Part shown: positions 1 to 64,000 of the stretch, one piece after another
How positions within the stretch are numbered: position 1 is the stretch's first letter
Layout of the letters: each line of letters begins with the position of its first letter
From: Verrucomicrobiota bacterium
GTDB lineage: Bacteria; Verrucomicrobiota; Verrucomicrobiia; Limisphaerales; UBA8199
Reading direction: 5' to 3'
Length of the DNA stretch: 64,000 nt
Assembly (NCBI GenBank): GCA_003176045.1
Contig: PSRM01000068.1
Location: 60,084-124,083 of the forward strand
Translations under genes and position numbers: made by a program
The notes under the pieces: model-generated
Databases searched by the model: none
Told to the model about the DNA's origin: nothing
What the model saw: the letters and a program-made list of their open reading frames with translations, nothing else

Positions 1-1880
1 TGGACGAATTGCCGGGGATTGGTGGAGCTGGCGAGGAGGAATCCGAGGCGGACTTCGGGAATATCAATGCCTTCGTCGAGGCAGCGGATGGCGACGACGG
101 CGTCGAGGCTGCCGTCGCGGAGGGCGGCGAGGATGGCTTCACGATCCTCCGGCGGCTCTTCATAGGTGAATTTGCGGACGCGGAGGCCATGCTCCTCGCC
201 GAGCAGGCGCGACACGGCGCGAATTTGGCGCTCGTCCTCCTCGGTGACGGGCTGCTCTACCCGGCCGTCGCCGCAGTAAACGATAGCTTTGGTAGGCGGG
301 GTAGTTAAGGATTTAAGAACGGCAGAGAGGGCGGGAAGTTTGTTAGCCGCCGAAGCAAGGAGCCGAGCGCGTTTGATGAGAAGCCAAAGGAGCTGGTCGC
401 TCATCCCTTCGCCTTCGCTGGCGGGGAGGTGGCGGCAGAGCTGTAGAGTGAGATCATAGTACCGGTCGGACTCCTCGGCGGTCAGATCAACGAGGACCGG
501 GTAATAGAAATACGGGCAGAGAACGGGCGGGTTGGCTTTGATGGCATCGGCTATGGTGAATTCGTAAGCGATATCGCCGAAGTAATCGAAAATAGCCTTC
601 GTACCTTCCTCGTCCCAGCGGCGCTCGGGTGTAGCGGAAAGTCCGAGGCGGAGCTGGATAAAATCGGGGAGAGCGGTTTTGAGCTTCGCAGCGCCGAGAT
701 TGTGAACTTCATCGGCGACTAAAAGGTGGTGACCGAGCTTGGGCTGGAGCGCAGCCTGAAAAGCCGTCGAGAGAAAGGTGTCATTGGTGACGACCAGGCC
801 AATCACTTCGGTCATGCCAGCGGCCAAGCGCTGGTAGGCTTCCTGAAGGGGGAGTTCCCAGCGGGCGCGGCCCTCGAAGCAGGGAACGGCGGAAATGCCG
901 AAGCGGGCCATCTCGCGGCCCCATTGTTTAGCGAGGTTCAGGTAAGGAGCGACGACGAGGAGCACCAACGGACGGTTGCGTTCGGCCACTTTGCACGCGA
1001 GGTAGAGGGCGGTAATGGTTTTGCCGGTACCGGTGGCCATGGAGAGAATGCCGCGGCCGTTGCGTTTGAGCCATTCGCGGATAGCGTCTTTCTGGTATTC
1101 GCGAAGGGTGAGGTCTGGCGGAACGGTTCCGGGCTTAAGGTCTTTGGGCGGAATCCAGTATTGGACGTGCGCTTCATGGAGCTCGGGGGTATGGGGAAGC
1201 TGGTAACGTTGAAGGAGCTCTTTGGAGACGGCGGTGAAATCCAGCACGCGGAGACCGGGCGTACGGTCGGACCAGAGTAATTCGAAGTTGATAAGTTCCT
1301 CTTTGACGCGGCCCTGGAGATCGTCCCAGGACCAGAACACTTTGATGCTTTCGAAGTTGTCCACGAGGCCAGCGGCTGTTTCGTTGGCGGAGCCGGCGAA
1401 AGCGACGTTGTTGCCTTCGGCATCGGTGAAGATACCGATTTTCTCGTGGTAGATGCCGCGCGCAAGGCGCCCATTTTCATCGAGGCGGATGGCCAGGCGG
1501 ACTTCGAGAGAACCGTCGGCAATGAGCCAGGCGAGAGCATTGAGGCGCTCGCGCTCCAGGAGGTCTTCAATTTCGGAGAGGGAGCGGGCGACAATCTGGC
1601 GCAGAACAGTCGTTGGATTGTCCTTGGCCAGTTCAAGGGCCTGGATGTCGGCTTCTTCGAGGTGAGGTGAGGCGACCAGTTGCATTTTGCCATGGCGGGA
1701 AACGAGACTGGCGACGCCGCGGGCGGCGGACGCGAGGCTGGAGCTGGTAAAGTAACCGACCGCGCGGCGGTAGAGGGTGGCACACTCCATGCAGGGGATG
1801 TAGAAGTCTCTGAGGAGATCATCCCGACCGCTGCGGTAGCAGATTCGAAGGCGCTGGGCTAACGCTGGGAGACTTGGCAT
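1..1880 (-). CDS. PLD (HKD) nuclease domain fused to SF2 DEAD/DEAH (type III res-like) helicase; C-terminus cut by window edge
   Basis: Absent from the ORF track because there is no stop in the window. My hand translation of the minus strand from ATG 1880-1878 stays open to position 1 (MPSLPALAQRLRICYRSGRDDLL...). Motifs: HKD YHEKIGIFTD...GSANET, Walker A SMATGTGKT, DEVH box LLVADEVHNLG, motif III LSATPER, C-lobe CLDEGIDIPEV. Listed ORFs 9..308+, 726..1280+ and 938..1822- are shadow frames of this gene. Confidence 0.8.
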   Translation of the reverse strand, partial: MPSLPALAQRLRICYRSGRDDLLRDFYIPCMECATLYRRAVGYFTSSSLASAARGVASLVSRHGKMQLVASPHLEEADIQALELAKDNPTTVLRQIVARSLSEIEDLLERERLNALAWLIADGSLEVRLAIRLDENGRLARGIYHEKIGIFTDAEGNNVAFAGSANETAAGLVDNFESIKVFWSWDDLQGRVKEELINFELLWSDRTPGLRVLDFTAVSKELLQRYQLPHTPELHEAHVQYWIPPKDLKPGTVPPDLTLREYQKDAIREWLKRNGRGILSMATGTGKTITALYLACKVAERNRPLVLLVVAPYLNLAKQWGREMARFGISAVPCFEGRARWELPLQEAYQRLAAGMTEVIGLVVTNDTFLSTAFQAALQPKLGHHLLVADEVHNLGAAKLKTALPDFIQLRLGLSATPERRWDEEGTKAIFDYFGDIAYEFTIADAIKANPPVLCPYFYYPVLVDLTAEESDRYYDLTLQLCRHLPASEGEGMSDQLLWLLIKRARLLASAANKLPALSAVLKSLTTPPTKAIVYCGDGRVEQPVTEEDERQIRAVSRLLGEEHGLRVRKFTYEEPPEDREAILAALRDGSLDAVVAIRCLDEGIDIPEVRLGFLLASSTNPRQFV

Positions 1881-1902
1881 CTGGGAAGGTGGTTGATGGG
1901 GC

Positions 1903-2772
1903 CTAGAGGATCTGAGAAAGAGGCACGTAGAGGTTTCTGGTCAAACTTGCGTCGAGTGCGCCAACGTGAGTGCGTGCCGTTGACCACTTGTTCAGGTCGG
2001 CTTTCAGCGACAAGGTGTACGCGAGATGTCTTCCAGAGCGCAAAACGATGGGGAGATTCTTTGCTGCTTCCACAATCGCCGGGTTGAACTCCAGATTGGA
2101 CGCAAAGATGTAAACCAAGCCGATGCCGTCGGCCGCTTTGTCGATTCCTACAGCTTTCTGGTAATCGTGCCATTTGAGGCTATGTCTGAGGAGCAGGAAC
2201 TTGGTGTAATCACTGAACAGCGTCTCTTTCGAGACCTCGTTCTGAGCGGTCTTGGCCTGGACAAGGAAGCAAACGCCTTTGAAGGGACCCTTTTCGTGTA
2301 TGCCTATCAGATCCAGGCCAGCGTCGCCGCTCGTGTCGGTAATAAAAATGCGGGTGCATCCCAAGAGGAAGAGGTAGGTGGCACAGCAAAATAGAAACTC
2401 ACGCTCGTAGCAGCTTCGCACCCATTGCCAAACGTCGCAGTAATGTTGAGGCAATGTGGCACGTCCTGAAATTGTCCCGAACTTCGGGTGCTTCCAGGTG
2501 ACGATTGCTCCGTGTTGATCTGTGACGTGGAGCGGGCAGGGTATTCCAAGCGACTCCCACTCGCCGCAGACTATCAGGATCTTAGTCAGGATCAGATCGA
2601 TGTTCTTCTCAGCATACTCATCGGCAACCATGGCGACACAGCCCCTCGTTTTTAGGAAGCTGGCGAATTCAACACGGGCGTTGAGCCGTTCGGGCACATT
2701 GGCTCCTATGACCGAGTCCCAAATGTGACGGTACGAGAACTCGCTGACGTCGTTGCCGGAGGGTAAGGGCAT
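1903..2772 (-). CDS. Mrr-cat-like PD-(D/E)xK restriction-endonuclease-fold protein
   Basis: 289-aa ORF. The C-terminal half has the pattern GDAGLDLIGIH...FLVQAKT typical of Mrr-type nuclease cores. It starts 1 nt after the upstream stop and ends 22 nt before the helicase start. Confidence 0.55.
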   Translation of the reverse strand: MPLPSGNDVSEFSYRHIWDSVIGANVPERLNARVEFASFLKTRGCVAMVADEYAEKNIDLILTKILIVCGEWESLGIPCPLHVTDQHGAIVTWKHPKFGTISGRATLPQHYCDVWQWVRSCYEREFLFCCATYLFLLGCTRIFITDTSGDAGLDLIGIHEKGPFKGVCFLVQAKTAQNEVSKETLFSDYTKFLLLRHSLKWHDYQKAVGIDKAADGIGLVYIFASNLEFNPAIVEAAKNLPIVLRSGRHLAYTLSLKADLNKWSTARTHVGALDASLTRNLYVPLSQIL

Positions 2773-2773
2773 C

Positions 2774-3937
2774 TCAAATCTGATTTGGGTCGGAGGTTGC
2801 GGCTGTAGCCTTTTGAGCCCCTAGACCGGAGGCGACCGATTGGGCCTTTTTGCGAAGGTTCTCGATCTGGGCGATTAGGCCGGTGGTCGCGGAAAGGATC
2901 GCATTGGCATCGTTGTCGATTGCAGAATTGGGGATGTCGCCGAGCAGGTTGTTTATCTTCTTGAAAGTACTTTCCCAGTCGTATGGAGAGTAGTCGTCAG
3001 TGAGCTTCTGGTTTGCCGCTTCGATCGCGATCTCGTGTTTATCAATTTTGCTCAGGAGGCCTTCTTGCTTGCCTACGAGAAGACGGCCCAGCATGGCTAT
3101 GTGGCGCGGATCATGTATGCGGCGTTGGTTTTCGTGCTCCTCGTCTGGACAAATCCAGCCGTAAAACTGTTTCAAGTTGTCGTTGTTCTTAAAGCACTTA
3201 TTTTCGTCGTCCCACCCGAGCCAGCCCTTGACGTATTTGTCGCGGATGGCTTCTTCGAAGAGGCTATAAAACTTGTTTTCGGCTTTGCTCTGGAACTCTT
3301 CATCCTCACGCATTTGTTGAAGGGCCTTATAGCTTCGGTATCGTCGGCCCACAGCCTGGGCGGAGAGGCCAAATTGTTGTCCAGCTTCGGCCAATCCCAT
3401 GCCTTGCTTGTCAATTTGGTCTGCGATCAGCTTGCCTTGCTGGGCCGGCATCCAGTCTCGTATTCCTCCGATGTGACGGATGCCCTGCAGAATCCACGCG
3501 ATGTCTTTGGTGTCCGAGCCTTCGTAGACCAAAACATCGATGTTATCGGTGGCATTCTTGAGGGTTTGCAGGTACTCCTCGGTTATGTTCGTTTCCGCGA
3601 CGGTCCCGTCGTTGATTTGTTCTCTGAGCGTTTTGAGGGCGGCAAGACGCCGGTTGCCTTCAACGGCGACATACTTGCCAGGCAGCCCAGCAAGTTCACG
3701 AACTACGACGCGATCGAGTGGCAAGAAGCCATTGCGCAGGATGCTATTCTTGAGTTCCTCAATTCCGTGATTGGAGATTCGCGCGCGGGTCCTACTCTGG
3801 TGAGTTTCCTCTGGGACTTTGATGTCAGGAACGTCGGCGGTCTTTTGGGTTTGCTCGGACCAAAAGCGAGGATTGTTTGGGTCCAGGTAAACGCAGTCGA
3901 TTGAGACGGTCTTCTGCTTTAGTTGATCGTTGTACAT
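2774..3937 (-). CDS. ParB/Srx N-terminal-domain (ParB-like nuclease) protein
   Basis: 387-aa ORF with DPNNPRF and VAVEGNRRLAALKTL, the GxRR box of the ParB/sulfiredoxin fold. No DGQHR motif. The long C-terminal region is unassigned. Confidence 0.65.
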   Translation of the reverse strand: MYNDQLKQKTVSIDCVYLDPNNPRFWSEQTQKTADVPDIKVPEETHQSRTRARISNHGIEELKNSILRNGFLPLDRVVVRELAGLPGKYVAVEGNRRLAALKTLREQINDGTVAETNITEEYLQTLKNATDNIDVLVYEGSDTKDIAWILQGIRHIGGIRDWMPAQQGKLIADQIDKQGMGLAEAGQQFGLSAQAVGRRYRSYKALQQMREDEEFQSKAENKFYSLFEEAIRDKYVKGWLGWDDENKCFKNNDNLKQFYGWICPDEEHENQRRIHDPRHIAMLGRLLVGKQEGLLSKIDKHEIAIEAANQKLTDDYSPYDWESTFKKINNLLGDIPNSAIDNDANAILSATTGLIAQIENLRKKAQSVASGLGAQKATAATSDPNQI

Positions 3938-3974
3938 AAGCGGCTTCTATATTTTTGGTGGCTTGTATCCATAT

Positions 3975-4415
3975 TCAAATGTGGTCTTCGTGTATGTCCT
4001 CGGCCTTCTTGCAAAGCAGACACGCCAGTTCCAGATGGAGCCTTGCTGGCGTGCAAGCAGTCAATTCGTGGCTCAAGTATTTAAGGCCGACATCGGCGAA
4101 GCTTTCGACGAGGCGGCAGAGGCGATCTTCGTCGCGGGCGATGTCGGCGTTCCGCTCGGTGGCGAGGCCGATAAGGAGAAGGTTTGGAAATAGGCCCTGG
4201 TTTTTGAAAACGGCGAGGTCGATCGGATAAATATTCGAGAGGAATTCTTTCGTATCTTGCGGTTTTCGGCCATGGAGGCGGTCAAAGCCACAGGAGGCGG
4301 CAAACACCACCATATCGGCGTAGGTATCGAAGCAGGCATTTTCGGCTGGTTCGTCCGAACGCCGGCAGAAGGGTACCAGCGTTTCAGCGGAGGTGGCTAG
4401 GCGTATGGCGGGCAT
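3975..4415 (-). CDS. 146-aa hypothetical protein translationally coupled to the upstream ATPase
   Basis: Track ORF 3975..4628 trimmed to Met72. Its ATG (4415-4413) overlaps the ATPase TGA (4417-4415) as TGATG. The discarded N-terminal extension is an out-of-frame read of the ATPase. Sequence MPAIRLATSAETLVPFCRRSDEP...; possible resemblance to Dnd-associated small proteins is from memory only. Confidence 0.5.
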   Translation of the reverse strand: MPAIRLATSAETLVPFCRRSDEPAENACFDTYADMVVFAASCGFDRLHGRKPQDTKEFLSNIYPIDLAVFKNQGLFPNLLLIGLATERNADIARDEDRLCRLVESFADVGLKYLSHELTACTPARLHLELACLLCKKAEDIHEDHI

Positions 4416-6547
4416 CAGTTTAGGGGGATGATTTTTGTGTAAGGGCTCTGCTGCGCTCCAGGCAGTTCTTCGAGAAGCCGTACGCTTTTTGCCCCGACCT
4501 GGTAGGAGAAGTCCGAGAGTTTTGGGTCCTTTTCCCGCCACTCCAGGATTTTTTCGGGCAGGGTATGGTATTGGAAACCCAAGATCCGCGAAGCAGCGGG
4601 TTCGATAATTGGCTGGACGAGATTCCATTGCTGGCGGGCAAGCAGGAGAACGACCTGACGGGCATTGCCCTCAAGGAAATTGGCGATGGCATGTGCGTAG
4701 TGATCGGTGACCTGATTAAACGGCGAATCGAGAAAGAAGGACTGGTCGTCGAGCTTGCCAAAACCGATGCCGAGCTTTTGCATCTGGACGTGGAGGCTTT
4801 TGCGGAGGCGAGCGACCGAAACGATGTACGCGAGGGCAAGGAGCTGGGACTGGCCGCCGCCGAGGTTCCCACGAACCTGACCATTTGCTTCGATGGCGGG
4901 CAGGAGGGTGCCGCGGTTAATGTGGGCTTTGCTGCCGTCGGTAGCCGAGGTGTCGTAATATTCCGTCACGGACCCCTGAAGCATGTGATGGAAGGAGCGG
5001 TTTAATTGCTCGCGGGATTCCTGGATGAGCAAGCGGAGCTTCTCGGCGCGCGCGCGGGCCTTTTGGAGGATGCGCTCTTTTTGGGCCAAGGCGCCAGAGG
5101 GGCGCGCTCGTTCCATTTTCTCTTTAAGGTTTTTGAGGGTTTTCTGAGTCGCGGCGATGGAATCCTCAAGCTGGGTGATTTCGCCCTTGAGGGTTTCGCG
5201 GGAACGCGCGAGTTCGCGGAGCTTGGCAGTGAGCGTACGGATTTCCTCGATGGGCGAGGCTTGGAGTTTTTTCTCGAGGTCAGAGACGGAAGCGTCGAGC
5301 TTTTCGATTTCGGCTAAGGCGCGGGCGCGGGACTCCTGGGCAGCTTTGAGTTTTGTAGTGATGTCGGCGGTGAACTTGGTGTAGCTGTGGGAATTTGATT
5401 CCTGAACGGCGTTCAGGAGGTCACTGAGACCGCGGTTGAGGTCCACGCTGAGGGTTTTTTCCTTGTAGCGCTTCCACGCGAGACGGGTCTCGTCGTCGTG
5501 GGGGCGTCCGCAGACGCAAGCGGGCGAGGAGAGGATGCGGTTGACGAAGCGCTCGGAAACATCGGCAGGGATGATGTTGTCTTCCTGCATTTGGCGGAGG
5601 ATAGACGTGGCGACAGGGAGGGCCTGCAGGACGAACGGGACACCGCGGGAGCCGCCAACCAGCCGGGCGATGTCGCCATCGGCACGTTCACGGGCTTTCC
5701 TAGCGGATTCGAGTTTCGTTCGGAAATCGCGTATTTGGGAGACAAGCCGCTCGGCGTCGCCGCCGCTGCCCAACTCCTGGAGGCGGACCGTGACATCGTC
5801 GAAATTGCCAGTGGTCTCATCCAACTGCTTTTTCTTCGCGGCTAGTTTCTCCTGCTCTTTAAGCATGTGTTTACGAAAGAGTTCTTCATTATTTAGAAGC
5901 TCGCTGTATTCCTTGTTCTTTTCGGTGAGTCGGCCCAGGTCCTTTGTGTAGGAGTGGCGGACTGCTTCGGCGGCAGTTTCGGCGTCCTGCCAGCGGTCTT
6001 CGTGGAGGAAGGAGGCGAGGGACTCGCGAATGGCGGTGACCCCGCCGAGTAGTTTACCGTCGAGGGGTTCGCCTTTGAAGTAAAAGGCGTCGAAGAGCTG
6101 CTCGGGAACCAGGGTGCGGAGTTTGGTCTGATAGAGGCCATCGGCATCTACCACAAGGGAAAGTCTTGGGACACGGTAAACCCTGGTGAACTGGAGCTCC
6201 GGTGGCATCCACTGGTCCTGGCCGCGCTTGCGCGTCTTGACGGTGCGACGGAGGGTCAGGTCTTCGTCTTCAAGTTCGAGGGTAACTTCGACCCAGCCGG
6301 CCACTTCGTGGCCGACCGAGGCGGCACCGCGCCGGCCGTCGTGGATGAGACGATAGGCGGTGAGTTCGGTGCAGTCGGGGAGGTGGCCGTAGAAAAGGAA
6401 TTTTAGAGCGCGGATGATGTTGGTCTTGCCGCTGTTGTTGGGGGCGAGGATGACGACGAGGTTGTGATCTTTCTGGGTGGGCAGTTGGATGACCTGTTCA
6501 CCCGGGAAGACAAGGAAATCGCAGATGCGCAGCTCTTTTATTAGCAT
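4415..6547 (-). CDS. DndD-like SMC/ABC-type ATPase (Walker A, coiled coils, zinc-hook-like CxC, signature and Walker B)
   Basis: Track ORF 4415..6661 trimmed to MLIKELRICDF (ATG 6547). Motifs: Walker A APNNSGKTN, FYFKGEPLD, long coiled-coil segments, SSPACVCGRPHD, signature-like GGGQSQLLALAYI, Walker B SFFLDSPFNQVTDHY. The K/R-rich 38-aa extension was rejected. Confidence 0.75.
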   Translation of the reverse strand: MLIKELRICDFLVFPGEQVIQLPTQKDHNLVVILAPNNSGKTNIIRALKFLFYGHLPDCTELTAYRLIHDGRRGAASVGHEVAGWVEVTLELEDEDLTLRRTVKTRKRGQDQWMPPELQFTRVYRVPRLSLVVDADGLYQTKLRTLVPEQLFDAFYFKGEPLDGKLLGGVTAIRESLASFLHEDRWQDAETAAEAVRHSYTKDLGRLTEKNKEYSELLNNEELFRKHMLKEQEKLAAKKKQLDETTGNFDDVTVRLQELGSGGDAERLVSQIRDFRTKLESARKARERADGDIARLVGGSRGVPFVLQALPVATSILRQMQEDNIIPADVSERFVNRILSSPACVCGRPHDDETRLAWKRYKEKTLSVDLNRGLSDLLNAVQESNSHSYTKFTADITTKLKAAQESRARALAEIEKLDASVSDLEKKLQASPIEEIRTLTAKLRELARSRETLKGEITQLEDSIAATQKTLKNLKEKMERARPSGALAQKERILQKARARAEKLRLLIQESREQLNRSFHHMLQGSVTEYYDTSATDGSKAHINRGTLLPAIEANGQVRGNLGGGQSQLLALAYIVSVARLRKSLHVQMQKLGIGFGKLDDQSFFLDSPFNQVTDHYAHAIANFLEGNARQVVLLLARQQWNLVQPIIEPAASRILGFQYHTLPEKILEWREKDPKLSDFSYQVGAKSVRLLEELPGAQQSPYTKIIPLN

Positions 6548-6554
6548 GGCGACG

Positions 6555-6767
6555 TTATTGGCTGAGGGAATCCTCGATGGCCTGTTTGAGGCTGTCTTCT
6601 TTTTCCGTTTCCGATCTGGCATCAGCGCCGGGAGAAACATAGAGGTTGAGGGCCTTTGCAAACAGGGATTGCATGGCTTCGTCCTGCAGGTCGAGGAGGT
6701 CGAGAAGCGAGGTAATTTCGATCTCGGCGTGGCGGGATTTAAGAGCTTTTGATGAGGACGCGCTCAT
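6555..6767 (-). CDS. 70-aa acidic hypothetical protein
   Basis: ORF starts 5 nt after the AIPR stop and ends 7 nt before the ATPase start. It is acidic and helical-looking (EIEITSLLDLLDLQDEAMQSLF). No recognisable motif. Confidence 0.45.
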   Translation of the reverse strand: MSASSSKALKSRHAEIEITSLLDLLDLQDEAMQSLFAKALNLYVSPGADARSETEKEDSLKQAIEDSLSQ

Positions 6768-6772
6768 TGGGT

Positions 6773-8632
6773 TCAGATCATCGTTCGATCCCTTTCCTCC
6801 AGTCGCTCGTCGAAGTTGCGAACGAACTCGAAAACATCCACGTTGTCTTTGAGGTAGAGAGATTTCTGAGCTTTTTCGAAGGCGGCATTTAGGCTCTCTG
6901 TCTTCGTATCCTCAAGGCACATAAACCGTTCCTGTATTTGGCTCTTGATCCGGGAGTGATAATTATCGAGTTGCTTGGCGATTTCGTCTCTGAGCGCGCG
7001 GTCCCTTCCCACGATAGAGGTGCCGTAATCTTCCAGCGGACCGAATACTTCATTCTTGGCCAGATACCTACACAGCAGGCAGAGCGCGTAATAGAGGACC
7101 TTGCCTGCTTTTACATAGCTTGTACTCCAGTCGAGGCCGAGGTCGTTTTTCAGGACTACGCCGAGAACGTTGTGCAGGTTTTGGAGGAAGACGAGGAAGT
7201 GCACCGACACGGTTCGCGTTTGGGAAAAGCAGCGGTTGTACGCTGCATCGCTTTCGAATAGATCGTTGGTGTTCCGGGCGAAAGTGATATCCCCAGCCGC
7301 GGCAGCAAGGCATCGTGCGAGGTCTTCGATATTGACTGGACCCCACGTTGAATTCAGGAACGCGCGGCCAAGCCTTTTCGGGTCGCTTTCCTCGACATAT
7401 TCAAACGCCCCCTCCTGGCGCTCATAGAAAACCTCTATGTCTGAAAAACGTTGCTCAAGTGCAATCTGGGTTGGGTCGTTTGCCCGCAACGCAGCGGCGG
7501 TAATCGCATTTTGTCGGTTGTTGTTGACTGTGACGGTTCGGATGAGCTCCTCGTCGCGGCTGTTGATTACACGCACCGGGATTGTGATGCGGTCCCAGAG
7601 GGCGTCGTCCATTTTAGGGGTGGAGTTGGAGGGGCAACGGAAGCGGTAAGCGGTGATAATGGTCTGACACCCGTTCAGCACATATGGGTCGCGGAAGGAA
7701 AGGAGCCCCGAGGAGAGCACGACGTCGCGCGCGTGTATGGTCACGCCATTGTGATATAGGGCGAACGTTTCCGGGTCTACGATTGGTGGCTTGTCAACGC
7801 AGATAGCTCGCAGCGTCCTTTTGATTCGGGCGGATGGCCCCTTCTCCACGTTTCTGCCAGACGTAATGAACAGCCTAACGTTTTTGGAAAAAAGGTCTTC
7901 TTTGCGGGTAGCAAACATGGCGACAAGGTCGGCGAGGCGTCCAATCCCGATGAACATGTTCGTTTGGGTACTTTGTGCGACAGGGAGGGACGTACCCTGG
8001 AACCTTATAGTTTTAGCCGGGGACGGCTGAAGGTCGGGAGGAGGGAGGTGCTCGATATACCTTGGGCCTTCGAGGCGAAGCTTGAACACCGCGTCCGGCA
8101 GGACGTCCCGGCAATCCTCTTTGAAGACATCTTGCGTCTCTCTTGTTTTGTTGTTGAGCAGGGCATCATCTTCTTCGTTGAGGTGCACGACAACAAATTC
8201 GAGCTTGAGCTTAGGTCGTTCTTCGGGAGGCAGGTTGGCCAGGTCGGCACGAAGATTGACGAGGAGCTTGCTGTCCGTGGCGGGAGACGCCTCGGAGGAA
8301 CCCAAGGCGGATTTAAGCCAAACAAGTGATTTTTTAAAATCCCTGGCTCCCTGGGCGATGAGCTTCACGCTATCGGAGTACTTGGTTTGAATCAGAACAA
8401 GGGTGGGCGGTTTGCCATCGTCACGGAGGAGGTGAAATGCGTCGAGACCGTGATCAAGACCGGACCCGTCGGGGCCTTGTTTGCTTTCCGCGGAGCAGCG
8501 TATCGCTTCTGTGGCAGAGACGCCGTAGGTCTTTGTCAGATACCACGGCGCGAAGCATTCTTCGATGCCATCACCATGTGCGTAGCACTCTTTGAAATCT
8601 TTTACTTGTTCGCGAATATCTGCGGCGGGCAT
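6773..8632 (-). CDS. AIPR-family abortive-infection protein
   Basis: 619-aa ORF. N-terminal nuclease-like GLDAFHLL...LVLIQTKYS. C-terminal ALYHNGVTI and VLNGCQTI resemble the AIPR (Abi-like) core as I remember it. Confidence 0.7.
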   Translation of the reverse strand: MPAADIREQVKDFKECYAHGDGIEECFAPWYLTKTYGVSATEAIRCSAESKQGPDGSGLDHGLDAFHLLRDDGKPPTLVLIQTKYSDSVKLIAQGARDFKKSLVWLKSALGSSEASPATDSKLLVNLRADLANLPPEERPKLKLEFVVVHLNEEDDALLNNKTRETQDVFKEDCRDVLPDAVFKLRLEGPRYIEHLPPPDLQPSPAKTIRFQGTSLPVAQSTQTNMFIGIGRLADLVAMFATRKEDLFSKNVRLFITSGRNVEKGPSARIKRTLRAICVDKPPIVDPETFALYHNGVTIHARDVVLSSGLLSFRDPYVLNGCQTIITAYRFRCPSNSTPKMDDALWDRITIPVRVINSRDEELIRTVTVNNNRQNAITAAALRANDPTQIALEQRFSDIEVFYERQEGAFEYVEESDPKRLGRAFLNSTWGPVNIEDLARCLAAAAGDITFARNTNDLFESDAAYNRCFSQTRTVSVHFLVFLQNLHNVLGVVLKNDLGLDWSTSYVKAGKVLYYALCLLCRYLAKNEVFGPLEDYGTSIVGRDRALRDEIAKQLDNYHSRIKSQIQERFMCLEDTKTESLNAAFEKAQKSLYLKDNVDVFEFVRNFDERLEERDRTMI

Positions 8633-8669
8633 AGGAACCTTGAGGCAGTCTGTCGGTGTTCAGGAGAGG

Positions 8670-9056
8670 TTAAGCTTTTTTGGGGTTTGGGGACCTCTTG
8701 ATGATGAGCCACTCGTTGGGTTTTCCGTGTTTGAAACGAACGAGGTTGAAGCGGCCGGAAGCAAGGGCGCCGTGGAGGTTGAAAACGATTACGTTATCGT
8801 TCCATTCCTCGGAGTCGTAGGTGCCTTTGTCCCAGATGCGCACTTTGCCGGCGCCGTATTGGCCTTCGGGCAGGGTGCCCTCGAAATCGCCGTACGCGAG
8901 GTCGTGGTCCTCGACCTGGACGGCGAGGCGCTTTATTCCGGGTTTTTCGGGAATTCCTTTAGGTACAGCCCAGCTTTTGAACACGCCTTCCTTTTCCAAG
9001 CGGAAATCGAAGTGGTGCGTGCGGGCATCATGCTCCTGAACCACGAACTTTGGCAT
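8670..9056 (-). CDS. Stand-alone LigD-type 3'-phosphoesterase (PE) domain protein
   Basis: 128 aa. MPKFVVQEHDARTHHFDFRLEKEGVFKSWAVPKG matches the LigD PE domain signature. Confidence 0.85.
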   Translation of the reverse strand: MPKFVVQEHDARTHHFDFRLEKEGVFKSWAVPKGIPEKPGIKRLAVQVEDHDLAYGDFEGTLPEGQYGAGKVRIWDKGTYDSEEWNDNVIVFNLHGALASGRFNLVRFKHGKPNEWLIIKRSPNPKKA

Positions 9057-9194
9057 ACCAAGATTCTTCTTGCTCGCAGCCGAGGCTCCGAGCGAGCCCC
9101 GCCGCCGGGGAATGTTCTATTCCGATTGCCGGAATGTTGCAATTCAATTACACGCCAGTCGCACAACAAATGTTCCGGGGCCGCAGTGCTCCGC

Positions 9195-9326
9195 GCGCAA
9201 TTCATAAACGCAGAATCTTGGCGGCGGGAGGAGGGTCAAGGTGGAGGCGCCTCGAACCGCTTTGCCCGCTCCGCGCACTACCTTGACGCCCGCACCGCCG
9301 CCATAAAATCTCCTGCGGAATTGCGC
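9195..9326 (+). repeat. 132-nt structured imperfect palindrome, copy A (candidate ncRNA or ssDNA hairpin)
   Basis: Hand-folded helices: 9195-9203/9318-9326, 9209-9213/9313-9317, 9220-9227/9295-9302, 9233-9244/9278-9291, 9247-9250/9273-9276. A second copy at 47304-47435 carries compensatory substitutions. Confidence 0.65.
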
Positions 9327-9360
9327 ATCGTGGCAAAGCGAGTCACCTGAATTGGGCCAT

Positions 9361-9996
9361 CTACATCCGGTACTTTGCAGTTCGAGGGCTGATCGTTTGC
9401 GGTTTAGGTTCAATTCCAATGGCTCGAAGCAGGTTTATCGCCTCTGCTCGCTGTTCCGCAGAGGGTTGTTCAGCGGAAAGGAATTGCGCGAATCGGCCCT
9501 TCATGGAGTCAAACTCAAGCGCTTGGTTTGCGCCGAACCTCTCGAATTCGCCAGATTTCGCACGGATAATTGGCAGGACCACACCTTTTTGCGCGCCCCG
9601 CTCTTCCCCGATGACGAGCACAATTTCCTGACGGTCAGGTGATTCCGAGGGAGGCTTCATCGGATCGAGCGGCTCACCGGGTTTAGGAAGAACTGCCCAC
9701 GCTTCAGACGCCATCACGACAAGCCGAGCATCATGTCCGATGCAAAACAGACGAGCTACATCTGCAAAGAAATTCTTGTCGGGAAGATTCGTCAGCCTTT
9801 CTGGTGAGAGAACATGCGAGCCATCGGCCCCGATAATGAAGAGGGTTGGTGGCAAGGACCCGGACATTCTCATGCAAAAGCCAGCGTAAAATTCAGCGTG
9901 TTCGACGAGGTCGGCCAACGTTCGCACCTGGCCTGCCGTTGGCAGGAGTGCAGCCGGATCATTTCCTCCTAAATTGTTCGGCTTCGGTGAGGTCAT
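9361..9996 (-). CDS. hypothetical protein (211 aa)
   Basis: Clean ORF co-directional with the T4SS block. No motif recognised. Confidence 0.5.
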   Translation of the reverse strand: MTSPKPNNLGGNDPAALLPTAGQVRTLADLVEHAEFYAGFCMRMSGSLPPTLFIIGADGSHVLSPERLTNLPDKNFFADVARLFCIGHDARLVVMASEAWAVLPKPGEPLDPMKPPSESPDRQEIVLVIGEERGAQKGVVLPIIRAKSGEFERFGANQALEFDSMKGRFAQFLSAEQPSAEQRAEAINLLRAIGIEPKPQTISPRTAKYRM

Positions 9997-10035
9997 AATA
10001 TATAAATCCTTGAGCTGATTTTTGCGTAGCGATCT

Positions 10036-11100
10036 TCAAATTTTGAACCGAGGGGCTTTTAATTGGCCTTTTTTGATTATGGGCGACCATGGAGATGGAA
10101 CGTTCTCGCCAAGGATCGAGGATGTTTCGGAAGGCTTTTGCGTCGGGACGTGGACGGCTGTCTCCATTGACTGATTCCCGAGAGAGAGTTTTTCAGCAAT
10201 GCCGGCCCGCTGTTGTCCCAACTGCTTTAACCGGTATGCGAGGTTGTGGTCCTTTTCCATGAGCCATTGCGCCTTTTCGGCGATAGCCTCGTAAATCAAC
10301 GGGTGCTTTACAGCGCGTTGCATCCGTTCAAGTGTTTCGTTCCATTCCTTTGGCCCGGATGGCCTTTCCCCAGGAGCGCCAGACGGCGCAACATAACAAT
10401 GGCGGTATGCGTTTCCGCCCAGCGCCTTTACCATTCCAAGAACACCCGCCCGTCCCATCAATGCCTCGCGGAACGCAGCCCCGAGAATTTCGAACCTTGC
10501 CACTTCAATCGCGCGTTCAGCGGGAAGCTCTGGCTCGCTGTTGGGATTAGCTGCGCGGCGTTGGGCGTTCAGATGATTAATTTCATGAGTCAGGCTATCC
10601 AAAGCTTTATCGAGCGGGAGTTGGCGAACGGTCTCGCAACCCTCGCAATCCTCTGCGCAAACGGCAACCAATTGTGGGGTGAGACAGCGAAGCGTTTCGT
10701 CGTCCTGTTGTTCATAAATTCTCCAGGCTGTACTTAACCCAAGTTTTTCATCTGCGACGGCTACCGCCTCCGCAAGCAGTCCGGTGGGTTTGAAGCTCTG
10801 CACGTCGGGTAGGTCTTGGCGAAGGGAAGTGTTGATTGGGAGGGCCAGGCGGAGCCACGGGGTATCGATTACCACAAAGCGATCTTCCTTTGCGAGAACC
10901 CACAATCCTTCGAAATATTGTCCGACCGTTGGCGGCGCAATTGGTGTCATCGGGCGTATCTGGCCCCATTCGAATAATGGGTCGCCGGATGAGTCGTACC
11001 GCCCGCTAAACTCCTTTCGATATTCGGTGTAAGAAAGATAGCCGTTGGTGCTGATCAGATTATCGGGCTCTAAACCAATGAATTCAGGCTTTTCATTCAT
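10036..11100 (-). CDS. hypothetical protein (354 aa)
   Basis: Clean ORF, co-directional. No motif recognised. Confidence 0.5.
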   Translation of the reverse strand: MNEKPEFIGLEPDNLISTNGYLSYTEYRKEFSGRYDSSGDPLFEWGQIRPMTPIAPPTVGQYFEGLWVLAKEDRFVVIDTPWLRLALPINTSLRQDLPDVQSFKPTGLLAEAVAVADEKLGLSTAWRIYEQQDDETLRCLTPQLVAVCAEDCEGCETVRQLPLDKALDSLTHEINHLNAQRRAANPNSEPELPAERAIEVARFEILGAAFREALMGRAGVLGMVKALGGNAYRHCYVAPSGAPGERPSGPKEWNETLERMQRAVKHPLIYEAIAEKAQWLMEKDHNLAYRLKQLGQQRAGIAEKLSLGNQSMETAVHVPTQKPSETSSILGENVPSPWSPIIKKGQLKAPRFKI

Positions 11101-11137
11101 GACGGTGGAATTCTTATTAAGCCTGGCGCGTCAGTGA

Positions 11138-11584
11138 TTACAATTTGAACCGGGTCCTCTGTGAGTGGGCTGGCCGTTCCTCGCATCCATCTTTCTCAAG
11201 GGAGATGCGCTCAAACAAGCCCGGCGTATGCACGAGGTAAAACGGCGGGAGGTAGAGGACTTTGCACCAGGCGGAGGGGCGGATTGCAGAGGTCGGAAGC
11301 GTCAGTTGCGGGAATCGATTCGCGATCCCTTCGCGCAGTGAAACGAGCAGCATGTGCTGGCGCATATAGTCTTCCAGAATTCGATTTGCTTCGGACAGAG
11401 CTTGGTCACCGCCCGGCGATTGAAGCGATTCGAGTTGCTGCGCTATTTCGCCGAGCAAATCGAGACTCTTGATATGCAAGATGCAGCGGATGGGGCTTTC
11501 TGGGTTCGCTAGCGTTCTGGCGACCACGCGGAATTGTTTGGAATGCACGCGTTGGTCGGAAGACGGAGAGATCCGTTCTTTCAT
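11138..11584 (-). CDS. hypothetical protein (148 aa)
   Basis: ORF track only. No motif recognised. Confidence 0.4.
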   Translation of the reverse strand: MKERISPSSDQRVHSKQFRVVARTLANPESPIRCILHIKSLDLLGEIAQQLESLQSPGGDQALSEANRILEDYMRQHMLLVSLREGIANRFPQLTLPTSAIRPSAWCKVLYLPPFYLVHTPGLFERISLEKDGCEERPAHSQRTRFKL

Positions 11585-11743
11585 GGGTTCGGATTCGATG
11601 GAAAAGGATTGATGTAGCGAGAACTAACAAGACGAGACCGCCGCTGAGGAAGAAGGTGAGGGTTGTTTTTTGTTGGGGGCACAATCCTCGAAAGCCATGA
11701 ACCGTAGTAAGAACCGCGGAAGAAGACGGGCGGAATGCGCCGG

Positions 11744-12037
11744 TCAGTCTTGCGGTTCAGCGTCTTTGTCCTGGTTTTGTTCGCAGATCCAGGAGTGTGT
11801 AACGTCCGCGACCTTCGCAAGGGCCAGAAGATCAGCTTGACCACCAAAACTTGAGGTGGACTTCCACTGATCATCATCCTTGTCCTTGTAAATTCGCGAA
11901 AAGGTGACGTTGTATCGGATACCATTGCTGGTCTCGTTCTTCCACACGGCTGCTTTGCAAGAACCGATGCGGACCTCATGTACCGGCCGATCATTTTGTT
12001 TTGGCATATAACTTTCGTTTTGTGTTTGTGTACCCAT
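11744..12037 (-). CDS. 97-aa small protein, possibly a PC4/YdbC-like ssDNA-binding fold
   Basis: Track ORF 11744..12073 trimmed to the Met preceded by AAGGAGG at a 6-nt spacing. The pattern VHEVRIGSCKAAVWKNETSNGIRYNVTFSRIYKDKDDDQWKSTSSF resembles PC4-like beta-sheet ssDNA binders (from memory). Confidence 0.5.
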   Translation of the reverse strand: MGTQTQNESYMPKQNDRPVHEVRIGSCKAAVWKNETSNGIRYNVTFSRIYKDKDDDQWKSTSSFGGQADLLALAKVADVTHSWICEQNQDKDAEPQD

Positions 12038-12192
12038 TCTTTTCCTCCTTGTAGAACCCTGAAACAGATGCATACCACGTTTGACAGGCTAAACCAACAG
12101 ACCGGCGAGATTTGTGCGCGGTCGTTAAAGCCGGAACCGATTTCGGTGGTCAAAAAGCCTTGTAACTTCAAGAACATAGGTTGCGGGTTGCT

Positions 12193-12804
12193 CTATCGCG
12201 GTGGCGAAACCACAGAATTGGAGCGAGCTGGTGGAATTGGCCGCGACGATCCTGGCAAATTTTGCAAAGCACTTTCGATAGAATCCAAACGATTGCTGAC
12301 GACCGAAATTTGATCCCGCAACCGATACGATTCCTTGAGCGCTTCGCGGAACTCACGCGACTGGCTGTTCAGTTCGCGCAGACGGTCCTGTAGCAGTTTT
12401 GCTTGTTCGATAAGCGCCTGCGATGTTGTTCGTTGCCTGTTCAACTCCGCGGTCAACGCATCGCGGAGCATTGTCGTGTCGCGCTCCTTCGTCGCCGATA
12501 TTGAGGGCGTCAGAACTGAGGTTTCCGCCGGCGCGAGATTCCACCGGCCCGTTTGCTCGCGACGATAGAGAGTATGCCCGTCGTGCATCACGCTTGAATC
12601 CCGAGGATCGATATATCGCCCAACCGAGTACGCCGAGAATTGGTCGGGCACCCAAATCGCATCGTTTCCAGCAGCCGGTTGGCTTGGTCTCGAAAGCGGA
12701 ACATAAACAGGTTGGCCCGTTGGCGACGAGCGACAACCAGCCATGACGGCGACCGCACTGATCATGACGGAGATTCTAAAGATGGGGGGTAAGTGAAAAC
12801 TCAT
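12193..12804 (-). CDS. T4SS-associated lipoprotein with coiled-coil C-terminus
   Basis: Signal peptide plus lipobox ISAVAVMAGC. Overlaps the VirB10-like stop by 29 nt. Confidence 0.6.
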   Translation of the reverse strand: MSFHLPPIFRISVMISAVAVMAGCRSSPTGQPVYVPLSRPSQPAAGNDAIWVPDQFSAYSVGRYIDPRDSSVMHDGHTLYRREQTGRWNLAPAETSVLTPSISATKERDTTMLRDALTAELNRQRTTSQALIEQAKLLQDRLRELNSQSREFREALKESYRLRDQISVVSNRLDSIESALQNLPGSSRPIPPARSNSVVSPPR

Positions 12805-13792
12805 GGTTTGTTGAGTGATTTCCAGCGCCGAATTCCGCGGGCCACGCTACGACTCGCATGTTTCCGACTTTGGATTTGGACAGGTCGATTGTCTGAGTGA
12901 CATAGAGATAAAATTGTTTGCCCGCAGCAACTCGCACAAACACCCCCTGTTTTTTGATCGTTTCAAGGATCTGTTGCGCATAAGTGTTTAGCACCTGGCT
13001 CGTGCCGTTGAGGGCTGCGTTCCGCGCGGTCGCAGAAACCTGGGTGCCATAGATTGTTGTCTGAGATTGTTCCAGACCAGAAGCGATTCCCGAAAGCATC
13101 GTAGCTGCAAACAGCTTGATCTCCTCCATGGACTGGCTCCGGATGACCTGGCCGGCTAATCCCGGGCTCCCGTCAGTAATGCCCCATGTGCCGCTCTTTT
13201 CATTGAACTCACGATCCAACGCGATGCCCTTTACAAGCAGCTCTTCGCCAGTTTGCCGCACGATGGTCCAAGTCCCGCTAGATATGATTCTCTCACGAAG
13301 CGTATCCACCTGCGCGCGTCCGTGGATTTCTGCTCCGGTGGGAATAACCAGATTCCCGTCGTGCCACAGGTCCTGGGTGACCAACGCAATAATTGGCGTG
13401 TCATTAGCGCCCGAATCAACAGTGTTGACCAATTGGCACTGAACGAGTCGGCCCATGGGCGCGTAGGTCGAAAGGGGAGGAGGGTTCGTGTCGGCGGGCA
13501 AATCAACATGAATACTAAGCGGGGGAATTGGTTTAGCCGGAGGGTTCGTTTGGACATTGGTGGAAACCACGCGAACGACCTCCTGCGTAACGGCCAGTTT
13601 CGGAAGAGGGGGAATTTTTCGCACGACCGACTCCGAAGTCTCGAAAACCTGGTTGGTGTACAGCTTCGTGCTTTGGTTCGTTTGCCGCGAATGGAGCGCG
13701 CCAAACAGGCCCACAAGCAAGATGGCAATGAGAGCGGCCGCCAGGAAAAAGGCGGGACGCGACCTCACCATTTCTATGAGATTACCGAACAT
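12776..13792 (-). CDS. virB10: VirB10/TrbI-like T4SS protein
   Basis: N-terminal TM segment, a Pro-rich linker, and a C-terminal region (LVQCQLVNTVDSG...IPTGAEIHGR...GITDGSPGLAGQV) typical of the TrbI/VirB10 barrel. Confidence 0.75.
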   Translation of the reverse strand: MFGNLIEMVRSRPAFFLAAALIAILLVGLFGALHSRQTNQSTKLYTNQVFETSESVVRKIPPLPKLAVTQEVVRVVSTNVQTNPPAKPIPPLSIHVDLPADTNPPPLSTYAPMGRLVQCQLVNTVDSGANDTPIIALVTQDLWHDGNLVIPTGAEIHGRAQVDTLRERIISSGTWTIVRQTGEELLVKGIALDREFNEKSGTWGITDGSPGLAGQVIRSQSMEEIKLFAATMLSGIASGLEQSQTTIYGTQVSATARNAALNGTSQVLNTYAQQILETIKKQGVFVRVAAGKQFYLYVTQTIDLSKSKVGNMRVVAWPAEFGAGNHSTNHEFSLTPHL

Positions 13793-15074
13793 GGCCGAAA
13801 GCTCTGTCGAAGCTGAGAATGCGATTTTGCGGTCGAGCTGCGTAAACTGAGTATGGGGCGGAGGAATAGTAATACCGGGGCGCGGGGTAATAATAATAGT
13901 ACGGCTGGGGATAGTAGGAGTACGGCTGAGGCGTCGGATAACAATAGCAGTAATAAACCGGATACTGATATTGAACTGTAGGTGGGTTGACGTACGTCAC
14001 GGGCGCTGATTGGACTGCTGGCGGCGAAGAAGCATAACTCAGCCCGGCAGCGGGACTGGGCTGTGGGCTAGCCGTTGCTGTGGGGTGTATTCCGAGGCCG
14101 GCGGAAATCGCGGAAGCGTAATTTTTGTTCGATGGCTGAGTTCTTGATTCACTGACTGGCGGGGCCGCGATTGTTGGCTCAAGTTGAGAATTGCCGGTGG
14201 CGGGCTGCGCCGCAGCTGGAGGTAAATTCGTGGGGACCACAGTAATGGGCGGATCGGTCCGATGTAACAGCACCAGGAATTCGTTCTGAGGCGATACCTC
14301 ATTCCGCCCGCCATCAGGCGTGCCTGTAACGCTGAAATAAACCGGCGCTGCTTTCTGAGGCGGTACCTCCCCGGTCCCATCGGTAATTGATTGATAAAAA
14401 ACTCGGCGCCCAGTTTGCACCATCAAGCTCTGCGGCAGATAATGCATGACTTGCATCGTCTTATTTGAAATGGCGATGCGGAACACGAGTGTATCGGCAT
14501 CATCGAAGCGAAAAACCTCTTCCGTCCTAATCGTGTAATCGCCGTAATCGTTTAATGTGTCAGGTCTGATGCACTGGACGTTGGCAACAGCTTCGGGATG
14601 CTGTTTCTTTAGAAGCGGAAAGGCTTTCGCTGTGTCCAACAGGCCGAGCAATCGCGAAGGGGTTACTGATTGGCGCGGTGCTGGTGCCGCGGGTGAGGGT
14701 GCCTGCGCGAAAATGACCGAAAACCATGGAGTTTTCGACTCTTCCAGTTCCAAGACATACGTCTGGTCCTTCCAAACAACATTTAAGGTAGCATTCGTGT
14801 TTGCTCTCAAAGCCCGAATCGAAAAAAACGAACTGCCAGGCCGAAAGGACAGGAGGAAAAGTGCCGGTGAATTCGCGTCAGATGAAACGAATGCGCCTTC
14901 GAGGTCGGAGATGGGACTCGGAAAGCGGATGGTTGTCGGACCTGTCATTGCAACTGGAATCCGCGCAAGGACCATGGGATTTAGGGGAAGTTGCTGAATC
15001 GGGTTGACCGATTGACCGGCAGCGGAATGCAAGAGAAAGACCAGCAGCAGGATTTTAATTGTCGCGCGTCTCAT
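13782..15074 (-). CDS. VirB9/TrbG-like T4SS outer-membrane core protein with a Tyr/Pro-rich tail
   Basis: Signal peptide. TTIRFPSPISDLEG...TNATLNVVWKDQTYVLEL fits the VirB9 N-domain pattern. The tail is low-complexity (YYCYCYPTPQPYSYYPQPYYYYYPAPRYYY). Confidence 0.6.
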   Translation of the reverse strand: MRRATIKILLLVFLLHSAAGQSVNPIQQLPLNPMVLARIPVAMTGPTTIRFPSPISDLEGAFVSSDANSPALFLLSFRPGSSFFSIRALRANTNATLNVVWKDQTYVLELEESKTPWFSVIFAQAPSPAAPAPRQSVTPSRLLGLLDTAKAFPLLKKQHPEAVANVQCIRPDTLNDYGDYTIRTEEVFRFDDADTLVFRIAISNKTMQVMHYLPQSLMVQTGRRVFYQSITDGTGEVPPQKAAPVYFSVTGTPDGGRNEVSPQNEFLVLLHRTDPPITVVPTNLPPAAAQPATGNSQLEPTIAAPPVSESRTQPSNKNYASAISAGLGIHPTATASPQPSPAAGLSYASSPPAVQSAPVTYVNPPTVQYQYPVYYCYCYPTPQPYSYYPQPYYYYYPAPRYYYSSAPYSVYAARPQNRILSFDRAFGHVR

Positions 15075-15729
15075 AGTTCAGGGTGAAATCAAAAATCTTG
15101 AGAGGCTGAACGCGATTTCGGAGTAAATCCGGGTTGCGACGCATAACGAGATCGAGGGTGAAGTGAAGCGCATCCGTAAATGGCTTTTCATTGAGCACGC
15201 CCGCGCGACTAAGTTCACCGGTGACCTTTGCGCGGAATTCCCCTGGAGCGGACTGTCGAATATCGATGCGTGTGATGAGCGGCTTTTGTTCTATTTGCAA
15301 CTCATCAAACTGCCGAGCTTCTGCCGCCTTCATGGCGGAAGCCCGATTCATCGCCTGACGTGAAAACAGCGCCTGAAGCAACTCTGGAGCGTCAAAATCG
15401 CGCGGGTTGCGTAAGAGCAACGATTCCGTGGCCTCGAAAGCGATGCGTTGATGTAGCTCTTTAGCCTGCGCCAGAGGCTTCGGAGTGCCCATTTTAACTA
15501 CGCCTTCGTCATCTACCACCGTGACGTTGTCCTTCTGTTGGAGGTAGCCGACCAGAGCGGCGATCTGTAGTCCGTTGCAGAGCAGTGAAGCCAGCAAAGC
15601 TACAATGCAAAGCCTGGCCAGACGGTCTTTGTGGGCAAAGAACTGCGCCGCATTAAGGCGCCGTGGTGGATCAGGCATTAACTCGTGAACAACCGGCGAT
15701 TTGCGAAGCGATTCTATATCCTGGGTCAT
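15055..15729 (-). CDS. VirB8/TrbF-like T4SS protein
   Basis: Single N-terminal TM followed by a roughly 150-aa periplasmic domain. It sits between the VirB6-like and VirB9-like genes. Confidence 0.5.
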   Translation of the reverse strand: MTQDIESLRKSPVVHELMPDPPRRLNAAQFFAHKDRLARLCIVALLASLLCNGLQIAALVGYLQQKDNVTVVDDEGVVKMGTPKPLAQAKELHQRIAFEATESLLLRNPRDFDAPELLQALFSRQAMNRASAMKAAEARQFDELQIEQKPLITRIDIRQSAPGEFRAKVTGELSRAGVLNEKPFTDALHFTLDLVMRRNPDLLRNRVQPLKIFDFTLNYETRDN

Positions 15730-16766
15730 TGCCTTTTGAGTTTGCTAATGAGTTGGCTCACCTCTTTGTCGCCTGTCGGATCGTCGGCACCCGGTTGCCA
15801 AGGAGCCGGAGGACTCGACGGTGGTCCCGGAGGAGAATCAGGAGGGGGACTCTCGCTGGATGTGGATGTGCTGGTCTGCTTCGATTCGGCAGCGCTGCTG
15901 ACGGTTTGCCAACCCCAGGCAACAGCCCCACCCAACGCGGGAGCTCCTACGGAGAGCAGCGTCGAAGCGGTTTGAGTAATTGCGGAAGCAGCACCGGGCG
16001 AACCAACCACCATTTTCTGAACGAAAGCAGGTGCCAGAACCGTTGAAAAGATGATCCAAATGGCGATCACTGTAATCGCAAGCAGATTTTGCAGACCGTA
16101 ACCAAGTGAGCCGCTGATCGAATGCGAAGCGAGGAAGTTTTGGTCCACGGCAACGCCGATTAGGCCATCCGTAAAACAGGCCGCTAAAGCGTTCCCCACT
16201 GGCCAGAGCATGATAGCCAGGATTCGAAGCGCGTGGCGTAACCCCAAGTATGAAAGTGGTCGAACCGCCAGTAACGGGAGAAGCAATGGGCAGACCGCCC
16301 AACATACAAGCAAGACAGCCCGCTGCACGGCGTAAATAAAATACATGGCGGCCATCGCGAGCCAGGAGAGGAGGGTCAAAAATGCGTAAATAATCGCCTC
16401 AAACCAATTGCTGCTGAAAAGTGTGCTCCAGAAACTCTGATTCGATTCCGGCGCATTTTGAGCTAGGGCGAGCTGTTGCTGGTACCGCGCTGCCACGTTT
16501 TCAGGTCTAGCCGGAACGTTCTGCTCAACCCATTGCTGGACGAAGGTTTGGCCGTTGGTGATAAAGGCATTGGAGTTGGCAATCACGAGCACAACCAAAA
16601 AGAGCTTAACGATGAATTTCAGGAGCCCGTATGCCGTCGGAGGACCGCCCCAAAACTCAAAAATGAAGGCGGCCAGAAGCAGAATGAAAGCCCAAGGGAG
16701 CAGGTGGCCGTAAAGAGCGGCGCACGCCTGCACGAAACCTGGGAACGTTTGGTCAACGGTATTCAC
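15726..16766 (-). CDS. VirB6/TrbL-like polytopic membrane protein
   Basis: Multiple hydrophobic segments and a Ser/Pro-rich tail. Position within the T4SS operon supports the call. Confidence 0.6.
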   Translation of the reverse strand: MNTVDQTFPGFVQACAALYGHLLPWAFILLLAAFIFEFWGGPPTAYGLLKFIVKLFLVVLVIANSNAFITNGQTFVQQWVEQNVPARPENVAARYQQQLALAQNAPESNQSFWSTLFSSNWFEAIIYAFLTLLSWLAMAAMYFIYAVQRAVLLVCWAVCPLLLPLLAVRPLSYLGLRHALRILAIMLWPVGNALAACFTDGLIGVAVDQNFLASHSISGSLGYGLQNLLAITVIAIWIIFSTVLAPAFVQKMVVGSPGAASAITQTASTLLSVGAPALGGAVAWGWQTVSSAAESKQTSTSTSSESPPPDSPPGPPSSPPAPWQPGADDPTGDKEVSQLISKLKRQ

Positions 16767-16769
16767 GCA

Positions 16770-17540
16770 TCACGGGCGCACAGAACGCGGATCAGGAATT
16801 TGAACGGGGGTTGTGTTGGGAATGAGAAATTGCCCCAATTTTTGTTGAGCGGTCTTGAAATCTACTATCCTTTCTTCGAGACGAGCGTGTTCCTGCTTGT
16901 CAGCGTCGGTCTGATTCGCGACATGCTGAAGGAGCAGGTGGTTCATAGCCGCCTCGCGCTCACGGTCAATAGCGCCTAGTTCGGCTGCCTGAGCGGCGAG
17001 CGTCGCTTGCAACTTTTGAACCTCCGAAATAGTAGGAGCCACTTCAAGCTGCGCGGTCGTGGATTTGATCTCGTCACGAAGATGTTGCCTCCGAACCTCG
17101 GTATCGTTCATCGTTTTTTCGAGGGCTGCCGCCGCGCGTATCACGGCGTCGAACTTACGGTAGGGCAACCCTGCTCTCGGAGTTGTCTGGCCGTCCGCAT
17201 TCGTGATGCTCTCGCCGATCACGTGGTAAAGGCCGTCACCATCGTAAAGGAAAGCGGCAGAAGCTGTTGCTGAGTTTCGGAGGTCGGTCCAAGTCTGGAA
17301 GTCTCCTTTGATGCCCAAGCTTGCAATGACAGCGGCCGCTCCAGGCAGCTTTATCGTGATCGGATCGCCGAGTCGCTGCACCTCGGTTGTAATCTGATGC
17401 ACCTGCTCGATTGTCAGTTGGACCTCTTCAATAGCTTGGGCCAGAACGGACGGATCAATAACCGGGAGGTCTGCGCGAACGACGAACGGCTGGAGAAATG
17501 AGGCCGACATGATTCCAACGGCGATTGAAAATCTTTTCAT
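16770..17540 (-). CDS. TrbJ/VirB5-like secreted coiled-coil protein
   Basis: Signal peptide, the ADLPVIDPSVLAQAIEEVQ start typical of TrbJ, and its operon position. Confidence 0.5.
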   Translation of the reverse strand: MKRFSIAVGIMSASFLQPFVVRADLPVIDPSVLAQAIEEVQLTIEQVHQITTEVQRLGDPITIKLPGAAAVIASLGIKGDFQTWTDLRNSATASAAFLYDGDGLYHVIGESITNADGQTTPRAGLPYRKFDAVIRAAAALEKTMNDTEVRRQHLRDEIKSTTAQLEVAPTISEVQKLQATLAAQAAELGAIDREREAAMNHLLLQHVANQTDADKQEHARLEERIVDFKTAQQKLGQFLIPNTTPVQIPDPRSVRP

Positions 17541-17542
17541 AA

Positions 17543-17950
17543 TTACTCCTGTATCCGTAGAATTCGGGTCGCTGGTTGCACGAGCACGCCGTCCTCGTAG
17601 TGCTCCGGAATCGTGACTTGGTATTGGCGGACCGATGTAGCGTCGGGCCGTTCGCGCTGTTGCTGTTGCAGATTCCAGTACAATTGCTTCACGCCATCAG
17701 AGCGCCCGAGCGTATAACCATTGGTGTAAGCCCGTTTTTCGGAGCTGGTCTTCAATGCCTGGAAGCCTTCACTCAAGAGGACGCCCCCCGCCGCTCCGCC
17801 AGCGATAGCAACGGGGTTACCACCGCTAAGTTTGTCGCCGAGATAAGCTCCTCCAGCGCCGAGAGCGGCATCAGCCACTGGGCGTTGAAGGCCTGAACAA
17901 CCACACAGAAGTGTCAGCGCTACGATCGAAAGATTGATGATTTTACGCAT
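17543..17950 (-). CDS. Glycine-zipper lipoprotein (VirB7-like role possible)
   Basis: Track ORF trimmed to MRKIINLSIVALTLLCGC (lipobox). Gly-zipper GAGGAYLGDKLSGGNPVAIAGGAAGG. Overlaps the VirB4 stop by 8 nt. Confidence 0.55.
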   Translation of the reverse strand: MRKIINLSIVALTLLCGCSGLQRPVADAALGAGGAYLGDKLSGGNPVAIAGGAAGGVLLSEGFQALKTSSEKRAYTNGYTLGRSDGVKQLYWNLQQQQRERPDATSVRQYQVTIPEHYEDGVLVQPATRILRIQE

Positions 17951-20564
17951 GTTTTGGTTGGGCTGTTTGAGTTGATGCTGGAAGTTCATGGGGCAGGCGC
18001 ACGTATCGGACGGTGCCGCAGATGGGCTGGCGAGCGTCTGTGTGGTAATACAAGAATTCGGAATACTTGGCCCCTATTTGCTGGTCTGGTCGCGGAAAGC
18101 GCAGAATGGCTTCGCGAGCAACACTGGACAAACCCAAGTCTTCCGCGAGTCGTTCGACATCGCGGCGATCTCCGGTATTAAAGATGAACCAAGCTCGGGT
18201 ATTCCCGACCAAGGCTGTGCGAATCGGCGTGTCCGCAATCCGCGAGTATTGTTGAGCGACGATCAGGACCTGGCAGTTGAACTTGCGAAACTGCTCGTAA
18301 AGTTCTCGAAGGATGGCCTCGCCGCCTGGAATATCTATGAAACGCGAGACTTCTTCCACTATCACCCGCTTTTTTAAATGCCGCGGCATGTTCAGGATGT
18401 GGTTGCGGATGCCGTTGATTATCAAAAAACCCACTACCGTTTTAATTTCCTTCGCGGCTTCGGGGATGAATCCGAGTTCAAAATGGACTACAGGGCCGTT
18501 CAGTGAAACATTCGTTGCGCCATCAAACATGACACCGTAACTGCCGCCTCTGCACCATGGAGCGAGCAACGTAGCCAGCCATCGGCACTCCTCCTCATCC
18601 TGGTCCGCCAGCTCGAAGTATTCGCAGAGGGAAGACAAGGTGAGATGTTCCTCCGGCCGCAAAATAGCGAATACCATGTTGCGGACACTTTGCGGATCGC
18701 TTGATTCGAATTCGTCCAGGTCCGCTTGAGGAAGTTGCTTTAGGAGAGCGTTGCCCTCAACAGGGCGCGTCTGCTGGATTTCGTTAAAGCAACCGAAAGC
18801 TTCCAACTCCGAAATGCCTTGGCTTTTGGACAGACGCTTCACTGTTAGCGCAAGGCGAAGAAGTGCATTTCGCTGCTCCAAACTCAATTTCCGCATGTGC
18901 TCATCAGCATGGTCATTGGACAGTCGAGTGAGGTGGCGCGAGATGAGGGCTGAATGGCGACGTGCTTTGTCTTCGTCTGCGGGAAGCCCGATCATCCGAG
19001 CGACGACGGCAATTTGAGTTGCCGCGGCAAAGGAAGATCGCGGCAATTTCTGAGTATCCAAGGGATTGAGCGTTTGGTTTCCATCCACTCGGAAGACCAC
19101 AGGATTTACTCCGTGGCTGCGTGAATAGGGGACTTGCGACAGACCTTCCTCCACTATTGCCGTGAAAGCAAAATGAGGATCGGTTTCAAGCTCCAACTTG
19201 GTGAGCGCAAGGCTTTTGCCGACACCCGGTGCGCCCAAAGCCGTAAGGTTTTGAGGTGTGGATGCATCACCTTCGCCAAGAAACATAGCGGCGTTGACTA
19301 AATTGTTGTCGTTGCCGGGGAACAGTGCCTGAACGGGGCCGGGATGGCCTACAAAGCTGCTACACAGCGGCATGAGGTCCGCCGCAGTCCGGTCTTCGCA
19401 ATAGATTCGGAATCCCTGGTAGCGACTGCCTGTCCAGCCAGGCAGTGTTTTGGTGAACAAATGGCGGGACGTGCTGGGTAACGAGGCTTCATAATACTGG
19501 GCTCCGTTCATGGCCTGAAGCGTCGCCTTGATCGCAGCGGCTTTGTCGCCCAGTTCTTCCTCGGTTTTCGCTCGGACCAAAAGGATAATCTCTAATTCCA
19601 GAGGAACAGCCTCGCCTTCAGCAAGCCGCCGGATTTTTTCTTGCATCTGTCGAACGGTTACGGCCTGACGCTCATCAGGCTTGCGCAAGAGTTGCTGGTT
19701 GAGGCGATCCAGCGAGGATTGAGTCCTCTTCACGATGTCGGCCTTGGCCAGACGGCGGACATGAACTGTGAAGACGAAGTCGCTGAAGGGGAGATAAGTG
19801 AGGCGATGAACGATCGTAGGGAACGTTTCGGTTGGCAGCCGTCTTACAGTAATGGCCAGACAGTGATAGCCGTCCAAAACAAATCCGTGACGCCCCAGCC
19901 CCCGTAACTCAGAATTCCAAAAATTATCCAACAGGGATCGGGTCCTGTCGAATGTCGCGACAGGCTCATAATTGGGCTGGCGAGTGAGCGAAGGATTCAG
20001 GGCATCCGCCCAAAGTCGAACATTCTCAGATTCGGTCAGAGGAGTCACCCGTCCACCGATTGGCGCCAAAGCCTGGACAAGCGACTGTTCGAAATCGCTG
20101 AAAGCGCTTTTTACTTCCGTGAGCAACTGATCATAACGATGCTGGTTGCCTTTTGCTTTGGCCGATGGCCTGCTGTGTGTTTTCTGGTGGTAGGAAGCAT
20201 AGAGAATTACACGCTTTCTCAATAACTTTCCCGATTCCCGTGAGTTCCACTGTTGGATGAGGTTTGCATTCCGCAACGTTCGCGCGGTGGGGTTTTGGCA
20301 CGCCTCGGTGCTACGCTGATAGTCCAGGAGGATGCCAGTATCGACCGGAGCTTGAAACTGAATCAGTTGAAGGTTCATTCCCTCCGGAATTTGCCTCAGC
20401 ATCATCGAAATCGCGTCCTGGACCTGGTTGCATTCAGAATAAGAAGCCGATTGCAAATTGGGTGTATCGATTTCGAAACCCATCGAGATCACCCCCCTGC
20501 TCGGTCCGCCGAAGACGATAAGATTGTCCACGACAAACCCGTCCGGAAGTAGGTCAGCACTCAT
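17943..20564 (-). CDS. virB4: VirB4/TrbE-family T4SS ATPase
   Basis: 873 aa with Walker A LGAPGVGKS. The size and operon position are typical of VirB4. Confidence 0.9.
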   Translation of the reverse strand: MSADLLPDGFVVDNLIVFGGPSRGVISMGFEIDTPNLQSASYSECNQVQDAISMMLRQIPEGMNLQLIQFQAPVDTGILLDYQRSTEACQNPTARTLRNANLIQQWNSRESGKLLRKRVILYASYHQKTHSRPSAKAKGNQHRYDQLLTEVKSAFSDFEQSLVQALAPIGGRVTPLTESENVRLWADALNPSLTRQPNYEPVATFDRTRSLLDNFWNSELRGLGRHGFVLDGYHCLAITVRRLPTETFPTIVHRLTYLPFSDFVFTVHVRRLAKADIVKRTQSSLDRLNQQLLRKPDERQAVTVRQMQEKIRRLAEGEAVPLELEIILLVRAKTEEELGDKAAAIKATLQAMNGAQYYEASLPSTSRHLFTKTLPGWTGSRYQGFRIYCEDRTAADLMPLCSSFVGHPGPVQALFPGNDNNLVNAAMFLGEGDASTPQNLTALGAPGVGKSLALTKLELETDPHFAFTAIVEEGLSQVPYSRSHGVNPVVFRVDGNQTLNPLDTQKLPRSSFAAATQIAVVARMIGLPADEDKARRHSALISRHLTRLSNDHADEHMRKLSLEQRNALLRLALTVKRLSKSQGISELEAFGCFNEIQQTRPVEGNALLKQLPQADLDEFESSDPQSVRNMVFAILRPEEHLTLSSLCEYFELADQDEEECRWLATLLAPWCRGGSYGVMFDGATNVSLNGPVVHFELGFIPEAAKEIKTVVGFLIINGIRNHILNMPRHLKKRVIVEEVSRFIDIPGGEAILRELYEQFRKFNCQVLIVAQQYSRIADTPIRTALVGNTRAWFIFNTGDRRDVERLAEDLGLSSVAREAILRFPRPDQQIGAKYSEFLYYHTDARQPICGTVRYVRLPHELPASTQTAQPKHA

Positions 20565-20889
20565 AAAATGGATGGCTTAACGGCTTCCTTGGTGGTTTCG
20601 CGTGGCCTCTCGTGACCAAAGAATCCAGGAGGTCGGATAAATAGCCTGGTGGCCTGCCTTGATGGAAAAACCGCAGGTACAGGAAGCAACCGAGCACTGG
20701 AACCAGTGCCCACTGCATGGCTTCCAAGAACCCCAATGCGAGACCGTAAAAAAGGCCAGCAAAGAGGCTGAGCGCGACGAGCAACGCGAGGGCAAACCAT
20801 TTGAAATTAATAACCTCGATGCCCCAGAGTGAGCCTTCGTACTGCTCTGCGCTTAGTGTGCGCGTGACGCGCAGCTTCTGGTCGGACAT
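20554..20889 (-). CDS. VirB3/TrbD-like small membrane protein
   Basis: 111 aa with two TM segments, immediately upstream of VirB4 and overlapping it. Confidence 0.55.
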   Translation of the reverse strand: MSDQKLRVTRTLSAEQYEGSLWGIEVINFKWFALALLVALSLFAGLFYGLALGFLEAMQWALVPVLGCFLYLRFFHQGRPPGYLSDLLDSLVTRGHAKPPRKPLSHPFYEC

Positions 20890-20898
20890 AACCCGAGA

Positions 20899-21219
20899 TC
20901 AAAACGTGATGCCGACATTCTGGGCCAGATACGTGATCAAGGGCACCGCAATCGCGATAATGAAGCCGCCAATGATGCACAAGACACCTTCGATTGTGTG
21001 GCCTTGCCGTGCGATCAAGTAGCCCCCGTAAGCAATGACTGCTACGCCTATCAACAGGCAAAATTTTGCCAGCAGTAGCTTGAACGAATCAATGGCCGCA
21101 TTGGGGTCGGCCTGGGCGAGGAGAACCGACGTAGTCAAAACCGGAGCCGCTTTTGCTGGATGCAATGCGGTGTCAACGGACGCGAAGAACAAGAACAGGA
21201 TGAGAATGAATTTATGCAT
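20899..21219 (-). CDS. VirB2/TrbC-like pilin precursor
   Basis: 106 aa with a long signal peptide and two hydrophobic helices. It is the first gene of the T4SS block. Confidence 0.6.
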   Translation of the reverse strand: MHKFILILFLFFASVDTALHPAKAAPVLTTSVLLAQADPNAAIDSFKLLLAKFCLLIGVAVIAYGGYLIARQGHTIEGVLCIIGGFIIAIAVPLITYLAQNVGITF

Positions 21220-21332
21220 CGTTTTGTCTTTCTATATTTTCAAGTTTCTATTTGTGACTGAGCGAACCGAATCACTTCGACTTTGTATCCGCCAAGGGAG
21301 GGGCGTTTGGTTGCACAAGGTCCTAAAGAAAG

Positions 21333-21359
21333 CGGCGGGGCGTTCTTGGCACCCCGCCG
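21333..21359 (-). terminator. GC-rich hairpin downstream of the sigma-factor gene
   Basis: CGGCGGGGCG / CACCCCGCCG stem (8 bp, a mismatch, then 1 bp) with a 7-nt loop. On the minus strand it is followed by CTTTCTTTAGG. It lies 16 nt after the stop at 21375. Confidence 0.45.
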
Positions 21360-21374
21360 GTTAGCGTGTTTTTG

Positions 21375-22004
21375 TTAGTCGCGGACGCGACGTATTACAA
21401 CGGGTCTATCTTCTTCCTCCGCCAGCAGCCACTCTCGCATCTTTTCTCGACCCCGGCTGAGATGAGATTTTATCGTGTTCTCCGGTATGCCAAGGATCTC
21501 ACTAATTTCGAACACTTTGAGCCCGCCCCAGTAAAACAGGTTTATAGCATCGCGCTCAGGCTCACTCAGACTGGTCAGAGCATCACCCAACCCGCCACTT
21601 CGACCCGACCCAACTTCGAACGATTCACGCGATGACTGCCGGTGCTCGGTTAGTGCGAGAACGCCTTCATTGTGCCGCATTTGCTGGCGATATGCGCCAG
21701 AGCAACGGGAGTACAGCCTGAGTTTGAAGCGGCCTCGAAAATCTCCGTCTTTTGGCACAGGCTCCCTCAAAAGGCTCAAGAGAACGTCATGGAAGAGGCT
21801 TTCAGGGTCAGATGCTCCCTTATGAAAGCCAATCGCAAGCGCATAGCACTGCATGTTGGCGTAGTTCGTCGAGATGAACTCGGACCAAGATGGTTTTGAA
21901 CCAAAGCAATTTAGTCCAGCGTTGCGGTTAGATGAGTATTGATGATGTTGGCCTCTCGTTTCGGCTGAGGCCGTAGCCGTTGTCTTTCGATTTTTCACGG
22001 GCAA
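21375..22004 (-). CDS. ECF-type sigma-70 family RNA polymerase sigma factor
   Basis: Region 2-like FHDVLLSLLRE and region 4 LSEPERDAINLFYWGGLKVFEISEILGIPENTIKSHLSRGREKM. The start is a non-ATG codon (TTG or GTG), so it is uncertain. Confidence 0.75.
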   Translation of the reverse strand: MPVKNRKTTATASAETRGQHHQYSSNRNAGLNCFGSKPSWSEFISTNYANMQCYALAIGFHKGASDPESLFHDVLLSLLREPVPKDGDFRGRFKLRLYSRCSGAYRQQMRHNEGVLALTEHRQSSRESFEVGSGRSGGLGDALTSLSEPERDAINLFYWGGLKVFEISEILGIPENTIKSHLSRGREKMREWLLAEEEDRPVVIRRVRD

Positions 22005-22031
22005 GACTCACTTTCTATGTGAGGAGTCCGC

Positions 22032-22043
22032 CCGAGCGCTCGG
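22032..22043. promoter_or_regulatory. Perfect 12-bp palindrome CCGAGCGCTCGG in the divergent intergenic region
   Basis: Read directly from the sequence. It lies in the 61-nt gap between the sigma gene (minus) and the 369-aa/CHAT operon (plus). Confidence 0.3.
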
Positions 22044-22065
22044 AACGGTATCCGGTTTTCTGTTT

Positions 22066-23175
22066 GTGGCCACAACAGGTGGCCTGAATTCGTCCTCATG
22101 GTCCTCTATGGGCCAGATGGGGGCGAATGGGCTATTTGGGGAGAAATGGGAGGATTTACGATTCGCGGAAAGGCACCAATTTTGGATTGTAAATAATCAC
22201 CTCACACCGTGTACTCCTTCCGTGATCACTGCCGGCCACATGTTTGTGATGGAAATCTTCCGAGTTGCGAATTCTCGCTTCGGAGCCAATACCCTTAATC
22301 TTGCGGGAGTTGATGCGACGAGTTGGCGAGATTGGTGCGAAAACGTGTCGAGTATTTCACCATATTCCGCCCACAAGACCGCGACAATCATTTGGAAGCA
22401 GATGCATGAGCCAGGCCGGCAACGTGTACGGCGCGATCTACTTGCAATGATTCGCCATCTGGTTCCGACCGCTCCAAAGAAGTGGGATGCCGAAAACTTT
22501 CCTGCCTTCTTTCATAGATTGGCTTCCGAAACGCAGACAATTGGTCCTCTGAGGGCAAATTTTTGGGCGGAGGCGATTCATTCAGGCCGCAGATTCACGC
22601 TTCGCCCAGAAGAAGAACTTCGGGAAGGCACCGTCGATTCGGGAGGACTCATACGCCTCCACATCGAGCTAACTCGGCCAGCTTACCCCCTAATTCTTTG
22701 GATCACAGGCAATGGCAAAATACAGCCAATTTACCCGTGGCGGCGTTTCGATTGGAAAGGCGCGCTTAGGCACGAGAAAGTGGTCGCTCTGTGTCTTCCC
22801 GAAGCAGAGGACGAGGGATTCCCTCTCGAATCGTCGAACGGATTGGAAACGGCGATCCTCTTAGCGAGCGTTGAGGAAATTGGGCCTTATCTGATTGACG
22901 ACCTTCCAAACAGACTCCCTCCAAGTTTTCCTAACCCGAAAACCACCGGTCCCGTTTTGGACTCAGCAAAATCTCCGGTGGTTCCTTTTCGATTCACAAA
23001 GGACGCTGATTTAGGTGGCGCGTTGCACCGCACAAGATTGGGAGATCCGGTAAAAATCTCAGATCAAATACAACATCGGCATGACGAAATCGGGTCGAGA
23101 CTTGCTGGTTGTTTCGATCTGGTACAAGGATTTAGCTTTTTTGTCCGGAACCCAGAAACCGTAGCGAAAGAATGA
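22066..23175 (+). CDS. 369-aa hypothetical protein, possible DUF4384-like beta-sandwich in the central part
   Basis: GTG start, uncertain. The segment GGLIRLHIELTRPAYPLILWITGNGKIQPIYPW...ETAILLAS resembles the DUF4384 pattern that often accompanies caspase/CHAT proteins (from memory). Its stop overlaps the CHAT start (ATGA). Confidence 0.5.
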   Translation: MATTGGLNSSSWSSMGQMGANGLFGEKWEDLRFAERHQFWIVNNHLTPCTPSVITAGHMFVMEIFRVANSRFGANTLNLAGVDATSWRDWCENVSSISPYSAHKTATIIWKQMHEPGRQRVRRDLLAMIRHLVPTAPKKWDAENFPAFFHRLASETQTIGPLRANFWAEAIHSGRRFTLRPEEELREGTVDSGGLIRLHIELTRPAYPLILWITGNGKIQPIYPWRRFDWKGALRHEKVVALCLPEAEDEGFPLESSNGLETAILLASVEEIGPYLIDDLPNRLPPSFPNPKTTGPVLDSAKSPVVPFRFTKDADLGGALHRTRLGDPVKISDQIQHRHDEIGSRLAGCFDLVQGFSFFVRNPETVAKE

Positions 23176-26100
23176 ATTCCGTGACTGGGGATGTGCATTC
23201 AGTTCATCTCCAATCCCTTCAGGCGGCCGCGGACTGGTCAGGACTTGTAAGGTATTGGATAGTTCATCGCTACGAACCCGCTCTTCAATCGGCAGCGCTT
23301 TTGTTACGAAAGCGAACTGAAAAAGAAGGTGAGCCTTGGGACCAAATGGCGGACGCGTTCGGGGAGCTTGGAGCGGTTGGACTGGTATCGACCGACAAGA
23401 TTCCGCTGAGTCTTCGGGACAGATGCACATTTTCCGAGCGCGCGACCATTGGGCTTCTGGGTTGGCTGCCGGCGATTAGGTTTGCTGCCTCGTGTGAGAC
23501 TGCCTGGGAAGGTCCCCCGAAGGAGCAAGTTGAGATGGCTGTGCAGGGCTGTGGAAAGGCATTTTTGCTCGCGAAGGAGATTCACGACAAAGCTGTGGCT
23601 GCGCTGTGCGCAACATCTGCGACAGTTGGTTTCGGTTATTTGGGACGATGGGAGGAAGCACTGAAGGCAGGCAGCGCGGCGGTGGCCTTGCGGGAGGAGC
23701 TTACCACTGTCGAGCCTTCGTTGCATGCGACTTCCCTGGCCCAAGCCTTCCTGAATCTTGTAACTCCGACCTACAAGTTGGGAAAATTGCAGGATTCGCT
23801 GTTTTTTGCGAGGCGCGCTGTGCAGTGCGCGAAAGTCGGATGTCATTTCCGCCACGACCGTGCGCTGCCGCTGTTATCGTTAAGCATCCACAACCTCGGA
23901 TTTGCGCTGAAGGCGAACCATCGCCTTTTGTCTGCAAATTATTGTCTTCGGAAGGCGGTTGCCCTGCTGCGAACCCTGCCAGATGAAAAGGGCAGATTAG
24001 CTTCCGCATTGGACGGCTACGCCGCGGTCGCAGAGTCGCTTGGCCGCTTGGATGAAGCGGAGGCGAGTTGTCGGGAGTTGATTGACCTTCGTCGCAGGTT
24101 GGATCGTCCTGGCTGCCTGGTGGAATGCGAGTTCTTGGTTGGGGCCTTGCTCTTGATGGTTTCGATTCACATCAAGCAGGAACGGTTTGGAGCAGCCTTA
24201 GCTCTGTGCGAGGAAGCCGCAGAGAAATTCGAGCGAAGCAGACAGGCCGAAAACATTCAGCATTTAAACACCCTCGCTTTCATCTTTCATCTAAGAGGCG
24301 CCGCACAGTTTGGATTGCGAAATCTTGACGCTGCCAAAGGGAATTGCGATCGCGCCGTGAAGCTATTGGAACCCCTGGCATCAGCGAACCCGGCCAGCAG
24401 ATTCGAACTTGCCAAAGTGCTCGATTCACGTTCAATCGTTTTGAGGGAACTGGGAGATCTGGAACCTGCGCTGGCCGATGTTACTAGAGCCACTGAACTC
24501 TTAACAGATTTGCCATTAACTCTGGAATTCGAAGCGGCGGCGCGCACCATACTTTGCCTTTCTAGCAAGGGGGTAATCCTGGCGACTTTGGGCCATTGGG
24601 GCGCAGCGCGACGAACCTTCGAGGAAGCGACGGAAAAGTTAGAATTGCGAGCGAGCAGCGAGTCTGCCGCTTGGACAGCAACGACGAAAGCAAGGGTTCT
24701 GGTCAGCCTGAGTTACGTTCTTCTAAAACTTGAGGATAAACTCAGCGCCCTTGAAAGGGCCGGCGAGGCGTTGTCATGCCTCGAAAAGCGGGCGACTCTT
24801 GGCCTGCCGGAAAATGCCGAATTGCGCTCACTTGCACTGATGAACCGAGGAAATTCGCTCCTAGCGGTCGCTGATTTGGACGGGGCATTGGCCAGTTATC
24901 GAGAGGCTCTGTCGATCCATAAAGTTGCATTTAAAAAAAACCGGGATGCTCACCGGGGTTTCATTGCACGATTGTTGTTGAACATTGGGCTCGTAAGCCT
25001 GGAAAAGCAAAATCGCGCCGAGGCAATACGTTACTTTAGAAGGGCAGCGATGCTTTACCGGTGGGATGCGCGCCGACAGCCGGGTGCGTGGATGGCAGAG
25101 CGGTTGCAGGTGTTGAGCACATTGGGGCAGCAGCTTTCCTGGTCTGGCGACCCGGGTGATTCCGCACAAACACAAAAGGCAGTGAAGATTCTTGAAGAAG
25201 GTTTGAAGGTTGCCGAGGAATTGCGCGGGCACTTCTTTGATGGTGAACAGTTGCGTCGTGTTCAGTTATCCGCACGAGAAATCCATGAGGGGCTAATACT
25301 CAACCTGGTTGGTCTTGGCTCGCAATTGCAATCTGATGAGCCACTTCAGCGGGCTTTTTTCGTGGGTGAATCCAGCCGGGCACGAAACTTAAACGGAATA
25401 ATTGCGGAAGAGCGGCTGCGGACGGATGACATTCCGGCTCAGATCGCTGAGGAATTTTGGACGCAACGGCGGAGGTTACGAGAAGCCTCGCGAGCTGTAC
25501 ATTCATACGAAGCTGGCTTGGGTGCCATGTCGGGTGACTCGACGGTCCAGTCCCCCCGACCAGCCTTTTTGTCTATCAAGGCAGTTCATGACAAACTGTT
25601 GGCAGCCATTCAGCGCGAGCATCCAGACTTTTGCTCCCGAGAGGTACAACCCAAAGACCTTGCGCGGATTCGTTCATTACTCCCAACCGATATCCCAACA
25701 GCTTTTGTGCAGTACAACTTCTCCAAGCCCGGTTGCGTTGCCCTGATCCTTACGTCCGATGGGATTAAAGATGTGTTCTTGAGGCGCAGCGAGCGGACGC
25801 GGATTCGAGAAATCGCCAACCAGTGGTCTTCCCTGGCTCAAAATTTCGGGAATGTGCAAGAAATCGGAGCGCGCCGCCGAGAGACGGAGACCGCGCGCTC
25901 GTTGCTGGCGGACATCGCGAGCACCTTTTTGTGGCCCATCATGCCGCACCTCCACGATCGGGGCATACGGAGGGTGGTAATTTCGCCAAGTCGGGAACTG
26001 CACCTGCTTCCTTTACATGCCTGTCCGCTTGAAGATGGCGGACACCTGCTTGATTATTGCGAAGTCGCGTACACCCCGAGCTTCTCTGTGCTGTTTCATT

Positions 26101-26870
26101 GCGCCCAATCACAACAGGATCGGTCGAAAAAGCTGCTGCTGGCTACCGACCCCACGGCAGACCTGCGTTTTTCGGAAGTCGAAGCCCTTTGCATCGAAAA
26201 AATGTATTCCGAGAAGAAAGTGTTGATGTTTCGAAGAGTTACGAAAGAAAACCTTTGCCAACTGGCTCCGGCTTGCGATGTGTTGCACTACAGTGGCCAC
26301 GTTCGCTTCGTCCCTGGTGATCCCATGTCGTCGGCTTTGGTTCTGGAAGGGCGTAATGATTCATTCAGCAAGCGATGGCTCATGCTTCGAGATGTGCTCT
26401 TGGACCTAAGGCTGCGACCTAACGCCTTGGTCATCGTTAATGGGTGTGAAAGCGGTTTACTTCGCCCGGATGAAACCGACGACTACGTCAACTTCCCAAC
26501 TGGCTTCTTGGTGGCGGGGGCTTCATGTGTTTTGAGCACGCTGTGGCCCGTGCCTGATTTTTCGTGTGCTCTTCTGATGCGACAATTCCACAAGGAATGG
26601 GCTGAATCCAAGCAGAGCGTTTGCAGTGCCATGAACAAAGCGCAACGATGGCTTCGCGATGAGATTAAGACAGGCATCCAGTTACGCGACGAAGTGTTGC
26701 CCTCGATACTTCTTGATTTACCGCACAAGCACTTGCAGGACGTGTGCGCGGAAGCGGCCGACCATTACGCGAAAGCGTTCCGCAGAATCCCTCCGTTCGA
26801 GTCCCCGCTACATTGGGCATCCTTCCAGCCGATTGGGTTAGCATTCCCAATTCCGCATAACAAAAACTGA
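23172..26870 (+). CDS. TPR-repeat / CHAT-domain (caspase-like) protease
   Basis: 1232 aa. About 800 aa of TPR-like repeats, then a C-terminal CHAT core with catalytic-type His (LHYSGHVRF) and Cys (VIVNGCESG). Confidence 0.85.
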   Translation: MNSVTGDVHSVHLQSLQAAADWSGLVRYWIVHRYEPALQSAALLLRKRTEKEGEPWDQMADAFGELGAVGLVSTDKIPLSLRDRCTFSERATIGLLGWLPAIRFAASCETAWEGPPKEQVEMAVQGCGKAFLLAKEIHDKAVAALCATSATVGFGYLGRWEEALKAGSAAVALREELTTVEPSLHATSLAQAFLNLVTPTYKLGKLQDSLFFARRAVQCAKVGCHFRHDRALPLLSLSIHNLGFALKANHRLLSANYCLRKAVALLRTLPDEKGRLASALDGYAAVAESLGRLDEAEASCRELIDLRRRLDRPGCLVECEFLVGALLLMVSIHIKQERFGAALALCEEAAEKFERSRQAENIQHLNTLAFIFHLRGAAQFGLRNLDAAKGNCDRAVKLLEPLASANPASRFELAKVLDSRSIVLRELGDLEPALADVTRATELLTDLPLTLEFEAAARTILCLSSKGVILATLGHWGAARRTFEEATEKLELRASSESAAWTATTKARVLVSLSYVLLKLEDKLSALERAGEALSCLEKRATLGLPENAELRSLALMNRGNSLLAVADLDGALASYREALSIHKVAFKKNRDAHRGFIARLLLNIGLVSLEKQNRAEAIRYFRRAAMLYRWDARRQPGAWMAERLQVLSTLGQQLSWSGDPGDSAQTQKAVKILEEGLKVAEELRGHFFDGEQLRRVQLSAREIHEGLILNLVGLGSQLQSDEPLQRAFFVGESSRARNLNGIIAEERLRTDDIPAQIAEEFWTQRRRLREASRAVHSYEAGLGAMSGDSTVQSPRPAFLSIKAVHDKLLAAIQREHPDFCSREVQPKDLARIRSLLPTDIPTAFVQYNFSKPGCVALILTSDGIKDVFLRRSERTRIREIANQWSSLAQNFGNVQEIGARRRETETARSLLADIASTFLWPIMPHLHDRGIRRVVISPSRELHLLPLHACPLEDGGHLLDYCEVAYTPSFSVLFHCAQSQQDRSKKLLLATDPTADLRFSEVEALCIEKMYSEKKVLMFRRVTKENLCQLAPACDVLHYSGHVRFVPGDPMSSALVLEGRNDSFSKRWLMLRDVLLDLRLRPNALVIVNGCESGLLRPDETDDYVNFPTGFLVAGASCVLSTLWPVPDFSCALLMRQFHKEWAESKQSVCSAMNKAQRWLRDEIKTGIQLRDEVLPSILLDLPHKHLQDVCAEAADHYAKAFRRIPPFESPLHWASFQPIGLAFPIPHNKN

Positions 26871-27039
26871 ACGTCCGGGCGTCGGTTTGCTGTTCGCATC
26901 TCGCCGTCGATCTTGAAGAACCGCATCTGCGAGTTTTTCAATTCTTAGCGAAGCAGAATTCAGCAGTGGCACAAGCTCGCGCAACCTTGCGTGTCACCAT
27001 GGCGGATATGGTACGGACGCGCTTAGCGCTCGTTTCTGC

Positions 27040-27954
27040 ATGAGATCGAAAAAAATACTTGGCACTAAACTGTGGCGACCCGACCTCGGAGCAATTCCGG
27101 CCAGGCTGGGCGATCGGATCAAAGGCCAACCTGAAATACTCTGTCGCCTGGCGGAGACGATCATACGGCGAGAAACCGATGCGATTCCGCAGCGCGGCCC
27201 ACGGGGCAAATTCTTCTTCCCAGGACCAACTGGAACTGGAAAGACATTCACTGCACAGACGGTTGCCGATCTGTTGTTCGGGCCTGGGCATCTCATCATT
27301 TTCGATTGTTCAGAATACAAGACGGTGGAGAGTCTTGCCGCCCTGCTTGGAGATCGGAATGGGGATCAAGGCCGATTTGCTGGGGCCTACGAACGGGTCC
27401 CCGCGGGCTGCTGGCTTTTTGATGAAATCGAAAAGGCGCACAAGGAGTTTGTGGATCTGTTTTTGCAAATGGTTGGCGACGGGCGGGTCACCCAAGCCAA
27501 TGGACGAACTATTGATTTGTGCGGTATTTATATTTTCGTCACAAGCAATCTGGGTTCTGCCCAAATCCTGGGCCGACAACACTTGCCTTTCGCTTCCCTT
27601 GAACGCCATGTGGTGCATCACGTTCAAAAGCACCTCCGACCTGAATTACTCGGACGATTCGGACGACCATACGTATTCCGGCCTTTAAGTCGCGAGGCTC
27701 AGTCGGAAATCGCCATCCAGAAGCTAGAACAACTAGTGGACTGGCAGCGCGCGCAAGGCCGGACCATCAGCTATGATCCTATGGTCGTAACGTTTCTGAT
27801 GCAAAGGGGCTTCTCTTCGCGGCTTGGCGCGCGCCCATTATTGGATGTCATTGAAGAATTTGTTGGAAACGCGGTTGCGCAGAACCTTCTGACAGGGGGC
27901 TCGGGCAACGGCCGGTTGCTCGTTCGGGATGGCCATCTTGAATTGGTGCGATGA
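27040..27954 (+). CDS. Stand-alone ClpA/ClpB D2-like AAA+ ATPase
   Basis: IKGQPEILCRLAETIIR, Walker A FFFPGPTGTGKT, Walker B WLFDEIEKAHKEFVDLFLQMVGDGRVT, then IYIFVTSNLGS and GARPL. Together these match the AAA_2 (Clp D2) module. Confidence 0.8.
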   Translation: MRSKKILGTKLWRPDLGAIPARLGDRIKGQPEILCRLAETIIRRETDAIPQRGPRGKFFFPGPTGTGKTFTAQTVADLLFGPGHLIIFDCSEYKTVESLAALLGDRNGDQGRFAGAYERVPAGCWLFDEIEKAHKEFVDLFLQMVGDGRVTQANGRTIDLCGIYIFVTSNLGSAQILGRQHLPFASLERHVVHHVQKHLRPELLGRFGRPYVFRPLSREAQSEIAIQKLEQLVDWQRAQGRTISYDPMVVTFLMQRGFSSRLGARPLLDVIEEFVGNAVAQNLLTGGSGNGRLLVRDGHLELVR

Positions 27955-29396
27955 AAATCAGCGCCATCCGGGACCTCCTCGTCGGATCAACTGGCCTTTG
28001 GTTGGCAATGGGCGCGGCGATATTCCTACTGACAGCTTTGGCTATTGCCAGCCGATTCGGGTCTTCCCATCGGTCCGAAATCGTGGCCCGAATAAAATGG
28101 TTTAGTTGGGATCGGCGCACCTTCTGCCAGCATTTCCTGATCACCGGGGCCACGGGTTCTGGAAAAACGCTCGGAGGCATCTTGCGCCTACTTTTCCAGG
28201 TCTTCAAACACGAACCTCGATTCGGGGGACTTTGTGTGGATGTCAAAGGATTGCTTCATGAAAAAGTTGTGGAAATGGCGAAGCATTTCGGGCGGCCTGA
28301 CGATGTGGTGGTGCTTCAAGTGAGATCGAACTCAGCAACGACCGAGTGGAGGCCTGTGAATCGGTTGAATCTGGTGGGTGACCGCTCAATTCCCTTTGGT
28401 ACTTATGCGCGCTGCGTGGCGGATACCGCCGCTGCTTTGGGGAACCGCCAAGAACAAACCTTTTTTCGTCGAGCCGGCCAAATCCACATCGGAAAGGGTT
28501 TGGAAGCTCTGCACGCGCTCGGGTACGAAGTCACGTTGGAGAACGTCCACAACATGTTGGTGAATCCAGGGGACACGGCCCGAGTCGTGAAGGAATTAGG
28601 CACTAAGGAAACGACCCGTGGATTGGCCGAACACTTCCAGAATTACCTCGCTCAACCGCCTGAACAGTTGGCGGGCATCGTTGGTACCGTGGGCAATTAC
28701 CTCCATTACTTCACGGAGCCGGCGATAGCCGAAGTGTTCTGCCGGGATAGCACTTTTGCATTGGAGGACGTGGACAAAGGAAAAATAATTTGTCTGGCAC
28801 TGCCGCAAAAGTATCAGACGGAGCGTCGTTTTGTCGGGACCTTCCTGAAGCTTCTTTTCTTCACACATGCGCTATCACGGTTTGACGCGGACGCCAAACG
28901 GCGTCAGTTGCAGAATATGCTTCTCTTTCTCGCCGACGAGTACCAGCAATTTGTCACGGCCAGCGAAGATGGGCTAAGCGACCATTCCGTAATTGATCTT
29001 GCTCGCGAGGCGCTGATGGCGGTGGTCGCTGCGACACAGAGCACAACCTCATTCGTTCCAGCTCTCGGCACGGACCAAGCCAAGGTGCTGACACTCAACT
29101 TGAGGAACCGGTTAATCTTCACTTCAGCCGATGAAGACGACGCAAAGGCGGCGGCAGAATTCCTGGGCAGGAAAACGGTCAAGACGCGATCTTGGACATG
29201 GAGCAACGGAAAACGTTCCGAAACCTTTACTGAAACCGAGGACTATCGAGTTAAACCCCATCAACTGCGCAAGCTCCGGAAGCATCAGTGCATCGTCGCC
29301 CATGCGAACGGCCGCTTTCGCAAGTTCACACTGCCTCCGGTGCAGCCGGACGGGACTGTGCCGAACTGGTACCGCCGTTCCTGGTTCACCCTCTGA
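27951..29396 (+). CDS. virD4: Type IV coupling protein (VirD4/TraG/TraD family)
   Basis: N-terminal TM segment, Walker A ITGATGSGKT, Walker B LLFLADEYQQF. Its start overlaps the AAA+ stop (ATGA). Confidence 0.85.
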   Translation: MKISAIRDLLVGSTGLWLAMGAAIFLLTALAIASRFGSSHRSEIVARIKWFSWDRRTFCQHFLITGATGSGKTLGGILRLLFQVFKHEPRFGGLCVDVKGLLHEKVVEMAKHFGRPDDVVVLQVRSNSATTEWRPVNRLNLVGDRSIPFGTYARCVADTAAALGNRQEQTFFRRAGQIHIGKGLEALHALGYEVTLENVHNMLVNPGDTARVVKELGTKETTRGLAEHFQNYLAQPPEQLAGIVGTVGNYLHYFTEPAIAEVFCRDSTFALEDVDKGKIICLALPQKYQTERRFVGTFLKLLFFTHALSRFDADAKRRQLQNMLLFLADEYQQFVTASEDGLSDHSVIDLAREALMAVVAATQSTTSFVPALGTDQAKVLTLNLRNRLIFTSADEDDAKAAAEFLGRKTVKTRSWTWSNGKRSETFTETEDYRVKPHQLRKLRKHQCIVAHANGRFRKFTLPPVQPDGTVPNWYRRSWFTL

Positions 29397-29409
29397 TGCT
29401 CCGCGAACT

Positions 29410-29440
29410 CTCCTATCGAAGATAGGAGTTGGTGTCTAAC
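29410..29440 (+). other. Candidate oriT: 8-bp hairpin plus GGTGTCT nic-like core
   Basis: CTCCTATC-GAA-GATAGGAG (29410-29428) followed by TTGGTGTCTAAC, in the 91-nt gap just upstream of the MOBF relaxase gene. Confidence 0.35.
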
Positions 29441-29487
29441 GTTTAAAAATTTCAACACGCCACAACAATATAAGCCAGGCACATAAG

Positions 29488-32235
29488 ATGATCACCGGAA
29501 AACCACAGAAGAACTTGCGCGACGCGAAGGAGTATTTCCGGCAGCATTTGGCTCAAGGGGACTATCATTCGGAAAGCCAAAGAATCCAAGGAATGTGGTT
29601 CGGGCGAGGAGTTGCCCGCCTGGGACTGAATCCTGCAGATCGAGTGACGGCAGAACACTTCGAGCGCCTTTGCGACAATCTCCATCCATTGACGGGGGAA
29701 AGGCTCACGGTCCGTAAGAGAGTCGTTGATCGCCGCATTTTCTACGATTTTACCGTCAGCGCGCCCAAGAGCGCTTCAATAATGGGCCTGATTATGCAGG
29801 ATAGTCGAATTCTCACAGCGCATGAGGAAGCGGCCAGTGAAGCTATGGCGCAAATGGAAAAGGTGGCTGCCGCCCGCGTACGGCAGGGCGGCCAACGGTC
29901 CGAACGCACAACGGGCGAAATCGTTGCAGCCATCTTTCAGCATGACTCTTCGCGAGCACTGGATCCGCAACTGCACACACATTTCATAATTTGGAATGCC
30001 ACATTTGACCCCGTGGAGAAACGTTGGAAGGCGCTCGAAACGATGGCGATGTTTGAAAAAATCAATTTCTTCACCGAAGTCTATCGCAACACTCTGGCGA
30101 GGCGATTACGCGAATTCGGCTATGGAATCCGGAACACTGCTCACGGATTTGAAATCGAGGGCGTCCCTCAGGGAATAATTGAGCGATTCAGCAAACGGCG
30201 TCAGCAGATTTTGGCTGCTGAGTCGCAGGCAATCGAGGCGGTGAATAAAAAACTTCGTGAAGCGCTTGAGCAAGCTGTGCGCGACAGCGTCGGACAACCA
30301 GCGGAGGTGCGAGAAAAAGCAGAGAAAGCCCTTCGCGAATTTAAGCCCATCACAAAGCTCACAAACACAGGTCGAGCAACCTTGGCTCACACTACCCGCC
30401 AGTGGAAAGACACAAACCTGGACCCGGCCGAGGTGCTTAGCTATCAAAAATCTCAACTGTCCAGCGATGAAATCGTGCAACTCCAACGGTTAATGCGGCC
30501 AGATGCGACCGCCATCAAAATTAAGCCCGAATCTATCTCCGCTAAGCAGGCAATTGATTATGCCCGCGACCACTTGTTTGAACGAAATAGCGTCGTTCCC
30601 ATCACGGAATTGTTGCGCGAAGCCTTAACATTTTCGCGCGGCCGACTTGAGTTGCCCGAGCTCGAGGCGGAGGTAGTGAAACGAGATGATTTTCTTCCAG
30701 TCGGTGAGTTTTTGACGACCCGCGAAACCCTGGTCGAGGAGCGACAAATGATCACTATCACGAATGAGGGGTTGGACCAACTCCGGCCCATCAACCCGAG
30801 TTACGTGCCGACCGCAAAACTGTCCGTTGAACAGAATCAAGCAGTGCGATTCTTGCTCAATTCTGCCGATTTGGTGGTCGGCTTACGCGGTGGCGCCGGG
30901 ACCGGCAAGACTGACCTGCTACATGAATTGGTTCGCAGAATAGAGCAACGCCACACTGCTGTTGTTCTCGCGCCGACAACGTCGGCGGTTGAAGTCCTTC
31001 GGAGAATGGGCTTTAAACGCGCTGCAACTCTCCAGCGATTTCTCCAGGACGAAGCGTTTCAGCACGATGAAAAGGGGAGCGTGTTGGTTGTTGACGAGGC
31101 GGGGTTACTTTCCCGGCGTGATATGCTCGCTCTTCTCAATATTGCCCATCGCTTGGGGTCTCGACTGATTCTGAGCGGTGATACGAGACAACACACCGGA
31201 ATCGAAGCGGGAGATGCGTTGCGTTTGCTCGAAGAGCGAAGCGCACTCCAAGTTATCGGTGTCCGGAAGATTCGTCGCCAAGTGGAGATTGAATACCGGG
31301 AAGCTATTGGTGAGCTCGCGAGAGGCGAAGGAGCAAAGGCCTTGGCGCGACTGGACAGGATCGGGGCTGTGTCAGAAATCGAAGGAGACAAACGGTATCG
31401 CCGCCTGGCCGAAGAATACATTTCATCGATCAGGGCCGGCAAAACGTCTTTAGTTGTAAGCCCGACATGGCGTGAAATTGAACAGGTTACCCAGAGCATT
31501 CGAGAGCAGATGAAGGAACAAGAACTTCTGGGGACGCGCGAAAGCACAATTGTGGTACTTCGCGGATTGAAGTGGACAAAAGCGCAAAAGCGTGACCTTC
31601 GCAATTATCGGCCTGGGTTGGTCCTCAACTTCTATCGAAATACTGCTCGCTTCGTAAAGGGTGACACTGCGGAGGTTATCAAGATGGAGCGCGACGCGTT
31701 GTGCGTCCAACTTCGGAATGGCCAACGCACGGAGGTTACCCGGAAACAAGCCGATTGCTTTGAAGTCACCGAAAAGGTGGATTTGAAGGTCGCGCCGGGG
31801 GACCGCCTGTTGCTTCAATCCAGCGAAAAGGCGAGAAGACTGTTCAATGGTCAAATCGTCACGGTCAAGGAAATCGCTCCGAACGGTGTAATCTTCTTGT
31901 CAGATGGGCGAGAAATACCGGTAGGATTTCGGACGTTCACGCACGGCTATTGCGTCACGAGTTACGCGTCACAGGGACGAACAGTGGACCATGTGTTTGT
32001 GGCAATGGATTCCCATTCCTTTCAGGCGGCTAGCCGCAATCAGTTTTATGTGAGCACTTCGCGTGCGAGGGAACGAGTCAAGATTTACACTGATGACAAA
32101 GAGTTTTTGAGGATGGTCGTCAATAAATCTGGTTCCCGGCTCTCTGCGATCGAATTGGCGGAAAGCCGACGCTTGGCGACCCGTGAATCAACCACCAACC
32201 GGCAAAGTGTAACGTTGGGAGTTGCGGCAGCCTGA
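29488..32235 (+). CDS. traI: MOBF relaxase (TrwC/TraI type) fused to a RecD-like helicase
   Basis: N-terminal TrwC domain with YDFTVSAPKS and the His triad HDSSRALDPQLHTHFIIWN. Helicase Walker A LRGGAGTGKT. C-terminal YASQGRTVDHVFV. Confidence 0.9.
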   Translation: MITGKPQKNLRDAKEYFRQHLAQGDYHSESQRIQGMWFGRGVARLGLNPADRVTAEHFERLCDNLHPLTGERLTVRKRVVDRRIFYDFTVSAPKSASIMGLIMQDSRILTAHEEAASEAMAQMEKVAAARVRQGGQRSERTTGEIVAAIFQHDSSRALDPQLHTHFIIWNATFDPVEKRWKALETMAMFEKINFFTEVYRNTLARRLREFGYGIRNTAHGFEIEGVPQGIIERFSKRRQQILAAESQAIEAVNKKLREALEQAVRDSVGQPAEVREKAEKALREFKPITKLTNTGRATLAHTTRQWKDTNLDPAEVLSYQKSQLSSDEIVQLQRLMRPDATAIKIKPESISAKQAIDYARDHLFERNSVVPITELLREALTFSRGRLELPELEAEVVKRDDFLPVGEFLTTRETLVEERQMITITNEGLDQLRPINPSYVPTAKLSVEQNQAVRFLLNSADLVVGLRGGAGTGKTDLLHELVRRIEQRHTAVVLAPTTSAVEVLRRMGFKRAATLQRFLQDEAFQHDEKGSVLVVDEAGLLSRRDMLALLNIAHRLGSRLILSGDTRQHTGIEAGDALRLLEERSALQVIGVRKIRRQVEIEYREAIGELARGEGAKALARLDRIGAVSEIEGDKRYRRLAEEYISSIRAGKTSLVVSPTWREIEQVTQSIREQMKEQELLGTRESTIVVLRGLKWTKAQKRDLRNYRPGLVLNFYRNTARFVKGDTAEVIKMERDALCVQLRNGQRTEVTRKQADCFEVTEKVDLKVAPGDRLLLQSSEKARRLFNGQIVTVKEIAPNGVIFLSDGREIPVGFRTFTHGYCVTSYASQGRTVDHVFVAMDSHSFQAASRNQFYVSTSRARERVKIYTDDKEFLRMVVNKSGSRLSAIELAESRRLATRESTTNRQSVTLGVAAA

Positions 32236-32246
32236 TTGGGACGAAT

Positions 32247-32627
32247 ATGCTTCGCGGCCATTCAGATTCCCCGAAGCTGGCGGAGACTCCCCCGCCGTAC
32301 GGAATCAAGTCCGAATTAAATTTCCCAGGAATCGATCAAGCGTTCTCAACGGACGAGCGGCCGATTGGAATTACCTTCTATCGCTCCAAAGAAAGTTTTT
32401 TCCTGCCCTATCATTTGCTGCAAACCGCCCGATTCAAAGACAACCGGATCACGCTTGTGTTCGCCGTGGCTGAGGTCGTTATTTCCGGTCGGGGACTGCA
32501 CCTGCTTTATGCTCAGATTACGGCGCAACTGGTGAGCCGGGTCGTGGAACAGGGAGAGCGATACTCGGCCGTTTCGGACCTTCTCGTCCACATTCGGGCG
32601 ATAGAAGAAATTCCGAGGGAAAAATAA
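32247..32627 (+). CDS. hypothetical protein (126 aa)
   Basis: ORF starts 12 nt after the relaxase stop. No motif recognised. Confidence 0.45.
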   Translation: MLRGHSDSPKLAETPPPYGIKSELNFPGIDQAFSTDERPIGITFYRSKESFFLPYHLLQTARFKDNRITLVFAVAEVVISGRGLHLLYAQITAQLVSRVVEQGERYSAVSDLLVHIRAIEEIPREK

Positions 32628-32647
32628 GAGCCCCCGTGAGGGGGCTC
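32628..32647. terminator. Bidirectional intrinsic terminator between convergent genes
   Basis: GAGCCCCC-GTGA-GGGGGCTC (8-bp stem, GNRA loop), flanked by AAAATAA on the left and GAATTTTA on the right. It lies between the stops at 32627 and 32653. Confidence 0.65.
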
Positions 32648-32652
32648 GAATT

Positions 32653-33528
32653 TTAAGCGGCTGCCGCCAGTTCTTCTGTTGCGATCTTGCCGCGGATGTA
32701 GTCAGCAGCCCGCTGTGCTGCCGAAGCCCCGCGCAAAATCACGCGCGAATCTCCCCGAAATACTGTTGACCATCCACCAATGTAACTCGCCTGCAATGCT
32801 TCGCTGGTGGAGTTCTTTATTCCGGCGAACGCGCACAAAAACGCCGCGCCGAACTCGGCGACCAACTCCTCGAACGAGTATTTCTCAGCTATATCCCCCT
32901 TCGCGTCGGCGAACCGGTTTAAGCGCTTTCCATGGCCACTACTGTGCACAAGCTCATGAAATAAAGTCGCATAATATTCATCCCCATTCTCGAATTGGCT
33001 GAGGTGGGGCAAGGTAACCCGGTCGAGTCCACGGTTGTACACCGGTTCCGCTACCGCCGAGTGAACAATCTCCGGCTTGCTCGGCATCACTTCTAACAGC
33101 AATTCAGCAGTCCTCAGCCGTTGGCTATGCGGAGGTGCCGTGTCCTCCTCCGGTTCTGCGATTCCCTCCACCTGGTCGAGATTGAACACGCTGCTGGTGA
33201 AGGGAACACAAGGCGCGAGATTTTCCTTTCCGGTCTTCTCTCGCAATCGGTCGATCTCCTCTGGGGTGCGCCACTTCCAGTAAACCACAGTCGTAGCCTT
33301 CTCCCCTTTTCGGACATGACCCCCAAGCGCCAAAGCCTGGCGATAGGTTATCCAATATCGAGAGGCCAATCCGGCTGCACACAAGATCAGGATATTAACT
33401 CCTCGGTATTCTCTTCCGGTGGCCAGGTTTCTGGGCAGTCCCGTCTTCCAGGTTTTTCTCCAAGGAATCTGGCCGGCTTCAAGCTGTTTTAAAATCCGAT
33501 TGGTAACTTCTTCATAAATGTTCAACAT
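32653..33528 (-). CDS. ardC: ArdC-like antirestriction protein (N-terminal ssDNA-binding DUF1738 plus zincin metalloprotease domain)
   Basis: Track ORF trimmed to MLNIYEEVTNRIL (AGGAA 7 nt upstream). Motifs: IPWRKTW, YRGVNILIL, and C-terminal LFHELVHSSGH. Confidence 0.85.
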   Translation of the reverse strand: MLNIYEEVTNRILKQLEAGQIPWRKTWKTGLPRNLATGREYRGVNILILCAAGLASRYWITYRQALALGGHVRKGEKATTVVYWKWRTPEEIDRLREKTGKENLAPCVPFTSSVFNLDQVEGIAEPEEDTAPPHSQRLRTAELLLEVMPSKPEIVHSAVAEPVYNRGLDRVTLPHLSQFENGDEYYATLFHELVHSSGHGKRLNRFADAKGDIAEKYSFEELVAEFGAAFLCAFAGIKNSTSEALQASYIGGWSTVFRGDSRVILRGASAAQRAADYIRGKIATEELAAAA

Positions 33529-33604
33529 TTTTGATTTCCTCTTGTGAATAAGCGGGCGCGAGAAATAGAAACGCCGCTGGAAATCATCCAGCGGCGGGTT
33601 GGTC

Positions 33605-33889
33605 TTAGTAATCCTCGGGAAGCAGAACAGTTGTCGCTGAACGGTCAGCTTCGGTGATGATCCAAAACCGTGTTCCGTTTCGGTCGCGATAAGCTGAAAG
33701 CAAGCGATTGCCATCGCGCAGCGACAAATCATTCATTTCCGCATCTTCGGGGCACACCTCACCCCAATCGCCACGCGCATGCCGTTGCAACCCTGAGTAA
33801 GTATCCTCGGGATTCAACTCGCGCAAAGCGTTCGAGGTGATGACCGTCTGACCCAGTGGGAAAGTATTCAATCGTATTGTGTCGTCCAT
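33605..33889 (-). CDS. 94-aa conserved small element protein (GDWG...ITEADRxxTTVLLPxDY family)
   Basis: Trimmed to MDDTIRL (GGAGGA upstream). It has a paralogue at 51853..52293 with the same C-terminal motif. Confidence 0.6.
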   Translation of the reverse strand: MDDTIRLNTFPLGQTVITSNALRELNPEDTYSGLQRHARGDWGEVCPEDAEMNDLSLRDGNRLLSAYRDRNGTRFWIITEADRSATTVLLPEDY

Positions 33890-33997
33890 GATTCCTCCTA
33901 TCAAAAGTGGAACAACTAGAGATTCTCTTACCATGTCTCACTGATAAATGGTAGATAGTTTGTTGCGATTTTCTAAAAAGAGTGAGATTTCTAAGGT

Positions 33998-34444
33998 ATG
34001 GGGAGAGGTCGAACGCGGTTGCAACTGAAGTCAGGGGAACGGGCGCAAATGCTTAGACTGCGTCACTTTCTTCCCAGCCCCCGTGACCGCGAACGGCTCA
34101 AAGCCGTTCTCTTGGCGGCCAGGGGGCGGCATACGCTGGAAGACATCGCCGAAACACTGGGGCGTTCGCGTTCCACGATTCAAAACTGGTTGCGCAAATT
34201 CGCTAGAAGCAGAGTCTCCGGCCTATTGGAGAGGAATACTCCTCCGGGGTCGGTCAGCCCGTTATCAAGCGCTGAAATTCAAAAACAATTGGCCGCCGGG
34301 CTACGCATAGGGCGGTGGCGATCCGCGGCGCACATTGCGGCCTGGCTCCAGGAGGTTCACGGTATTACACGGGCACGGAAATCAATCTACTACTGGCTGC
34401 GAAAAAAGGGTTGGACCTCCCCGCACGGCAGAGATCGCCGCTGA
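33998..34444 (+). CDS. Stand-alone HTH/winged-helix protein resembling the N-terminal DNA-binding part of IS630-type transposases
   Basis: LEDIAETLGRSRSTIQNWLRKF and AHIAAWLQEVHGITRARKSIYYWLRKKGW. No DDE domain follows. Confidence 0.55.
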   Translation: MGRGRTRLQLKSGERAQMLRLRHFLPSPRDRERLKAVLLAARGRHTLEDIAETLGRSRSTIQNWLRKFARSRVSGLLERNTPPGSVSPLSSAEIQKQLAAGLRIGRWRSAAHIAAWLQEVHGITRARKSIYYWLRKKGWTSPHGRDRR

Positions 34445-34543
34445 GGCTCACAGAGGTTGCTCGGCCCGCCTTTTACCCATCTCCTGACGGATTTGTATTC
34501 GAGAATCGAGACGGAGATGAGTGACACCAAACTTCAGAGATGA

Positions 34544-35371
34544 CTACGAAGCCTGATTTACGTGAACCCGCAGGGCTTCCGCCAGGGCTTCGCGGACCCG
34601 ATCCTGCGTGGACTCCCCAGAAGTAAATTTGACGATTACGGACCCAGCTGTGAGTTTTATCGTACAGGTCGCTTTTCTGCTCCTGGTGGTTGAGCCCTTG
34701 CCTCTTTCCTTCTGCGCCTCGCGCACGGGAAGATGTCCCTCCTTTGCCTCCTGCCAGAGATCCTTTTGCCGCTGTGGGTCCTCTTCCTTCGCAATTTCGA
34801 GCAGCACGGATTTGTTGGCTTGTTCAGACGTCTGAACATCGGCCAACAGCTCGGGTTTGATATCGAGGATGCGCAGTGTTTGATTTATTGCGGTCAACGA
34901 CTTGCCGAGCCTTCGCGCTAAATCGCGCTGCTTTAGGCCAAACTCATCCATGAGCCTTTTGAATGCGCGGGCTTCCTCAACCGGATGCAAATCCTTACGG
35001 TGCAGGTTTTCAACCAGTTGCAGTTCCAATCGTGATTGTTCGCCGGCAGTCCGCACCAAAACCGGGATTGTTTCTCTTCCAAGGCCGCGGCAGGCGGCGA
35101 ACCGACGCTCGCCGGTAAGAATTCGAAAACGACCGCCCTCGACCGCCTCGACCACGATCGGTTGAACAACACCATGTTCCCGAATCGAAAAGGCTAAATC
35201 ACTCAATTCACCCAGGTTCTTGCGGGGTTGGTTTGGGTCGGGGTCGATCAAGCTGAGGGGGATCTCAGCAAATCTCTGCTCATCCCGGCCAACAGGATCG
35301 AAGTCGAGTTGACTGTCACCTGCAGCCTGGCGGGCAAGTCGGTCTTTCAAACCTACGGCCATAATGTGCAA
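34544..35371 (-). CDS. parB: ParB/Spo0J-family partition protein
   Basis: IDPDPNQPRK, EHGVVQPIVV, RILTGERRFAACRGLG. AGGAG lies 5 nt upstream of the ATG. Confidence 0.9.
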   Translation of the reverse strand: MHIMAVGLKDRLARQAAGDSQLDFDPVGRDEQRFAEIPLSLIDPDPNQPRKNLGELSDLAFSIREHGVVQPIVVEAVEGGRFRILTGERRFAACRGLGRETIPVLVRTAGEQSRLELQLVENLHRKDLHPVEEARAFKRLMDEFGLKQRDLARRLGKSLTAINQTLRILDIKPELLADVQTSEQANKSVLLEIAKEEDPQRQKDLWQEAKEGHLPVREAQKERGKGSTTRSRKATCTIKLTAGSVIVKFTSGESTQDRVREALAEALRVHVNQAS

Positions 35372-36117
35372 ATCTCCTGTGCAAGCTGCTGGTAATCCCG
35401 GGCTGCTCGGGTGTGCTGTGCGATCGCGACGACATCCCTTGGCTCATCTCCGCTCTGTGCGCGATTCAGCATTTCGCAGCGCCCAATTCGCGTTTGTAGC
35501 ACTTTGTCGCGGACAGGTTCCAGGGCCTTCTCGACTAGGCCGTTGGTCACAGTGGCCTGTGCCATCACCATGGTGACCAGAATACGATACTCCCAATGTG
35601 GTGCGAATCGTTTGACGCTATGTAAGATTTCAAGGAGGTCGCCGAGTCCGCGAAGCGCATATCCCGAAGGTTGGGTTGGGATTAAAAAGTGACTTGCTGC
35701 AACCATAGCGTTTACGGGCAGCACGCCCATTGTGGGCTGGCAATCGATGATAACGAAGTCAAAACCTTGCAATCCTTCGAGCGCGTGCTGCAAGCGCTGC
35801 TCGCGGAAGTGTTTCGTGTGCAAGAGCGAATCAGCCTTGGACAAGGTAATCGAAGCGGGCGCGATCCGAAGATCCGGCAGGTAGGTGTCGGAAATGATCG
35901 AGGAAATACTTTGGGACTCGGACAATAACACGTCTCCGATAGTCCGTCCGGTGAATTGGTCGGGATCTAGACCGAGCCCAACGGTGGCATGCGCCTGAGG
36001 GTCCAGGTCGATGACCAGCACCTTCTTGCCCGCTCGGCATAGGCACGCACTGAGATTCACAACGGTGGTGGTTTTTCCGACACCGCCTTTCTGGTTGGCA
36101 ACTGCGAGGATCTTCAC
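35353..36117 (-). CDS. parA: ParA/Soj-family partition ATPase
   Basis: MKILAVANQKGGVGKTTT deviant Walker A. GTG start preceded by GGAGG. Confidence 0.9.
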   Translation of the reverse strand: MKILAVANQKGGVGKTTTVVNLSACLCRAGKKVLVIDLDPQAHATVGLGLDPDQFTGRTIGDVLLSESQSISSIISDTYLPDLRIAPASITLSKADSLLHTKHFREQRLQHALEGLQGFDFVIIDCQPTMGVLPVNAMVAASHFLIPTQPSGYALRGLGDLLEILHSVKRFAPHWEYRILVTMVMAQATVTNGLVEKALEPVRDKVLQTRIGRCEMLNRAQSGDEPRDVVAIAQHTRAARDYQQLAQEICTLWP

Positions 36118-37985
36118 GATGTTGCCTCCCCGTTTTCCGACCTTGTCCCAGGTCCTCTGTTGAATGACCGTCTGTTCAGCCGTTTATCCCACGCCCAAAA
36201 ATCGAAAACCATCCCGCCCGCTCGATTTCGACAGAACTCAGCAAAATCAGACAAACGACTCTCATCGCTGTCAAACAGGGCCAGGCGTTCGGCTGACATG
36301 AGGAAAGGCTTCATGGATTCTCGCAATTTTTGGCGGTGTTTGAGATAAGCGTCATAAACGGCCGGATTCGTTTGCTGTAGCTCGTTCTCTGCTATCCGCA
36401 GGTAATTGAGGTATTCGGGCGTAAACGCCTTCTGATGAGCATCCCTCGCCTCGCCAAGGGCCTTCCGCGCGCGGGCCGCGCCTTCTGTTTGCAGCAATCG
36501 AAGAAACTTATCGCCGAAGAGAACCAAGGTGAATGAAAGGTTCGGCCTGGCTTTCGGGTCTCCGTAGTGTCTCTCGCGCATCATGAGACCGAAACGTCTG
36601 CCCCATTCGGGCACCAGTGATTCGTTTCTTTCTTGAGCCAAAAGTCGCGCAACAAATTTTGTGGCGAGCTCGATTTCCCTCTCGAACGGTTCGGTGCCTG
36701 CTTCTCCCGAAAGGCCATGATAGCCGGCGTAGTAATGGCTGGCGAAATGCCTTCCCAGCTCAAAAGCGGGGTCGTTAGCTGCGTTATGCTCCGCAGCCTG
36801 TGGTTTTGGCCAATCCCCCTCAATCGCCCGGCGCAGCATGCCCAAGCGGCTTTTTTTGACGTTCCGCTGCGGAAGCCATTGGACTTGGCGCTCGATAACC
36901 TGCCAGGGGCTACTCCCAGCCAATCGCTTTGCCGTAGCCTCATCGAACCCAGCCTTTCTGAGCAAGTTCAAAGCCGAAAGAGCCGCCGCAACATCTGCTG
37001 CTGTTGGTATATTTTTATGTTCTTTTTTAATTCTTATGCCGTTCGCCATTTTTGACTCCTCCCCGTTTCCCTTTTCCGACCGGCTCCATTCACCTTTTTT
37101 GACTGCCGCCCCGTCCACCTTTTTTGACCGGTCTAGTATCCGTTCACCTTTTCTGACTGGATTGGGATCACTTTGACCAGGGGCGTTTTCATCCGAATGC
37201 TGCGATGCCGCCCACCGGATACAGTACGTGGTAGGACAGCTTTTTCTTCCTGCTGCTGGGTCAAAGCGGCCAGCTTCTTTCTGCTCAATGTAACCGGCCC
37301 TCAAAGCGAAGCTCACCGCAGAATGGACGTGCTGCCGCGACATATTGGTTAGCCTACTCAGCTCGGTTATGGACTTGCTGACAGCTACCGCGCGTTCCCC
37401 CTCTTCAGTCCATTGGATTGAGTAAAAAAGCAGAGCGCCAACGACGCGGATGACAGACAGCCGTTCTCGTGGGAGCAGGATATCGAAGAAACAATTGGGA
37501 ATGTTCTTGCGCGCCGTCTTAGCCAGAATAACTGTCCCCGCACCCTTTCCCTCCTCTTCCAAAGCTGCCGGCCCGTTGTGAAATCCTTGGAACTGTTTGG
37601 GATTATGGCAGCATTTTTCGCTGTGTTGCCAACACAACTCGTACACTCCGCCTCGGCCCGCTTGACCTTTTCGGGCAGGGCAGGGTTCTTCCACACAACG
37701 CAAGCAGTGGTTCTGCATCGCTTCGCGAAGCGCTTGCGCGATCGACTCGCGCGAGACCCCAGCCTCTTCAATCAGTTCCTTGTATGTGAACCGCAACTGC
37801 CCGCGAACTGCATCGCCTCGCTTATCCGCGTAGCCCAGGACTTTGCGTAGAGCATAGCCCACTATCCGGACAGCGCCTCGCGAACGGTGGGGGATGATGA
37901 CCGTGAAATACTGAATGGGCACGAAGGTGACGTTTGAATTGAATTCCGGAAAGCCGGCGATGGTCGATTTAACTTTCCTGGGCAC
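36114..37985 (-). CDS. 623-aa protein with two predicted winged-helix motifs; possible replication initiator or regulator
   Basis: FTYKELIEEAGVSRESIAQALREA and ITELSRLTNMSRQHVHSAVSFALRAGYIEQ. It heads the parAB operon (GTGA overlap). The function is inferred only. Confidence 0.45.
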   Translation of the reverse strand: MPRKVKSTIAGFPEFNSNVTFVPIQYFTVIIPHRSRGAVRIVGYALRKVLGYADKRGDAVRGQLRFTYKELIEEAGVSRESIAQALREAMQNHCLRCVEEPCPARKGQAGRGGVYELCWQHSEKCCHNPKQFQGFHNGPAALEEEGKGAGTVILAKTARKNIPNCFFDILLPRERLSVIRVVGALLFYSIQWTEEGERAVAVSKSITELSRLTNMSRQHVHSAVSFALRAGYIEQKEAGRFDPAAGRKSCPTTYCIRWAASQHSDENAPGQSDPNPVRKGERILDRSKKVDGAAVKKGEWSRSEKGNGEESKMANGIRIKKEHKNIPTAADVAAALSALNLLRKAGFDEATAKRLAGSSPWQVIERQVQWLPQRNVKKSRLGMLRRAIEGDWPKPQAAEHNAANDPAFELGRHFASHYYAGYHGLSGEAGTEPFEREIELATKFVARLLAQERNESLVPEWGRRFGLMMRERHYGDPKARPNLSFTLVLFGDKFLRLLQTEGAARARKALGEARDAHQKAFTPEYLNYLRIAENELQQTNPAVYDAYLKHRQKLRESMKPFLMSAERLALFDSDESRLSDFAEFCRNRAGGMVFDFWAWDKRLNRRSFNRGPGTRSENGEATS

Positions 37986-37991
37986 TGTTCA

Positions 37992-38204
37992 TTACTCCTG
38001 CGCCGCCGAGGCCGAAGATTCTGACGGCGGCGCACTCGGTTTCAATGGACGGCCATGCCGTGCGGCGTGTTCCCGCACAATCTGATTGATGCAAAAACTC
38101 CGGTTGCGGTCATCTCTTTCTGCCAACTCCTGCAAATACTCGAGGACGACCAATTCCAATGTGACACCCGTTGATCTCGTGAAACGCCGGCGTCGTGTGC
38201 TCAT
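37992..38204 (-). CDS. Ribbon-helix-helix (CopG/Arc-like) DNA-binding protein
   Basis: Trimmed to MSTRRRRFTRSTGVTLELVVLEYLQELAERDD (GGAGGG upstream). The beta-strand/helix pattern matches the RHH fold. Confidence 0.6.
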   Translation of the reverse strand: MSTRRRRFTRSTGVTLELVVLEYLQELAERDDRNRSFCINQIVREHAARHGRPLKPSAPPSESSASAAQE

Positions 38205-39394
38205 GCTTCTGTCCCTCCGTGAGACGGTCGTAACACACCATGCCCTGTCATCACAAGGCACCTCGCAATGCCGTTCGGTTTCATAACAGATCTCGATTCT
38301 CGATTTGTCATCCGCAGCCCGTGAAGAATCGGTTGCAACAAAATTCGTGCATCTCGGTTTACCCAAATCGAAACCGTGTTAGAACTTCACGCAATGGGAG
38401 GTTCTTGATCCCAGCAACGTCAATGTGCGTGCCAAACGCGTTCTCGACGTTCTTTGAGATGGGCTTGAGCGCCCGCAAAACCGGACTTACCATCCGGCGA
38501 AGGGGACGGATTTACCACCCGTCATGCTCATGTCCCGTAGAGCGTGGTGCCACGAGAGTGGCCCGCCACGTTCGAGAGAGGCTTCTGGAAGTAATCTTTG
38601 GCTACCAACCAAAAGTAATCTCCAGATTCTATCTCATGCAATCGAAGTGAAGTTCGCGCGTGCGAATGCGGGCGAGCGGGACATGCTTCGTCGTGAAATT
38701 CGGCGGAGTTGTCAGATTCAAATGGGTGAGCAGTGATTGAGAGGCGCTGCAAATCCTTCGGCGGGATTCGGACCACAATCACGCATCGCGTGATCAATCG
38801 GGTGTAAAGCTCGGCAGGTTCGTTTAACGCACGCTGGCGTCGGGAGCCTCCCGGTGGTGACATCGAGGAGCCGAAAGCGACAACTTTCGGGGTTCTGCTC
38901 AAAGCGCAGACCGTGAAAAGCTCAACGACGAGAGGGGCGGAAGCCCTTGCCAGTAAGCAACAGCAGAGACGGAGCCGAATCGGGAAAAACCTGCACAGGA
39001 TGGATAAATCGCCGCTTCTGTATTCGAGCGATTGAAAACAGTGTGTGGTGGCACACTGGCGACTATGGCAAGGCGGGAGTCTTGCGCATACCTGGCAGGT
39101 CTGGACGATAAATACGTCCTTACCAACGTGACTGCTGTAGCGAAGAGTCTGAATAACCGTGCAAGGAGTTTTGGCTTCCGGAGTGGTATCCGGTGCCGGT
39201 TTCGTCAACCGGTGGTTCAAACGCCAACTCTGATGAGAGTGTCTCCAGTAGGAATGCGCCCCCGCTCGCAAGAGCAAAGGTGCAACGCAACTTCAGCAAG
39301 GCAGTTGAAGCGGCGTGTGCGTGCAACGGGTGGTACCGGGCACATTTGCACACACGAAAGAGACGACGGGATATACCTATCTCAAAGAGGTCGT

Positions 39395-39425
39395 GGGCAG
39401 GTGGAGTTCAAACCTTCACCTGCCC
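39395..39425. other. Strong 12-bp hairpin in an ORF-poor region
   Basis: GGGCAGGTGGAG-TTCAAAC-CTTCACCTGCCC, with one G-T wobble. Confidence 0.5.
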
Positions 39426-39828
39426 ATTTCCGTGGAAGAGAACTGCGTTCAAGCCGGCGCAACCTGGGGACAGGCAGCGCTCGTTTGAAGGCAGCAGCCG
39501 TATTGGAGTGATTGCGATGACAAGCTGAATCAAAGAGGTTTTATTGCAGGCAACCGCTATTGATTGCGCAACTGCAATACAAGGAATACAGCGCGCGCCG
39601 GCGTCAACCCAAAAGACGAAAACGACGGCGCCGTCTGTGCATCGAATGAAGTTAGGTTTTTGTGAGCCAGACCATTAGGCATCCATGAGGTTTGCCACGC
39701 GAGGTTGCTCGGCTTGTAGCCGCTACTTGCAGCATGGCATTGAGGATTTTGGGCTTTCGGAGGGTTTGCGCCCAAAAAAATGCAACCTCCACTTTTGACG
39801 CCGCCATAACATCGGTTGGGAGACTAAA

Positions 39829-40461
39829 ATGACCTACCGATGTGTGGCGGCATCAGTTGCTGGGTTCGTGCAACAAGTGGCCGTGGGCTACATCGCCCAC
39901 GGTTACTATTTTTACGTGGCGGGTCGGATTCCGAATGGGAAAGAACCGTCCAAAACTGACTCAAAGATCATCGCCCAATACGGCATTGATGTCGCCAAAT
40001 GGACGAGGTCACGGCGTAAGCGAGCGGGCCAGGCTAATGTCCAATATCTGCGTTACGACCAATTCTACGTAATACTCGCGACTCACGGTGAACACGCGTT
40101 CTTCGTAGAGGAAGGGGACCGCATAAGGGATATACGCCAGCATCCGCTCCGATTCTTTGATTATTCGATTGGATGCCGAAAGTCCCGTCGAGGAGGTGAA
40201 CTGCACCCTTCGGTCCGGATTTCCCGGAAAGCTTTTCGCCAGTTGAAAACTCGGTTTGAGAAATCAGCGGTCAGTTCCACTTCTGACGAGCTATGGCAAG
40301 CACTGCGAAACATGCCGTTCGAACCTTACGCTCCGGTCCGCGATCAGTTCAGGATCCTCCTGCGGGCAGTGAATCGGATGCGAAAAACGGCGGGGCTGGA
40401 GTTAGTCCCTTGGACCGCTTGCCGCTTGCGCCGGTGTCCGGTAAAACCCTTCTCAGGTTGA
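39829..40461 (+). CDS. 210-aa hypothetical protein, paralogue of 46618..47208
   Basis: GGGAGA SD-like sequence upstream. Shared blocks are listed here with the 46618 copy in brackets: YFYVAG (FFYIAG), IRDIRQHPLRF..YSI (ARDMRQHPLHCMGYTI), RKTAGLELVPW (REAAGLPLVPR). Confidence 0.6.
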   Translation: MTYRCVAASVAGFVQQVAVGYIAHGYYFYVAGRIPNGKEPSKTDSKIIAQYGIDVAKWTRSRRKRAGQANVQYLRYDQFYVILATHGEHAFFVEEGDRIRDIRQHPLRFFDYSIGCRKSRRGGELHPSVRISRKAFRQLKTRFEKSAVSSTSDELWQALRNMPFEPYAPVRDQFRILLRAVNRMRKTAGLELVPWTACRLRRCPVKPFSG

Positions 40462-40611
40462 CGCCGCGACCAAGCAGACTATCGCAGCCGGCTCCAGGGC
40501 TCCCGTTGTGGCGGTGGTCAAGAGCCCCTCGCCGGTCGGCGATGCGTCTCGCCACTCGATCATCAACCAGAAGTTGTGTGGATTTTGGTGCCGCCACGAG
40601 CGCCTGGTTAT

Positions 40612-42408
40612 TCATAGGCTCGCTATAACGGTCTCCTTACCGAGGGCAGCGAGGCGTGCCTCCACCGCAGCCAGGTCAACCTGAATCCCCTTCGTAACAG
40701 CCCCGCGAGGCGGGTCGTCCACAAGCTGTGCAACCCTCGCGCCAAGCCGGGACACCTCTGCAAGCAATGCCGCGACCTGCATATCGTGCCGATCAACCGC
40801 CGAGTGGCTCTCGTAAACCCACTCATTTTCCAACAAATCGAACCACCCGGATACCGCTTCGGGAAGTTCAACGCGCGCCACGGACCTGTCGGTACCCCGT
40901 CGCTCCCCGCCTCTCGCCACAATTGCTCGTCTGAGTGCCGCGCGAGAATCGTTCTCGCCGTGAACCAGAAACACGCGCTTCAAGGGCCTGTACGGGTGAC
41001 TACTGTTCTTCCGCATAAGGAAATCCAGCAACCCGTTCCGGTCCGCGTGACCCGAGAAATAGTCGGAAAAATCTACGATCCGTGCCTGCACCTGGCCGTT
41101 AGATAGCGCCCAAAAGGCCGGATCTATCACCGCGGCCGCGTTAACTGCCCGCCGCTTCAGTTCGGCCCCAGGCGTTCCGGCCCCTTGGTATCCCGTAAGT
41201 ACCACAATCGTCCTTTCCGATGGCAATAGATTCTTCAGGTGTTCCGTAACCCGTCCGCCGTTACACATGCCGGCGCCAGCTATCACAATCCTAATGGCTG
41301 CATTCGTTCTTGAACCGTCAATGGTGTATGATAGTGAATAGTTTCTGCCTTGCTTGCTCCCGCCTGGAGGACAAAACAAAGTCGTGAGCAACGCGCCCGC
41401 CTCCTCCTCGGTCCCGGGGATCCTGCTTTGCAGCGCCGCGTTGCGATAGAAAGGCCTTCCATTTGGACGCGACCGAACCAACTGCTTCGCGTATACGGCT
41501 CCATACTTTCTTGCGAGCGGCGAATCCACCAGAATTTCGGCCACAAGCCGCGCCTCGGAGCCGGCACTTGGGAACCACGTCTGCCGCTCATCAGGAGTAA
41601 GCGCTACGTCCAACAGGTAATGCAAATCCATGACCAACTCTTGCATCCGCTGCAGGGTAAAGCAGGGGAACACAACAGTTGCTCCCACTCCGAGTTTGGC
41701 CGCCTGGCCCAACAGTCCCTTTAGGGCACTAATGCGACTCCAGAAGTCCATATATTTCTGGTCGCGATCGCGACCGCCGTACGTTGCCTCGCAGACGATA
41801 TACTCTGCATGAGTGGACGGGTACTGCCGCCCATTCAAAAGGGCCTGGTAAGGATTTTCATCAGTGTTGCATCCGATGTCTCCTGAGAACACGATCGTTC
41901 GACGCTCACTCGGCAAAGCTACGCTCCAGTCCGAGAACTGGAACTCGAAACCGACTGAACCCAAGATGTGCGAGCTCCTGATGAAAGCGCACGTCAGGTC
42001 CTTCTGGATCGGGAAGAATCTTCCAAACTCAAAACGGGGATGCTCATCCGGGCACGCAAACTCTAACCGGTTCACATCTGCTACCGAAAAACCGCAAGTG
42101 CCCAGTTCTGCCACATCCGTCAGCGCATGTCGTGTTAAGTCCGCGGTTGCGCGCGTGCAATATATTCTGCCTAGGAAACCCTCTTTCACGAGCTGGGGGA
42201 GCAAACCACAATGATCCAAGTGCGCATGAGTCAAAAAGACGGCACTTACTCCGCTTGGCTTGAAGGCGAACGCAGACTCACCAGCCTGCCGGGCTGCCTG
42301 TGAACCCTGAACCGCTCCGCAGTCCACTAGGTAATAGCAGCAGCCGTGATTCAGCAATATGCACGATCCCGTCACGCTCCCTAGAGCGCCAATAAATCGC
42401 ATTTTCAT
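40612..42408 (-). CDS. MBL-fold beta-CASP family nuclease (RNase J/CPSF73/SNM1-like) with a C-terminal extension
   Basis: FLTHAHLDHCGLLP (HxHxDH), a later GDIG motif, C-terminal YFSGHAD and FLVHGE. AAGGAG lies 6 nt upstream. Confidence 0.8.
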   Translation of the reverse strand: MKMRFIGALGSVTGSCILLNHGCCYYLVDCGAVQGSQAARQAGESAFAFKPSGVSAVFLTHAHLDHCGLLPQLVKEGFLGRIYCTRATADLTRHALTDVAELGTCGFSVADVNRLEFACPDEHPRFEFGRFFPIQKDLTCAFIRSSHILGSVGFEFQFSDWSVALPSERRTIVFSGDIGCNTDENPYQALLNGRQYPSTHAEYIVCEATYGGRDRDQKYMDFWSRISALKGLLGQAAKLGVGATVVFPCFTLQRMQELVMDLHYLLDVALTPDERQTWFPSAGSEARLVAEILVDSPLARKYGAVYAKQLVRSRPNGRPFYRNAALQSRIPGTEEEAGALLTTLFCPPGGSKQGRNYSLSYTIDGSRTNAAIRIVIAGAGMCNGGRVTEHLKNLLPSERTIVVLTGYQGAGTPGAELKRRAVNAAAVIDPAFWALSNGQVQARIVDFSDYFSGHADRNGLLDFLMRKNSSHPYRPLKRVFLVHGENDSRAALRRAIVARGGERRGTDRSVARVELPEAVSGWFDLLENEWVYESHSAVDRHDMQVAALLAEVSRLGARVAQLVDDPPRGAVTKGIQVDLAAVEARLAALGKETVIASL

Positions 42409-42420
42409 GACGCTCTCCTT

Positions 42421-44289
42421 TCATTGGTTAGCTGGGGCACTCGCTTGCTGGCCGAGATAGCACAACCTGAATCCGATTTTTTTGCCTTTGTATCGCCCAG
42501 TACTGCTTGGGGAAAATGGATGCGCCGACGGTGTGCGAATTGGATTGCAGAGCCCAGTCAGATAAAGCGTATTGACGGCGGCGCCCGGCTTATCGTTTAG
42601 CCACTCGCCAAAATGATTAGACACGAGAAACGCAAGCCCCTGCGGCGAATGCTTCCAGACAAGAGCCTGCGGGAGGAAGCGATACCTCATCGTGAAGATT
42701 CCCTCACCGGGACCCTGACTCTCTTCGCTTCTCATGGCCTTGAAATCGTCCGGGCCAAGCGGGCGCAGATTGTTGAATGGAAAAATCGAACCATCCGCCC
42801 GCAAGAATTGGCATAACCTGTCGTGCTCGACACTGTAAAAATAAGGATTCTTGGAAGCATCAGGCGGCTGAATCACCGCGCGAGCAATTGAATCGTATTC
42901 ACATTCAGTCAAGAGCCGCACCGGAAGTTTCTTTGTCTTGCTGGCCCAGGCTGCGTAAGCATTTGCGTCGTACCAAGTCGCCGCCGCCGGAAGAGAGCGG
43001 TCTTCGTCCGAATTAACGGTCGTCCAGTCATCTGAATCCTGAGGCCTCCGGCTATACCTCGCATAATCGGCGTTCTCCTGCATGAAAGCAGCGAATTCCG
43101 CGATTGTGACCAGGTTCGATACGTATAGCAGAGCTCCACCGACGTCGTAAGGAATGTAACCGTTCATCGGGCCGGACTCAGCTCGCGGAGCCTTATACTT
43201 TCCAGTTCCAAGCAAATAATTCCTCAAGATGATATCCGTCCCCGGATAATTTTTTGCGTCTCCCAGATTGGTATAGTAGTAGATCTCCGAGTGGTGCCGA
43301 TCTTCCTCCAGCCAGCCGCCATACTCAAAGTACAACCATCGCCTGAAGTGATAAGTGTCGTTTGACTTTGGCACATCACTGTTGCGCAGGTGAGGCGCAA
43401 AAGGGTTATGATCGAAGGGCTCATCTCGCAAACCCGGAAAGACGAAGTCGTACGCCCCGTCCCTCCCCTTGAGGAAGACTAAACACTTGTTGTAAGGCAC
43501 AACGTCCACCCACCCCTTCCCGAGCCTTTCGATCCACATCCGAAAAATCCTCGCCACCTCTCGCATTCTTTTCTCGTCCTTTTGGAACATGTCGGCGGGC
43601 TGAAGTTTGGTCTTGTACATGCAGGGAACGAATTTCAATGCGTACTCAGCGCCCTCGAAAGCCAGGAGCTGATCACCAAGCAGATTTCCGCATCCAAAAC
43701 GGATGGAGTAATCACATGCAGCCACTGCGGCGTCCAGCAGTTGTCGGCCCGATTCCGAAGACTCTCCGCCGGCCGCGGCAACCTCCTTCATCACGCTCTC
43801 AAAAGGCAGGCTAAACTCGACATCATAATCAGGGTGCTCACGCCACGGGTTCTTGTGGAAATACCGATTATTGAGCTCGAACCAATCAACGTCGTAGCCG
43901 GTAAATATCCGGCGAGGAAACAGTCCGCCCGGCAAAAAGATCCTGTCGGCCACTTCTCTCGGTTTGAGCGAGACCATGTCAAACCCAGGATCGGTCCTGT
44001 TAATCAAGTCCTTGCGGAAATTGAGCCCATTCCTTTCCATGAAGGGCACCAAACGATGTTCGTATTCCTGCCTATATCCGGCAAAGCCTCCGTTGAATCC
44101 AAGTCTCTTGGAAATATGGTTCAGGGCGGTTGTCTGCTTTAAGGTCTCTCTGTCCTGGTAATCTGTCCGCGTAAGCTTTGCAGCCCGCTTTATTGCATCG
44201 GGGGTGACATCACTCAGCGGAGCAATGTGGAAGTTGTCGAAGGGGATATAGCGAGCAGGCGTGACTGCAACAGTGCGATTGCTATGCAT
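42421..44289 (-). CDS. 622-aa protein with a C-terminal FGE-sulfatase (SUMF1-like) domain and an unknown N-terminal 400 aa
   Basis: ATWYDANAYAAWASKTKKLPVRLLTECEYD, NHFGEWLND, and a terminal KIGFRLCY, matching the formylglycine-generating-enzyme fold pattern. Confidence 0.7.
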   Translation of the reverse strand: MHSNRTVAVTPARYIPFDNFHIAPLSDVTPDAIKRAAKLTRTDYQDRETLKQTTALNHISKRLGFNGGFAGYRQEYEHRLVPFMERNGLNFRKDLINRTDPGFDMVSLKPREVADRIFLPGGLFPRRIFTGYDVDWFELNNRYFHKNPWREHPDYDVEFSLPFESVMKEVAAAGGESSESGRQLLDAAVAACDYSIRFGCGNLLGDQLLAFEGAEYALKFVPCMYKTKLQPADMFQKDEKRMREVARIFRMWIERLGKGWVDVVPYNKCLVFLKGRDGAYDFVFPGLRDEPFDHNPFAPHLRNSDVPKSNDTYHFRRWLYFEYGGWLEEDRHHSEIYYYTNLGDAKNYPGTDIILRNYLLGTGKYKAPRAESGPMNGYIPYDVGGALLYVSNLVTIAEFAAFMQENADYARYSRRPQDSDDWTTVNSDEDRSLPAAATWYDANAYAAWASKTKKLPVRLLTECEYDSIARAVIQPPDASKNPYFYSVEHDRLCQFLRADGSIFPFNNLRPLGPDDFKAMRSEESQGPGEGIFTMRYRFLPQALVWKHSPQGLAFLVSNHFGEWLNDKPGAAVNTLYLTGLCNPIRTPSAHPFSPSSTGRYKGKKIGFRLCYLGQQASAPANQ

Positions 44290-44474
44290 ATGATCTTTAA
44301 GTTCTTAACGGCCATTATGCCCTCCGTGATGGTTTCAGAACTTGAAGAACAAACTATGCAATCTGCTTAACTGCGAACTGTCTTAACGATTTGTTTGCAC
44401 CCCGGAGGGCATCATTTGCAACCGCTGGCCGTTAACCACCGCCGAAAGTTTCGCACAGGCTCAGGGATTTGCAA

Positions 44475-44504
44475 GTGCATTCCGGACCGGTGCATTCCGG
44501 ACCG
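44475..44504. repeat. Perfect tandem duplication of the 15-mer GTGCATTCCGGACCG
   Basis: Read directly: units at 44475-44489 and 44490-44504, between the RadC stop and the FGE-domain gene start. Confidence 0.8.
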
Positions 44505-44543
44505 GGGATCGGGTCGGTTTCTTGTATCAACTCGGCACAGGCC

Positions 44544-45164
44544 CTAATAAAAATAACCGAGCTCTCTTAAGCTGACCCAATCTCTTGCCTGCGCGTCAGT
44601 TCTCCGGCCCAGGATGACATGATCGAGCACCTCGATGTGGAGCAGTTGACCCGCTCTGATCAAATCGCGGGTGACTTTGATGTCTGCCTCGCTTGGAGTC
44701 GGATCGCCACTGGGGTGGTTGTGCGCCAGGATGATCGCTGCGGCTCGGCGACTGATTGCCCCAAGAAATACCTCGCGCGGTTGTACCAGAATTGTATCAA
44801 GGGTTCCTTGCGAAATTGTCTCCATGGCGATCAATCGTCTGCGAGTGTTCAGATACACCACCTGAAAATTCTCGACTGTGAGCAGGCGATTCGGCTCCCG
44901 CAATAAATCGGCGATCCGATCGGGCGTGTCTAGCAGGGGAGCCTCGCCGTAGGTTTCGCGGCTCAAACGTTGCGCAAGCAGAAATGCCGATTTTATCGCC
45001 GCAGCCTTTGATTTTCCGATGCCTTTGACGGCCTGCAGATCATCAAATGAGGCCTGGGCCAGATTTGTGAGTCCCCCATATTTTTCCATTAAAGCGTCCG
45101 CGGCGGGCTCACCGGCGAGAGTGGAGAGCAAGTCTTTGTTGTTGGCGTGTTCAAAAGGTTCCAT
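44544..45164 (-). CDS. radC: RadC-like JAB/MPN domain protein
   Basis: HhH-like N-terminus (LQAVKGIGKSKAAAI) and the JAMM motif ILAHNHPSGDPTPSEADIKVT. Confidence 0.9.
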   Translation of the reverse strand: MEPFEHANNKDLLSTLAGEPAADALMEKYGGLTNLAQASFDDLQAVKGIGKSKAAAIKSAFLLAQRLSRETYGEAPLLDTPDRIADLLREPNRLLTVENFQVVYLNTRRRLIAMETISQGTLDTILVQPREVFLGAISRRAAAIILAHNHPSGDPTPSEADIKVTRDLIRAGQLLHIEVLDHVILGRRTDAQARDWVSLRELGYFY

Positions 45165-45580
45165 TGGTTCCTCCCGTGAACGCGGACTCTAACACCGTTT
45201 CCGTTGGCAGGGAATGCCCGGAAGCCTGACATCATCTTGTCAAAAATTGCGAATCAGAACGGGGACTTAACCGAGACTCACGCTCTCGTGATCAGCCCAA
45301 GACCCCGGAGTGCCCCAACCCGTTGACTTGGAGACAGTGTTTGCGGCATTAATGTCATTGGGTAGAAGGAGGGTTTTCTGTCGCGTTTTCTGCGGCTGGT
45401 TATGAGTCGAATGCAACGCCTTTCCTAATTTCAATTTCCCTTCGCAACCGCTCGTCCTTGAACGGCGGATTGTGAATGGAAGCTTCGATCAAGAGCTAAA
45501 GTGTGCCGCTATGCGCTTGGTCGGGACAAAAACAAAGCAAGCCGAGTAAAACCGGACTGCGGCACTGGAAAGAGCAATGC

Positions 45581-46438
45581 ATGAGACTGAACGAACAAAC
45601 GTCGAACTTTAAGGCGGTCGCCTTAGGGGACGACATGCTCCGCAGCCAGGCACCGAGCATCTTTGCAACGGGGCCAATGCAGGGCGTCAGCAGCCGTTAC
45701 ACATTCGTGCCGACTTCTCGAATCGTTTCGGGATTGAGGGAACACGATTGGGTTCCGGTGGAAGTGGAAGAGCAACGCATCCGCAAGGAAGACAGGCGGG
45801 GTTTTCAGAAGCACCTGATACGGTTTCGTCTTGCCACGCAGATGCAGACGTTGGCCGAATGGAACGTGGAACTGGTCCTGCTCAACTCGCACGATCGGGG
45901 TTGCGCATATCAACTTCACGCGGGGATCTTCCGGCGAATCTGTTCCAATGGATTGGTGATGAGCGAAGGGTCATTTGAGGCCATTCGCTTTCGTCATTCC
46001 AATTTGGAAGCGGAGAAAGTTGTTCAAGCGAGTTTTCGCCTGCTCGACTACGTTCCGAAGGTCGGCGAGATGGTCAATCGGTTCCGCGCCCGCGCTCTTG
46101 ATTCCCAGGAATCAACCGCGTTGGCCGGCCACGCACTCTTGTTGCGCTATGGCAGCATGGAGCGCGCACCCGTCGAAGCTGCAACGCTCCTGACCTCGCG
46201 TCGTTCGGAAGATGAGGGAACGGATCTGTGGACAACCATGAACCGCGTTCAAGAGAACCTGATTCGTGGTGGCGTTTCCGATTTCCGCAAGGACCGTCGT
46301 GGCCGGCTGCGATCGGTGAGGGCAATACGAGGCATTGATTCCAAAGTCAATTTGAACAAGGGACTTTGGAGCCTGGCTGAAAAACTGGCCAATGGTCAAC
46401 CGCTGGATGATGCCGAGCGGGTTGCACTTGCGAATTGA
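45581..46438 (+). CDS. DUF932 (DUF945) family protein
   Basis: Trimmed to MRLNEQTSNF. Motifs: APSIFATGP...SSRYTFVPT, FQKHLIRFRL, LLNSHDRGCAYQLHAGIFRRICSNGLV. Confidence 0.85.
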   Translation: MRLNEQTSNFKAVALGDDMLRSQAPSIFATGPMQGVSSRYTFVPTSRIVSGLREHDWVPVEVEEQRIRKEDRRGFQKHLIRFRLATQMQTLAEWNVELVLLNSHDRGCAYQLHAGIFRRICSNGLVMSEGSFEAIRFRHSNLEAEKVVQASFRLLDYVPKVGEMVNRFRARALDSQESTALAGHALLLRYGSMERAPVEAATLLTSRRSEDEGTDLWTTMNRVQENLIRGGVSDFRKDRRGRLRSVRAIRGIDSKVNLNKGLWSLAEKLANGQPLDDAERVALAN

Positions 46439-46617
46439 AACCGCCGAAGGTTATTCCCAAGGTTTCTTCTACATGGCTTTTGAGGACGTGTGCCAACAAA
46501 CAATCCTCCACCAAACTGAGGGATCTCCTCAGAAATTGCCTGCTGCCACGATGAAAAGGGCTTTGAAGCTGGTTGAATAATTGAACCAGAATTAATGATT
46601 TCCTGGACCTATTTCCT

Positions 46618-47208
46618 ATGATCAAGGGTTTTATCGTCGAGTCCCGCGAGGAATGCATGCGTGAAATAACGGATGTGCTAATTCCGAACAAATTTTTCTT
46701 TTACATAGCTGGACAGTGTCGGCGCGAGCCGCCAGCAATAGAGGATGAAAACACTCTGCAGATTTTTGAAGCCGCCGTGTCGAAGCTCGGCGCGACTGAG
46801 TTCGAAGCCGAATTGCGGTTTTATCGGTGGGGCGCGTGGCGGATTGTCGCGGGGACTGAAAGAGTTGTTCCCGTCTTTAAAGAGGCGAGAGCGCCGGCGC
46901 GTGATATGCGACAGCACCCGCTCCATTGTATGGGGTATACCATCAAGGCCATTCAGCTAGGCGACGAGGAACATTACCAAGCATACGTTGAAATCACTCG
47001 CGAGTTTCTCGGGCTTTTTGAACCTCGCTGGCTCAATTTCGCGCTCAAATGGTCCGTCGAGCAGATTGCAAAAGATTTTTCACAAGTAGATTACGTTAGA
47101 TATCCGCAGGTTCTTGCGGAGGTTGAGAGAATTCTTGCTGTTATCAACGAGCGGCGAGAAGCGGCGGGATTGCCACTCGTTCCGCGCGATGCGTTGTTCA
47201 TTACCTGA
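46618..47208 (+). CDS. 196-aa hypothetical protein, paralogue of 39829..40461
   Basis: See 39829..40461. The N-terminal length before the FFYIAG block is the same in both. Confidence 0.55.
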   Translation: MIKGFIVESREECMREITDVLIPNKFFFYIAGQCRREPPAIEDENTLQIFEAAVSKLGATEFEAELRFYRWGAWRIVAGTERVVPVFKEARAPARDMRQHPLHCMGYTIKAIQLGDEEHYQAYVEITREFLGLFEPRWLNFALKWSVEQIAKDFSQVDYVRYPQVLAEVERILAVINERREAAGLPLVPRDALFIT

Positions 47209-47303
47209 GAAGAGGGGATTATCGAGAATGCGTCCAGCTCACCAAATCGCAAATAAAGCCGCTTAAAAGAATGGTAATTCAATGAAGAACCGAAGTGCTT
47301 CCA

Positions 47304-47435
47304 CGCGCAATTCCTAAAGGCGAAATCTTGGCGGAGCGAGGAGGGTCAAGGTGGAGGCGCTGACTCCCTCGGACGTGAAACGCGCACTACCTTGACGCCC
47401 GGAGCGCCGCCATAAAATGGTCGCCGGAATGCGCG
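47304..47435 (+). repeat. 132-nt structured imperfect palindrome, copy B
   Basis: Same architecture and orientation as 9195-9326. Helices: 47304-47314/47426-47435, 47319-47323/47421-47425, 47330-47337/47404-47411. It ends 2 nt before the stop codon of 47438..47914. Confidence 0.65.
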
Positions 47436-47437
47436 GT

Positions 47438-47914
47438 TCAGCAGTCTGGACATGCGTTGCCTGCACCTTCGCACCCAGCGAGGTTCTCCCGAGCAGCGAG
47501 GAAAGAAAGTATCTCGCGCTGCGTGATCCGCCATGAGTCCTCCCAACCAGCTACGAAACTGAATTTGAATTGTTGGTAGTGGCGCATAGCCAGATTCTGG
47601 TCTCCGCTTGCGTCCATCAAAAGCGCCAAAGCTAACTGGGCCGGACCACTACCGCCGTATCCCCATTCAAAGCCAGCCGGGCTATGGTTTCGTGCCTGAA
47701 GGCATAACGGCAATGGCCGTGAGGAAACTTGAGCTTCCGTCGAACCCTCGGGCACTGGTTCTTCTACATAAACTCGGCAAATCCCGTCGGCCTCGCGGAA
47801 GCCGGTGTAAGCTTTTTCAACCTGTTTTGGTAAGAGTAAGGAGGGGAGGGCGGTTTTTGGAAGCTCTGGTTCGAGTGCTCCATTTTGCTGTTGTTCACGC
47901 TGTTGTCGCTCCAT
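47438..47914 (-). CDS. 158-aa hypothetical protein with a GFEWGYGGSGPAQLALAL motif (paralogue of 48754..49257)
   Basis: GGGGGAGG lies 7 nt upstream. The core LPLCL..RNHSP.GFEWGY.GSGPAQLALAL is shared with the paralogue. Confidence 0.65.
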   Translation of the reverse strand: MERQQREQQQNGALEPELPKTALPSLLLPKQVEKAYTGFREADGICRVYVEEPVPEGSTEAQVSSRPLPLCLQARNHSPAGFEWGYGGSGPAQLALALLMDASGDQNLAMRHYQQFKFSFVAGWEDSWRITQREILSFLAARENLAGCEGAGNACPDC

Positions 47915-47990
47915 ACCAGCACCTCCCCCGAATGATCGTTTGTCTCACGCCTGCCAATTCTAATCAACTACCGTTTGTCAAATCGCGCGT

Positions 47991-48701
47991 CTAAGGCCGC
48001 GAGCGCGTATTTTTCCAAGTGCTTCCATCCGCAAAGGCCAATCCAGTTCCCCAGCCCAGTGCGCGTCGGCAGGCTGCGATTGTGGTGCCGGTCGTGATTA
48101 CATTATCTACGAAATAAGCCGGCATTACCTGCATTGGTCCTGCGACTCGAATGATCGCGTGTTGCTCGATATTGAGTCCAAAGCGGCCGTCCAAGCGGCG
48201 GTCACACGACGACTCCACAGGATGGGAGCGAGTAAGCGCGCACTTGACTCGGGCGCGAGGGACCAAAGCGGCGATAGCACGAGCCAACTCGAGGTTCGCG
48301 GTTAGGGTGCCATCACTGGCGGGGACTGGAACCAGCCAACACGGAGCGTCAATGAGCGCGGCCATTGCGGGCGCAGCAATTTCAATGGCGTCTTCGAGGC
48401 CGTCCTTAAGCTGCCAGGCTATCCGGCGCGCGCGTCGCTCCTCCGCGGTGACGGTTCGCCATTCAACGGGAACGTATTTGGAAGCGTAACGATCCGTGTG
48501 AACAAGGACTGACGCCTGAGAATCAAGCACTGGGATCCGGAGCTTCGCCCGATTTGAGTCGGGGGCGTCTTGATGATAGCCTTTTCGCTGGGCGCGAGTG
48601 TCAACTCCGTTGGCGGCGAGAGATGGAAGTTTTAAAGCGGAGAGGCCAGAGGCAGGGGCTTGTATCGAGTTCCGACCCGATTTATCAAGATGTTGTTCCA
48701 C
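47991..48701 (-). CDS. Phosphoribosyltransferase-fold protein (ComF-like)
   Basis: The C-terminal YFVDNVITTGTTIAACRRAL is the PRPP-binding loop of type I PRTases. GTG start. Confidence 0.65.
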   Translation of the reverse strand: MEQHLDKSGRNSIQAPASGLSALKLPSLAANGVDTRAQRKGYHQDAPDSNRAKLRIPVLDSQASVLVHTDRYASKYVPVEWRTVTAEERRARRIAWQLKDGLEDAIEIAAPAMAALIDAPCWLVPVPASDGTLTANLELARAIAALVPRARVKCALTRSHPVESSCDRRLDGRFGLNIEQHAIIRVAGPMQVMPAYFVDNVITTGTTIAACRRALGWGTGLAFADGSTWKNTRSRP

Positions 48702-48753
48702 TTCTCCCTGGCCTCCCCTGATTTCCCGGTTATGTCACATCTTGAAAACCAAA

Positions 48754-49257
48754 TCAAACACGGTTGCTCGCGCTGCCGATTCCAGAGGCAGCCGATTCGT
48801 CTTCCGAGATGTTTGGCGGGTGTCCCTTCAATTCTTTAAGCCCGTCATCTTCGATGCCGGCATGTTCGCGGACATTTCTAGCTGAGATGGTCCAGTTGTT
48901 ATCCCAATATGCAACAACGTCTCGCTTGAAACCTTGATAATTGCGAAGCGCGATTCTTTCGTCGCCGGTGGCGTCGAGCATTAGCGCCAAGGCCAACTGT
49001 GCAGGCCCGCTTCCCTCGTATCCCCACTCGAAACCGCACGGACTATGGTTTCGAACTTCGAGGCACAACGGCAGAGTTCGAGACGCCTTTCCCCGTCTGG
49101 AGCCTCGGACGGGCTCCTCGACCCAAACTTCGACTTTGCCATTCCTGCGCCTGATACCATGATAAGCTTTTTGATACGGAGCCGGCATTGTCAAAGCGGA
49201 GAGGGCTGTTTCTGAAACCTGCTTTCTGACTCTTTGGTTTGTATCTTGCCGTTCCAT
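48754..49257 (-). CDS. 167-aa hypothetical protein, paralogue of 47438..47914
   Basis: GGGGAGG lies 7 nt upstream. It shares the GFEWGYEGSGPAQLALAL core. Confidence 0.65.
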   Translation of the reverse strand: MERQDTNQRVRKQVSETALSALTMPAPYQKAYHGIRRRNGKVEVWVEEPVRGSRRGKASRTLPLCLEVRNHSPCGFEWGYEGSGPAQLALALMLDATGDERIALRNYQGFKRDVVAYWDNNWTISARNVREHAGIEDDGLKELKGHPPNISEDESAASGIGSASNRV

Positions 49258-49397
49258 ACAAGCGCCTCCCCGCGTTGAAATGTTATCTCAAAACACGAGA
49301 CCTTAATCAAACGGTGTTGAATCGATCATCCAGATCTCGCCCGGACGTTCCAGAGACGACCCTTTTCCAGGGGAATTCGCGAGGTTAGGCAAGCGAT

Positions 49398-49676
49398 TCA
49401 GGAAAGGCGTTCCGGATGGAAGAAATCCAGTAATCGCACGCTAAATTGTGGTTGCGTTAGTTGAAGTTTGTTCAGATGTTCGAGAGCCGCTTGCTGATCA
49501 TCCGCTGTGAAATCGCCGCCGCATTTGGGGCAAAGGTGCTCAGAGAAGTTTGGCGCTGCGTCGAACATGTCCCCTGCGAAAAGGTTGGTTAGAATGCTTT
49601 GCCGAATGACACCCTGGCAATGATGGCAACAGATTTTGTATTCCAGAAGGGGACGCTCCTCAGCAAGTATGCGCAT
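49398..49676 (-). CDS. 92-aa zinc-ribbon protein (start uncertain)
   Basis: Track ORF 49398..49982 trimmed to avoid a 239-nt overlap with the upstream gene. Cys pairs CCHHCQG...CPKCGG. An alternative start lies at 49778. Confidence 0.4.
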   Translation of the reverse strand: MRILAEERPLLEYKICCHHCQGVIRQSILTNLFAGDMFDAAPNFSEHLCPKCGGDFTADDQQAALEHLNKLQLTQPQFSVRLLDFFHPERLS

Positions 49677-49743
49677 AATACCTTTGTGCGTGCGACGGCG
49701 GACGATGAGTTCGCGTTTGTGTTTCACGATTCCTGGTCCCAAG

Positions 49744-50547
49744 TTATGCCGCAATCCTTTCCCGGGCGTGTTCCACATATCTCGTTCGATACGGTACGAC
49801 ACACTCGTGCAACATAGCCGAGGTCGGAACGTGAGCAAGCGGAGCTGAGCGTAGCATCGCTCTGACCTGTTGTCGGATGAATGCGCCCATCTGAGGCCAA
49901 GTGATCCGATGCATCTCAACAGCATTAACTGCCGGCGGGATTGGCACCTGGTGTGAGCGAGCAACGAATTCCCCTCCATCAATCACGTCGGTGACTTTGT
50001 GAATTGTAAGGACAAGATGCTTTCGTCCATCCCGCACCATAGCGGCAATTGGATCGGGGCCGGGATACGACGGCCACGTGTCGCCGCTGTGATGGAAATT
50101 GAAGAATCCAAGCGACGGAAAGTTGATCAAAGCAGTCGGAATCTTCTGGCCGAATGTTGCCATTAGGCAAAGCTGCGGCCGCCATTCTTCCAAAAAAGCG
50201 GTGAAGAATTCTGGCGTTTTTATGCGACCCACATAACAAGGAATCTGCCGGGCCGCCACCAAGAGCGGGACCATTTTTTCCTCATATTGTGCGTGGGGGT
50301 ATTTCCAGAGGCGAACATCAGCGTGCGAAAATGGCTGACGAGGATCGTCCGTTGCCACACCGACAATTTCGACCTGCCGTGCCAGGTCCCCCGAGAGCAA
50401 TTCTTTGATTACATGGTAACCGCCATGGAAGCTCCCGAACACGGCCACACGACATTTAGTTCTGGGATCATCGAGCCGACGGTGGGGAAGGCGGAGGATG
50501 TTCGCTCCGCATATTGCCGAAGAAGCAGCCGCATTCATTTCACGCAA
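49744..50547 (-). CDS. Formyltransferase-fold protein (Fmt/PurN N-domain-like)
   Basis: FNFHHSGDTWPSYPGPDPIAAMV resembles the NxHxSLLPxxRG loop. It is followed by KVTDVIDGGEFV (Asp of the catalytic triad). TTG start. Confidence 0.6.
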   Translation of the reverse strand: MREMNAAASSAICGANILRLPHRRLDDPRTKCRVAVFGSFHGGYHVIKELLSGDLARQVEIVGVATDDPRQPFSHADVRLWKYPHAQYEEKMVPLLVAARQIPCYVGRIKTPEFFTAFLEEWRPQLCLMATFGQKIPTALINFPSLGFFNFHHSGDTWPSYPGPDPIAAMVRDGRKHLVLTIHKVTDVIDGGEFVARSHQVPIPPAVNAVEMHRITWPQMGAFIRQQVRAMLRSAPLAHVPTSAMLHECVVPYRTRYVEHARERIAA

Positions 50548-50808
50548 GTTTTGCTGCGCGCGAACAAACTGCGGGAGCTAAAAGGGCGTGACCCAATCAC
50601 ACCCTCGCTAGAGGCACCGCGAAGCGCCCATCAAGAAAGTGCGTCAAGCCACGCCCAAGGGGTGGGCGCAGCCTTTGCAGCTTGGTCTCTTGATTGAAAA
50701 TTCGCGGTTTTCTAGCGAGACCGCAGCCGAAGCTACGCAAATTTATGTTGAGTAGATGTCGTGCCAGCGGCCGTAAAAAGCAAGATTTTTTTGAAAAGTT
50801 CGTGGAGG

Positions 50809-51828
50809 CTACGGCATCCACTTCGGCCGACCGAGAGCTTTCAGGACACCGGTCCTGCGAAGAAGCCGTTCGACGTAAGCGACTGTATGTTGGGCATGAT
50901 CCGAGTTTTCGGCAGATGACGCGGCCAAACCGCGCTCGAAAAAAAAGGTCCCACTGGAGTGGTGAACGACAGGTTCGGGGCGTAGGTCTGGAGAGCCGTT
51001 ATCCAGAAGCCATGCCAGCACATTCATCATAAAGCGGGCATTGTCAGGCCGGGTGAGCAGACCGAATCGTCCTGTTTCGAACGCGTGCGGCCCCCCAATC
51101 AGCACAAATCGGCCCCCTCCGTGCAATCCTGCAACCGCTATCGGAAGAGAGGCGAAACTGATTCTACGAGCCGAGCGATTGAAGCTGATGCAGGTCCCGC
51201 CGGCTGAAAGAGCCAACGGTTGTGCTTCGGCACCCGGCAAGATGTTGAAAGTCGCCGTCGTTCGCCAGCGAACACTGCTCACATGAAGATTTGACCAGTG
51301 TAGGGGAAGCAGATTGCGGGGCGTATCAAAGAATGCTTCGAGAGGGTTCATGGTACGCAGTGTCTGCAAATCGATCACCGCGTCATCGTTCAAAAGGCAA
51401 CCAAGCGGGCTCACAAGTTCGCGTAGATTGGAGCGCGTAAACCAATCGCCGAAACGATAAGCAAAAGCGAGCAGCCTGCCGCCGCTCCGCACAAAGTTGA
51501 GGATGTCGCGAATATGTTCCGACGCGAACGATGACTCAGCGAGTGGCGACCAGCATTCCTTCGCAGCATTGTAGGCCCCGGTTGGGGGTGGAATCACGAG
51601 CAAGCGGGCATCTGTCAAACGCGCCTGCGATAGCGGCTGACTGACGGGAGCGCAACGGCAGCCCATACGGCACAGCAACTCCATCAGGCCAGCATAATTC
51701 GTATGCATTTCACGGGACGTGAATCCGGTTTGTGACCAGTTGGGCTGCCCGTGACTGGCATCGAAAATCGCGAGGGATGGTTTGCGCTCCTTGATTATGG
51801 AACCCACTTGCGCGCTTTCTCGCTTCAT
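50809..51828 (-). CDS. 339-aa hypothetical protein, possible GATase1-like/DUF4350-like fold
   Basis: The pattern AIFDASHGQ...LLVIPPP...FVRSGGRLLAF is reminiscent of DUF4350/GldG-like domains (from memory, weak). Confidence 0.4.
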   Translation of the reverse strand: MKRESAQVGSIIKERKPSLAIFDASHGQPNWSQTGFTSREMHTNYAGLMELLCRMGCRCAPVSQPLSQARLTDARLLVIPPPTGAYNAAKECWSPLAESSFASEHIRDILNFVRSGGRLLAFAYRFGDWFTRSNLRELVSPLGCLLNDDAVIDLQTLRTMNPLEAFFDTPRNLLPLHWSNLHVSSVRWRTTATFNILPGAEAQPLALSAGGTCISFNRSARRISFASLPIAVAGLHGGGRFVLIGGPHAFETGRFGLLTRPDNARFMMNVLAWLLDNGSPDLRPEPVVHHSSGTFFFERGLAASSAENSDHAQHTVAYVERLLRRTGVLKALGRPKWMP

Positions 51829-51852
51829 CTCCCTTCTCGCTCAGAACTAGTT

Positions 51853-52293
51853 TCAGTAGTCTGCCGGAAGCAGCACGGTTGTGACTCTTCGGTCGGCCTC
51901 GGTTATTACCCAAAATTTTTTGCCGGTGCTTGATTCATACTTGGAAAAGAGCCGTTCACCATCACGCAATGCCTTGTCATTTCGCTGCCAATCCGCTTGG
52001 TCCAGGACCCCCCAATCTCCGGCGGCATGCCTTTGAACGGCTTTAAGGATCTCGTCGGCGGGTACGGACTTGGCAACTCCTTCGGTTACACATAGACGGC
52101 CAAAAGCAAACCGGGGTTTTGCTTTCACCTGCATCTTGACCTGGGGCTCTAATGGCGAGAGGAATCTGGTTGGGTCCGATTCAGACGCCGTAAGTGCATG
52201 TCTTTGGAATTCCTCATAAGGCAAGGGAACTTCACCACGTCGCTCTGCGTGCAGTTGGTGGACTCGGTACAACGCATCCTGGGCATTATTCAT
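51853..52293 (-). CDS. 146-aa paralogue of the 33605..33889 small protein
   Basis: Trimmed to MNNAQDAL (GAGGA 6 nt upstream). C-terminus HAAGDWG...FWVITEADRRVTTVLLPADY. Confidence 0.6.
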   Translation of the reverse strand: MNNAQDALYRVHQLHAERRGEVPLPYEEFQRHALTASESDPTRFLSPLEPQVKMQVKAKPRFAFGRLCVTEGVAKSVPADEILKAVQRHAAGDWGVLDQADWQRNDKALRDGERLFSKYESSTGKKFWVITEADRRVTTVLLPADY

Positions 52294-52377
52294 GAAGGGT
52301 CCTCGTAAATGATAACTGGTTTTCGTCCATAACACGATTTTACTGGTGAATGCAACAAGGCTGACCGGCGGACTCCG

Positions 52378-55300
52378 TCAACCTGGTTCATCCGAAGACT
52401 TTCCCTCGCCTTGCTGGTCAGGTCCGTTTGCTGCTTGCTGCGGTTCAAGCTGACCGGATGTTTGGCTTTTTGTTAAGTCGAGTTCATCTTCAATTTCGCG
52501 CTGTCGTTGCACCAAAGCCGCGAGGCGGTCCGCATACTCGAACGGTGCGTCCACCTGCGCTCGGCTGTCGGCGAGCCGCTTCTGAGTATCGGCAATATTC
52601 TGTCCAATCGTTGCCGCGAGCTCTTCAAGATGCTGAATTGTATGCTCCACGGAACGTATGGTGCCGTGAGCGGTGTCTGTTACTTTGGCGACATAAGTCG
52701 TGGCTCCCTTTATGACGATTTCCGGCCCCTGCATGAAGTTGTCAGCAACGAATAAGTCGAAACCTGCAATCTTCCCGATCTGTCGTTCAGAACGGCCGCC
52801 GCGCATCTTTTCGGCGCGGCGAATCAACAACTCGCCAGCGATCCCTCGGTCTCGAATCTCCTGACCTTCTAGAATCATCATGAACTTATCTCCGTTCGTG
52901 TCCTCACGGACCTTTAGGTCCTGCCGTACGGCTTCAAGTCGCTTCTCATGTGCTGGGATTTCATCAGCTAAATGTCGAACACGAGTTCGGAGCTTGAACA
53001 TGGTCTCTTGGTGTTCGCAATGCAGACGGCTCAGGCGGCCGACTTCGGCGTCAATTCGAGCTTTTTCGATGACCAGGGGATTTCCTGACGCGATTGCCTT
53101 GACTTCGGCATAAGTAAGAGCCGCGCCGTCTATGTCCTCAATGCGCCGCAGATCGCTTTCTCCGGTCATGACCTGGCTGATGAACTTCGCCTTCGTCTCC
53201 AATACTTGCCACATATATGCGTCGAAAGATTCTTCGGTAACATAGCGGTATATTTGGACCTCGGCGTTGGAGTTACCCTGCCTAAGGATACGTCCCTCGC
53301 GCTGCTCCACATCAGCGGGGCGCCACGGTGCGTCCAGGTGATGGAGAGCGATAAGGCGTTCCTGCACGTTAGCGCCAGTCCCCATTTTTTGCGTGCTGCC
53401 GAACAGGACGCGAATTTTTCCAGCCCTAACGTCTTTGAAAAGCGTGAGCTTCGCGGCGTCACTTTCGTAGTCCTGTATGAACGCGATCTCGCCCGCGGGA
53501 ACTCCAGCGAGGATGAGCTTGTCGCGCATATCCTCGTAAACAGAAAATCCTTTGTTTTGAGTGGGGATTGAGAGGTCACAGAAAACAAGTTGAGTGGAGC
53601 GATTGTTCATGGTGTCGCGCCAAATGCGCTCAATTTGGCGCACTGCTTGGTTAATTTTGCTATCGCCATGGTCTGGCAAACTGGCTTCGTGAAGCCGGAG
53701 GTCCAAAGCAGCCTTGCGCCCATCCGTGGTGACCAGAAGCATATTATCCTCGCGAGGATCAACACTCCCTGTCTTCAAAGCTTCGGCTCGTTCCACGAGA
53801 GATTGAACGATTTCCTTCAATTCGGGTGAGCAGGGGGCACTGACTACCGTGGGTTTGCCGCCGTGAAGGTCGGGCACGGGCAGCTTCAGCATCTCCTGGG
53901 TTTGAATGTCGGCGACCTGCCGAAACATCTGCATCAATTCAGGCACGTTTATGAAGCGCGCAAAGCGAGTGTGAAGCCGATACCCCGACCCATCCGGGGA
54001 GAGCTCGAGCGCGGTCACTGGTTCGCCGAAGGTAGCCGCCCACGAGTCAAAGTGAGCAACGCTTTGACCCTTGAGCAAACTCATTTCGAGAAAGCGCTGC
54101 ATCGTGAACATCTCAGCGACGCTGTTGGCGATGGGTGTGCCAGTGGCGAAAACAACTCCACCTCCACCGTTGATTCGCTGTACATGTCCAACTTTTAGGA
54201 ACATGTCAAAAGCCCGTTGTGAGGCGGTCTGAGGAAGCCCGGCGATGCGGGTCATTTTCGTGACATAGAATAGATTCTTAAAATAGTGCGCCTCGTCCAC
54301 GAATATGCGGTCCACACCAAGTTCCTCGAACGTCAGACCGTCGTCCTTCTTCTCATCTGCCGAAAGTTCCTTGAGTTTTGTTTCCAACTGTTTTTTCGAG
54401 CGTTCCAGCGCTTTTACGATTCGGGAATCTCCATCCTTTCGCTGTTGTTCGATTGCGAGCGCCAGCTCCCGCAAGTTCGCTTTGAAGAATTCTTCCTGTG
54501 TCGCGCGGGCGACGGGGATTTTTTCGAAGCCTGAGTGAGTAACGATCACGGCATCCCAGTTGCCGGTTGCGATTCGGCTCATCAGGGTCTTTCGCTTGTC
54601 CTTTTCGAAATCGTCCTTGGTGGCGACCAGAATATTCGCCCCGGGATATAACGCTAGCAGTTCTGATGAGAATTGACCCAGCATGTGATTTGGAACCGCG
54701 AAGAGTGTTTTACGCGCTAATCCGAGGCGCTTCAATTCCATGGCGGCCGCAACCATTGCGAACGTCTTCCCGGCGCCGACGACATGGGCGAGCAGGCAGT
54801 TGGGGGTCTGTAGAATCCGCCATACGGCGGCTTTTTGGTGGGGACGCAGCGTGATTGCCGGACTTGCGCCTGGCAAGGTTAAGTGGTCTCCGTTGAAAGT
54901 TCGTAATCGGGTGTGGTTGAATTCATCGTTGTATTTTCGGACAAGGCGTTCGCGTCGCTCATCATCCCGCCAGATCCATTGCTTGAAGCGCTCCTTCAAC
55001 TTCTCCTGCTTATCGCGGGCGGCCTCAGTGGCAGGCCCATTGATCACGTCGCGGTCCGTGTCGGGGTCATGGTCGTACACTGTCGGAACCCGCAAGTTGA
55101 GCGCATCCTCAATCAACTCAATAGCGCTCCTGCGGTCCGTACCCCATTCAGTAGTGTTGGCAACACTGAAGCGGGCGCCGTATCCGCCCCGTATAACCCA
55201 AAGGCCCAACTGTGGCGCATGGCTGACAGAAATGCCTTCCTCTCCAAGTAATTCAGCAGTGAAGATTTGAACATCTTGGGCCGGAATCCAGGTGCTTCCC

Positions 55301-57255
55301 AATCGAGCATCAATTTCCGGCGCAGTTAAGTCTGTCGGCTGCACACTCTTGAGTGCGTTGACATTTCCCGAAAATTGCTCGTCAGCCAGTGCGGCTGCTT
55401 CGGCTGCTGTGAGTTTGGCGCGAACATTCCCGGATAGGTAATCGTCTTCCGTTTCCCAGCGGTTCGTTTGTGGATTAAGAAAAATCGCGCCTTTCAATTC
55501 TGGCAAAAACTCGGAAGCTTTGCGGTGGAGCAGGCCCGCGAGGTAATCTAGGTCAACGCAGCCGCGTTCGTTCAGCGTAACGAGCAACGCTTCATGTGGA
55601 GCGTCGGTCTGGACTGTGGGCCTCTTTTTCTGGATTGTTCGCTCGCGAAAAATAGCAGCCTTCGCCGCACGGCCGGTTTCTTCGTCATAGAGCTCCAACG
55701 AAAGGAGAAGCGGCAGGTCAGGATCGCCGCGAAAAGCCGACGTGTTCGCGCGTTCTGAAATTGGGCCGCACCGGGCGACAAAGCTATCATAACTTTGATT
55801 GAGCTGTTCGCGCGCGGCCAGCACCTCGTCATCCGGCGTGCCATTGAGTTGCGAAGAAAGACATCGCCTTACGGCATCCCGCACGCGAATGAGTCCTCGA
55901 ATTCTCCGGGCAACTTGTGATGAGAGGCCGGTCAAAATCCGCAACGAGTCGCCATCCCGCACTGCGAGCTGATCATTTACGACAGTATAAGCGTTCGGTT
56001 TTATGTGTTCAGGAGCAGGGAACGTCTGCTCCAAAGTTGGCTTGGCGACTCGCCGTGCCTCTGGCTGAAAGACATCTTTGGGTAACAGGGCGATAACTTC
56101 CGCCAGTTGTTCGGTGAGGCGGCGGCCGTTGGGGGCGAGTGTAGGTTCGCCACGCGCATACATCCGACCCTCAAGTCGCATCTCGCCAAGCATCATTTCT
56201 GGTCGAGCGGCGAAGTACTCGTTGACGGGGATGGTCTCCCCCTGCGAGTTAGTTATCTCGCTCAACTCCTTCCAGGCCGGTCCTGTTGGTATTTCGCCCG
56301 GAATCCTTTTGCGGAACATGATAATGTCCGTGGTCACCTCCGTGTGCGCATTCCGTTTGAACGCGTCGTTTGGTAAACGAATGGCACCCAAAAGATCAGC
56401 CTGCTGTGAGACGTATTCTCGAAGCGCCGCATCCACCTTGTCGAGGGTTCCACGTGACGAAACGAACAGAATCAGCCCGCCCGGTCGGACTTTCTCCAGT
56501 GCGGCAGCGAAGAAGTAGTCGTGGATTACGAAGTTCCAGGACTTGAATCGCGGATCGAACGGCTTGTAATCACCGAATGGAATATTCGAGATGGCAACGT
56601 CATAAAAACCGTCAGCGAGTTTTGTTTCTTCAAATGGTTGGCGTCGAATGTCAGCATCGGGGTAGATCAATTTTGCCAGTCGGGCGGTTATGGAATCGAT
56701 CTCGACACCTGTGATGAGAGATCGTTTGTGCATTTCTTCGGGCATTAACCCGATGAAATGGCCCAAACCGAGAGCGGGTTCGAGAATCCGTCCATGTGTG
56801 AAACCAAACCGTGCCACTGCCGAATACATTGAGCGAATGACATCTGGCGCCGTGTAATGAGCGTTGAGGGTGGTCGCGCGAGCGGAGTCGAGTTCATCCT
56901 CCGACAGCAACGATTCAAGCTGCTCCCGCTCTTTCCTCCATTGTTCATTCAATGAGTCAAAAACCTGCGGCAACCCGCCCCAGCCGACGTAGCGGATCAA
57001 AGTTCGCTTTTCCTGATCGGTGGCAGGTCGGGTATCGGCTTCAAGTTGCTTGACAAGTTCGATGGCCCGCAGGTTGTCGCGGCATTTTTGCTTTAGGGAG
57101 CCGACGCCTAACCTATCTGCGTCTGTGATCCTATAGTTCCGCTGGTTCCGCAACGGCTCTGGTTCACTGCTCGGCGGGGTTTGCGAGGCCGATTCGTCTG
57201 GAACTTCTATGTCTCGGGCGGGAGGAAGATGTATCTCTCCCGAACCATTTCCCAT
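52378..57255 (-). CDS. Giant N6-adenine DNA methyltransferase plus SNF2/DEAD helicase fusion (P1 DarB-like architecture)
   Basis: MTase motif I LEPALGLGHFIG and motif IV AISNIPFGD. Helicase Walker A HVVGAGKTF, DEAH box VDEAHYFKN, motif VI EQREGRILRQGN. The start is set at Met95 of track ORF 52378..57537; the true start is uncertain. Confidence 0.85.
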   Translation of the reverse strand: MGNGSGEIHLPPARDIEVPDESASQTPPSSEPEPLRNQRNYRITDADRLGVGSLKQKCRDNLRAIELVKQLEADTRPATDQEKRTLIRYVGWGGLPQVFDSLNEQWRKEREQLESLLSEDELDSARATTLNAHYTAPDVIRSMYSAVARFGFTHGRILEPALGLGHFIGLMPEEMHKRSLITGVEIDSITARLAKLIYPDADIRRQPFEETKLADGFYDVAISNIPFGDYKPFDPRFKSWNFVIHDYFFAAALEKVRPGGLILFVSSRGTLDKVDAALREYVSQQADLLGAIRLPNDAFKRNAHTEVTTDIIMFRKRIPGEIPTGPAWKELSEITNSQGETIPVNEYFAARPEMMLGEMRLEGRMYARGEPTLAPNGRRLTEQLAEVIALLPKDVFQPEARRVAKPTLEQTFPAPEHIKPNAYTVVNDQLAVRDGDSLRILTGLSSQVARRIRGLIRVRDAVRRCLSSQLNGTPDDEVLAAREQLNQSYDSFVARCGPISERANTSAFRGDPDLPLLLSLELYDEETGRAAKAAIFRERTIQKKRPTVQTDAPHEALLVTLNERGCVDLDYLAGLLHRKASEFLPELKGAIFLNPQTNRWETEDDYLSGNVRAKLTAAEAAALADEQFSGNVNALKSVQPTDLTAPEIDARLGSTWIPAQDVQIFTAELLGEEGISVSHAPQLGLWVIRGGYGARFSVANTTEWGTDRRSAIELIEDALNLRVPTVYDHDPDTDRDVINGPATEAARDKQEKLKERFKQWIWRDDERRERLVRKYNDEFNHTRLRTFNGDHLTLPGASPAITLRPHQKAAVWRILQTPNCLLAHVVGAGKTFAMVAAAMELKRLGLARKTLFAVPNHMLGQFSSELLALYPGANILVATKDDFEKDKRKTLMSRIATGNWDAVIVTHSGFEKIPVARATQEEFFKANLRELALAIEQQRKDGDSRIVKALERSKKQLETKLKELSADEKKDDGLTFEELGVDRIFVDEAHYFKNLFYVTKMTRIAGLPQTASQRAFDMFLKVGHVQRINGGGGVVFATGTPIANSVAEMFTMQRFLEMSLLKGQSVAHFDSWAATFGEPVTALELSPDGSGYRLHTRFARFINVPELMQMFRQVADIQTQEMLKLPVPDLHGGKPTVVSAPCSPELKEIVQSLVERAEALKTGSVDPREDNMLLVTTDGRKAALDLRLHEASLPDHGDSKINQAVRQIERIWRDTMNNRSTQLVFCDLSIPTQNKGFSVYEDMRDKLILAGVPAGEIAFIQDYESDAAKLTLFKDVRAGKIRVLFGSTQKMGTGANVQERLIALHHLDAPWRPADVEQREGRILRQGNSNAEVQIYRYVTEESFDAYMWQVLETKAKFISQVMTGESDLRRIEDIDGAALTYAEVKAIASGNPLVIEKARIDAEVGRLSRLHCEHQETMFKLRTRVRHLADEIPAHEKRLEAVRQDLKVREDTNGDKFMMILEGQEIRDRGIAGELLIRRAEKMRGGRSERQIGKIAGFDLFVADNFMQGPEIVIKGATTYVAKVTDTAHGTIRSVEHTIQHLEELAATIGQNIADTQKRLADSRAQVDAPFEYADRLAALVQRQREIEDELDLTKSQTSGQLEPQQAANGPDQQGEGKSSDEPG

Positions 57256-57458
57256 GCCTGACCGTGGGCTTGCTCGGGAGTCAAACCCTGGCTGATCAAA
57301 TCGCGGCGAACCCGATCCATTTCCGCTTCCGTTTTCTCCTCGGCTTCCAGCAGCATCACCGGAAGCTGGCGCTTCGATTCCAGTTCCTCGACCATTCTCG
57401 GCAGAAACTCCCGCCAATGTTTCTCGGCCATTAAGCCGTATTGTGTCAGTGGTTTCAT
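57207..57458 (-). CDS. 83-aa small helical protein (TnpV-like by loose resemblance)
   Basis: Trimmed to MKPLTQYGLMAEKHWREFLP...AWEMVRERYIFLPPET. It reads as a genuine protein, whereas the overlapping frame of the giant ORF is G/S-rich low complexity. Confidence 0.55.
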   Translation of the reverse strand: MKPLTQYGLMAEKHWREFLPRMVEELESKRQLPVMLLEAEEKTEAEMDRVRRDLISQGLTPEQAHGQAWEMVRERYIFLPPET

Positions 57459-57854
57459 ACGTGTAGGTACTCTGAGCAGAGGAAAAGAGGTCGAGTTGCA
57501 ATTCCTGGTTCGCTTTGCTCCTCGCGACCGACCGCATAGTCCCCTCTCATGGCGCTCCCGTGAAGCAACTCGAATTACCGCACCTTGTCCATCCAAGTCA
57601 ACAGATCTCAAACGACGTTCCTGGTCTTCATCCTTCATCCTTCATCCTGACCTCCGGCGCTGAGCAGCTTCGGGCGAAATTGCCTCAACCGTCCGGTGCG
57701 GGGGGTCAGTTGTTAAGGTCGATTCGGGCAACCGTTGTCGCTCCCTCCCCGCTTCGCTTCCCCGGGGCGGAATAGTTGAAGAAGTCGAGTTCTCCAACAG
57801 CCAGCATCAGCTTAAGCCATCAATAGAATCTGTAGGTTCCGCTTTGGTCACAAC

Positions 57855-59114
57855 TCACGTGTGTACTGCTATATCAAGGGCTTGATTAATTGTCCTCCGA
57901 TTTAACCAACAGACGGTAACTGTCAGAACTGTAAGAGCTGACGATAAGAGGCAGATTATACGGTCGGAGAGAGCCAGTGTCCGCTGAAGTTGTACAATGC
58001 CGAAAATGGTAAAATTCACTCCCCCTGCCATGAGCACACGGCGAAGTGAAGCTAAATTGGCTGTGCGGTCGCTTGTGCCAGCTTGGACAGCGCGAGCAAA
58101 AATTGTGTCAGTAGCGCCGTAACAGATATTAGCCAGGCACCAGCCAAGAGCTATAGTAACAGAACTACGCTGGCAGTACGTAAACAGCGCTGTTACTATA
58201 TCAAGGAATACAAAGGTCCAAAGTGACACTTTTGCCATTTTCGAAACGTGGGTGCCCAGCATCGCCCCAAGCGCTCCGAGAGACATTACATAATACAGAG
58301 TCGTCAAACTTTTATCTGGTAGCAATCTTGGCAGCATCAAAGCCCCCATGAAGAAGCAGTTAAGAGAAAACTCAAGGGCCAGAACAGAGACTAATGGATG
58401 GTTCCATCGCCAGGGTTCCTTCATTTCAAATAACCGAGCAGCAACTGGGTTTTCGGGCGGCGCTTTCAATCTAGCCCCGCCCCCTAAAAACCCAAGAACG
58501 GCTGAACTGAAAACCAACATAAACCCTGCTTCAAATCGGTATGTGCTCGTCGCTGCGGACACACCCGTAAGGGATAACACTCCAAAGGCCAAACCTATCC
58601 ATATAACAATTCGCCCAATAAATTGAACAAAATTGCGGATCTTCACCGCCAAGGTCTTAAAGATGACTTCGCTGTTGGACTGCAACACCAGTCGGCACAG
58701 GAATTCTTCATTAGCTGGAAATGAGAATGCCTGAATGAGGGCGATCCCTATGCCATACAATAGGATGCGACTGACGGTTACTTTCCCCTCCCCAGCGGCT
58801 AAGGCCATGAAAATAGAGAAAGGTACAATCATTATTGCCAGTCCGCTGACTAACCGAGACCCTCCTAAACGCTTGGCTACGCTGGCAGCTATTGGGGCAA
58901 AAGCTATTGCCACACAACCGGAGATCATTTGAAGGATGACCCGCAACGACATCGAAGGTTGTGTTTGGGCAACAAGCCAGGTTAACGTGCTGCGAGTCAC
59001 CTGAGCAACGGCAGACAAAATGCCCAATAAAACCGCAAAACTTAGCGCTCGCGCTGGAATCAACTCAGCACTCCGGCTGACTGCCTTATTTGGAAGAAAA
59101 TGGCGTGATTTCAA
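57855..59114 (-). CDS. Polytopic membrane transporter, MFS-like
   Basis: 419 aa with roughly 12 hydrophobic segments. It is the last gene of the biosynthetic operon and overlaps the upstream stop by 4 nt. Confidence 0.55.
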   Translation of the reverse strand: MKSRHFLPNKAVSRSAELIPARALSFAVLLGILSAVAQVTRSTLTWLVAQTQPSMSLRVILQMISGCVAIAFAPIAASVAKRLGGSRLVSGLAIMIVPFSIFMALAAGEGKVTVSRILLYGIGIALIQAFSFPANEEFLCRLVLQSNSEVIFKTLAVKIRNFVQFIGRIVIWIGLAFGVLSLTGVSAATSTYRFEAGFMLVFSSAVLGFLGGGARLKAPPENPVAARLFEMKEPWRWNHPLVSVLALEFSLNCFFMGALMLPRLLPDKSLTTLYYVMSLGALGAMLGTHVSKMAKVSLWTFVFLDIVTALFTYCQRSSVTIALGWCLANICYGATDTIFARAVQAGTSDRTANLASLRRVLMAGGVNFTIFGIVQLQRTLALSDRIICLLSSALTVLTVTVCWLNRRTINQALDIAVHT

Positions 59115-60424
59115 ATCACGGATCGAGGCGATTCTGTTAAACGACGCTGCATAACGTTGGCCATTCTAGTTCCACTCCGTCGATGGTAATCGAAAAACCA
59201 CTCTATTTCTGACCTGAGGAGCGAGGACTCCCCCAAGAATTGGGACGGCCGTTCTAGATAACCCCATCCATTAGCCAGATCGATCGGCCCCTCAACGCTG
59301 CCCAACGGAGTGCCCAGTCGCCTTTGGAAGATAGACAACGAATAGTAAACGTGAGATTTGTCGAGCCACTCGTTTAAACTTTGTAAGGTAGTCTCGGTTT
59401 CGTTAGGCAAACCTACAATGACAAAAACTAACGGAATAAGCCCACAACGACGAATCAAGGAAATCGCATTCTCAATTTGGCTTCCGGTGATGCGCCCCTT
59501 TGTTAGGTAAGCCCTTTGATTAAGCTCTGGGGATTCGACACCGAGCCAAATCCCGCTGCATCCGGCCTCCTTCATCCTCAGCAGAGTTTTTTCATTAATA
59601 CAATCTACTCTTGTTTGACATATCCAGCTTACGCGCATTCCAGAAGCGATGATACTAGCGCATAGTCTCTGAACCCACGAATTGTCGATAGTAAATGTGT
59701 AATCCAAGAAGAAAAAGTGCCGAAAAGAATAGATCTCATACATTTGTTTCAACTCGGCGACTGTTAAGTCGACAGGGCGTTTTCTAAGTCGTTGGCCAAA
59801 AAACAAGTAACAGAAGTTACATGCGTAAGGACACCCACGATTTCCCAGTATGAGACCGCTATTTACTCGATCTAGTTGGTTTGAAACAAAACCTTCACTG
59901 AAATAATCTTGCATTCGTGCCAATCGGTACGCAGGCGAAGGCAACCGAGATAGCTCGTTATCGCTTCCAATCCTGATGCCGGAAGGGGGCCATGTCTTGG
60001 GTTTGCGGTTTTCAGACCGAATGCATCGCACCAACTCTGGAAGAGCAAACTCGAACTCTCCCCTTATGATTATATCAGCTTTAGTAAATTCTCGTGTAAG
60101 AGGGTCGTGGGCCGTAGCGTGAGATCCGGCACAAGCTACTAGAGTGTTGGCGTTACGCCTTATTGACGTGATACAGTCCCTCGCCGCTGATAACGGAGGA
60201 TAACACTGTGCTAAATCATAATCTGCGGAAAATACTACCGCCAAATCCGCAGCGCCTATTTTGGAGTAAGTAGCATCGCTCTCTTGTTCTATACGTAAGT
60301 CGAAAAAGGATACGTCGATCTCGTCTTGTTCGAGCTGCGCGGCTGCATACAGAGCACCGATCGGAACCTGGTGAAAGTTGTTCATCCCAGGTGGATCCCG
60401 AGGCATAACGAGCGACACCTTCAT
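59111..60424 (-). CDS. B12-binding-domain radical SAM enzyme
   Basis: CxxxCxxC cluster GNRGCPYACNFCY preceded by a Rossmann-like N-terminal domain. The layout is typical of class B radical SAM enzymes. Confidence 0.75.
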   Translation of the reverse strand: MKVSLVMPRDPPGMNNFHQVPIGALYAAAQLEQDEIDVSFFDLRIEQESDATYSKIGAADLAVVFSADYDLAQCYPPLSAARDCITSIRRNANTLVACAGSHATAHDPLTREFTKADIIIRGEFEFALPELVRCIRSENRKPKTWPPSGIRIGSDNELSRLPSPAYRLARMQDYFSEGFVSNQLDRVNSGLILGNRGCPYACNFCYLFFGQRLRKRPVDLTVAELKQMYEIYSFRHFFFLDYTFTIDNSWVQRLCASIIASGMRVSWICQTRVDCINEKTLLRMKEAGCSGIWLGVESPELNQRAYLTKGRITGSQIENAISLIRRCGLIPLVFVIVGLPNETETTLQSLNEWLDKSHVYYSLSIFQRRLGTPLGSVEGPIDLANGWGYLERPSQFLGESSLLRSEIEWFFDYHRRSGTRMANVMQRRLTESPRSVI

Positions 60425-60457
60425 GCGATCATTAACACAATACTGTCAGTCTGCCGG

Positions 60458-61855
60458 TTAACGACGCATGAGATCCAATGCCTGAGGGTGCTTGGTTCGC
60501 CTCGCGACATCGGTCGCAAATGCAGTTGCAACGTCATTGTTGAATGCTCTACCCGCTATCGTGCACTCCAGGCAATCCGCTTTTAGTTCCACCAATCCTG
60601 CTCGGGTAAGAAGGTCCGTCTCCTTTTTGTAGTAATTTGTGAATATTTCCCCTGTCAAGGTTTCGAACTTTGAGAGTTCAAGACCAAAGAATTTGACGCC
60701 CAATACTGCAAGACGACTTGTCCGCTCAGTTTGCGTCAATTTTTTGGCAAGCACTACAGGCGGCACATTCTCGTTGACCATTTTGGCGTATTTCGCGGGA
60801 TCGTGTTCGTTCGTATAAATGTTTCCGTTGAAAAATGAGAAAGCTCCGGGTCCAAGGCCAAGTGTTTCGAGCTGAGGCATTTTCCATCGGTCAACGTGAT
60901 AATCGCATCGACGAGATTTTGCAAAGTGATAAGGAGTGTATTGGTCGTAACCAGCGAGCGAAAGTCGCTCAAGCACCGTTTCGAACATTGCAAAATACTG
61001 CTCGCGGTCTGCAGGTTTAGCGACTTGTTGGTTTGATATCCTACTTGCCAGCCGTGTTCCTTGATGGGGAACGTACGGAAACCAAGACATATGGTCGATT
61101 CCTAAAGAGCGCACATTTTCTAAGTCTTGCTCGACCTCCTTGTGCTTTTGGCCGGGAAGGCGATACATCATATCAATATTTAGAGGAAAACCGGCCCCCA
61201 TGATTTTGTCCACCACCTCTAATGCATCTTTGGCTGTATGCCCCCGGCCCAGGATTTCGAGTTGTTTCTGCTCAGTAGATTGCACACCCATGCTGATCCG
61301 GGTTACGCCATACTGGCGGAAAAGATCAAACTTCTCTTCAACCAGGTCGCTTTGCGTTGGTTTAATCTCCATCGTAAATTCAACGACTGTTCGAAGATCA
61401 AAATTCGTGTCCAGCAACTCCAGCAGCCGATTCATGCTCGCGATACTCAACCTTGTGGGCGTTCCGCCCCCCACCCAGACCGTACGGACCCGTGTTCGCG
61501 TCAAATCATTTAATGAGCGAATCGCCCTTATTTCCTTTTCCAAGGAGTCTATGTAACGGAGCGCTTCCTCTTCTTTATAACGATACACGTTAAACGGGCA
61601 GAAACCGCAAATAGTGCCACAATAAGGGACGTCGACAAACAAATCGATTTCTCGATCACGACTCTCTCCGATCGCAGAGAATATCTCCACACCATTCGAA
61701 ACCGGCTCTAAGTTTGGGGGATAATAACGGACACATTCCTCGATCTTTACCAGATCCTGATAGTTCGTAATCCGCGCCAAATTGGACGGTGGCGAAACTG
61801 AAGGCTTAGGCGGGACTTGCCGTGTGAGCGCAGTCATTGAGTTTTGGGTTGCCAC
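60458..61855 (-). CDS. HemN-like (class C) radical SAM enzyme
   Basis: VPYCGTICGFCPFNVY, VWVGGGTPT, and a HemN_C-like tail. Confidence 0.8.
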   Translation of the reverse strand: MATQNSMTALTRQVPPKPSVSPPSNLARITNYQDLVKIEECVRYYPPNLEPVSNGVEIFSAIGESRDREIDLFVDVPYCGTICGFCPFNVYRYKEEEALRYIDSLEKEIRAIRSLNDLTRTRVRTVWVGGGTPTRLSIASMNRLLELLDTNFDLRTVVEFTMEIKPTQSDLVEEKFDLFRQYGVTRISMGVQSTEQKQLEILGRGHTAKDALEVVDKIMGAGFPLNIDMMYRLPGQKHKEVEQDLENVRSLGIDHMSWFPYVPHQGTRLASRISNQQVAKPADREQYFAMFETVLERLSLAGYDQYTPYHFAKSRRCDYHVDRWKMPQLETLGLGPGAFSFFNGNIYTNEHDPAKYAKMVNENVPPVVLAKKLTQTERTSRLAVLGVKFFGLELSKFETLTGEIFTNYYKKETDLLTRAGLVELKADCLECTIAGRAFNNDVATAFATDVARRTKHPQALDLMRR

Positions 61856-61925
61856 ATCACAACATGTACTGATTGAAGCCGCATCTCAAGCCAAAACCAT
61901 AAAACCATATCTGTTGTCGCTAAAT

Positions 61926-62642
61926 TCAAGAGAGCCAGACTCGAAGCACCACACGCGTGGAATTTGATGACAATCGGGTACGACCGTGGAGCATCGAAGT
62001 ATTCGACATGAGTAAGGTTTCGCCTGTATCTGCAGCATATTTGAATGGCTCGGATATGCTCAGGAAATCGTGCATCCAGTCGACGGCTGCAGCCGCCCTT
62101 GTTCCTTGTGCGGCTACGACCTTTGGCCGCCATATCGAATCGGAACGCCAGCGAATTCGCATCTGCCCGCCCTCTCTCTCTAAAATTGGGCCGACAAAAG
62201 AATCATCTAAATTTCCGTCATACGTTTTAACAAACCGAAACGATGCATTGAGGCAGGCCTGCAATACCCACTCCGGGGCCGAAGTCAGGATTTTGGAAAT
62301 CGGCATAAAAGTGCTCACACCACCGCCATCTGCATCTTTCGATAAAAACGACAAAAGAAACCTCCTGGGCGGATGCTTCAGAAAGGAGCCATCGGTATGT
62401 AATGGCAAAGCATCTAAGGACATAGCGGTGCTGTTCACTACTGTTGGGTCGTACTTTACAGTCCGGACATCGGCAGATGGCTCAAAGTTGCAAATTCCCC
62501 CCAGCTTTGAGCAGTACGCTTTTAGCTCATCAATTGAAGGAGGATTCGCCTCTCGAAGCACAATCAAAGCATCCCCGCTCTGCTCGGCCGCCTCAAAAAA
62601 GGAAGATCGGCTGGTCGTAACAATCGGCGTTATTGTTTCCAT
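61926..62642 (-). CDS. TauD/TfdA-like Fe(II)/2-oxoglutarate dioxygenase
   Basis: HxD facial triad in LPLHTDGSF, a distal His in MLHGRT, and a size typical of the family. Confidence 0.65.
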   Translation of the reverse strand: METITPIVTTSRSSFFEAAEQSGDALIVLREANPPSIDELKAYCSKLGGICNFEPSADVRTVKYDPTVVNSTAMSLDALPLHTDGSFLKHPPRRFLLSFLSKDADGGGVSTFMPISKILTSAPEWVLQACLNASFRFVKTYDGNLDDSFVGPILEREGGQMRIRWRSDSIWRPKVVAAQGTRAAAAVDWMHDFLSISEPFKYAADTGETLLMSNTSMLHGRTRLSSNSTRVVLRVWLS

Positions 62643-62660
62643 TGCTAGAATGACGGCTGC

Positions 62661-64000
62661 TTACTTTCTCAGCGTATTAAACAACTGACGTGACAACCGG
62701 GAAAACCCTATGGCGTTATGCCGGCTGCACAGTCCTTTCGTGTTCCGAATAAAGTCCGGCATATCAAACCTGATGAACGAGCGCTCTCCAAACCTCTGCA
62801 TCGAAGTAGTTTGGCAATCGGAAGGCTTGTTCGCATCCACGCGAACAAAGTATGGCACAAGCAAAGCCTCAGAATCTTGCAATGCCACTTCAAATTGTAA
62901 ACCACGATCATCTACCTCAGTCCGAATCCCCTCACGGCTCAAATACTCCGCCATCTGCAGAGCCAAAGGAAGAACAGTGATGTTTTCCGGCCAGATACGC
63001 AATATAACTGGCGAGAGCCATAACGGTAAGTGAGAAGAAATGCCTTGTGATTCTCGGCGAATAATGCGATCAAAACAAAAATATAGAAAGCGTTCCACTC
63101 CTCCTGTAAATACCGCGTGGATCGTTGCAGGCGTAGTTTTGTCTGAACAGGAGATTCCGAAAGTTTCAGTGATTCGCCTATCAATTTGAAACGTACTTAA
63201 CTCACGGCAGCACCCGGTCGAGTCAACAATGTGGTATTCAACATCAACCTCAACTCCATCTTCGCACAATTCCCCCGGAGGGCTCACTTTTAGAAGAGCG
63301 CGAGCGGAGGAGTCTTTGCAGAGAGTTTTAAAGTATTCTTCATGAGATCGTGCGAATTCGTCAGTGGCACTTATCAGAAGCACAATGGGTGCTTCCATCT
63401 CAGAAAGGGTCGAGAGAATCAACGGGTGGAAACGCAACGACAGATTAACAGCCTCTTCAACCGTGCGCGTATGGATATGTGCTTCTGGGAGATGAAAACG
63501 CCGTAATCTGAAACCGAGCTGCAGTGCCGGTTTTGGCTCGCGGCGAAAACTATCCGAAACCTCGAATAAAGCAAGCGGTAATGAATCCACGGGTAACGGG
63601 CGGTTTAAGCAAGCCGAGTACTTCTGGAAACATGCTGTTTGTCGAAGAACGCAGGTTTGGTCTGTGGTGTTAACCACGTACGGAGAATCACCATAGAGAC
63701 CCGGATGGGTGGAAATCAAGCGCGAGTAATTGCTCATCACAGGAGATGAAACATCAACGACGCTTACACCCTCTACTTTCACTACGGGCACGTCTAGCTC
63801 GCGACAAATTGCGTTTGCTACATCCTCAGAGTTTTTCATTGCCTGACCTAGAACAAAGCTGCTGTAGCCAACAAAACTCATGTGCCCCGGTTCAGTCAGA
63901 CCCTCCCAGCCGCAACCAAATAGTTCTAACAACTGAGATAACCGAGCTGGTTGTATTTCACTCTTACGTCCGAAAATCTGTTGTTGAATAAGAGACTGAA
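62661..64000 (-). CDS. Threonyl-tRNA-synthetase-like class II ligase (catalytic and anticodon-binding domains); N-terminus outside the window
   Basis: Motif 2-like FEVSDSFRREPKP...LRRFHLPEAHIH. Motif 3-like IHAVFTGGVERFLY. LPLWLSPVILRIWP parallels the ThrRS FPxWLAPVQV. I checked that the frame stays open from 63932 to 64000, so the track's TTG start is an artefact. Confidence 0.75.
   Translation of the reverse strand, partial: QSLIQQQIFGRKSEIQPARLSQLLELFGCGWEGLTEPGHMSFVGYSSFVLGQAMKNSEDVANAICRELDVPVVKVEGVSVVDVSSPVMSNYSRLISTHPGLYGDSPYVVNTTDQTCVLRQTACFQKYSACLNRPLPVDSLPLALFEVSDSFRREPKPALQLGFRLRRFHLPEAHIHTRTVEEAVNLSLRFHPLILSTLSEMEAPIVLLISATDEFARSHEEYFKTLCKDSSARALLKVSPPGELCEDGVEVDVEYHIVDSTGCCRELSTFQIDRRITETFGISCSDKTTPATIHAVFTGGVERFLYFCFDRIIRRESQGISSHLPLWLSPVILRIWPENITVLPLALQMAEYLSREGIRTEVDDRGLQFEVALQDSEALLVPYFVRVDANKPSDCQTTSMQRFGERSFIRFDMPDFIRNTKGLCSRHNAIGFSRLSRQLFNTLRK

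Follow-up and report, generated by a model that had tools for sequence, protein, structure and literature searches.

Does a phosphoribosyltransferase (PRTase)-like gene that lies between two small paralogous genes form a three-part system with them, or are these genes separate pieces of mobile-element cargo? We addressed this question for a locus in the window, a 64,000-nucleotide stretch of DNA (Table 1). Judged by its predicted genes, the window is a MOBF-type, type IV secretion system (T4SS)-bearing conjugative element of a Verrucomicrobia bacterium. The original prediction described a PRTase gene flanked by two small paralogues, all on the minus strand, and we found the three open reading frames arranged in this way, with gaps of 52 and 76 nt between them.

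Table 1. Genes, motifs, and start signals in the window, with positions numbered from its first nucleotide.
Feature	Position	Strand	Details	Basis
TrbI, T4SS gene	12776-13792			Pfam
TraG-P-loop ATPase, T4SS gene	17943-20564			Pfam
T4 coupling protein	27951-29396	+		Pfam
TrwC relaxase-helicase	29488-32235	+		Pfam
ArdC	32653-33732	-	with polyvalent-type metallopeptidase (MPTase-PolyVal)	Pfam
RadC-like JAB protein	44544-45164	-		Pfam PF04002, E 1.6e-38
DUF932 protein	45503-46438	+		Pfam PF06067, E 4.2e-37
DUF6166 paralogue b	47438-47914	-	158 aa, ATG start	Pfam PF19663, E 6.9e-28, 97 bits
DUF6166 motif, copy b	47621-47713	-	residues L68-L98: LPLCLQARNHSPAGFEWGYGGSGPAQLALAL; DNA repeat D1	
Shine-Dalgarno GGGGAGG of copy b	47922-47928	-	7 nt 5' of ATG	
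PRTase-like protein	47991-48701	-	236 aa, GTG start; putative solo invasive-element type	
PRPP loop VDNVITTGTT	48081-48110	-	residues 198-207, invariant D199-N200	
Shine-Dalgarno GGGGAGG of PRTase gene	48712-48718	-	10 nt 5' of GTG	
DUF6166 paralogue a	48754-49257	-	167 aa, ATG start	Pfam PF19663, E 3.7e-26, 91.5 bits
DUF6166 loop-helix motif, copy a	48982-49074	-	residues L62-L92: LPLCLEVRNHSPCGFEWGYEGSGPAQLALAL	
Shine-Dalgarno GGGGAGG of copy a	49265-49271	-	7 nt 5' of ATG	
Formyltransferase-like gene	49744-50547	-		Pfam PF00551, E 2.5e-12
339-aa gene, weakly DUF4350-like	50809-51828	-		Pfam
160-aa gene	51853-52335	-	in the upstream conserved block (49744-52335)	
1719-aa protein, SNF2-type helicase	52378-57537	-		Pfam SNF2-rel_dom, ResIII, Helicase_C

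The near identity claimed for the ribosome-binding regions of the two paralogues was also recovered, with GGGGAGG at exactly the same distance from both ATGs. Given the identical strong Shine-Dalgarno (SD) sequences, all three genes would be translated efficiently. The window holds 14 copies of this heptamer compared with 8.1 expected, and three of these 14 occurrences are at the starts of the trio genes. The two paralogues, hereafter copies a and b, share 51% identity over 135 residues (BLASTP E 1e-47), 70% identity over 148 nt of their cores at the DNA level (repeat D1), and the motif LPLCL..RNHSP.GFEWGY.GSGPAQLALAL. Their homology runs continuously through the SD and the spacer into the first codons (GGGGAGGyGCTkGTATGGA), so the similarity of their ribosome-binding regions reflects common descent. 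We rejected a recent tandem duplication at this site, because a homologue from another element (P0122) is closer to each copy (68% identity to copy a and 59% to copy b) than the two copies are to each other (51-52%). This pattern argues for an old divergence of copies a and b, which are DUF6166 paralogues. As for the "structured element B" that had been placed directly upstream of copy a, the intergenic segment at 49250-49420 shows no folding advantage over shuffled sequence (z = 0.15) and no ssDNA-promoter-like structure, and has no Rfam match; such an element was therefore not recovered. The window as a whole contains zero Rfam families and zero tRNAs.

The PRTase-like protein has a conserved core at approximately residues 68-236 and a low-complexity extension (residues 1-67) that is found only in its closest relatives; most members of the family begin just ahead of the PRT core. 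It contains YFVDNVITTGTT, and its PRPP loop reads YFV-D-N-VITTGTT (residues 196-207). By the criterion for type I PRTases, namely a hydrophobic strand, two acidic residues, and x-x-T-[TS]-G-x-T, this loop is present though atypical, with Asn for the second acidic residue. D199, N200, and G205 are invariant across 74 diverse family members, and "DN" was found in 214 of the 215 motif-bearing family sequences. In line with the PRTase assignment first made for this gene, the PRPP loop is conserved, albeit with an invariant Asn at the second acidic position.

Family placement was examined at several levels. The window protein itself had zero matches to Pfam PF00156 even at E ≤ 10 and no other Pfam match, and its matches to ComF (E 0.036) and ShosT (E 0.043) were weak. 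Among the 74 family members, 17 matched PF00156 (best E 1.3e-5), 29 matched ComF TIGR00201 (best E 1.9e-6, a score well short of the curated cut-off), and 11 matched GntX. When the diverse profile A3 was compared with PDB, the top matches were PyrR (best E 0.0026), APRT, and PRPP synthetase; these align on the PRPP loop, and almost all others at E ≤ 0.1 are PRTases. The close alignments A1 and A2 had no match in PDB. Taken at the profile level, membership of the window protein in the PRTase superfamily is supported transitively through its family rather than directly. The fold assignment draws on sequence profiles only, because the AF2 model of this protein was poor (mean pLDDT 46.9), with an input alignment that was too shallow and uniform. 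The domain family has 834 representatives at E ≤ 1e-3 when domains within polyvalent proteins are included, and it is strongly basic (median pI 9.7). In PHROGs, the only match was phrog_7188, for which the function is unknown.

The description of this protein as ComF-like holds in part. ComF/GntX is the nearest named family, and the PRPP loop of ComFC from Helicobacter pylori, DDIITTGTTL (PMC9005727), and that of the window protein are nearly superimposable (YFLLDDIITTGTTL versus YFVDNVITTGTTI). However, the window protein scored 14 bits against ComF TIGR00201, for which the curated cut-off is 233.55, and has Asn for the second Asp of the loop. The N-terminal 4-Cys zinc finger that is required for ComFC function (PMC9005727) is absent, and C121 is the only Cys within residues 1-121. 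Moreover, the gene is located on a conjugative element, and the competence genes comFA, comE, and dprA are absent among its neighbors, unlike what is expected for ComF/ComFC. ComFC binds PRPP, nucleotides, and ssDNA (PMC9005727). The window family resembles ComFC and GntX in being basic, as a nucleic-acid binder would be, and resembles ComFC in being tied to single-stranded DNA entering a cell.

Another counterpart is the clade of PRTases from invasive elements that was described in a computational study (Iyer, Burroughs, Anand, de Souza & Aravind 2017, J Bacteriol; PMC5512222). Phages and conjugative elements carry its members, either solo or inside giant polyvalent proteins, with a bias toward Proteobacteria and Verrucomicrobia (PMC5512222). 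They are ComFC-like, with a second strand that is followed by a conserved Arg, and have a function that was called "enigmatic" (PMC5512222). Matched on the description in that paper, the window protein is a predicted member of this clade, and its near-invariant R158 is, by sequence, the putative counterpart of the conserved Arg. One difference is that the clade was described as having a "characteristic catalytic DD motif" (PMC5512222), whereas the family studied here has D-N as given above. Set against the text description in that paper, the D-N family may be a sister of the invasive-element clade, or that clade itself under a loose description. The embedding in polyvalent proteins was recovered independently of that study; proteins of 1,100-4,600 aa carry the PRTase domain beside LPD1/22/38, ART-PolyVal, PBECR5, ddrB-ParB, RadC, and Zeta toxin. 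In genomes, we found 29 PRTase loci, mostly in Verrucomicrobiota MAGs, and the PRTase loci include phage-like contigs (L002-L004). A scan of IMG/VR with alignment A1 gave two loci, and tblastn of the window PRTase against PLSDB plasmids and GenBank phages gave no match. This mobile-element clade, pointed out by computation in 2017, still lacks an assigned function; the clade-wide D-N loop, the consistent basic charge, and RadC as a recurrent neighbor and fusion partner are new.

The family of the two small proteins, which was left unplaced at first reading, is Pfam PF19663 (DUF6166). Both copies score far above the cut-off of 27 bits and keep all invariant residues of the family motif, HSPxGFEWGYxGSGPAQLA. 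Positions S72, F76, W78, G79, Y80, G82, S83, G84, A86, Q87, L88, and L90 (copy a numbering) are invariant in 42 DUF6166 members. In the AF2 model of copy a (mean pLDDT 80.5, core above 90), this loop-helix motif corresponds to the loop at residues 62-82 and the start of the helix at residues 83-97. No fold relatives were found in PDB or BFVD; as modeled, the DUF6166 fold is confidently predicted yet unmatched. Literature searches on DUF6166 and PF19663 returned nothing, and PADLOC and PHROGs gave no useful matches. DUF6166 proteins have a size of approximately 120 aa, and clustering at 90% identity gives at least 7,963 clusters. Bacterial as well as haloarchaeal phages, plasmids, and ICEs carry them, which places DUF6166 among the larger uncharacterized families of small proteins that phages and plasmids encode in bacteria and archaea alike. 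Compared with PF19663 at large, the window copies carry an extra N-terminus of approximately 30 residues and C-terminal tails, both restricted to a Verrucomicrobia-type subclade. A reading of DUF6166 as a DNA mimic similar to ArdA was rejected, given the median pI of 6.3 for the family and the pI of 8.6 for copy a.

With both families placed, the question of whether they belong together can be approached through their distributions. The original prediction was that the duplicated small proteins suggest a hetero-oligomeric assembly with the PRTase. As a dedicated module, DUF6166 would serve as a subunit, regulator, or substrate-presenting partner, and the paralogues would hetero-oligomerize with the PRTase; the shared strand, the close spacing (52 and 76 nt), and the identical SDs are what such a module would look like. 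However, a PRTase was found within the flanks of only four of the 166 DUF6166-anchored loci (1.73 Mb) and is missing from the other 162, although many of the fetched contigs are short and the power to detect co-occurrence is reduced accordingly. The reciprocal search gave an adjacent DUF6166 at none of the 23 PRTase-anchored loci and a DUF6166 within 3 kb at two of 16. None of the 80 viral DUF6166 loci from IMG/VR has a PRTase nearby, and no DUF6166 domain was found in the 32 multidomain PRTase proteins (≥330 aa), such that fusions between the two are absent. Also counting against a dedicated module, DUF6166 has about ten times the spread of the PRTase family and reaches haloarchaeal plasmids, whereas the PRTase found no tblastn match in the plasmid collection. 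Finally, having two DUF6166 genes within 2 kb is unusual, with one case in 166 other loci. The sole other close pair found, in Haloferax volcanii pHV4, encloses unrelated small genes.

Comparison with sister elements provides finer resolution. The upstream conserved block (49744-52335) is followed in these elements by a PRTase, a DUF6166, or both. In the same syntenic slot, only the PRTase is present in L006 and L007, and only DUF6166 is present in L013 and the P0122 contig, which is difficult to reconcile with a dedicated module. On the other hand, two closely related elements from peat metagenomes (L049 and L066) have a PRTase-to-DUF6166 junction that is orthologous to the one between the window PRTase and copy b, and this orthologous adjacency is restricted to them. 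In these two elements, the DUF6166 gene located 3' of the PRTase is orthologous to copy b (53-55% identity), and the junction, including the stop-to-start gap, SD, and spacer, is conserved at the DNA level, which indicates that the PRTase and DUF6166b were inherited as a unit in that lineage. Both genes also lie 1.4-1.6 kb apart in L021, L024, and L113, or 1.4-3.2 kb apart when L122 is included. Given the lineage-inherited junction and the loci with both genes nearby, some functional link between the PRTase and DUF6166 may exist. The expected co-occurrence elsewhere was thus largely absent (4/166, 0/23, and 0/80), except for the two-gene junction in L049 and L066, and the proposed assembly of all three proteins was not supported. 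We consider the dedicated module doubtful.

The formyltransferase-like gene directly upstream on the same strand raises another explanation, namely that this gene, the 339-aa gene, and the PRTase gene constitute one pathway for the biosynthesis or modification of a nucleotide or base, which would use PRPP to produce a modified nucleotide or a DNA modification, with DUF6166 as an accessory. PRTases and formyltransferases work jointly in purine synthesis, and the formyltransferase-like gene (PF00551, E 2.5e-12) is adjacent to the PRTase in L006 and L007 and separated from it by one gene in L066. Yet the closest relative of copy a, P0122, is encoded directly 3' of a formyltransferase-like gene without a PRTase, and the formyltransferase block likewise occurs with DUF6166 alone in L013. 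Furthermore, a formyltransferase cluster was found near none of the 29 genome-derived PRTase loci, and the polyvalent proteins that contain the PRTase domain show no formyltransferase fusion. A biosynthetic operon is therefore very unlikely. In the gene order of the relatives, two junctions occur separately, one from the formyltransferase-like gene to DUF6166a and the other from the PRTase to DUF6166b, and the arrangement in the window looks like both of them combined.

The window protein also resembles ShosT as a PRTase-fold protein in a conflict context, and small neighboring genes are typical of toxin-antitoxin pairs. A toxin-antitoxin-like or abortive module, in which the PRTase is a ShosT-like toxic effector that is neutralized by DUF6166, is nevertheless extremely improbable. 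The PADLOC match to ShosT (residues 89-215, E 0.043) is not significant, and no DNA_processg_A/DprA domain, as expected for the DprA-like partner ShosA of the Shosta system, was present among the scanned neighbors. Unlike that system, the window gene is located in the accessory island of a mobile element. In addition, the PRTase usually occurs without DUF6166, which would be intolerable for a toxin that needs this antitoxin, and DUF6166 occurs overwhelmingly without the PRTase.

Since the two families almost never travel together, the trio is best understood as mix-and-match cargo rather than a three-part machine. We estimate a probability of about 60% that these genes are separate accessory cassettes in an island with ArdC, RadC, DUF932, and the SNF2 helicase, and do not form a dedicated three-component system. 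Taken alone, the locus is ordinary modular cargo from two uncharacterized families. The counter-immune context that was originally suggested did stand, as the trio sits in a counter-defense-type island (ArdC, RadC, DUF932, and the SNF2 protein) of a conjugative element. This island lies 3' of the TrwC relaxase gene, on the strand opposite to it, and no oriT could be located; a position in the leading region, which enters a recipient first, would thus be conjectural. The DUF932 gene is syntenic in L006, L013, L049, and the P0122 contig. Like the islands for anti-defense and establishment that conjugative plasmids carry (Samuel et al. 2024; PMC11541004), the island has co-oriented small accessory genes. 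It also resembles such islands, or "unfused" polyvalent toolkits, in placing these genes beside ArdC, RadC, and a large helicase and in having cassettes that vary among relatives. Neither DUF6166 nor the PRTase clade is named in that paper or its supplementary files (Samuel et al. 2024; PMC11541004).

As separate cassettes, the three genes would probably be expressed upon entry of the element into a new host. The PRTase-like protein would act similarly to ComFC or PyrR by binding PRPP or a nucleotide, and would probably bind single-stranded nucleic acid while the DNA enters or becomes established; alternatively, a nucleotide-type molecule would be its product or its substrate. Each DUF6166 copy would act alone and use its invariant loop to target a ligand or protein of the host, and the two diverged copies probably differ in specificity. 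A bolder reading, which we regard as speculative and unlikely, is that DUF6166 represents a new and very widespread class of counter-defense or establishment proteins, with its own fold and an HSPxGFEWGYxGSGP loop that binds a host nucleotide-type signal or defense protein, and that it became functionally coupled to the PRTase in a Verrucomicrobia lineage by way of the conserved PRTase-to-DUF6166 junction. If so, this coupling would provide a first handle on the role of the "enigmatic" PRTase clade. The locus is a pointer to two uncharacterized families that are candidate anti-defense or establishment factors, and if either proves to be one, the catalog of plasmid and phage counter-defense proteins would be extended.

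The PRTase loci and fusions point to a different recurrent partner for the PRTase. RadC is its most frequent neighbor (11 of the 29 genome-derived PRTase loci), lies directly upstream of it in L018 and L027-L029, and is fused to it in three proteins (P0347, P0338, and P0376). The likely partners of the PRTase-like protein are functions of the RadC type, not DUF6166. The large helicase of the island is also linked to the PRTase in P0366, in which the PRTase domain is fused in one polypeptide with a homologue of the 1719-aa SNF2-helicase protein (residues 1519-3210 of P0366, phmmer E = 0).

The original prediction of a ComF-like phosphoribosyltransferase (PRTase) fold between two paralogues stands in both parts, but its reading of the three genes as one system does not: the DUF6166-PRTase-DUF6166 "sandwich" is a lineage-specific arrangement. 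The three minus-strand ORFs were recovered at exactly the predicted coordinates. The small proteins, DUF6166a and DUF6166b, are indeed paralogous, with 51% identity (E 1e-47) and the common motif LPLCL..RNHSP.GFEWGY.GSGPAQLALAL, and their cores are 70% identical across 148 nt at the DNA level. Their ribosome-binding regions are near-identical as proposed, with the Shine-Dalgarno (SD) sequence GGGGAGG found 7 nt upstream of both ATGs; the same heptamer lies 10 nt upstream of the PRTase GTG. It occurs 14 times in the window (8.1 expected), and three of these are at the starts of the trio, whose products would be translated from strong, identical SDs. Because the paralogue homology extends across the SD and spacer, this likeness is inherited rather than convergent. 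A "structured element B" had been placed just upstream; however, 49250-49420 folds no better than shuffled sequences (z 0.15), and no Rfam family or tRNA was found anywhere in the window.

Features of the window considered in this analysis
Feature	Position	Strand	Remark
SMC/AAA_23-like ATPase and AIPR protein	4415-8632	-	ATPase 4415-6661; AIPR 6773-8632
TPR + CHAT (caspase-like protease) protein (1232 aa) and preceding gene	22066-26870	+	preceding gene with weak, sub-threshold DUF4384 match
~200-aa protein	39829-40461	+	paralogue of 46618-47208
MBL/beta-CASP/RMMBL nuclease-type protein (598 aa), then FGE-sulfatase (formylglycine-generating-enzyme-like) domain protein (622 aa)	40612-44289	-	same co-oriented island; ArdC on one side, RadC on the other
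Perfect tandem 15-nt direct repeat	44475-44504		in intergenic region 44290-44543
RadC	44544-45164	-	
~200-aa protein	46618-47208	+	paralogue of 39829-40461
DUF6166b, 158 aa	47438-47914	-	ORF
PRTase-like protein, 236 aa	47991-48701	-	ORF, GTG start
DUF6166a, 167 aa	48754-49257	-	ORF
ORF with zinc-ribbon-like end	49398-49982	-	overlaps 3' end of formyltransferase-like gene
Formyltransferase-like block	49744-52335	-	three genes
SNF2/ResIII-helicase protein, 1719 aa	52378-57537	-	

The claim of a dedicated three-gene assembly was contradicted by gene distributions obtained with our own HMMs. A PRTase gene was found in only 4 of the 166 DUF6166-anchored loci (1.73 Mb) and near DUF6166 in none of 80 IMG/VR viral loci. 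Conversely, among PRTase-anchored loci with sufficient flank, DUF6166 was present within 500 bp in 0/23 and within 3 kb in 2/16, and none of the 32 PRTase-containing proteins of at least 330 aa carries a DUF6166 domain. With these counts, a TA-like module is scarcely credible. In related elements that share the flanking genes, the slot after the formyltransferase gene is filled in four ways: PRTase alone (L006 and L007), DUF6166 alone (L013 and the contig of the DUF6166 relative P0122), a PcfJ-like gene followed by PRTase and DUF6166 (the peat-metagenome loci L049 and L066), and DUF6166, PRTase, DUF6166 in the window. A pathway joining the formyltransferase and the PRTase, to which the shared slot might point, is very improbable, given that DUF6166 alone may occupy the same position. 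The junction from the PRTase stop to the DUF6166b start, including SD and spacer, is kept at the DNA level in L049 and L066. This would fit a genuine PRTase-DUF6166 pair, which we consider unlikely in view of the counts. The window thus joins formyltransferase-DUF6166a with PRTase-DUF6166b, each of which is seen apart from the other elsewhere. The identity, distribution, independence, and fusion partners of the three genes are shown by these comparisons and those below.

By profile score, both small proteins belong to a known domain family, Pfam PF19663 (DUF6166; 91.5 and 97 bits, cut-off 27). This family has at least 7,963 clusters at 90% identity (profile search, E<=1e-5), and its members are usually ~120 aa long. 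We found it on 101 PLSDB plasmids, chiefly haloarchaeal megaplasmids and often in multiple copies per replicon, in at least 272 stretches of IMG/VR viral contigs, and on metagenomic fragments of conjugative elements. The neighbors are mixed (integrases, primases, ArdC, ParB-methylase, repressors, RecT, and terminase), each in at most 10 of the 166 loci. Across 42 diverse members, 12 residues do not vary, namely, S72, F76, W78, G79, Y80, G82, S83, G84, A86, Q87, L88, and L90. The AF2 model has high confidence (mean pLDDT 80.5, core >90): three strands at the N terminus lead into a long conserved loop, followed by two helices, one strand, and a last helix. DUF6166 is a compact domain in which the invariant loop-helix motif is likely to form the binding or active site. 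A Foldseek search against PDB and BFVD found no relative; thus, there is no obvious likeness to anti-defense proteins with structures in those libraries. An ArdA-type DNA mimic was ruled out by the near-neutral charge of the family, and a literature search for DUF6166 found nothing. P0122 is nearer in identity to each of the two copies than these are to one another, which indicates that the paralogues predate the element lineage; they probably differ in target. The only other tight pair found is on Haloferax volcanii pHV4 (L124, 45861-47589), where 640 bp, holding two small, unrelated hypothetical genes, separate the DUF6166 copies. This pair starts a co-oriented string toward DUF6610 and an ArdC-like gene. 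The arrangement resembles that of the window, and no PRTase was recognized between the copies as judged without the PRTase HMM. The chief remaining value of this analysis lies in DUF6166 as a very widespread mobile-element family.

The middle protein contains the predicted PRPP loop (YFVDNVITTGTT). It matched no Pfam model and had weak matches only to ComF (E 0.036, residues 118-215), an OPRT-like model, and ShosT. Its family comprises 363 word-index hits and 834 representatives at E<=1e-3 (exhaustive HMM search). Among 74 diverse members, P125, P127, D199, N200, and G205 are invariant, and matches were found to ComF TIGR00201 (29/74, best E 1.9e-6), Pfam Pribosyltran (17/74, best E 1.3e-5), GntX (11/74), and, in fewer members, APRT, PyrR, and OPRT models. 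The best PDB matches of the family profile (E<=0.1) are nearly all type I PRTases (PyrR, APRT, and PRPP synthetase), aligned at the PRPP loop. The ComF-like PRTase fold is therefore supported transitively, through relatives and profile. A true ComF was rejected: the score is far under the cut-off, the context has no competence genes, and the 4-Cys zinc finger, needed according to H. pylori work (PMC9005727), is absent, with a single Cys in residues 1-121. The loop also differs, being DDIITTGTT in ComFC and DNVITTGTT here. D-N is present in 214 of 215 motif-bearing family sequences, including domains within giant proteins, so the Asn is no peculiarity of this protein. With a median pI of 9.7, the family is strongly basic; the AF2 model (pLDDT 47) was too poor for use.

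This PRTase appears by sequence to be a new member of a clade known from computational work. Iyer et al. (2017; PMC5512222) described the domain within polyvalent proteins encoded by phages and conjugative elements, with related solo versions, chiefly in Proteobacteria and Verrucomicrobia. They placed it as a separate group within the superfamily that has an Arg after the second strand in common with ComFC, and termed its role "somewhat enigmatic," suggesting nucleotide production or sensing at DNA entry. The sole discrepancy is their "DD motif" versus our D-N, in a comparison with the text rather than an alignment. The window is from a Verrucomicrobia MAG, and the 29 genomic PRTase loci recovered are mostly from Verrucomicrobiota MAGs. 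RadC is present in 11 of these 29, directly upstream in four, and three giant proteins combine RadC and the PRTase domain in a single chain. The exhaustive search found the domain embedded in proteins of 1,100-4,600 aa, with hallmark polyvalent-protein domains (ddrB-ParB, PBECR5, LPD22, ART-PolyVal, LPD1, LPD38, RadC, Zeta toxin, an ADP-ribosyltransferase, GNAT, topoisomerase IB, and GGDEF) in Pfam scans. One of these (P0366, 4,596 aa) joins the PRTase domain to a ~1,700-residue segment homologous to the 1719-aa helicase protein of the window, such that the window island looks like an unfused polyvalent protein. The D-N loop and RadC observations are of further value for this clade. A metagenomic homologue (P0033, 308 aa) has a C-terminal fused domain starting FGPVIYAYTRSQAVADGFQIEVTK, which we take to be a sequence type of plasmid accessory genes.

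We propose that the trio proteins act separately as accessory proteins of the counter-defense or establishment toolkit of the element. The PRTase would operate in a ComFC/PyrR-like mode, with a nucleotide- or PRPP-binding pocket that retains the loop in its D-N variant. Being basic, it probably touches single-stranded nucleic acid at DNA entry; alternatively, the protein might synthesize or consume a nucleotide-type molecule. The PRTase would work alongside RadC-type functions.

The window is a conjugative element, with Pfam matches to TrbI, TraG-P-loop ATPase, type IV coupling protein, TrwC relaxase-helicase, and ArdC with a polyvalent-type metallopeptidase. The region of the trio also contains genes for the MBL/beta-CASP nuclease, the FGE-sulfatase-domain protein, RadC, DUF932, the formyltransferase-like protein, two unknowns, and the SNF2-type helicase protein. 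As oriT was not located, "leading region" is an analogy for this island rather than a finding. Across ~57900-64000, G+C drops from ~0.54 to ~0.48, and radical-SAM-type genes start at ~58 kb; this drop may be the edge of the element. Beyond it is a small biosynthetic-looking cluster (B12-radical-SAM, HemN-like radical SAM, TauD-family dioxygenase, and class II aaRS-like protein).

The formyltransferase-like gene (PF00551) forms a block with a 339-aa weakly DUF4350-like gene and a 160-aa gene, and this block recurs in L006/L007, L013, and L066. L006/L007 have two tandem copies of the 160-aa gene, whose family is a repeated DUF6166 neighbor (five loci). The C-terminal ~90 residues of the overlapping ORF resemble a small CxxC...CxxC zinc-ribbon (MRILAEERPLLEYKICCHHCQ...CPKCGG), with weak Pfam zinc-ribbon matches only, and may belong to a small gene of their own immediately before DUF6166a. 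The direct repeat (GTGCATTCCGGACCG x2) is just downstream of the RadC stop. The two ~200-aa paralogues form one BLAST cluster with no family match, and have homologues at the edge of syntenic islands in L006, L013, and L049. The TPR-CHAT pair, between T4SS genes and the coupling-protein/relaxase operon, looks like a defense- or conflict-type module. The adjoining AIPR (abortive-infection-type) and ATPase genes, also beside T4SS genes, are possible defense cargo.

What the first reader, a model, noticed from the sequence alone, without database searches (positions are those of the whole stretch)
57855..64000. Orphan biosynthetic operon: ThrRS-like ligase, TauD-like dioxygenase, HemN-like and B12-dependent radical SAM enzymes, MFS-like exporter
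Five co-directional genes have short gaps or overlaps of 18, 70, 33 and -4 nt. The ligase keeps class II motifs 2 and 3 and the anticodon-binding region of ThrRS, and it extends beyond the window. It could be a self-resistance copy or an amino-acid-activating biosynthetic enzyme. Two radical SAM enzymes of the classes that perform unusual methylations and rearrangements, plus a hydroxylase and an exporter, suggest a small modified amino-acid or aminoacyl-derived metabolite. A tRNA-synthetase inhibitor is possible. I do not recognise the cluster as a known pathway.
Basis: partly seen in the sequence, partly recalled or inferred. Interest (0 to 1): 0.65.

Follow-up and report, generated by a model that had tools for sequence, protein, structure and literature searches.

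The report
Gene cluster with threonyl-tRNA-synthetase-derived ligase
The window ends with five genes of a rare, uncharacterised nine-gene biosynthetic cluster, found in several bacterial phyla, that is built around a ligase derived from threonyl-tRNA synthetase and elsewhere always carries an extra threonyl-tRNA synthetase gene, which suggests an unknown antibiotic aimed at that enzyme.

Summary
Five co-directional minus-strand genes sit at 57855-64000+ with gaps of 18, 70, 33 and -4 nt. They encode a truncated ThrRS-like ligase (475 aa, 30 residues outside the window), a TauD-type Fe/2OG oxygenase, a HemN-like radical SAM enzyme, an AprD4-like radical SAM enzyme with a B12-binding-like domain, and an MFS-fold membrane protein.

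The ligase is not a housekeeping ThrRS: it scores 205 bits against a cutoff of 484, has no editing domain, and has a remodelled active-site strand. The neighbours are co-conserved in about 15 independent loci from Actinomycetota, Acidobacteriota and Verrucomicrobiota, even where gene order is shuffled.

The full cassette adds a second B12-type radical SAM enzyme, an SDR, a 2-hydroxyacid dehydrogenase and a full-length ThrRS. The ThrRS is present in 11 of 11 loci with enough flank. These parts must lie beyond position 64000 here and were not seen.

The closest precedent is ascamycin, which pairs AcmD (an extra AlaRS) with AcmF (a truncated AlaRS-like enzyme). Best reading: a mobile cluster for an unknown threonine-like compound that targets ThrRS. 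The product is not identified, and no paper describing the cluster was found.

The parts
62661..64000 (-). ThrRS-derived ligase, residues 31-475 of 475. The first 30 codons lie beyond the window end, at about 64001-64088. It has a class II catalytic core plus a degenerate anticodon-binding domain and no editing domain.
   Evidence: The AF2 model (pLDDT 82.7) matches only ThrRS catalytic-plus-anticodon-domain structures. The Zn triad C153/H204/H324, motif 2 (R182, E184, R194, R196, F198) and motif 3 (E332, R333) are invariant. The strand that carries Y462-K465 in E. coli ThrRS is replaced by C-E-D-G-V-E-V-D (275-282), and D383 is replaced by E202.
61926..62642 (-). TauD/TfdA-family Fe(II)/2-oxoglutarate oxygenase, 238 aa. 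It follows the ligase directly in nearly all loci and overlaps it in some.
   Evidence: Pfam TauD 39.8 bits. The H82-x-D84...H219 triad and R230/R234 are invariant in 8 homologues. It is 61% identical to the L002 homologue.
60458..61855 (-). HemN-like (class C) radical SAM enzyme, 465 aa.
   Evidence: Radical_SAM plus HemN_C. It falls below every equivalog cutoff: HemW 190 vs 205, ChuW 186 vs 400, HemN 144 vs 325. Nearest solved relatives are HemN 1olt (3e-30) and the methyltransferase NocN 9p2u (6.5e-27). A CxxxCxxC motif (YCGTICGFC) is visible in the translation.
59111..60424 (-). Radical SAM enzyme with an N-terminal B12-binding-like domain, 437 aa, AprD4-like ('B12b').
   Evidence: Radical_SAM 53.1 bits; B12-binding 26.0 bits, below the cutoff of 32.1. 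Nearest solved structure is AprD4 6fd2, E=9e-22. CPYACNFC motif. It is 59% identical to the L002 homologue.
57855..59114 (-). Cluster-specific MFS-fold membrane protein, 419 aa from the TTG start (NCBI aa, C5B50_05605). Putative exporter.
   Evidence: It is 60% identical to the membrane gene that heads the Pyrinomonadaceae cluster. The family has only 13 proteins in the database, of which 8 have a longest-contig length equal to that of a cluster ligase or ThrRS and one is the window's own contig. MFS_1 hits in 4 of 12 members. AF2 model plus Foldseek gives MFS only.
57538..57854 (.). Downstream boundary of the cluster: an intergenic spacer before the SNF2/methylase-like gene of the conjugative element. 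The G+C step is here.
   Evidence: No cluster homologues occur anywhere in 1-57 kb.

Best explanation
Window positions 57855-64000 hold the distal five genes of a horizontally mobile biosynthetic cassette of about nine genes.

**Gene content.** In relatives the cassette consists of an MFS transporter, a B12-type radical SAM enzyme, an SDR, a 2-hydroxyacid dehydrogenase, a ThrRS-derived ligase, a TauD oxygenase, a HemN-like radical SAM enzyme, an AprD4-like radical SAM enzyme, and an extra full-length ThrRS.

**Proposed working (inferred, not shown).**
- The ligase keeps the zinc site that ThrRS uses to grip an alpha-amino/beta-hydroxy acid, and it keeps the ATP site. It therefore adenylates threonine or a threonine-like beta-hydroxy amino acid, possibly one made by the adjacent TauD hydroxylase.
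- Its tRNA-facing strand and its anticodon-domain helix are remodelled to acidic or neutral residues. It probably passes the aminoacyl group to a small, perhaps cationic, acceptor rather than to tRNA.
- The two dehydrogenases make or trim the partner. The radical SAM enzymes tailor the scaffold. They are dispensable, because a minimal variant lacks them.
- The MFS protein exports the product.
- The product mimics threonine or threonyl-adenylate and hits ThrRS. The producer is protected by the cluster's own ThrRS copy.

**Shown:** gene content, co-conservation, retained and lost residues, and protein folds.
**Inferred:** the substrate, the acceptor, the target and the immunity role.
For: **Co-conservation.**
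- Synteny tables and gene lists show the same gene set in Streptomyces (L001, L004), Pyrinomonadaceae (L002), Actinophytocola (L007), actinobacterial metagenome contigs (L009, L010, L016-L018) and others.
- Locus G+C ranges from 0.43 to 0.73.
- The gene set persists through at least four different gene orders.

**Companion ThrRS.**
- A full-length ThrRS lies in the cluster in 11 of 11 independent loci with enough flank. It is archaeal-type in nine and bacterial-type in L008 and L019.
- The L002 copy scores 770 bits against a cutoff of 484.
- Nine further contigs appear to carry both genes, judged by matching contig lengths.

**Minimal variant.** L008 has ThrRS-SDR-2HADH-ligase-TauD and no radical SAM enzymes. 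It is preceded by a T-box leader (106 bits) whose specifier reads ACC, the Thr codon.

**Ligase active site.** The Zn triad and ATP motifs are invariant. D383 is replaced by Glu. The Y462-K465 strand is replaced by CEDGVEVD. Q479 is replaced by Glu. The GKKIR helix of the anticodon domain is lost.

**Other components.**
- The TauD triad is intact.
- The MFS family is exclusive to these clusters.
- No tRNA gene occurs in the five loci scanned (L001-L005) or in the window, and no aa-tRNA-dependent transferase is among the genes listed for any locus.

**Mobility.** The window is a conjugative element with a TrwC relaxase, a coupling protein and TrbI. L005 and L008 carry relaxases and L001 a transposase.

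**Precedent.** In ascamycin biosynthesis an extra AlaRS (AcmD, more resistant to ascamycin) is paired with a truncated AlaRS-like enzyme (AcmF) (PMC12945691). Extra aaRS copies serve as immunity genes for albomycin, mupirocin and indolmycin (PMC9437257).
Against: - No product, target or immunity was demonstrated.
- In this window the upstream half of the cassette and any ThrRS lie beyond position 64000 and were not seen. No archaeal-type ThrRS from the 148,852-bp contig appears among the 120 best ThrRS hits.
- Cluster-linked archaeal-type ThrRS copies are identical at 23 key active-site positions to copies in housekeeping-like contexts (L012, L013).
- They do not form a separate clade in a neighbour-joining tree. 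There is therefore no sequence signature of a 'resistant' variant.
- Whether the host genomes also have a second, ordinary ThrRS was not checked.
- The ligase keeps an anticodon-binding-domain fold, so tRNA use is not excluded.
- The chemistry of the dehydrogenases and radical SAM enzymes cannot be assigned from sequence.
Confidence: 0.55

Rival explanations
1. AcmF-type mechanism. The ligase does not activate the amino acid itself. It takes Thr-tRNA(Thr), made by the companion ThrRS, and transfers threonine to a small-molecule acceptor. This is the reverse of the second aaRS half-reaction and would give a stable threonyl-adenylate mimic.
For: The architecture matches the experimentally shown ascamycin pair AcmD/AcmF: a full extra aaRS plus a truncated paralogue in its own clade with aminoacylation and tRNA-recognition domains (PMC12945691). 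The ligase keeps an anticodon-binding-domain fold. A ThrRS is always present in the cluster.
Against: AcmF lost most ATP-binding and activation residues. This family keeps all motif 2 and motif 3 residues invariant. The basic GKKIR helix of the anticodon domain is lost or degenerate and the domain is more acidic, with net charge -3.6 against -0.7 in ThrRS. No genes for a nucleoside or sulfamate acceptor are present.
Confidence: 0.15
2. The cluster makes a free non-canonical amino acid, a threonine analogue, as an antimetabolite or building block. The extra ThrRS serves fidelity, by discriminating or editing against the analogue, rather than resistance to an inhibitor. The ligase conjugates or masks the analogue, for example as a dipeptide-like pro-toxin.
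For: tRNA-editing functions mark pathways for non-canonical amino acids, and beta-ethynylserine is mischarged by ThrRS (PMC13149037). All companion ThrRS copies carry an editing domain, either tRNA-Thr_ED or tRNA_SAD. TauD enzymes commonly hydroxylate amino acids (general knowledge). L008 has threonine ammonia-lyase plus RidA next to the cassette.
Against: This overlaps largely with the main explanation and differs only in the mode of toxicity. No aminotransferase or amino-acid-forming enzyme is conserved in the cassette. The IlvA/RidA pair was seen in one locus only.
Confidence: 0.2
3. The ligase is a genuine editing-less ThrRS, like crenarchaeal ThrRS-cat or yeast mitochondrial MST1. It charges a tRNA with threonine or a cluster-made analogue, for tRNA-tethered biosynthesis or for deliberate incorporation into protein.
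For: The domain architecture equals that of A. pernix ThrRS-1 and MST1, which appear among the fold hits. The complete catalytic machinery is retained. The pyrrolysine cluster offers a loose analogy, as it also combines a radical SAM enzyme, a ligase, a dehydrogenase and a class II aaRS (from memory).
Against: No tRNA gene occurs in the five loci scanned (L001-L005) or in the window. The ligase is far below the ThrRS family cutoffs. True truncated archaeal ThrRS keep D383 and the YYW/FYF strand, whereas this family does not. The anticodon-domain helix is degenerate. No aa-tRNA-using transferase is in the cassette.
Confidence: 0.06
4. This is a catabolic or salvage operon for threonine-like compounds, or a chance juxtaposition, with no secondary metabolite.
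For: Dehydrogenases and a dioxygenase are also typical of catabolism. L008 is under a Thr T-box and sits next to IlvA.
Against: The cassette is rare and patchy across phyla. It lies on mobile elements, carries up to three radical SAM enzymes and a dedicated MFS family, and is linked to an extra ThrRS. Chance juxtaposition is excluded by recurrence in about 15 loci.
Confidence: 0.04

Closest known systems
Ascamycin cluster (acm): AcmD (extra AlaRS) plus AcmF (truncated AlaRS-like aminoacyl transferase), Streptomyces sp. 80H647
   Same: One cluster holds both a full-length extra aaRS and a truncated, divergent paralogue of the same aaRS family that forms its own clade. In acm the extra aaRS is the more resistant copy and the product is an aminoacyl-adenylate mimic (PMC12945691).
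   Different: The aaRS family differs (ThrRS rather than AlaRS). This ligase keeps the ATP-binding and activation residues that AcmF lost. The tailoring genes are unrelated: there are no sulfamate or nucleoside genes, and instead TauD, two dehydrogenases and up to three radical SAM enzymes. The product is unknown.
Self-resistance ThrRS genes of ThrRS inhibitors: ObaO (obafluorin), BorO (borrelidin), vibriomycin cluster
   Same: A second ThrRS is encoded inside the biosynthetic cluster (PMC11252418; PMC13515044).
   Different: Obafluorin and the vibriomycins come from NRPS or PKS-NRPS assembly lines (vibriomycins; obafluorin: from memory), and borrelidin from a PKS (from memory). This cassette has neither. 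ObaO carries G463S and L489M. The archaeal-type copies here show no distinguishing substitution at the positions examined. Only L019 has Met at the L489 position.
Albomycin (SerRS2 immunity, seryl-thionucleoside warhead) and SB-203208 (IleRS-like SbzA)
   Same: These are aaRS-targeting antibiotics whose clusters contain an aaRS copy (PMC9437257; PMC12945691). Albomycin biosynthesis also uses radical SAM enzymes (from memory).
   Different: The aaRS class, specificity and scaffold genes all differ. No siderophore or nucleoside genes are present here.
tRNA-independent aaRS-derived ligases: SerRS-like amino acid:carrier-protein ligases, MshC, AsnA
   Same: A truncated aaRS catalytic core is reused to adenylate an amino acid and pass it to a non-tRNA acceptor (PMC9437257).
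   Different: Those enzymes derive from SerRS, CysRS or AspRS. No ThrRS-derived example is listed in that review. No carrier protein gene is in the cassette.
Editing-less ThrRS: crenarchaeal ThrRS-cat (A. pernix ThrRS-1, 3a31) and yeast mitochondrial MST1
   Same: The two-domain architecture is the same, catalytic plus anticodon-binding. Both appear among the fold hits.
   Different: Those are true synthetases. Truncated archaeal relatives keep D383 and the aromatic strand, whereas the ligase family has E202 and CEDGVEVD. Similarity to 3a31 is low (TMq 0.53).

Membership tests
Threonine-tRNA ligase (ThrRS), for the ligase gene | Class II catalytic core with motifs 2 and 3 and the Zn triad (E. 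coli C334/H385/H511) | tested here: met
   Pfam tRNA-synt_2b. C153/H204/H324, R182/E184/R194/R196/F198 and E332/R333 are invariant in 25 sequences. Fold hits are all ThrRS.
Threonine-tRNA ligase (ThrRS), for the ligase gene | Score above the curated family cutoffs (TIGR00418, NF003068) | tested here: not met
   95.9 bits against 383.65, and 205.1 bits against 484. The neighbouring true ThrRS in L002 scores 456.6 and 769.8.
Threonine-tRNA ligase (ThrRS), for the ligase gene | N-terminal editing domain (tRNA_SAD or tRNA-Thr_ED) | tested here: not met
   The protein is 475 aa. It aligns to positions 181-560 of the 613-position archaeal ThrRS model. No editing-domain Pfam hit was found.
Threonine-tRNA ligase (ThrRS), for the ligase gene | Conserved pocket residues D383 and the strand that carries Y462 and K465 | tested here: not met
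   D383 is replaced by E202. The strand is replaced by C-[EQM]-D-G-[VI]-E-[VILA]-D in all 13 core members shown. All bona fide ThrRS in the same alignment keep Asp and the aromatic strand.
Threonine-tRNA ligase (ThrRS), for the ligase gene | Aminoacylation of tRNA(Thr) | not testable with these tools
   Only indirect evidence is available. The GKKIR helix of the anticodon domain is lost or degenerate, and no tRNA gene lies nearby.
aaRS-like biosynthetic enzyme paired with an extra aaRS (AcmF/AcmD type) | Truncated paralogue in its own clade plus a full-length aaRS of the same family in the cluster | tested here: met
   Met in 11 of 11 related loci with enough flank. In the window itself the companion ThrRS would lie outside and was not seen.
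aaRS-like biosynthetic enzyme paired with an extra aaRS (AcmF/AcmD type) | Loss of ATP-binding and activation residues; aa-tRNA used as donor | tested here: not met
   The ATP-binding residues are retained and invariant, unlike AcmF. Donor use is not testable here.
TauD/TfdA Fe(II)/2-oxoglutarate oxygenases | Pfam TauD above cutoff; HxD...H iron triad and 2OG-binding Arg | tested here: met
   39.8 bits against 27. H82, D84, H219, R230 and R234 are invariant. No equivalog was reached: TmpA 28 bits against 400.
HemN-like (class C) radical SAM | CxxxCxxC radical SAM core plus HemN_C domain | tested here: met
   74.5 and 26.8 bits. Motif YCGTICGFC. It is not a member of the HemW, HemN or ChuW equivalogs, all of which are below cutoff.
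Cobalamin-dependent (class B) radical SAM | B12-binding domain plus radical SAM core | tested here: inconclusive
   B12-binding scores 26.0 bits, below the cutoff of 32.1. The hit is weak or faint in homologues. The nearest solved relative is AprD4, which from memory does not use cobalamin.
Major facilitator superfamily | 12-helix (6+6) MFS fold or MFS_1 profile | tested here: met
   The window protein has no Pfam hit of its own. 4 of 12 relatives hit MFS_1. The model has 6+6 helices. The top 50 Foldseek hits are all MFS, with TMq 0.51-0.67. Model confidence is only moderate.
Self-resistance (target-duplication) gene cluster | The producer has a second, ordinary copy of the target, and the cluster copy is less sensitive | not tested
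   Whole genomes could not be scanned. That Streptomyces carries a bacterial-type thrS is general knowledge only. No resistance signature was found at the positions examined.

The most novel reading that the evidence does not exclude
The ThrRS-derived protein is not a small-molecule ligase. It is an editing-less synthetase that loads a cluster-made threonine analogue, tailored by radical SAM enzymes, onto tRNA(Thr). The cassette would then be a natural system for tRNA-tethered biosynthesis or for deliberate recoding of threonine positions, with the companion ThrRS keeping normal decoding alive. A less extreme and more likely novel reading (about 0.35) is that it founds a new family of tRNA-independent, ThrRS-derived ligases that make the first ThrRS-directed antibiotic not built by a PKS or NRPS.
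Probability: 0.06. Interest if true: 0.9.

Novelty: new variant of a known kind. Interest (0 to 1): 0.66.

Why it matters
- The ThrRS inhibitors named in the papers consulted (borrelidin, obafluorin, vibriomycins) are, and from memory, all products of PKS or NRPS assembly lines. A compact cassette that is free of such assembly lines, tailored by radical SAM enzymes and carries its own ThrRS would point to a new chemotype against a validated antibacterial and antiparasitic target.
- The ligase would add ThrRS to the short list of aaRS scaffolds recruited for secondary metabolism. It has a clear sequence signature: Zn and ATP sites kept, and the tRNA-facing strand replaced by an acidic one. That signature can be used for genome mining.
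- Cultured carriers exist (Streptomyces sp. 3MP-14 and Streptomyces sp. 900105755), so the hypothesis can be tested directly.
- The cassette rides on conjugative or mobile elements in phyla that are rarely mined (Verrucomicrobiota, Acidobacteriota).

Tried and rejected
- **Extending the contig.** The exact-protein look-up for P0001 found nothing. The Verrucomicrobia MAG is not in the GTDB-representative collection, where only 2 related loci were found, nor among the JGI metagenome contigs. The upstream half of the cluster could therefore not be read.
- **Cluster genes elsewhere in the window.** tBLASTn with all nine L002 proteins found none in 1-57 kb.
- **tRNA genes and riboswitches.** No tRNA gene was found in the window or in the five loci scanned, L001-L005. 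Rfam found nothing in the window and only the L008 T-box elsewhere.
- **Resistance signature in the companion ThrRS.** A neighbour-joining tree of 123 sequences shows cluster-linked copies scattered among others. No distinguishing residue was found at 23 key positions.
- **Plasmid database.** No match with the ligase.
- **Context of a more distant ligase relative.** The P0201 contig is only 3 kb and uninformative.
- **Promoter and terminator scan of the cluster.** Counts do not exceed shuffled controls.
- **Literature.** Six full-text searches found no description of this cassette or of a bacterial ThrRS-derived biosynthetic ligase.
- **Readings rejected.** The ligase as the housekeeping or resistance ThrRS. 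A crenarchaeal-style ThrRS-cat/ThrRS-ed split pair, because the companion is fully catalytic. Chance juxtaposition.

Full report
**1. What is in the window**

The most upstream ORF runs off the window. It is identical to P0001, a 475-aa 'hypothetical protein C5B50_05625' of a Verrucomicrobia MAG on a 148,852-bp contig. Only its first 30 codons are missing.

Pfam and NCBIfam give the following:
- A class II aaRS core plus an HGTP anticodon domain, with best model archaeal ThrRS at 205 bits against a cutoff of 484.
- A TauD oxygenase.
- A radical SAM enzyme with a HemN_C domain, below every HemW, HemN and ChuW cutoff.
- A radical SAM enzyme whose B12-binding hit is sub-threshold and whose closest solved relative is the diol dehydratase AprD4.
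- A polytopic membrane protein with no family hit.

G+C falls from about 0.55 to about 0.49 exactly at the 3' boundary of the gene set.

The remaining 57 kb is a conjugative element. It carries a TrwC relaxase, a type IV coupling protein, TrbI and a TraG-like ATPase, together with defence-type genes.

**2. The genes belong together**

Homologues of the ligase are rare. There are 42 close relatives among 5.8 billion clustered proteins, two loci in 185,579 species-representative genomes and seven in the JGI metagenome collection.

Their neighbourhoods and tBLASTn synteny tables show one recurring cassette: MFS, B12-type radical SAM ('B12a'), SDR, 2-hydroxyacid dehydrogenase, ligase, TauD, HemN-like, AprD4-like radical SAM ('B12b') and a full-length ThrRS.

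It occurs in these hosts:
- Two Streptomyces strains.
- A Pyrinomonadaceae MAG (Acidobacteriota).
- Actinophytocola.
- Several actinobacterial and unassigned metagenome contigs.
- This Verrucomicrobia MAG.

Locus G+C runs from 0.43 to 0.73.

Gene order differs between loci, for example L016, L018 and L019, yet gene content is kept. That is the strongest argument for functional coupling.

The window proteins are 52-62% identical to the Pyrinomonadaceae set.

The membrane protein is 60% identical to the gene that heads that cluster. Its family has just 13 members; eight share a contig length with a cluster ligase or ThrRS and one is the window's own contig.

The window therefore holds only the distal part of the cassette. 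No SDR, 2-hydroxyacid dehydrogenase, B12a or ThrRS is present in 1-57 kb. They are expected upstream of the ligase, beyond position 64000.

**3. The companion ThrRS**

Every independent locus with sufficient flank (11 of 11) contains a full-length ThrRS.

Nine are archaeal-type, with a tRNA-Thr_ED editing domain. The L002 copy scores 770 bits on NF003068. Two loci, L008 and L019, carry bacterial-type enzymes instead. What is conserved is 'a ThrRS', not one particular lineage.

The archaeal-type copies are about 70-89% identical across phyla. They belong to a bacterial clade that also includes copies in housekeeping-looking contexts (L012, L013) and one copy beside an NRPS-like cluster in Micromonospora qiuiae (L011).

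A neighbour-joining tree does not separate cluster-linked copies. They are identical to the housekeeping-context copies at 23 active-site positions. The immunity role is therefore inferred from position and precedent, not from a resistance signature.

The minimal locus L008 lacks all radical SAM genes. Its ThrRS-SDR-2HADH-ligase-TauD row is preceded by a T-box leader whose specifier position reads ACC, the Thr codon.

**4. The ligase**

An AF2 model built on 25 family members (pLDDT 82.7, pTM 0.84) matches only ThrRS catalytic-plus-anticodon-domain structures. TM normalised to the target is about 0.8.

Alignments to S. aureus and Salmonella ThrRS and a 47-sequence alignment show what is kept and what is changed.

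Kept and invariant:
- The zinc triad (E. coli C334/H385/H511, here C153/H204/H324).
- Motif 2 (R182, E184, R194, R196, F198).
- T299 and Q301.
- Motif 3 (E332, R333).

Changed:
- D383 becomes Glu.
- The strand carrying Y462-G463-P464-K465 ('FFYFVAK' in archaeal-type enzymes) becomes C-E-D-G-V-E-V-D.
- Q479 becomes Glu.
- The basic 'GKKIR(D/E)AE' helix of the anticodon domain becomes neutral or acidic. Mean domain charge is -3.6 against -0.7 in ThrRS.

Truncated proteins that keep D383 and the aromatic strand, presumably true archaeal ThrRS-cat enzymes, are distinguishable in the same alignment.

An exhaustive profile search finds about 11 representatives of the core family. It also finds further, more distant truncated proteins with the same E202/'CE[DN]G' signature.

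My reading is that the enzyme still binds zinc, an alpha-amino/beta-hydroxy acid and ATP. Its tRNA-acceptor surface appears to have been rebuilt for another, possibly cationic, acceptor.

**5. The other enzymes**

- TauD has an intact HxD...H triad and Arg residues. It is translationally coupled to the ligase in several loci. Its weak best matches act on cationic substrates (TmpA, gamma-butyrobetaine hydroxylase).
- The HemN-like enzyme is about equally close to HemN and to the class C methyltransferase NocN.
- B12a is nearest to OxsB.
- B12b is nearest to AprD4.
- The 2-hydroxyacid dehydrogenase has an insert of about 140 aa between its two domains.

None of these reaches an equivalog cutoff, so their chemistry is not assignable.

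The membrane protein has the MFS fold.

**6. Mechanism and rivals**

The best-supported account is given under Best explanation: a mobile cassette for a threonine-like, ThrRS-directed small molecule. It would use a ThrRS-derived adenylating ligase, tailoring enzymes, an exporter and an immunity ThrRS.

The closest experimentally studied precedent is ascamycin. AcmD is an extra AlaRS that is more resistant and supplies Ala-tRNA. AcmF is a truncated AlaRS-like enzyme in its own clade that transfers alanine to a sulfamoyl-adenosine (PMC12945691).

The present ligase differs in keeping its ATP site, so I rank direct activation above the AcmF-type tRNA-dependent route.

A fidelity role for the ThrRS against a non-canonical amino acid (compare PMC13149037) is a close variant. 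A true synthetase or recoding role is unlikely but not excluded.

**7. Novelty**

Six full-text searches found no description of the cassette. A 2022 review of aaRS duplicates and aaRS-like proteins lists no bacterial ThrRS-derived biosynthetic enzyme.

The logic, an aaRS-like enzyme plus an immunity aaRS, is known. The enzyme family, the gene set and the presumed product are not. Hence the rating 'new variant of a known kind'.

**8. Caveats**

- The product, target and immunity role are all inferred.
- The window's own upstream half is unseen.
- Host genomes were not checked for a second ThrRS.
- The MFS model is of moderate confidence.
- Statements about AprD4 cobalamin independence, the albomycin radical SAM enzymes, the assembly lines of borrelidin and obafluorin, and the pyrrolysine cluster come from memory.

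Noticed in passing
window 1-57537: The rest of the window is a conjugative or integrative element. It carries a TrwC relaxase (29488-32235), a type IV coupling protein (27951-29396), TrbI (12776-13792), a TraG-like ATPase (17943-20564) and DUF932 (45503-46438). It also carries defence-type cargo: PbeC/DndD-like (4415-6661), AIPR/AbiU-like (6773-8632), a CHAT-TPR protein (23172-26870), and a 1719-aa SNF2 helicase with a methylase-like N-terminal part (52378-57537).
   Followed up: partly
L008 5186-5425: A T-box leader (106 bits) with ACC (Thr) at the specifier position lies about 470 nt upstream of a TGS-less bacterial-type ThrRS. That ThrRS heads the minimal ThrRS-SDR-2HADH-ligase-TauD row. 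Threonine ammonia-lyase and RidA genes lie just upstream.
   Followed up: partly
L011 2539-14419 (Micromonospora qiuiae BOPC01000064.1): An archaeal-type ThrRS of the same clade (76% identical) lies next to a different cluster. That cluster has a stand-alone adenylation-PCP protein, MbtH, a P450, a class IV aminotransferase, a thioesterase and a BTAD regulator. It may be another ThrRS-linked pathway.
   Followed up: no
L004 17364-18470; L009 1830-4146; L010 1949-4282: In actinobacterial versions the companion ThrRS is flanked by a GT2 glycosyltransferase. In L009 and L010 there is also a soluble protein of about 395 aa with no family hit (62% identical between the two loci). Neither occurs in the Acidobacteria or Verrucomicrobia versions, which have the MFS gene instead.
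   Followed up: partly
P0201, P0203, P0204, P0206, P0210, P0212, P0215 (one search hits): More distant truncated ThrRS-like proteins (447-496 aa, 246-384 bits) share the ligase signature: Glu at the D383 position and a C/Y-E-[DN]-G strand. The ThrRS-derived ligase superfamily may therefore be broader than this cassette. The one context retrieved (L021, 3 kb) was uninformative.
   Followed up: partly
L002 8626-9993 (2-hydroxyacid dehydrogenase, residues about 134-276): The cluster's 2-hydroxyacid dehydrogenase carries an insert of about 140 aa between the substrate-binding and NAD-binding domains, compared with solved family members. Across the loci it is also among the best-conserved proteins of the cassette and the ligase the least conserved.
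   Followed up: no
L019 about 1920-3812; L008 5896-7635: The two bacterial-type companion ThrRS copies differ from ordinary ones near the active site. L019 has Met at the E. coli L489 position, as does the obafluorin immunity protein ObaO. L008 has Val there, and 'FTLAT' in place of the conserved 'WQxGT' (ObaO data from PMC11252418).
   Followed up: partly
L012 7923-11884: In a Firmicutes MAG, the archaeal-type ThrRS in a housekeeping-like context is directly preceded by a short (596 aa) AlaRS-like gene with tRNA-synt_2c plus tRNA_SAD.
   Followed up: no
window 57625-57650: A short tandem repeat (tcatcc-ttcatcc-ttcatcc) lies in the spacer between the cluster and the SNF2-like gene.
   Followed up: no
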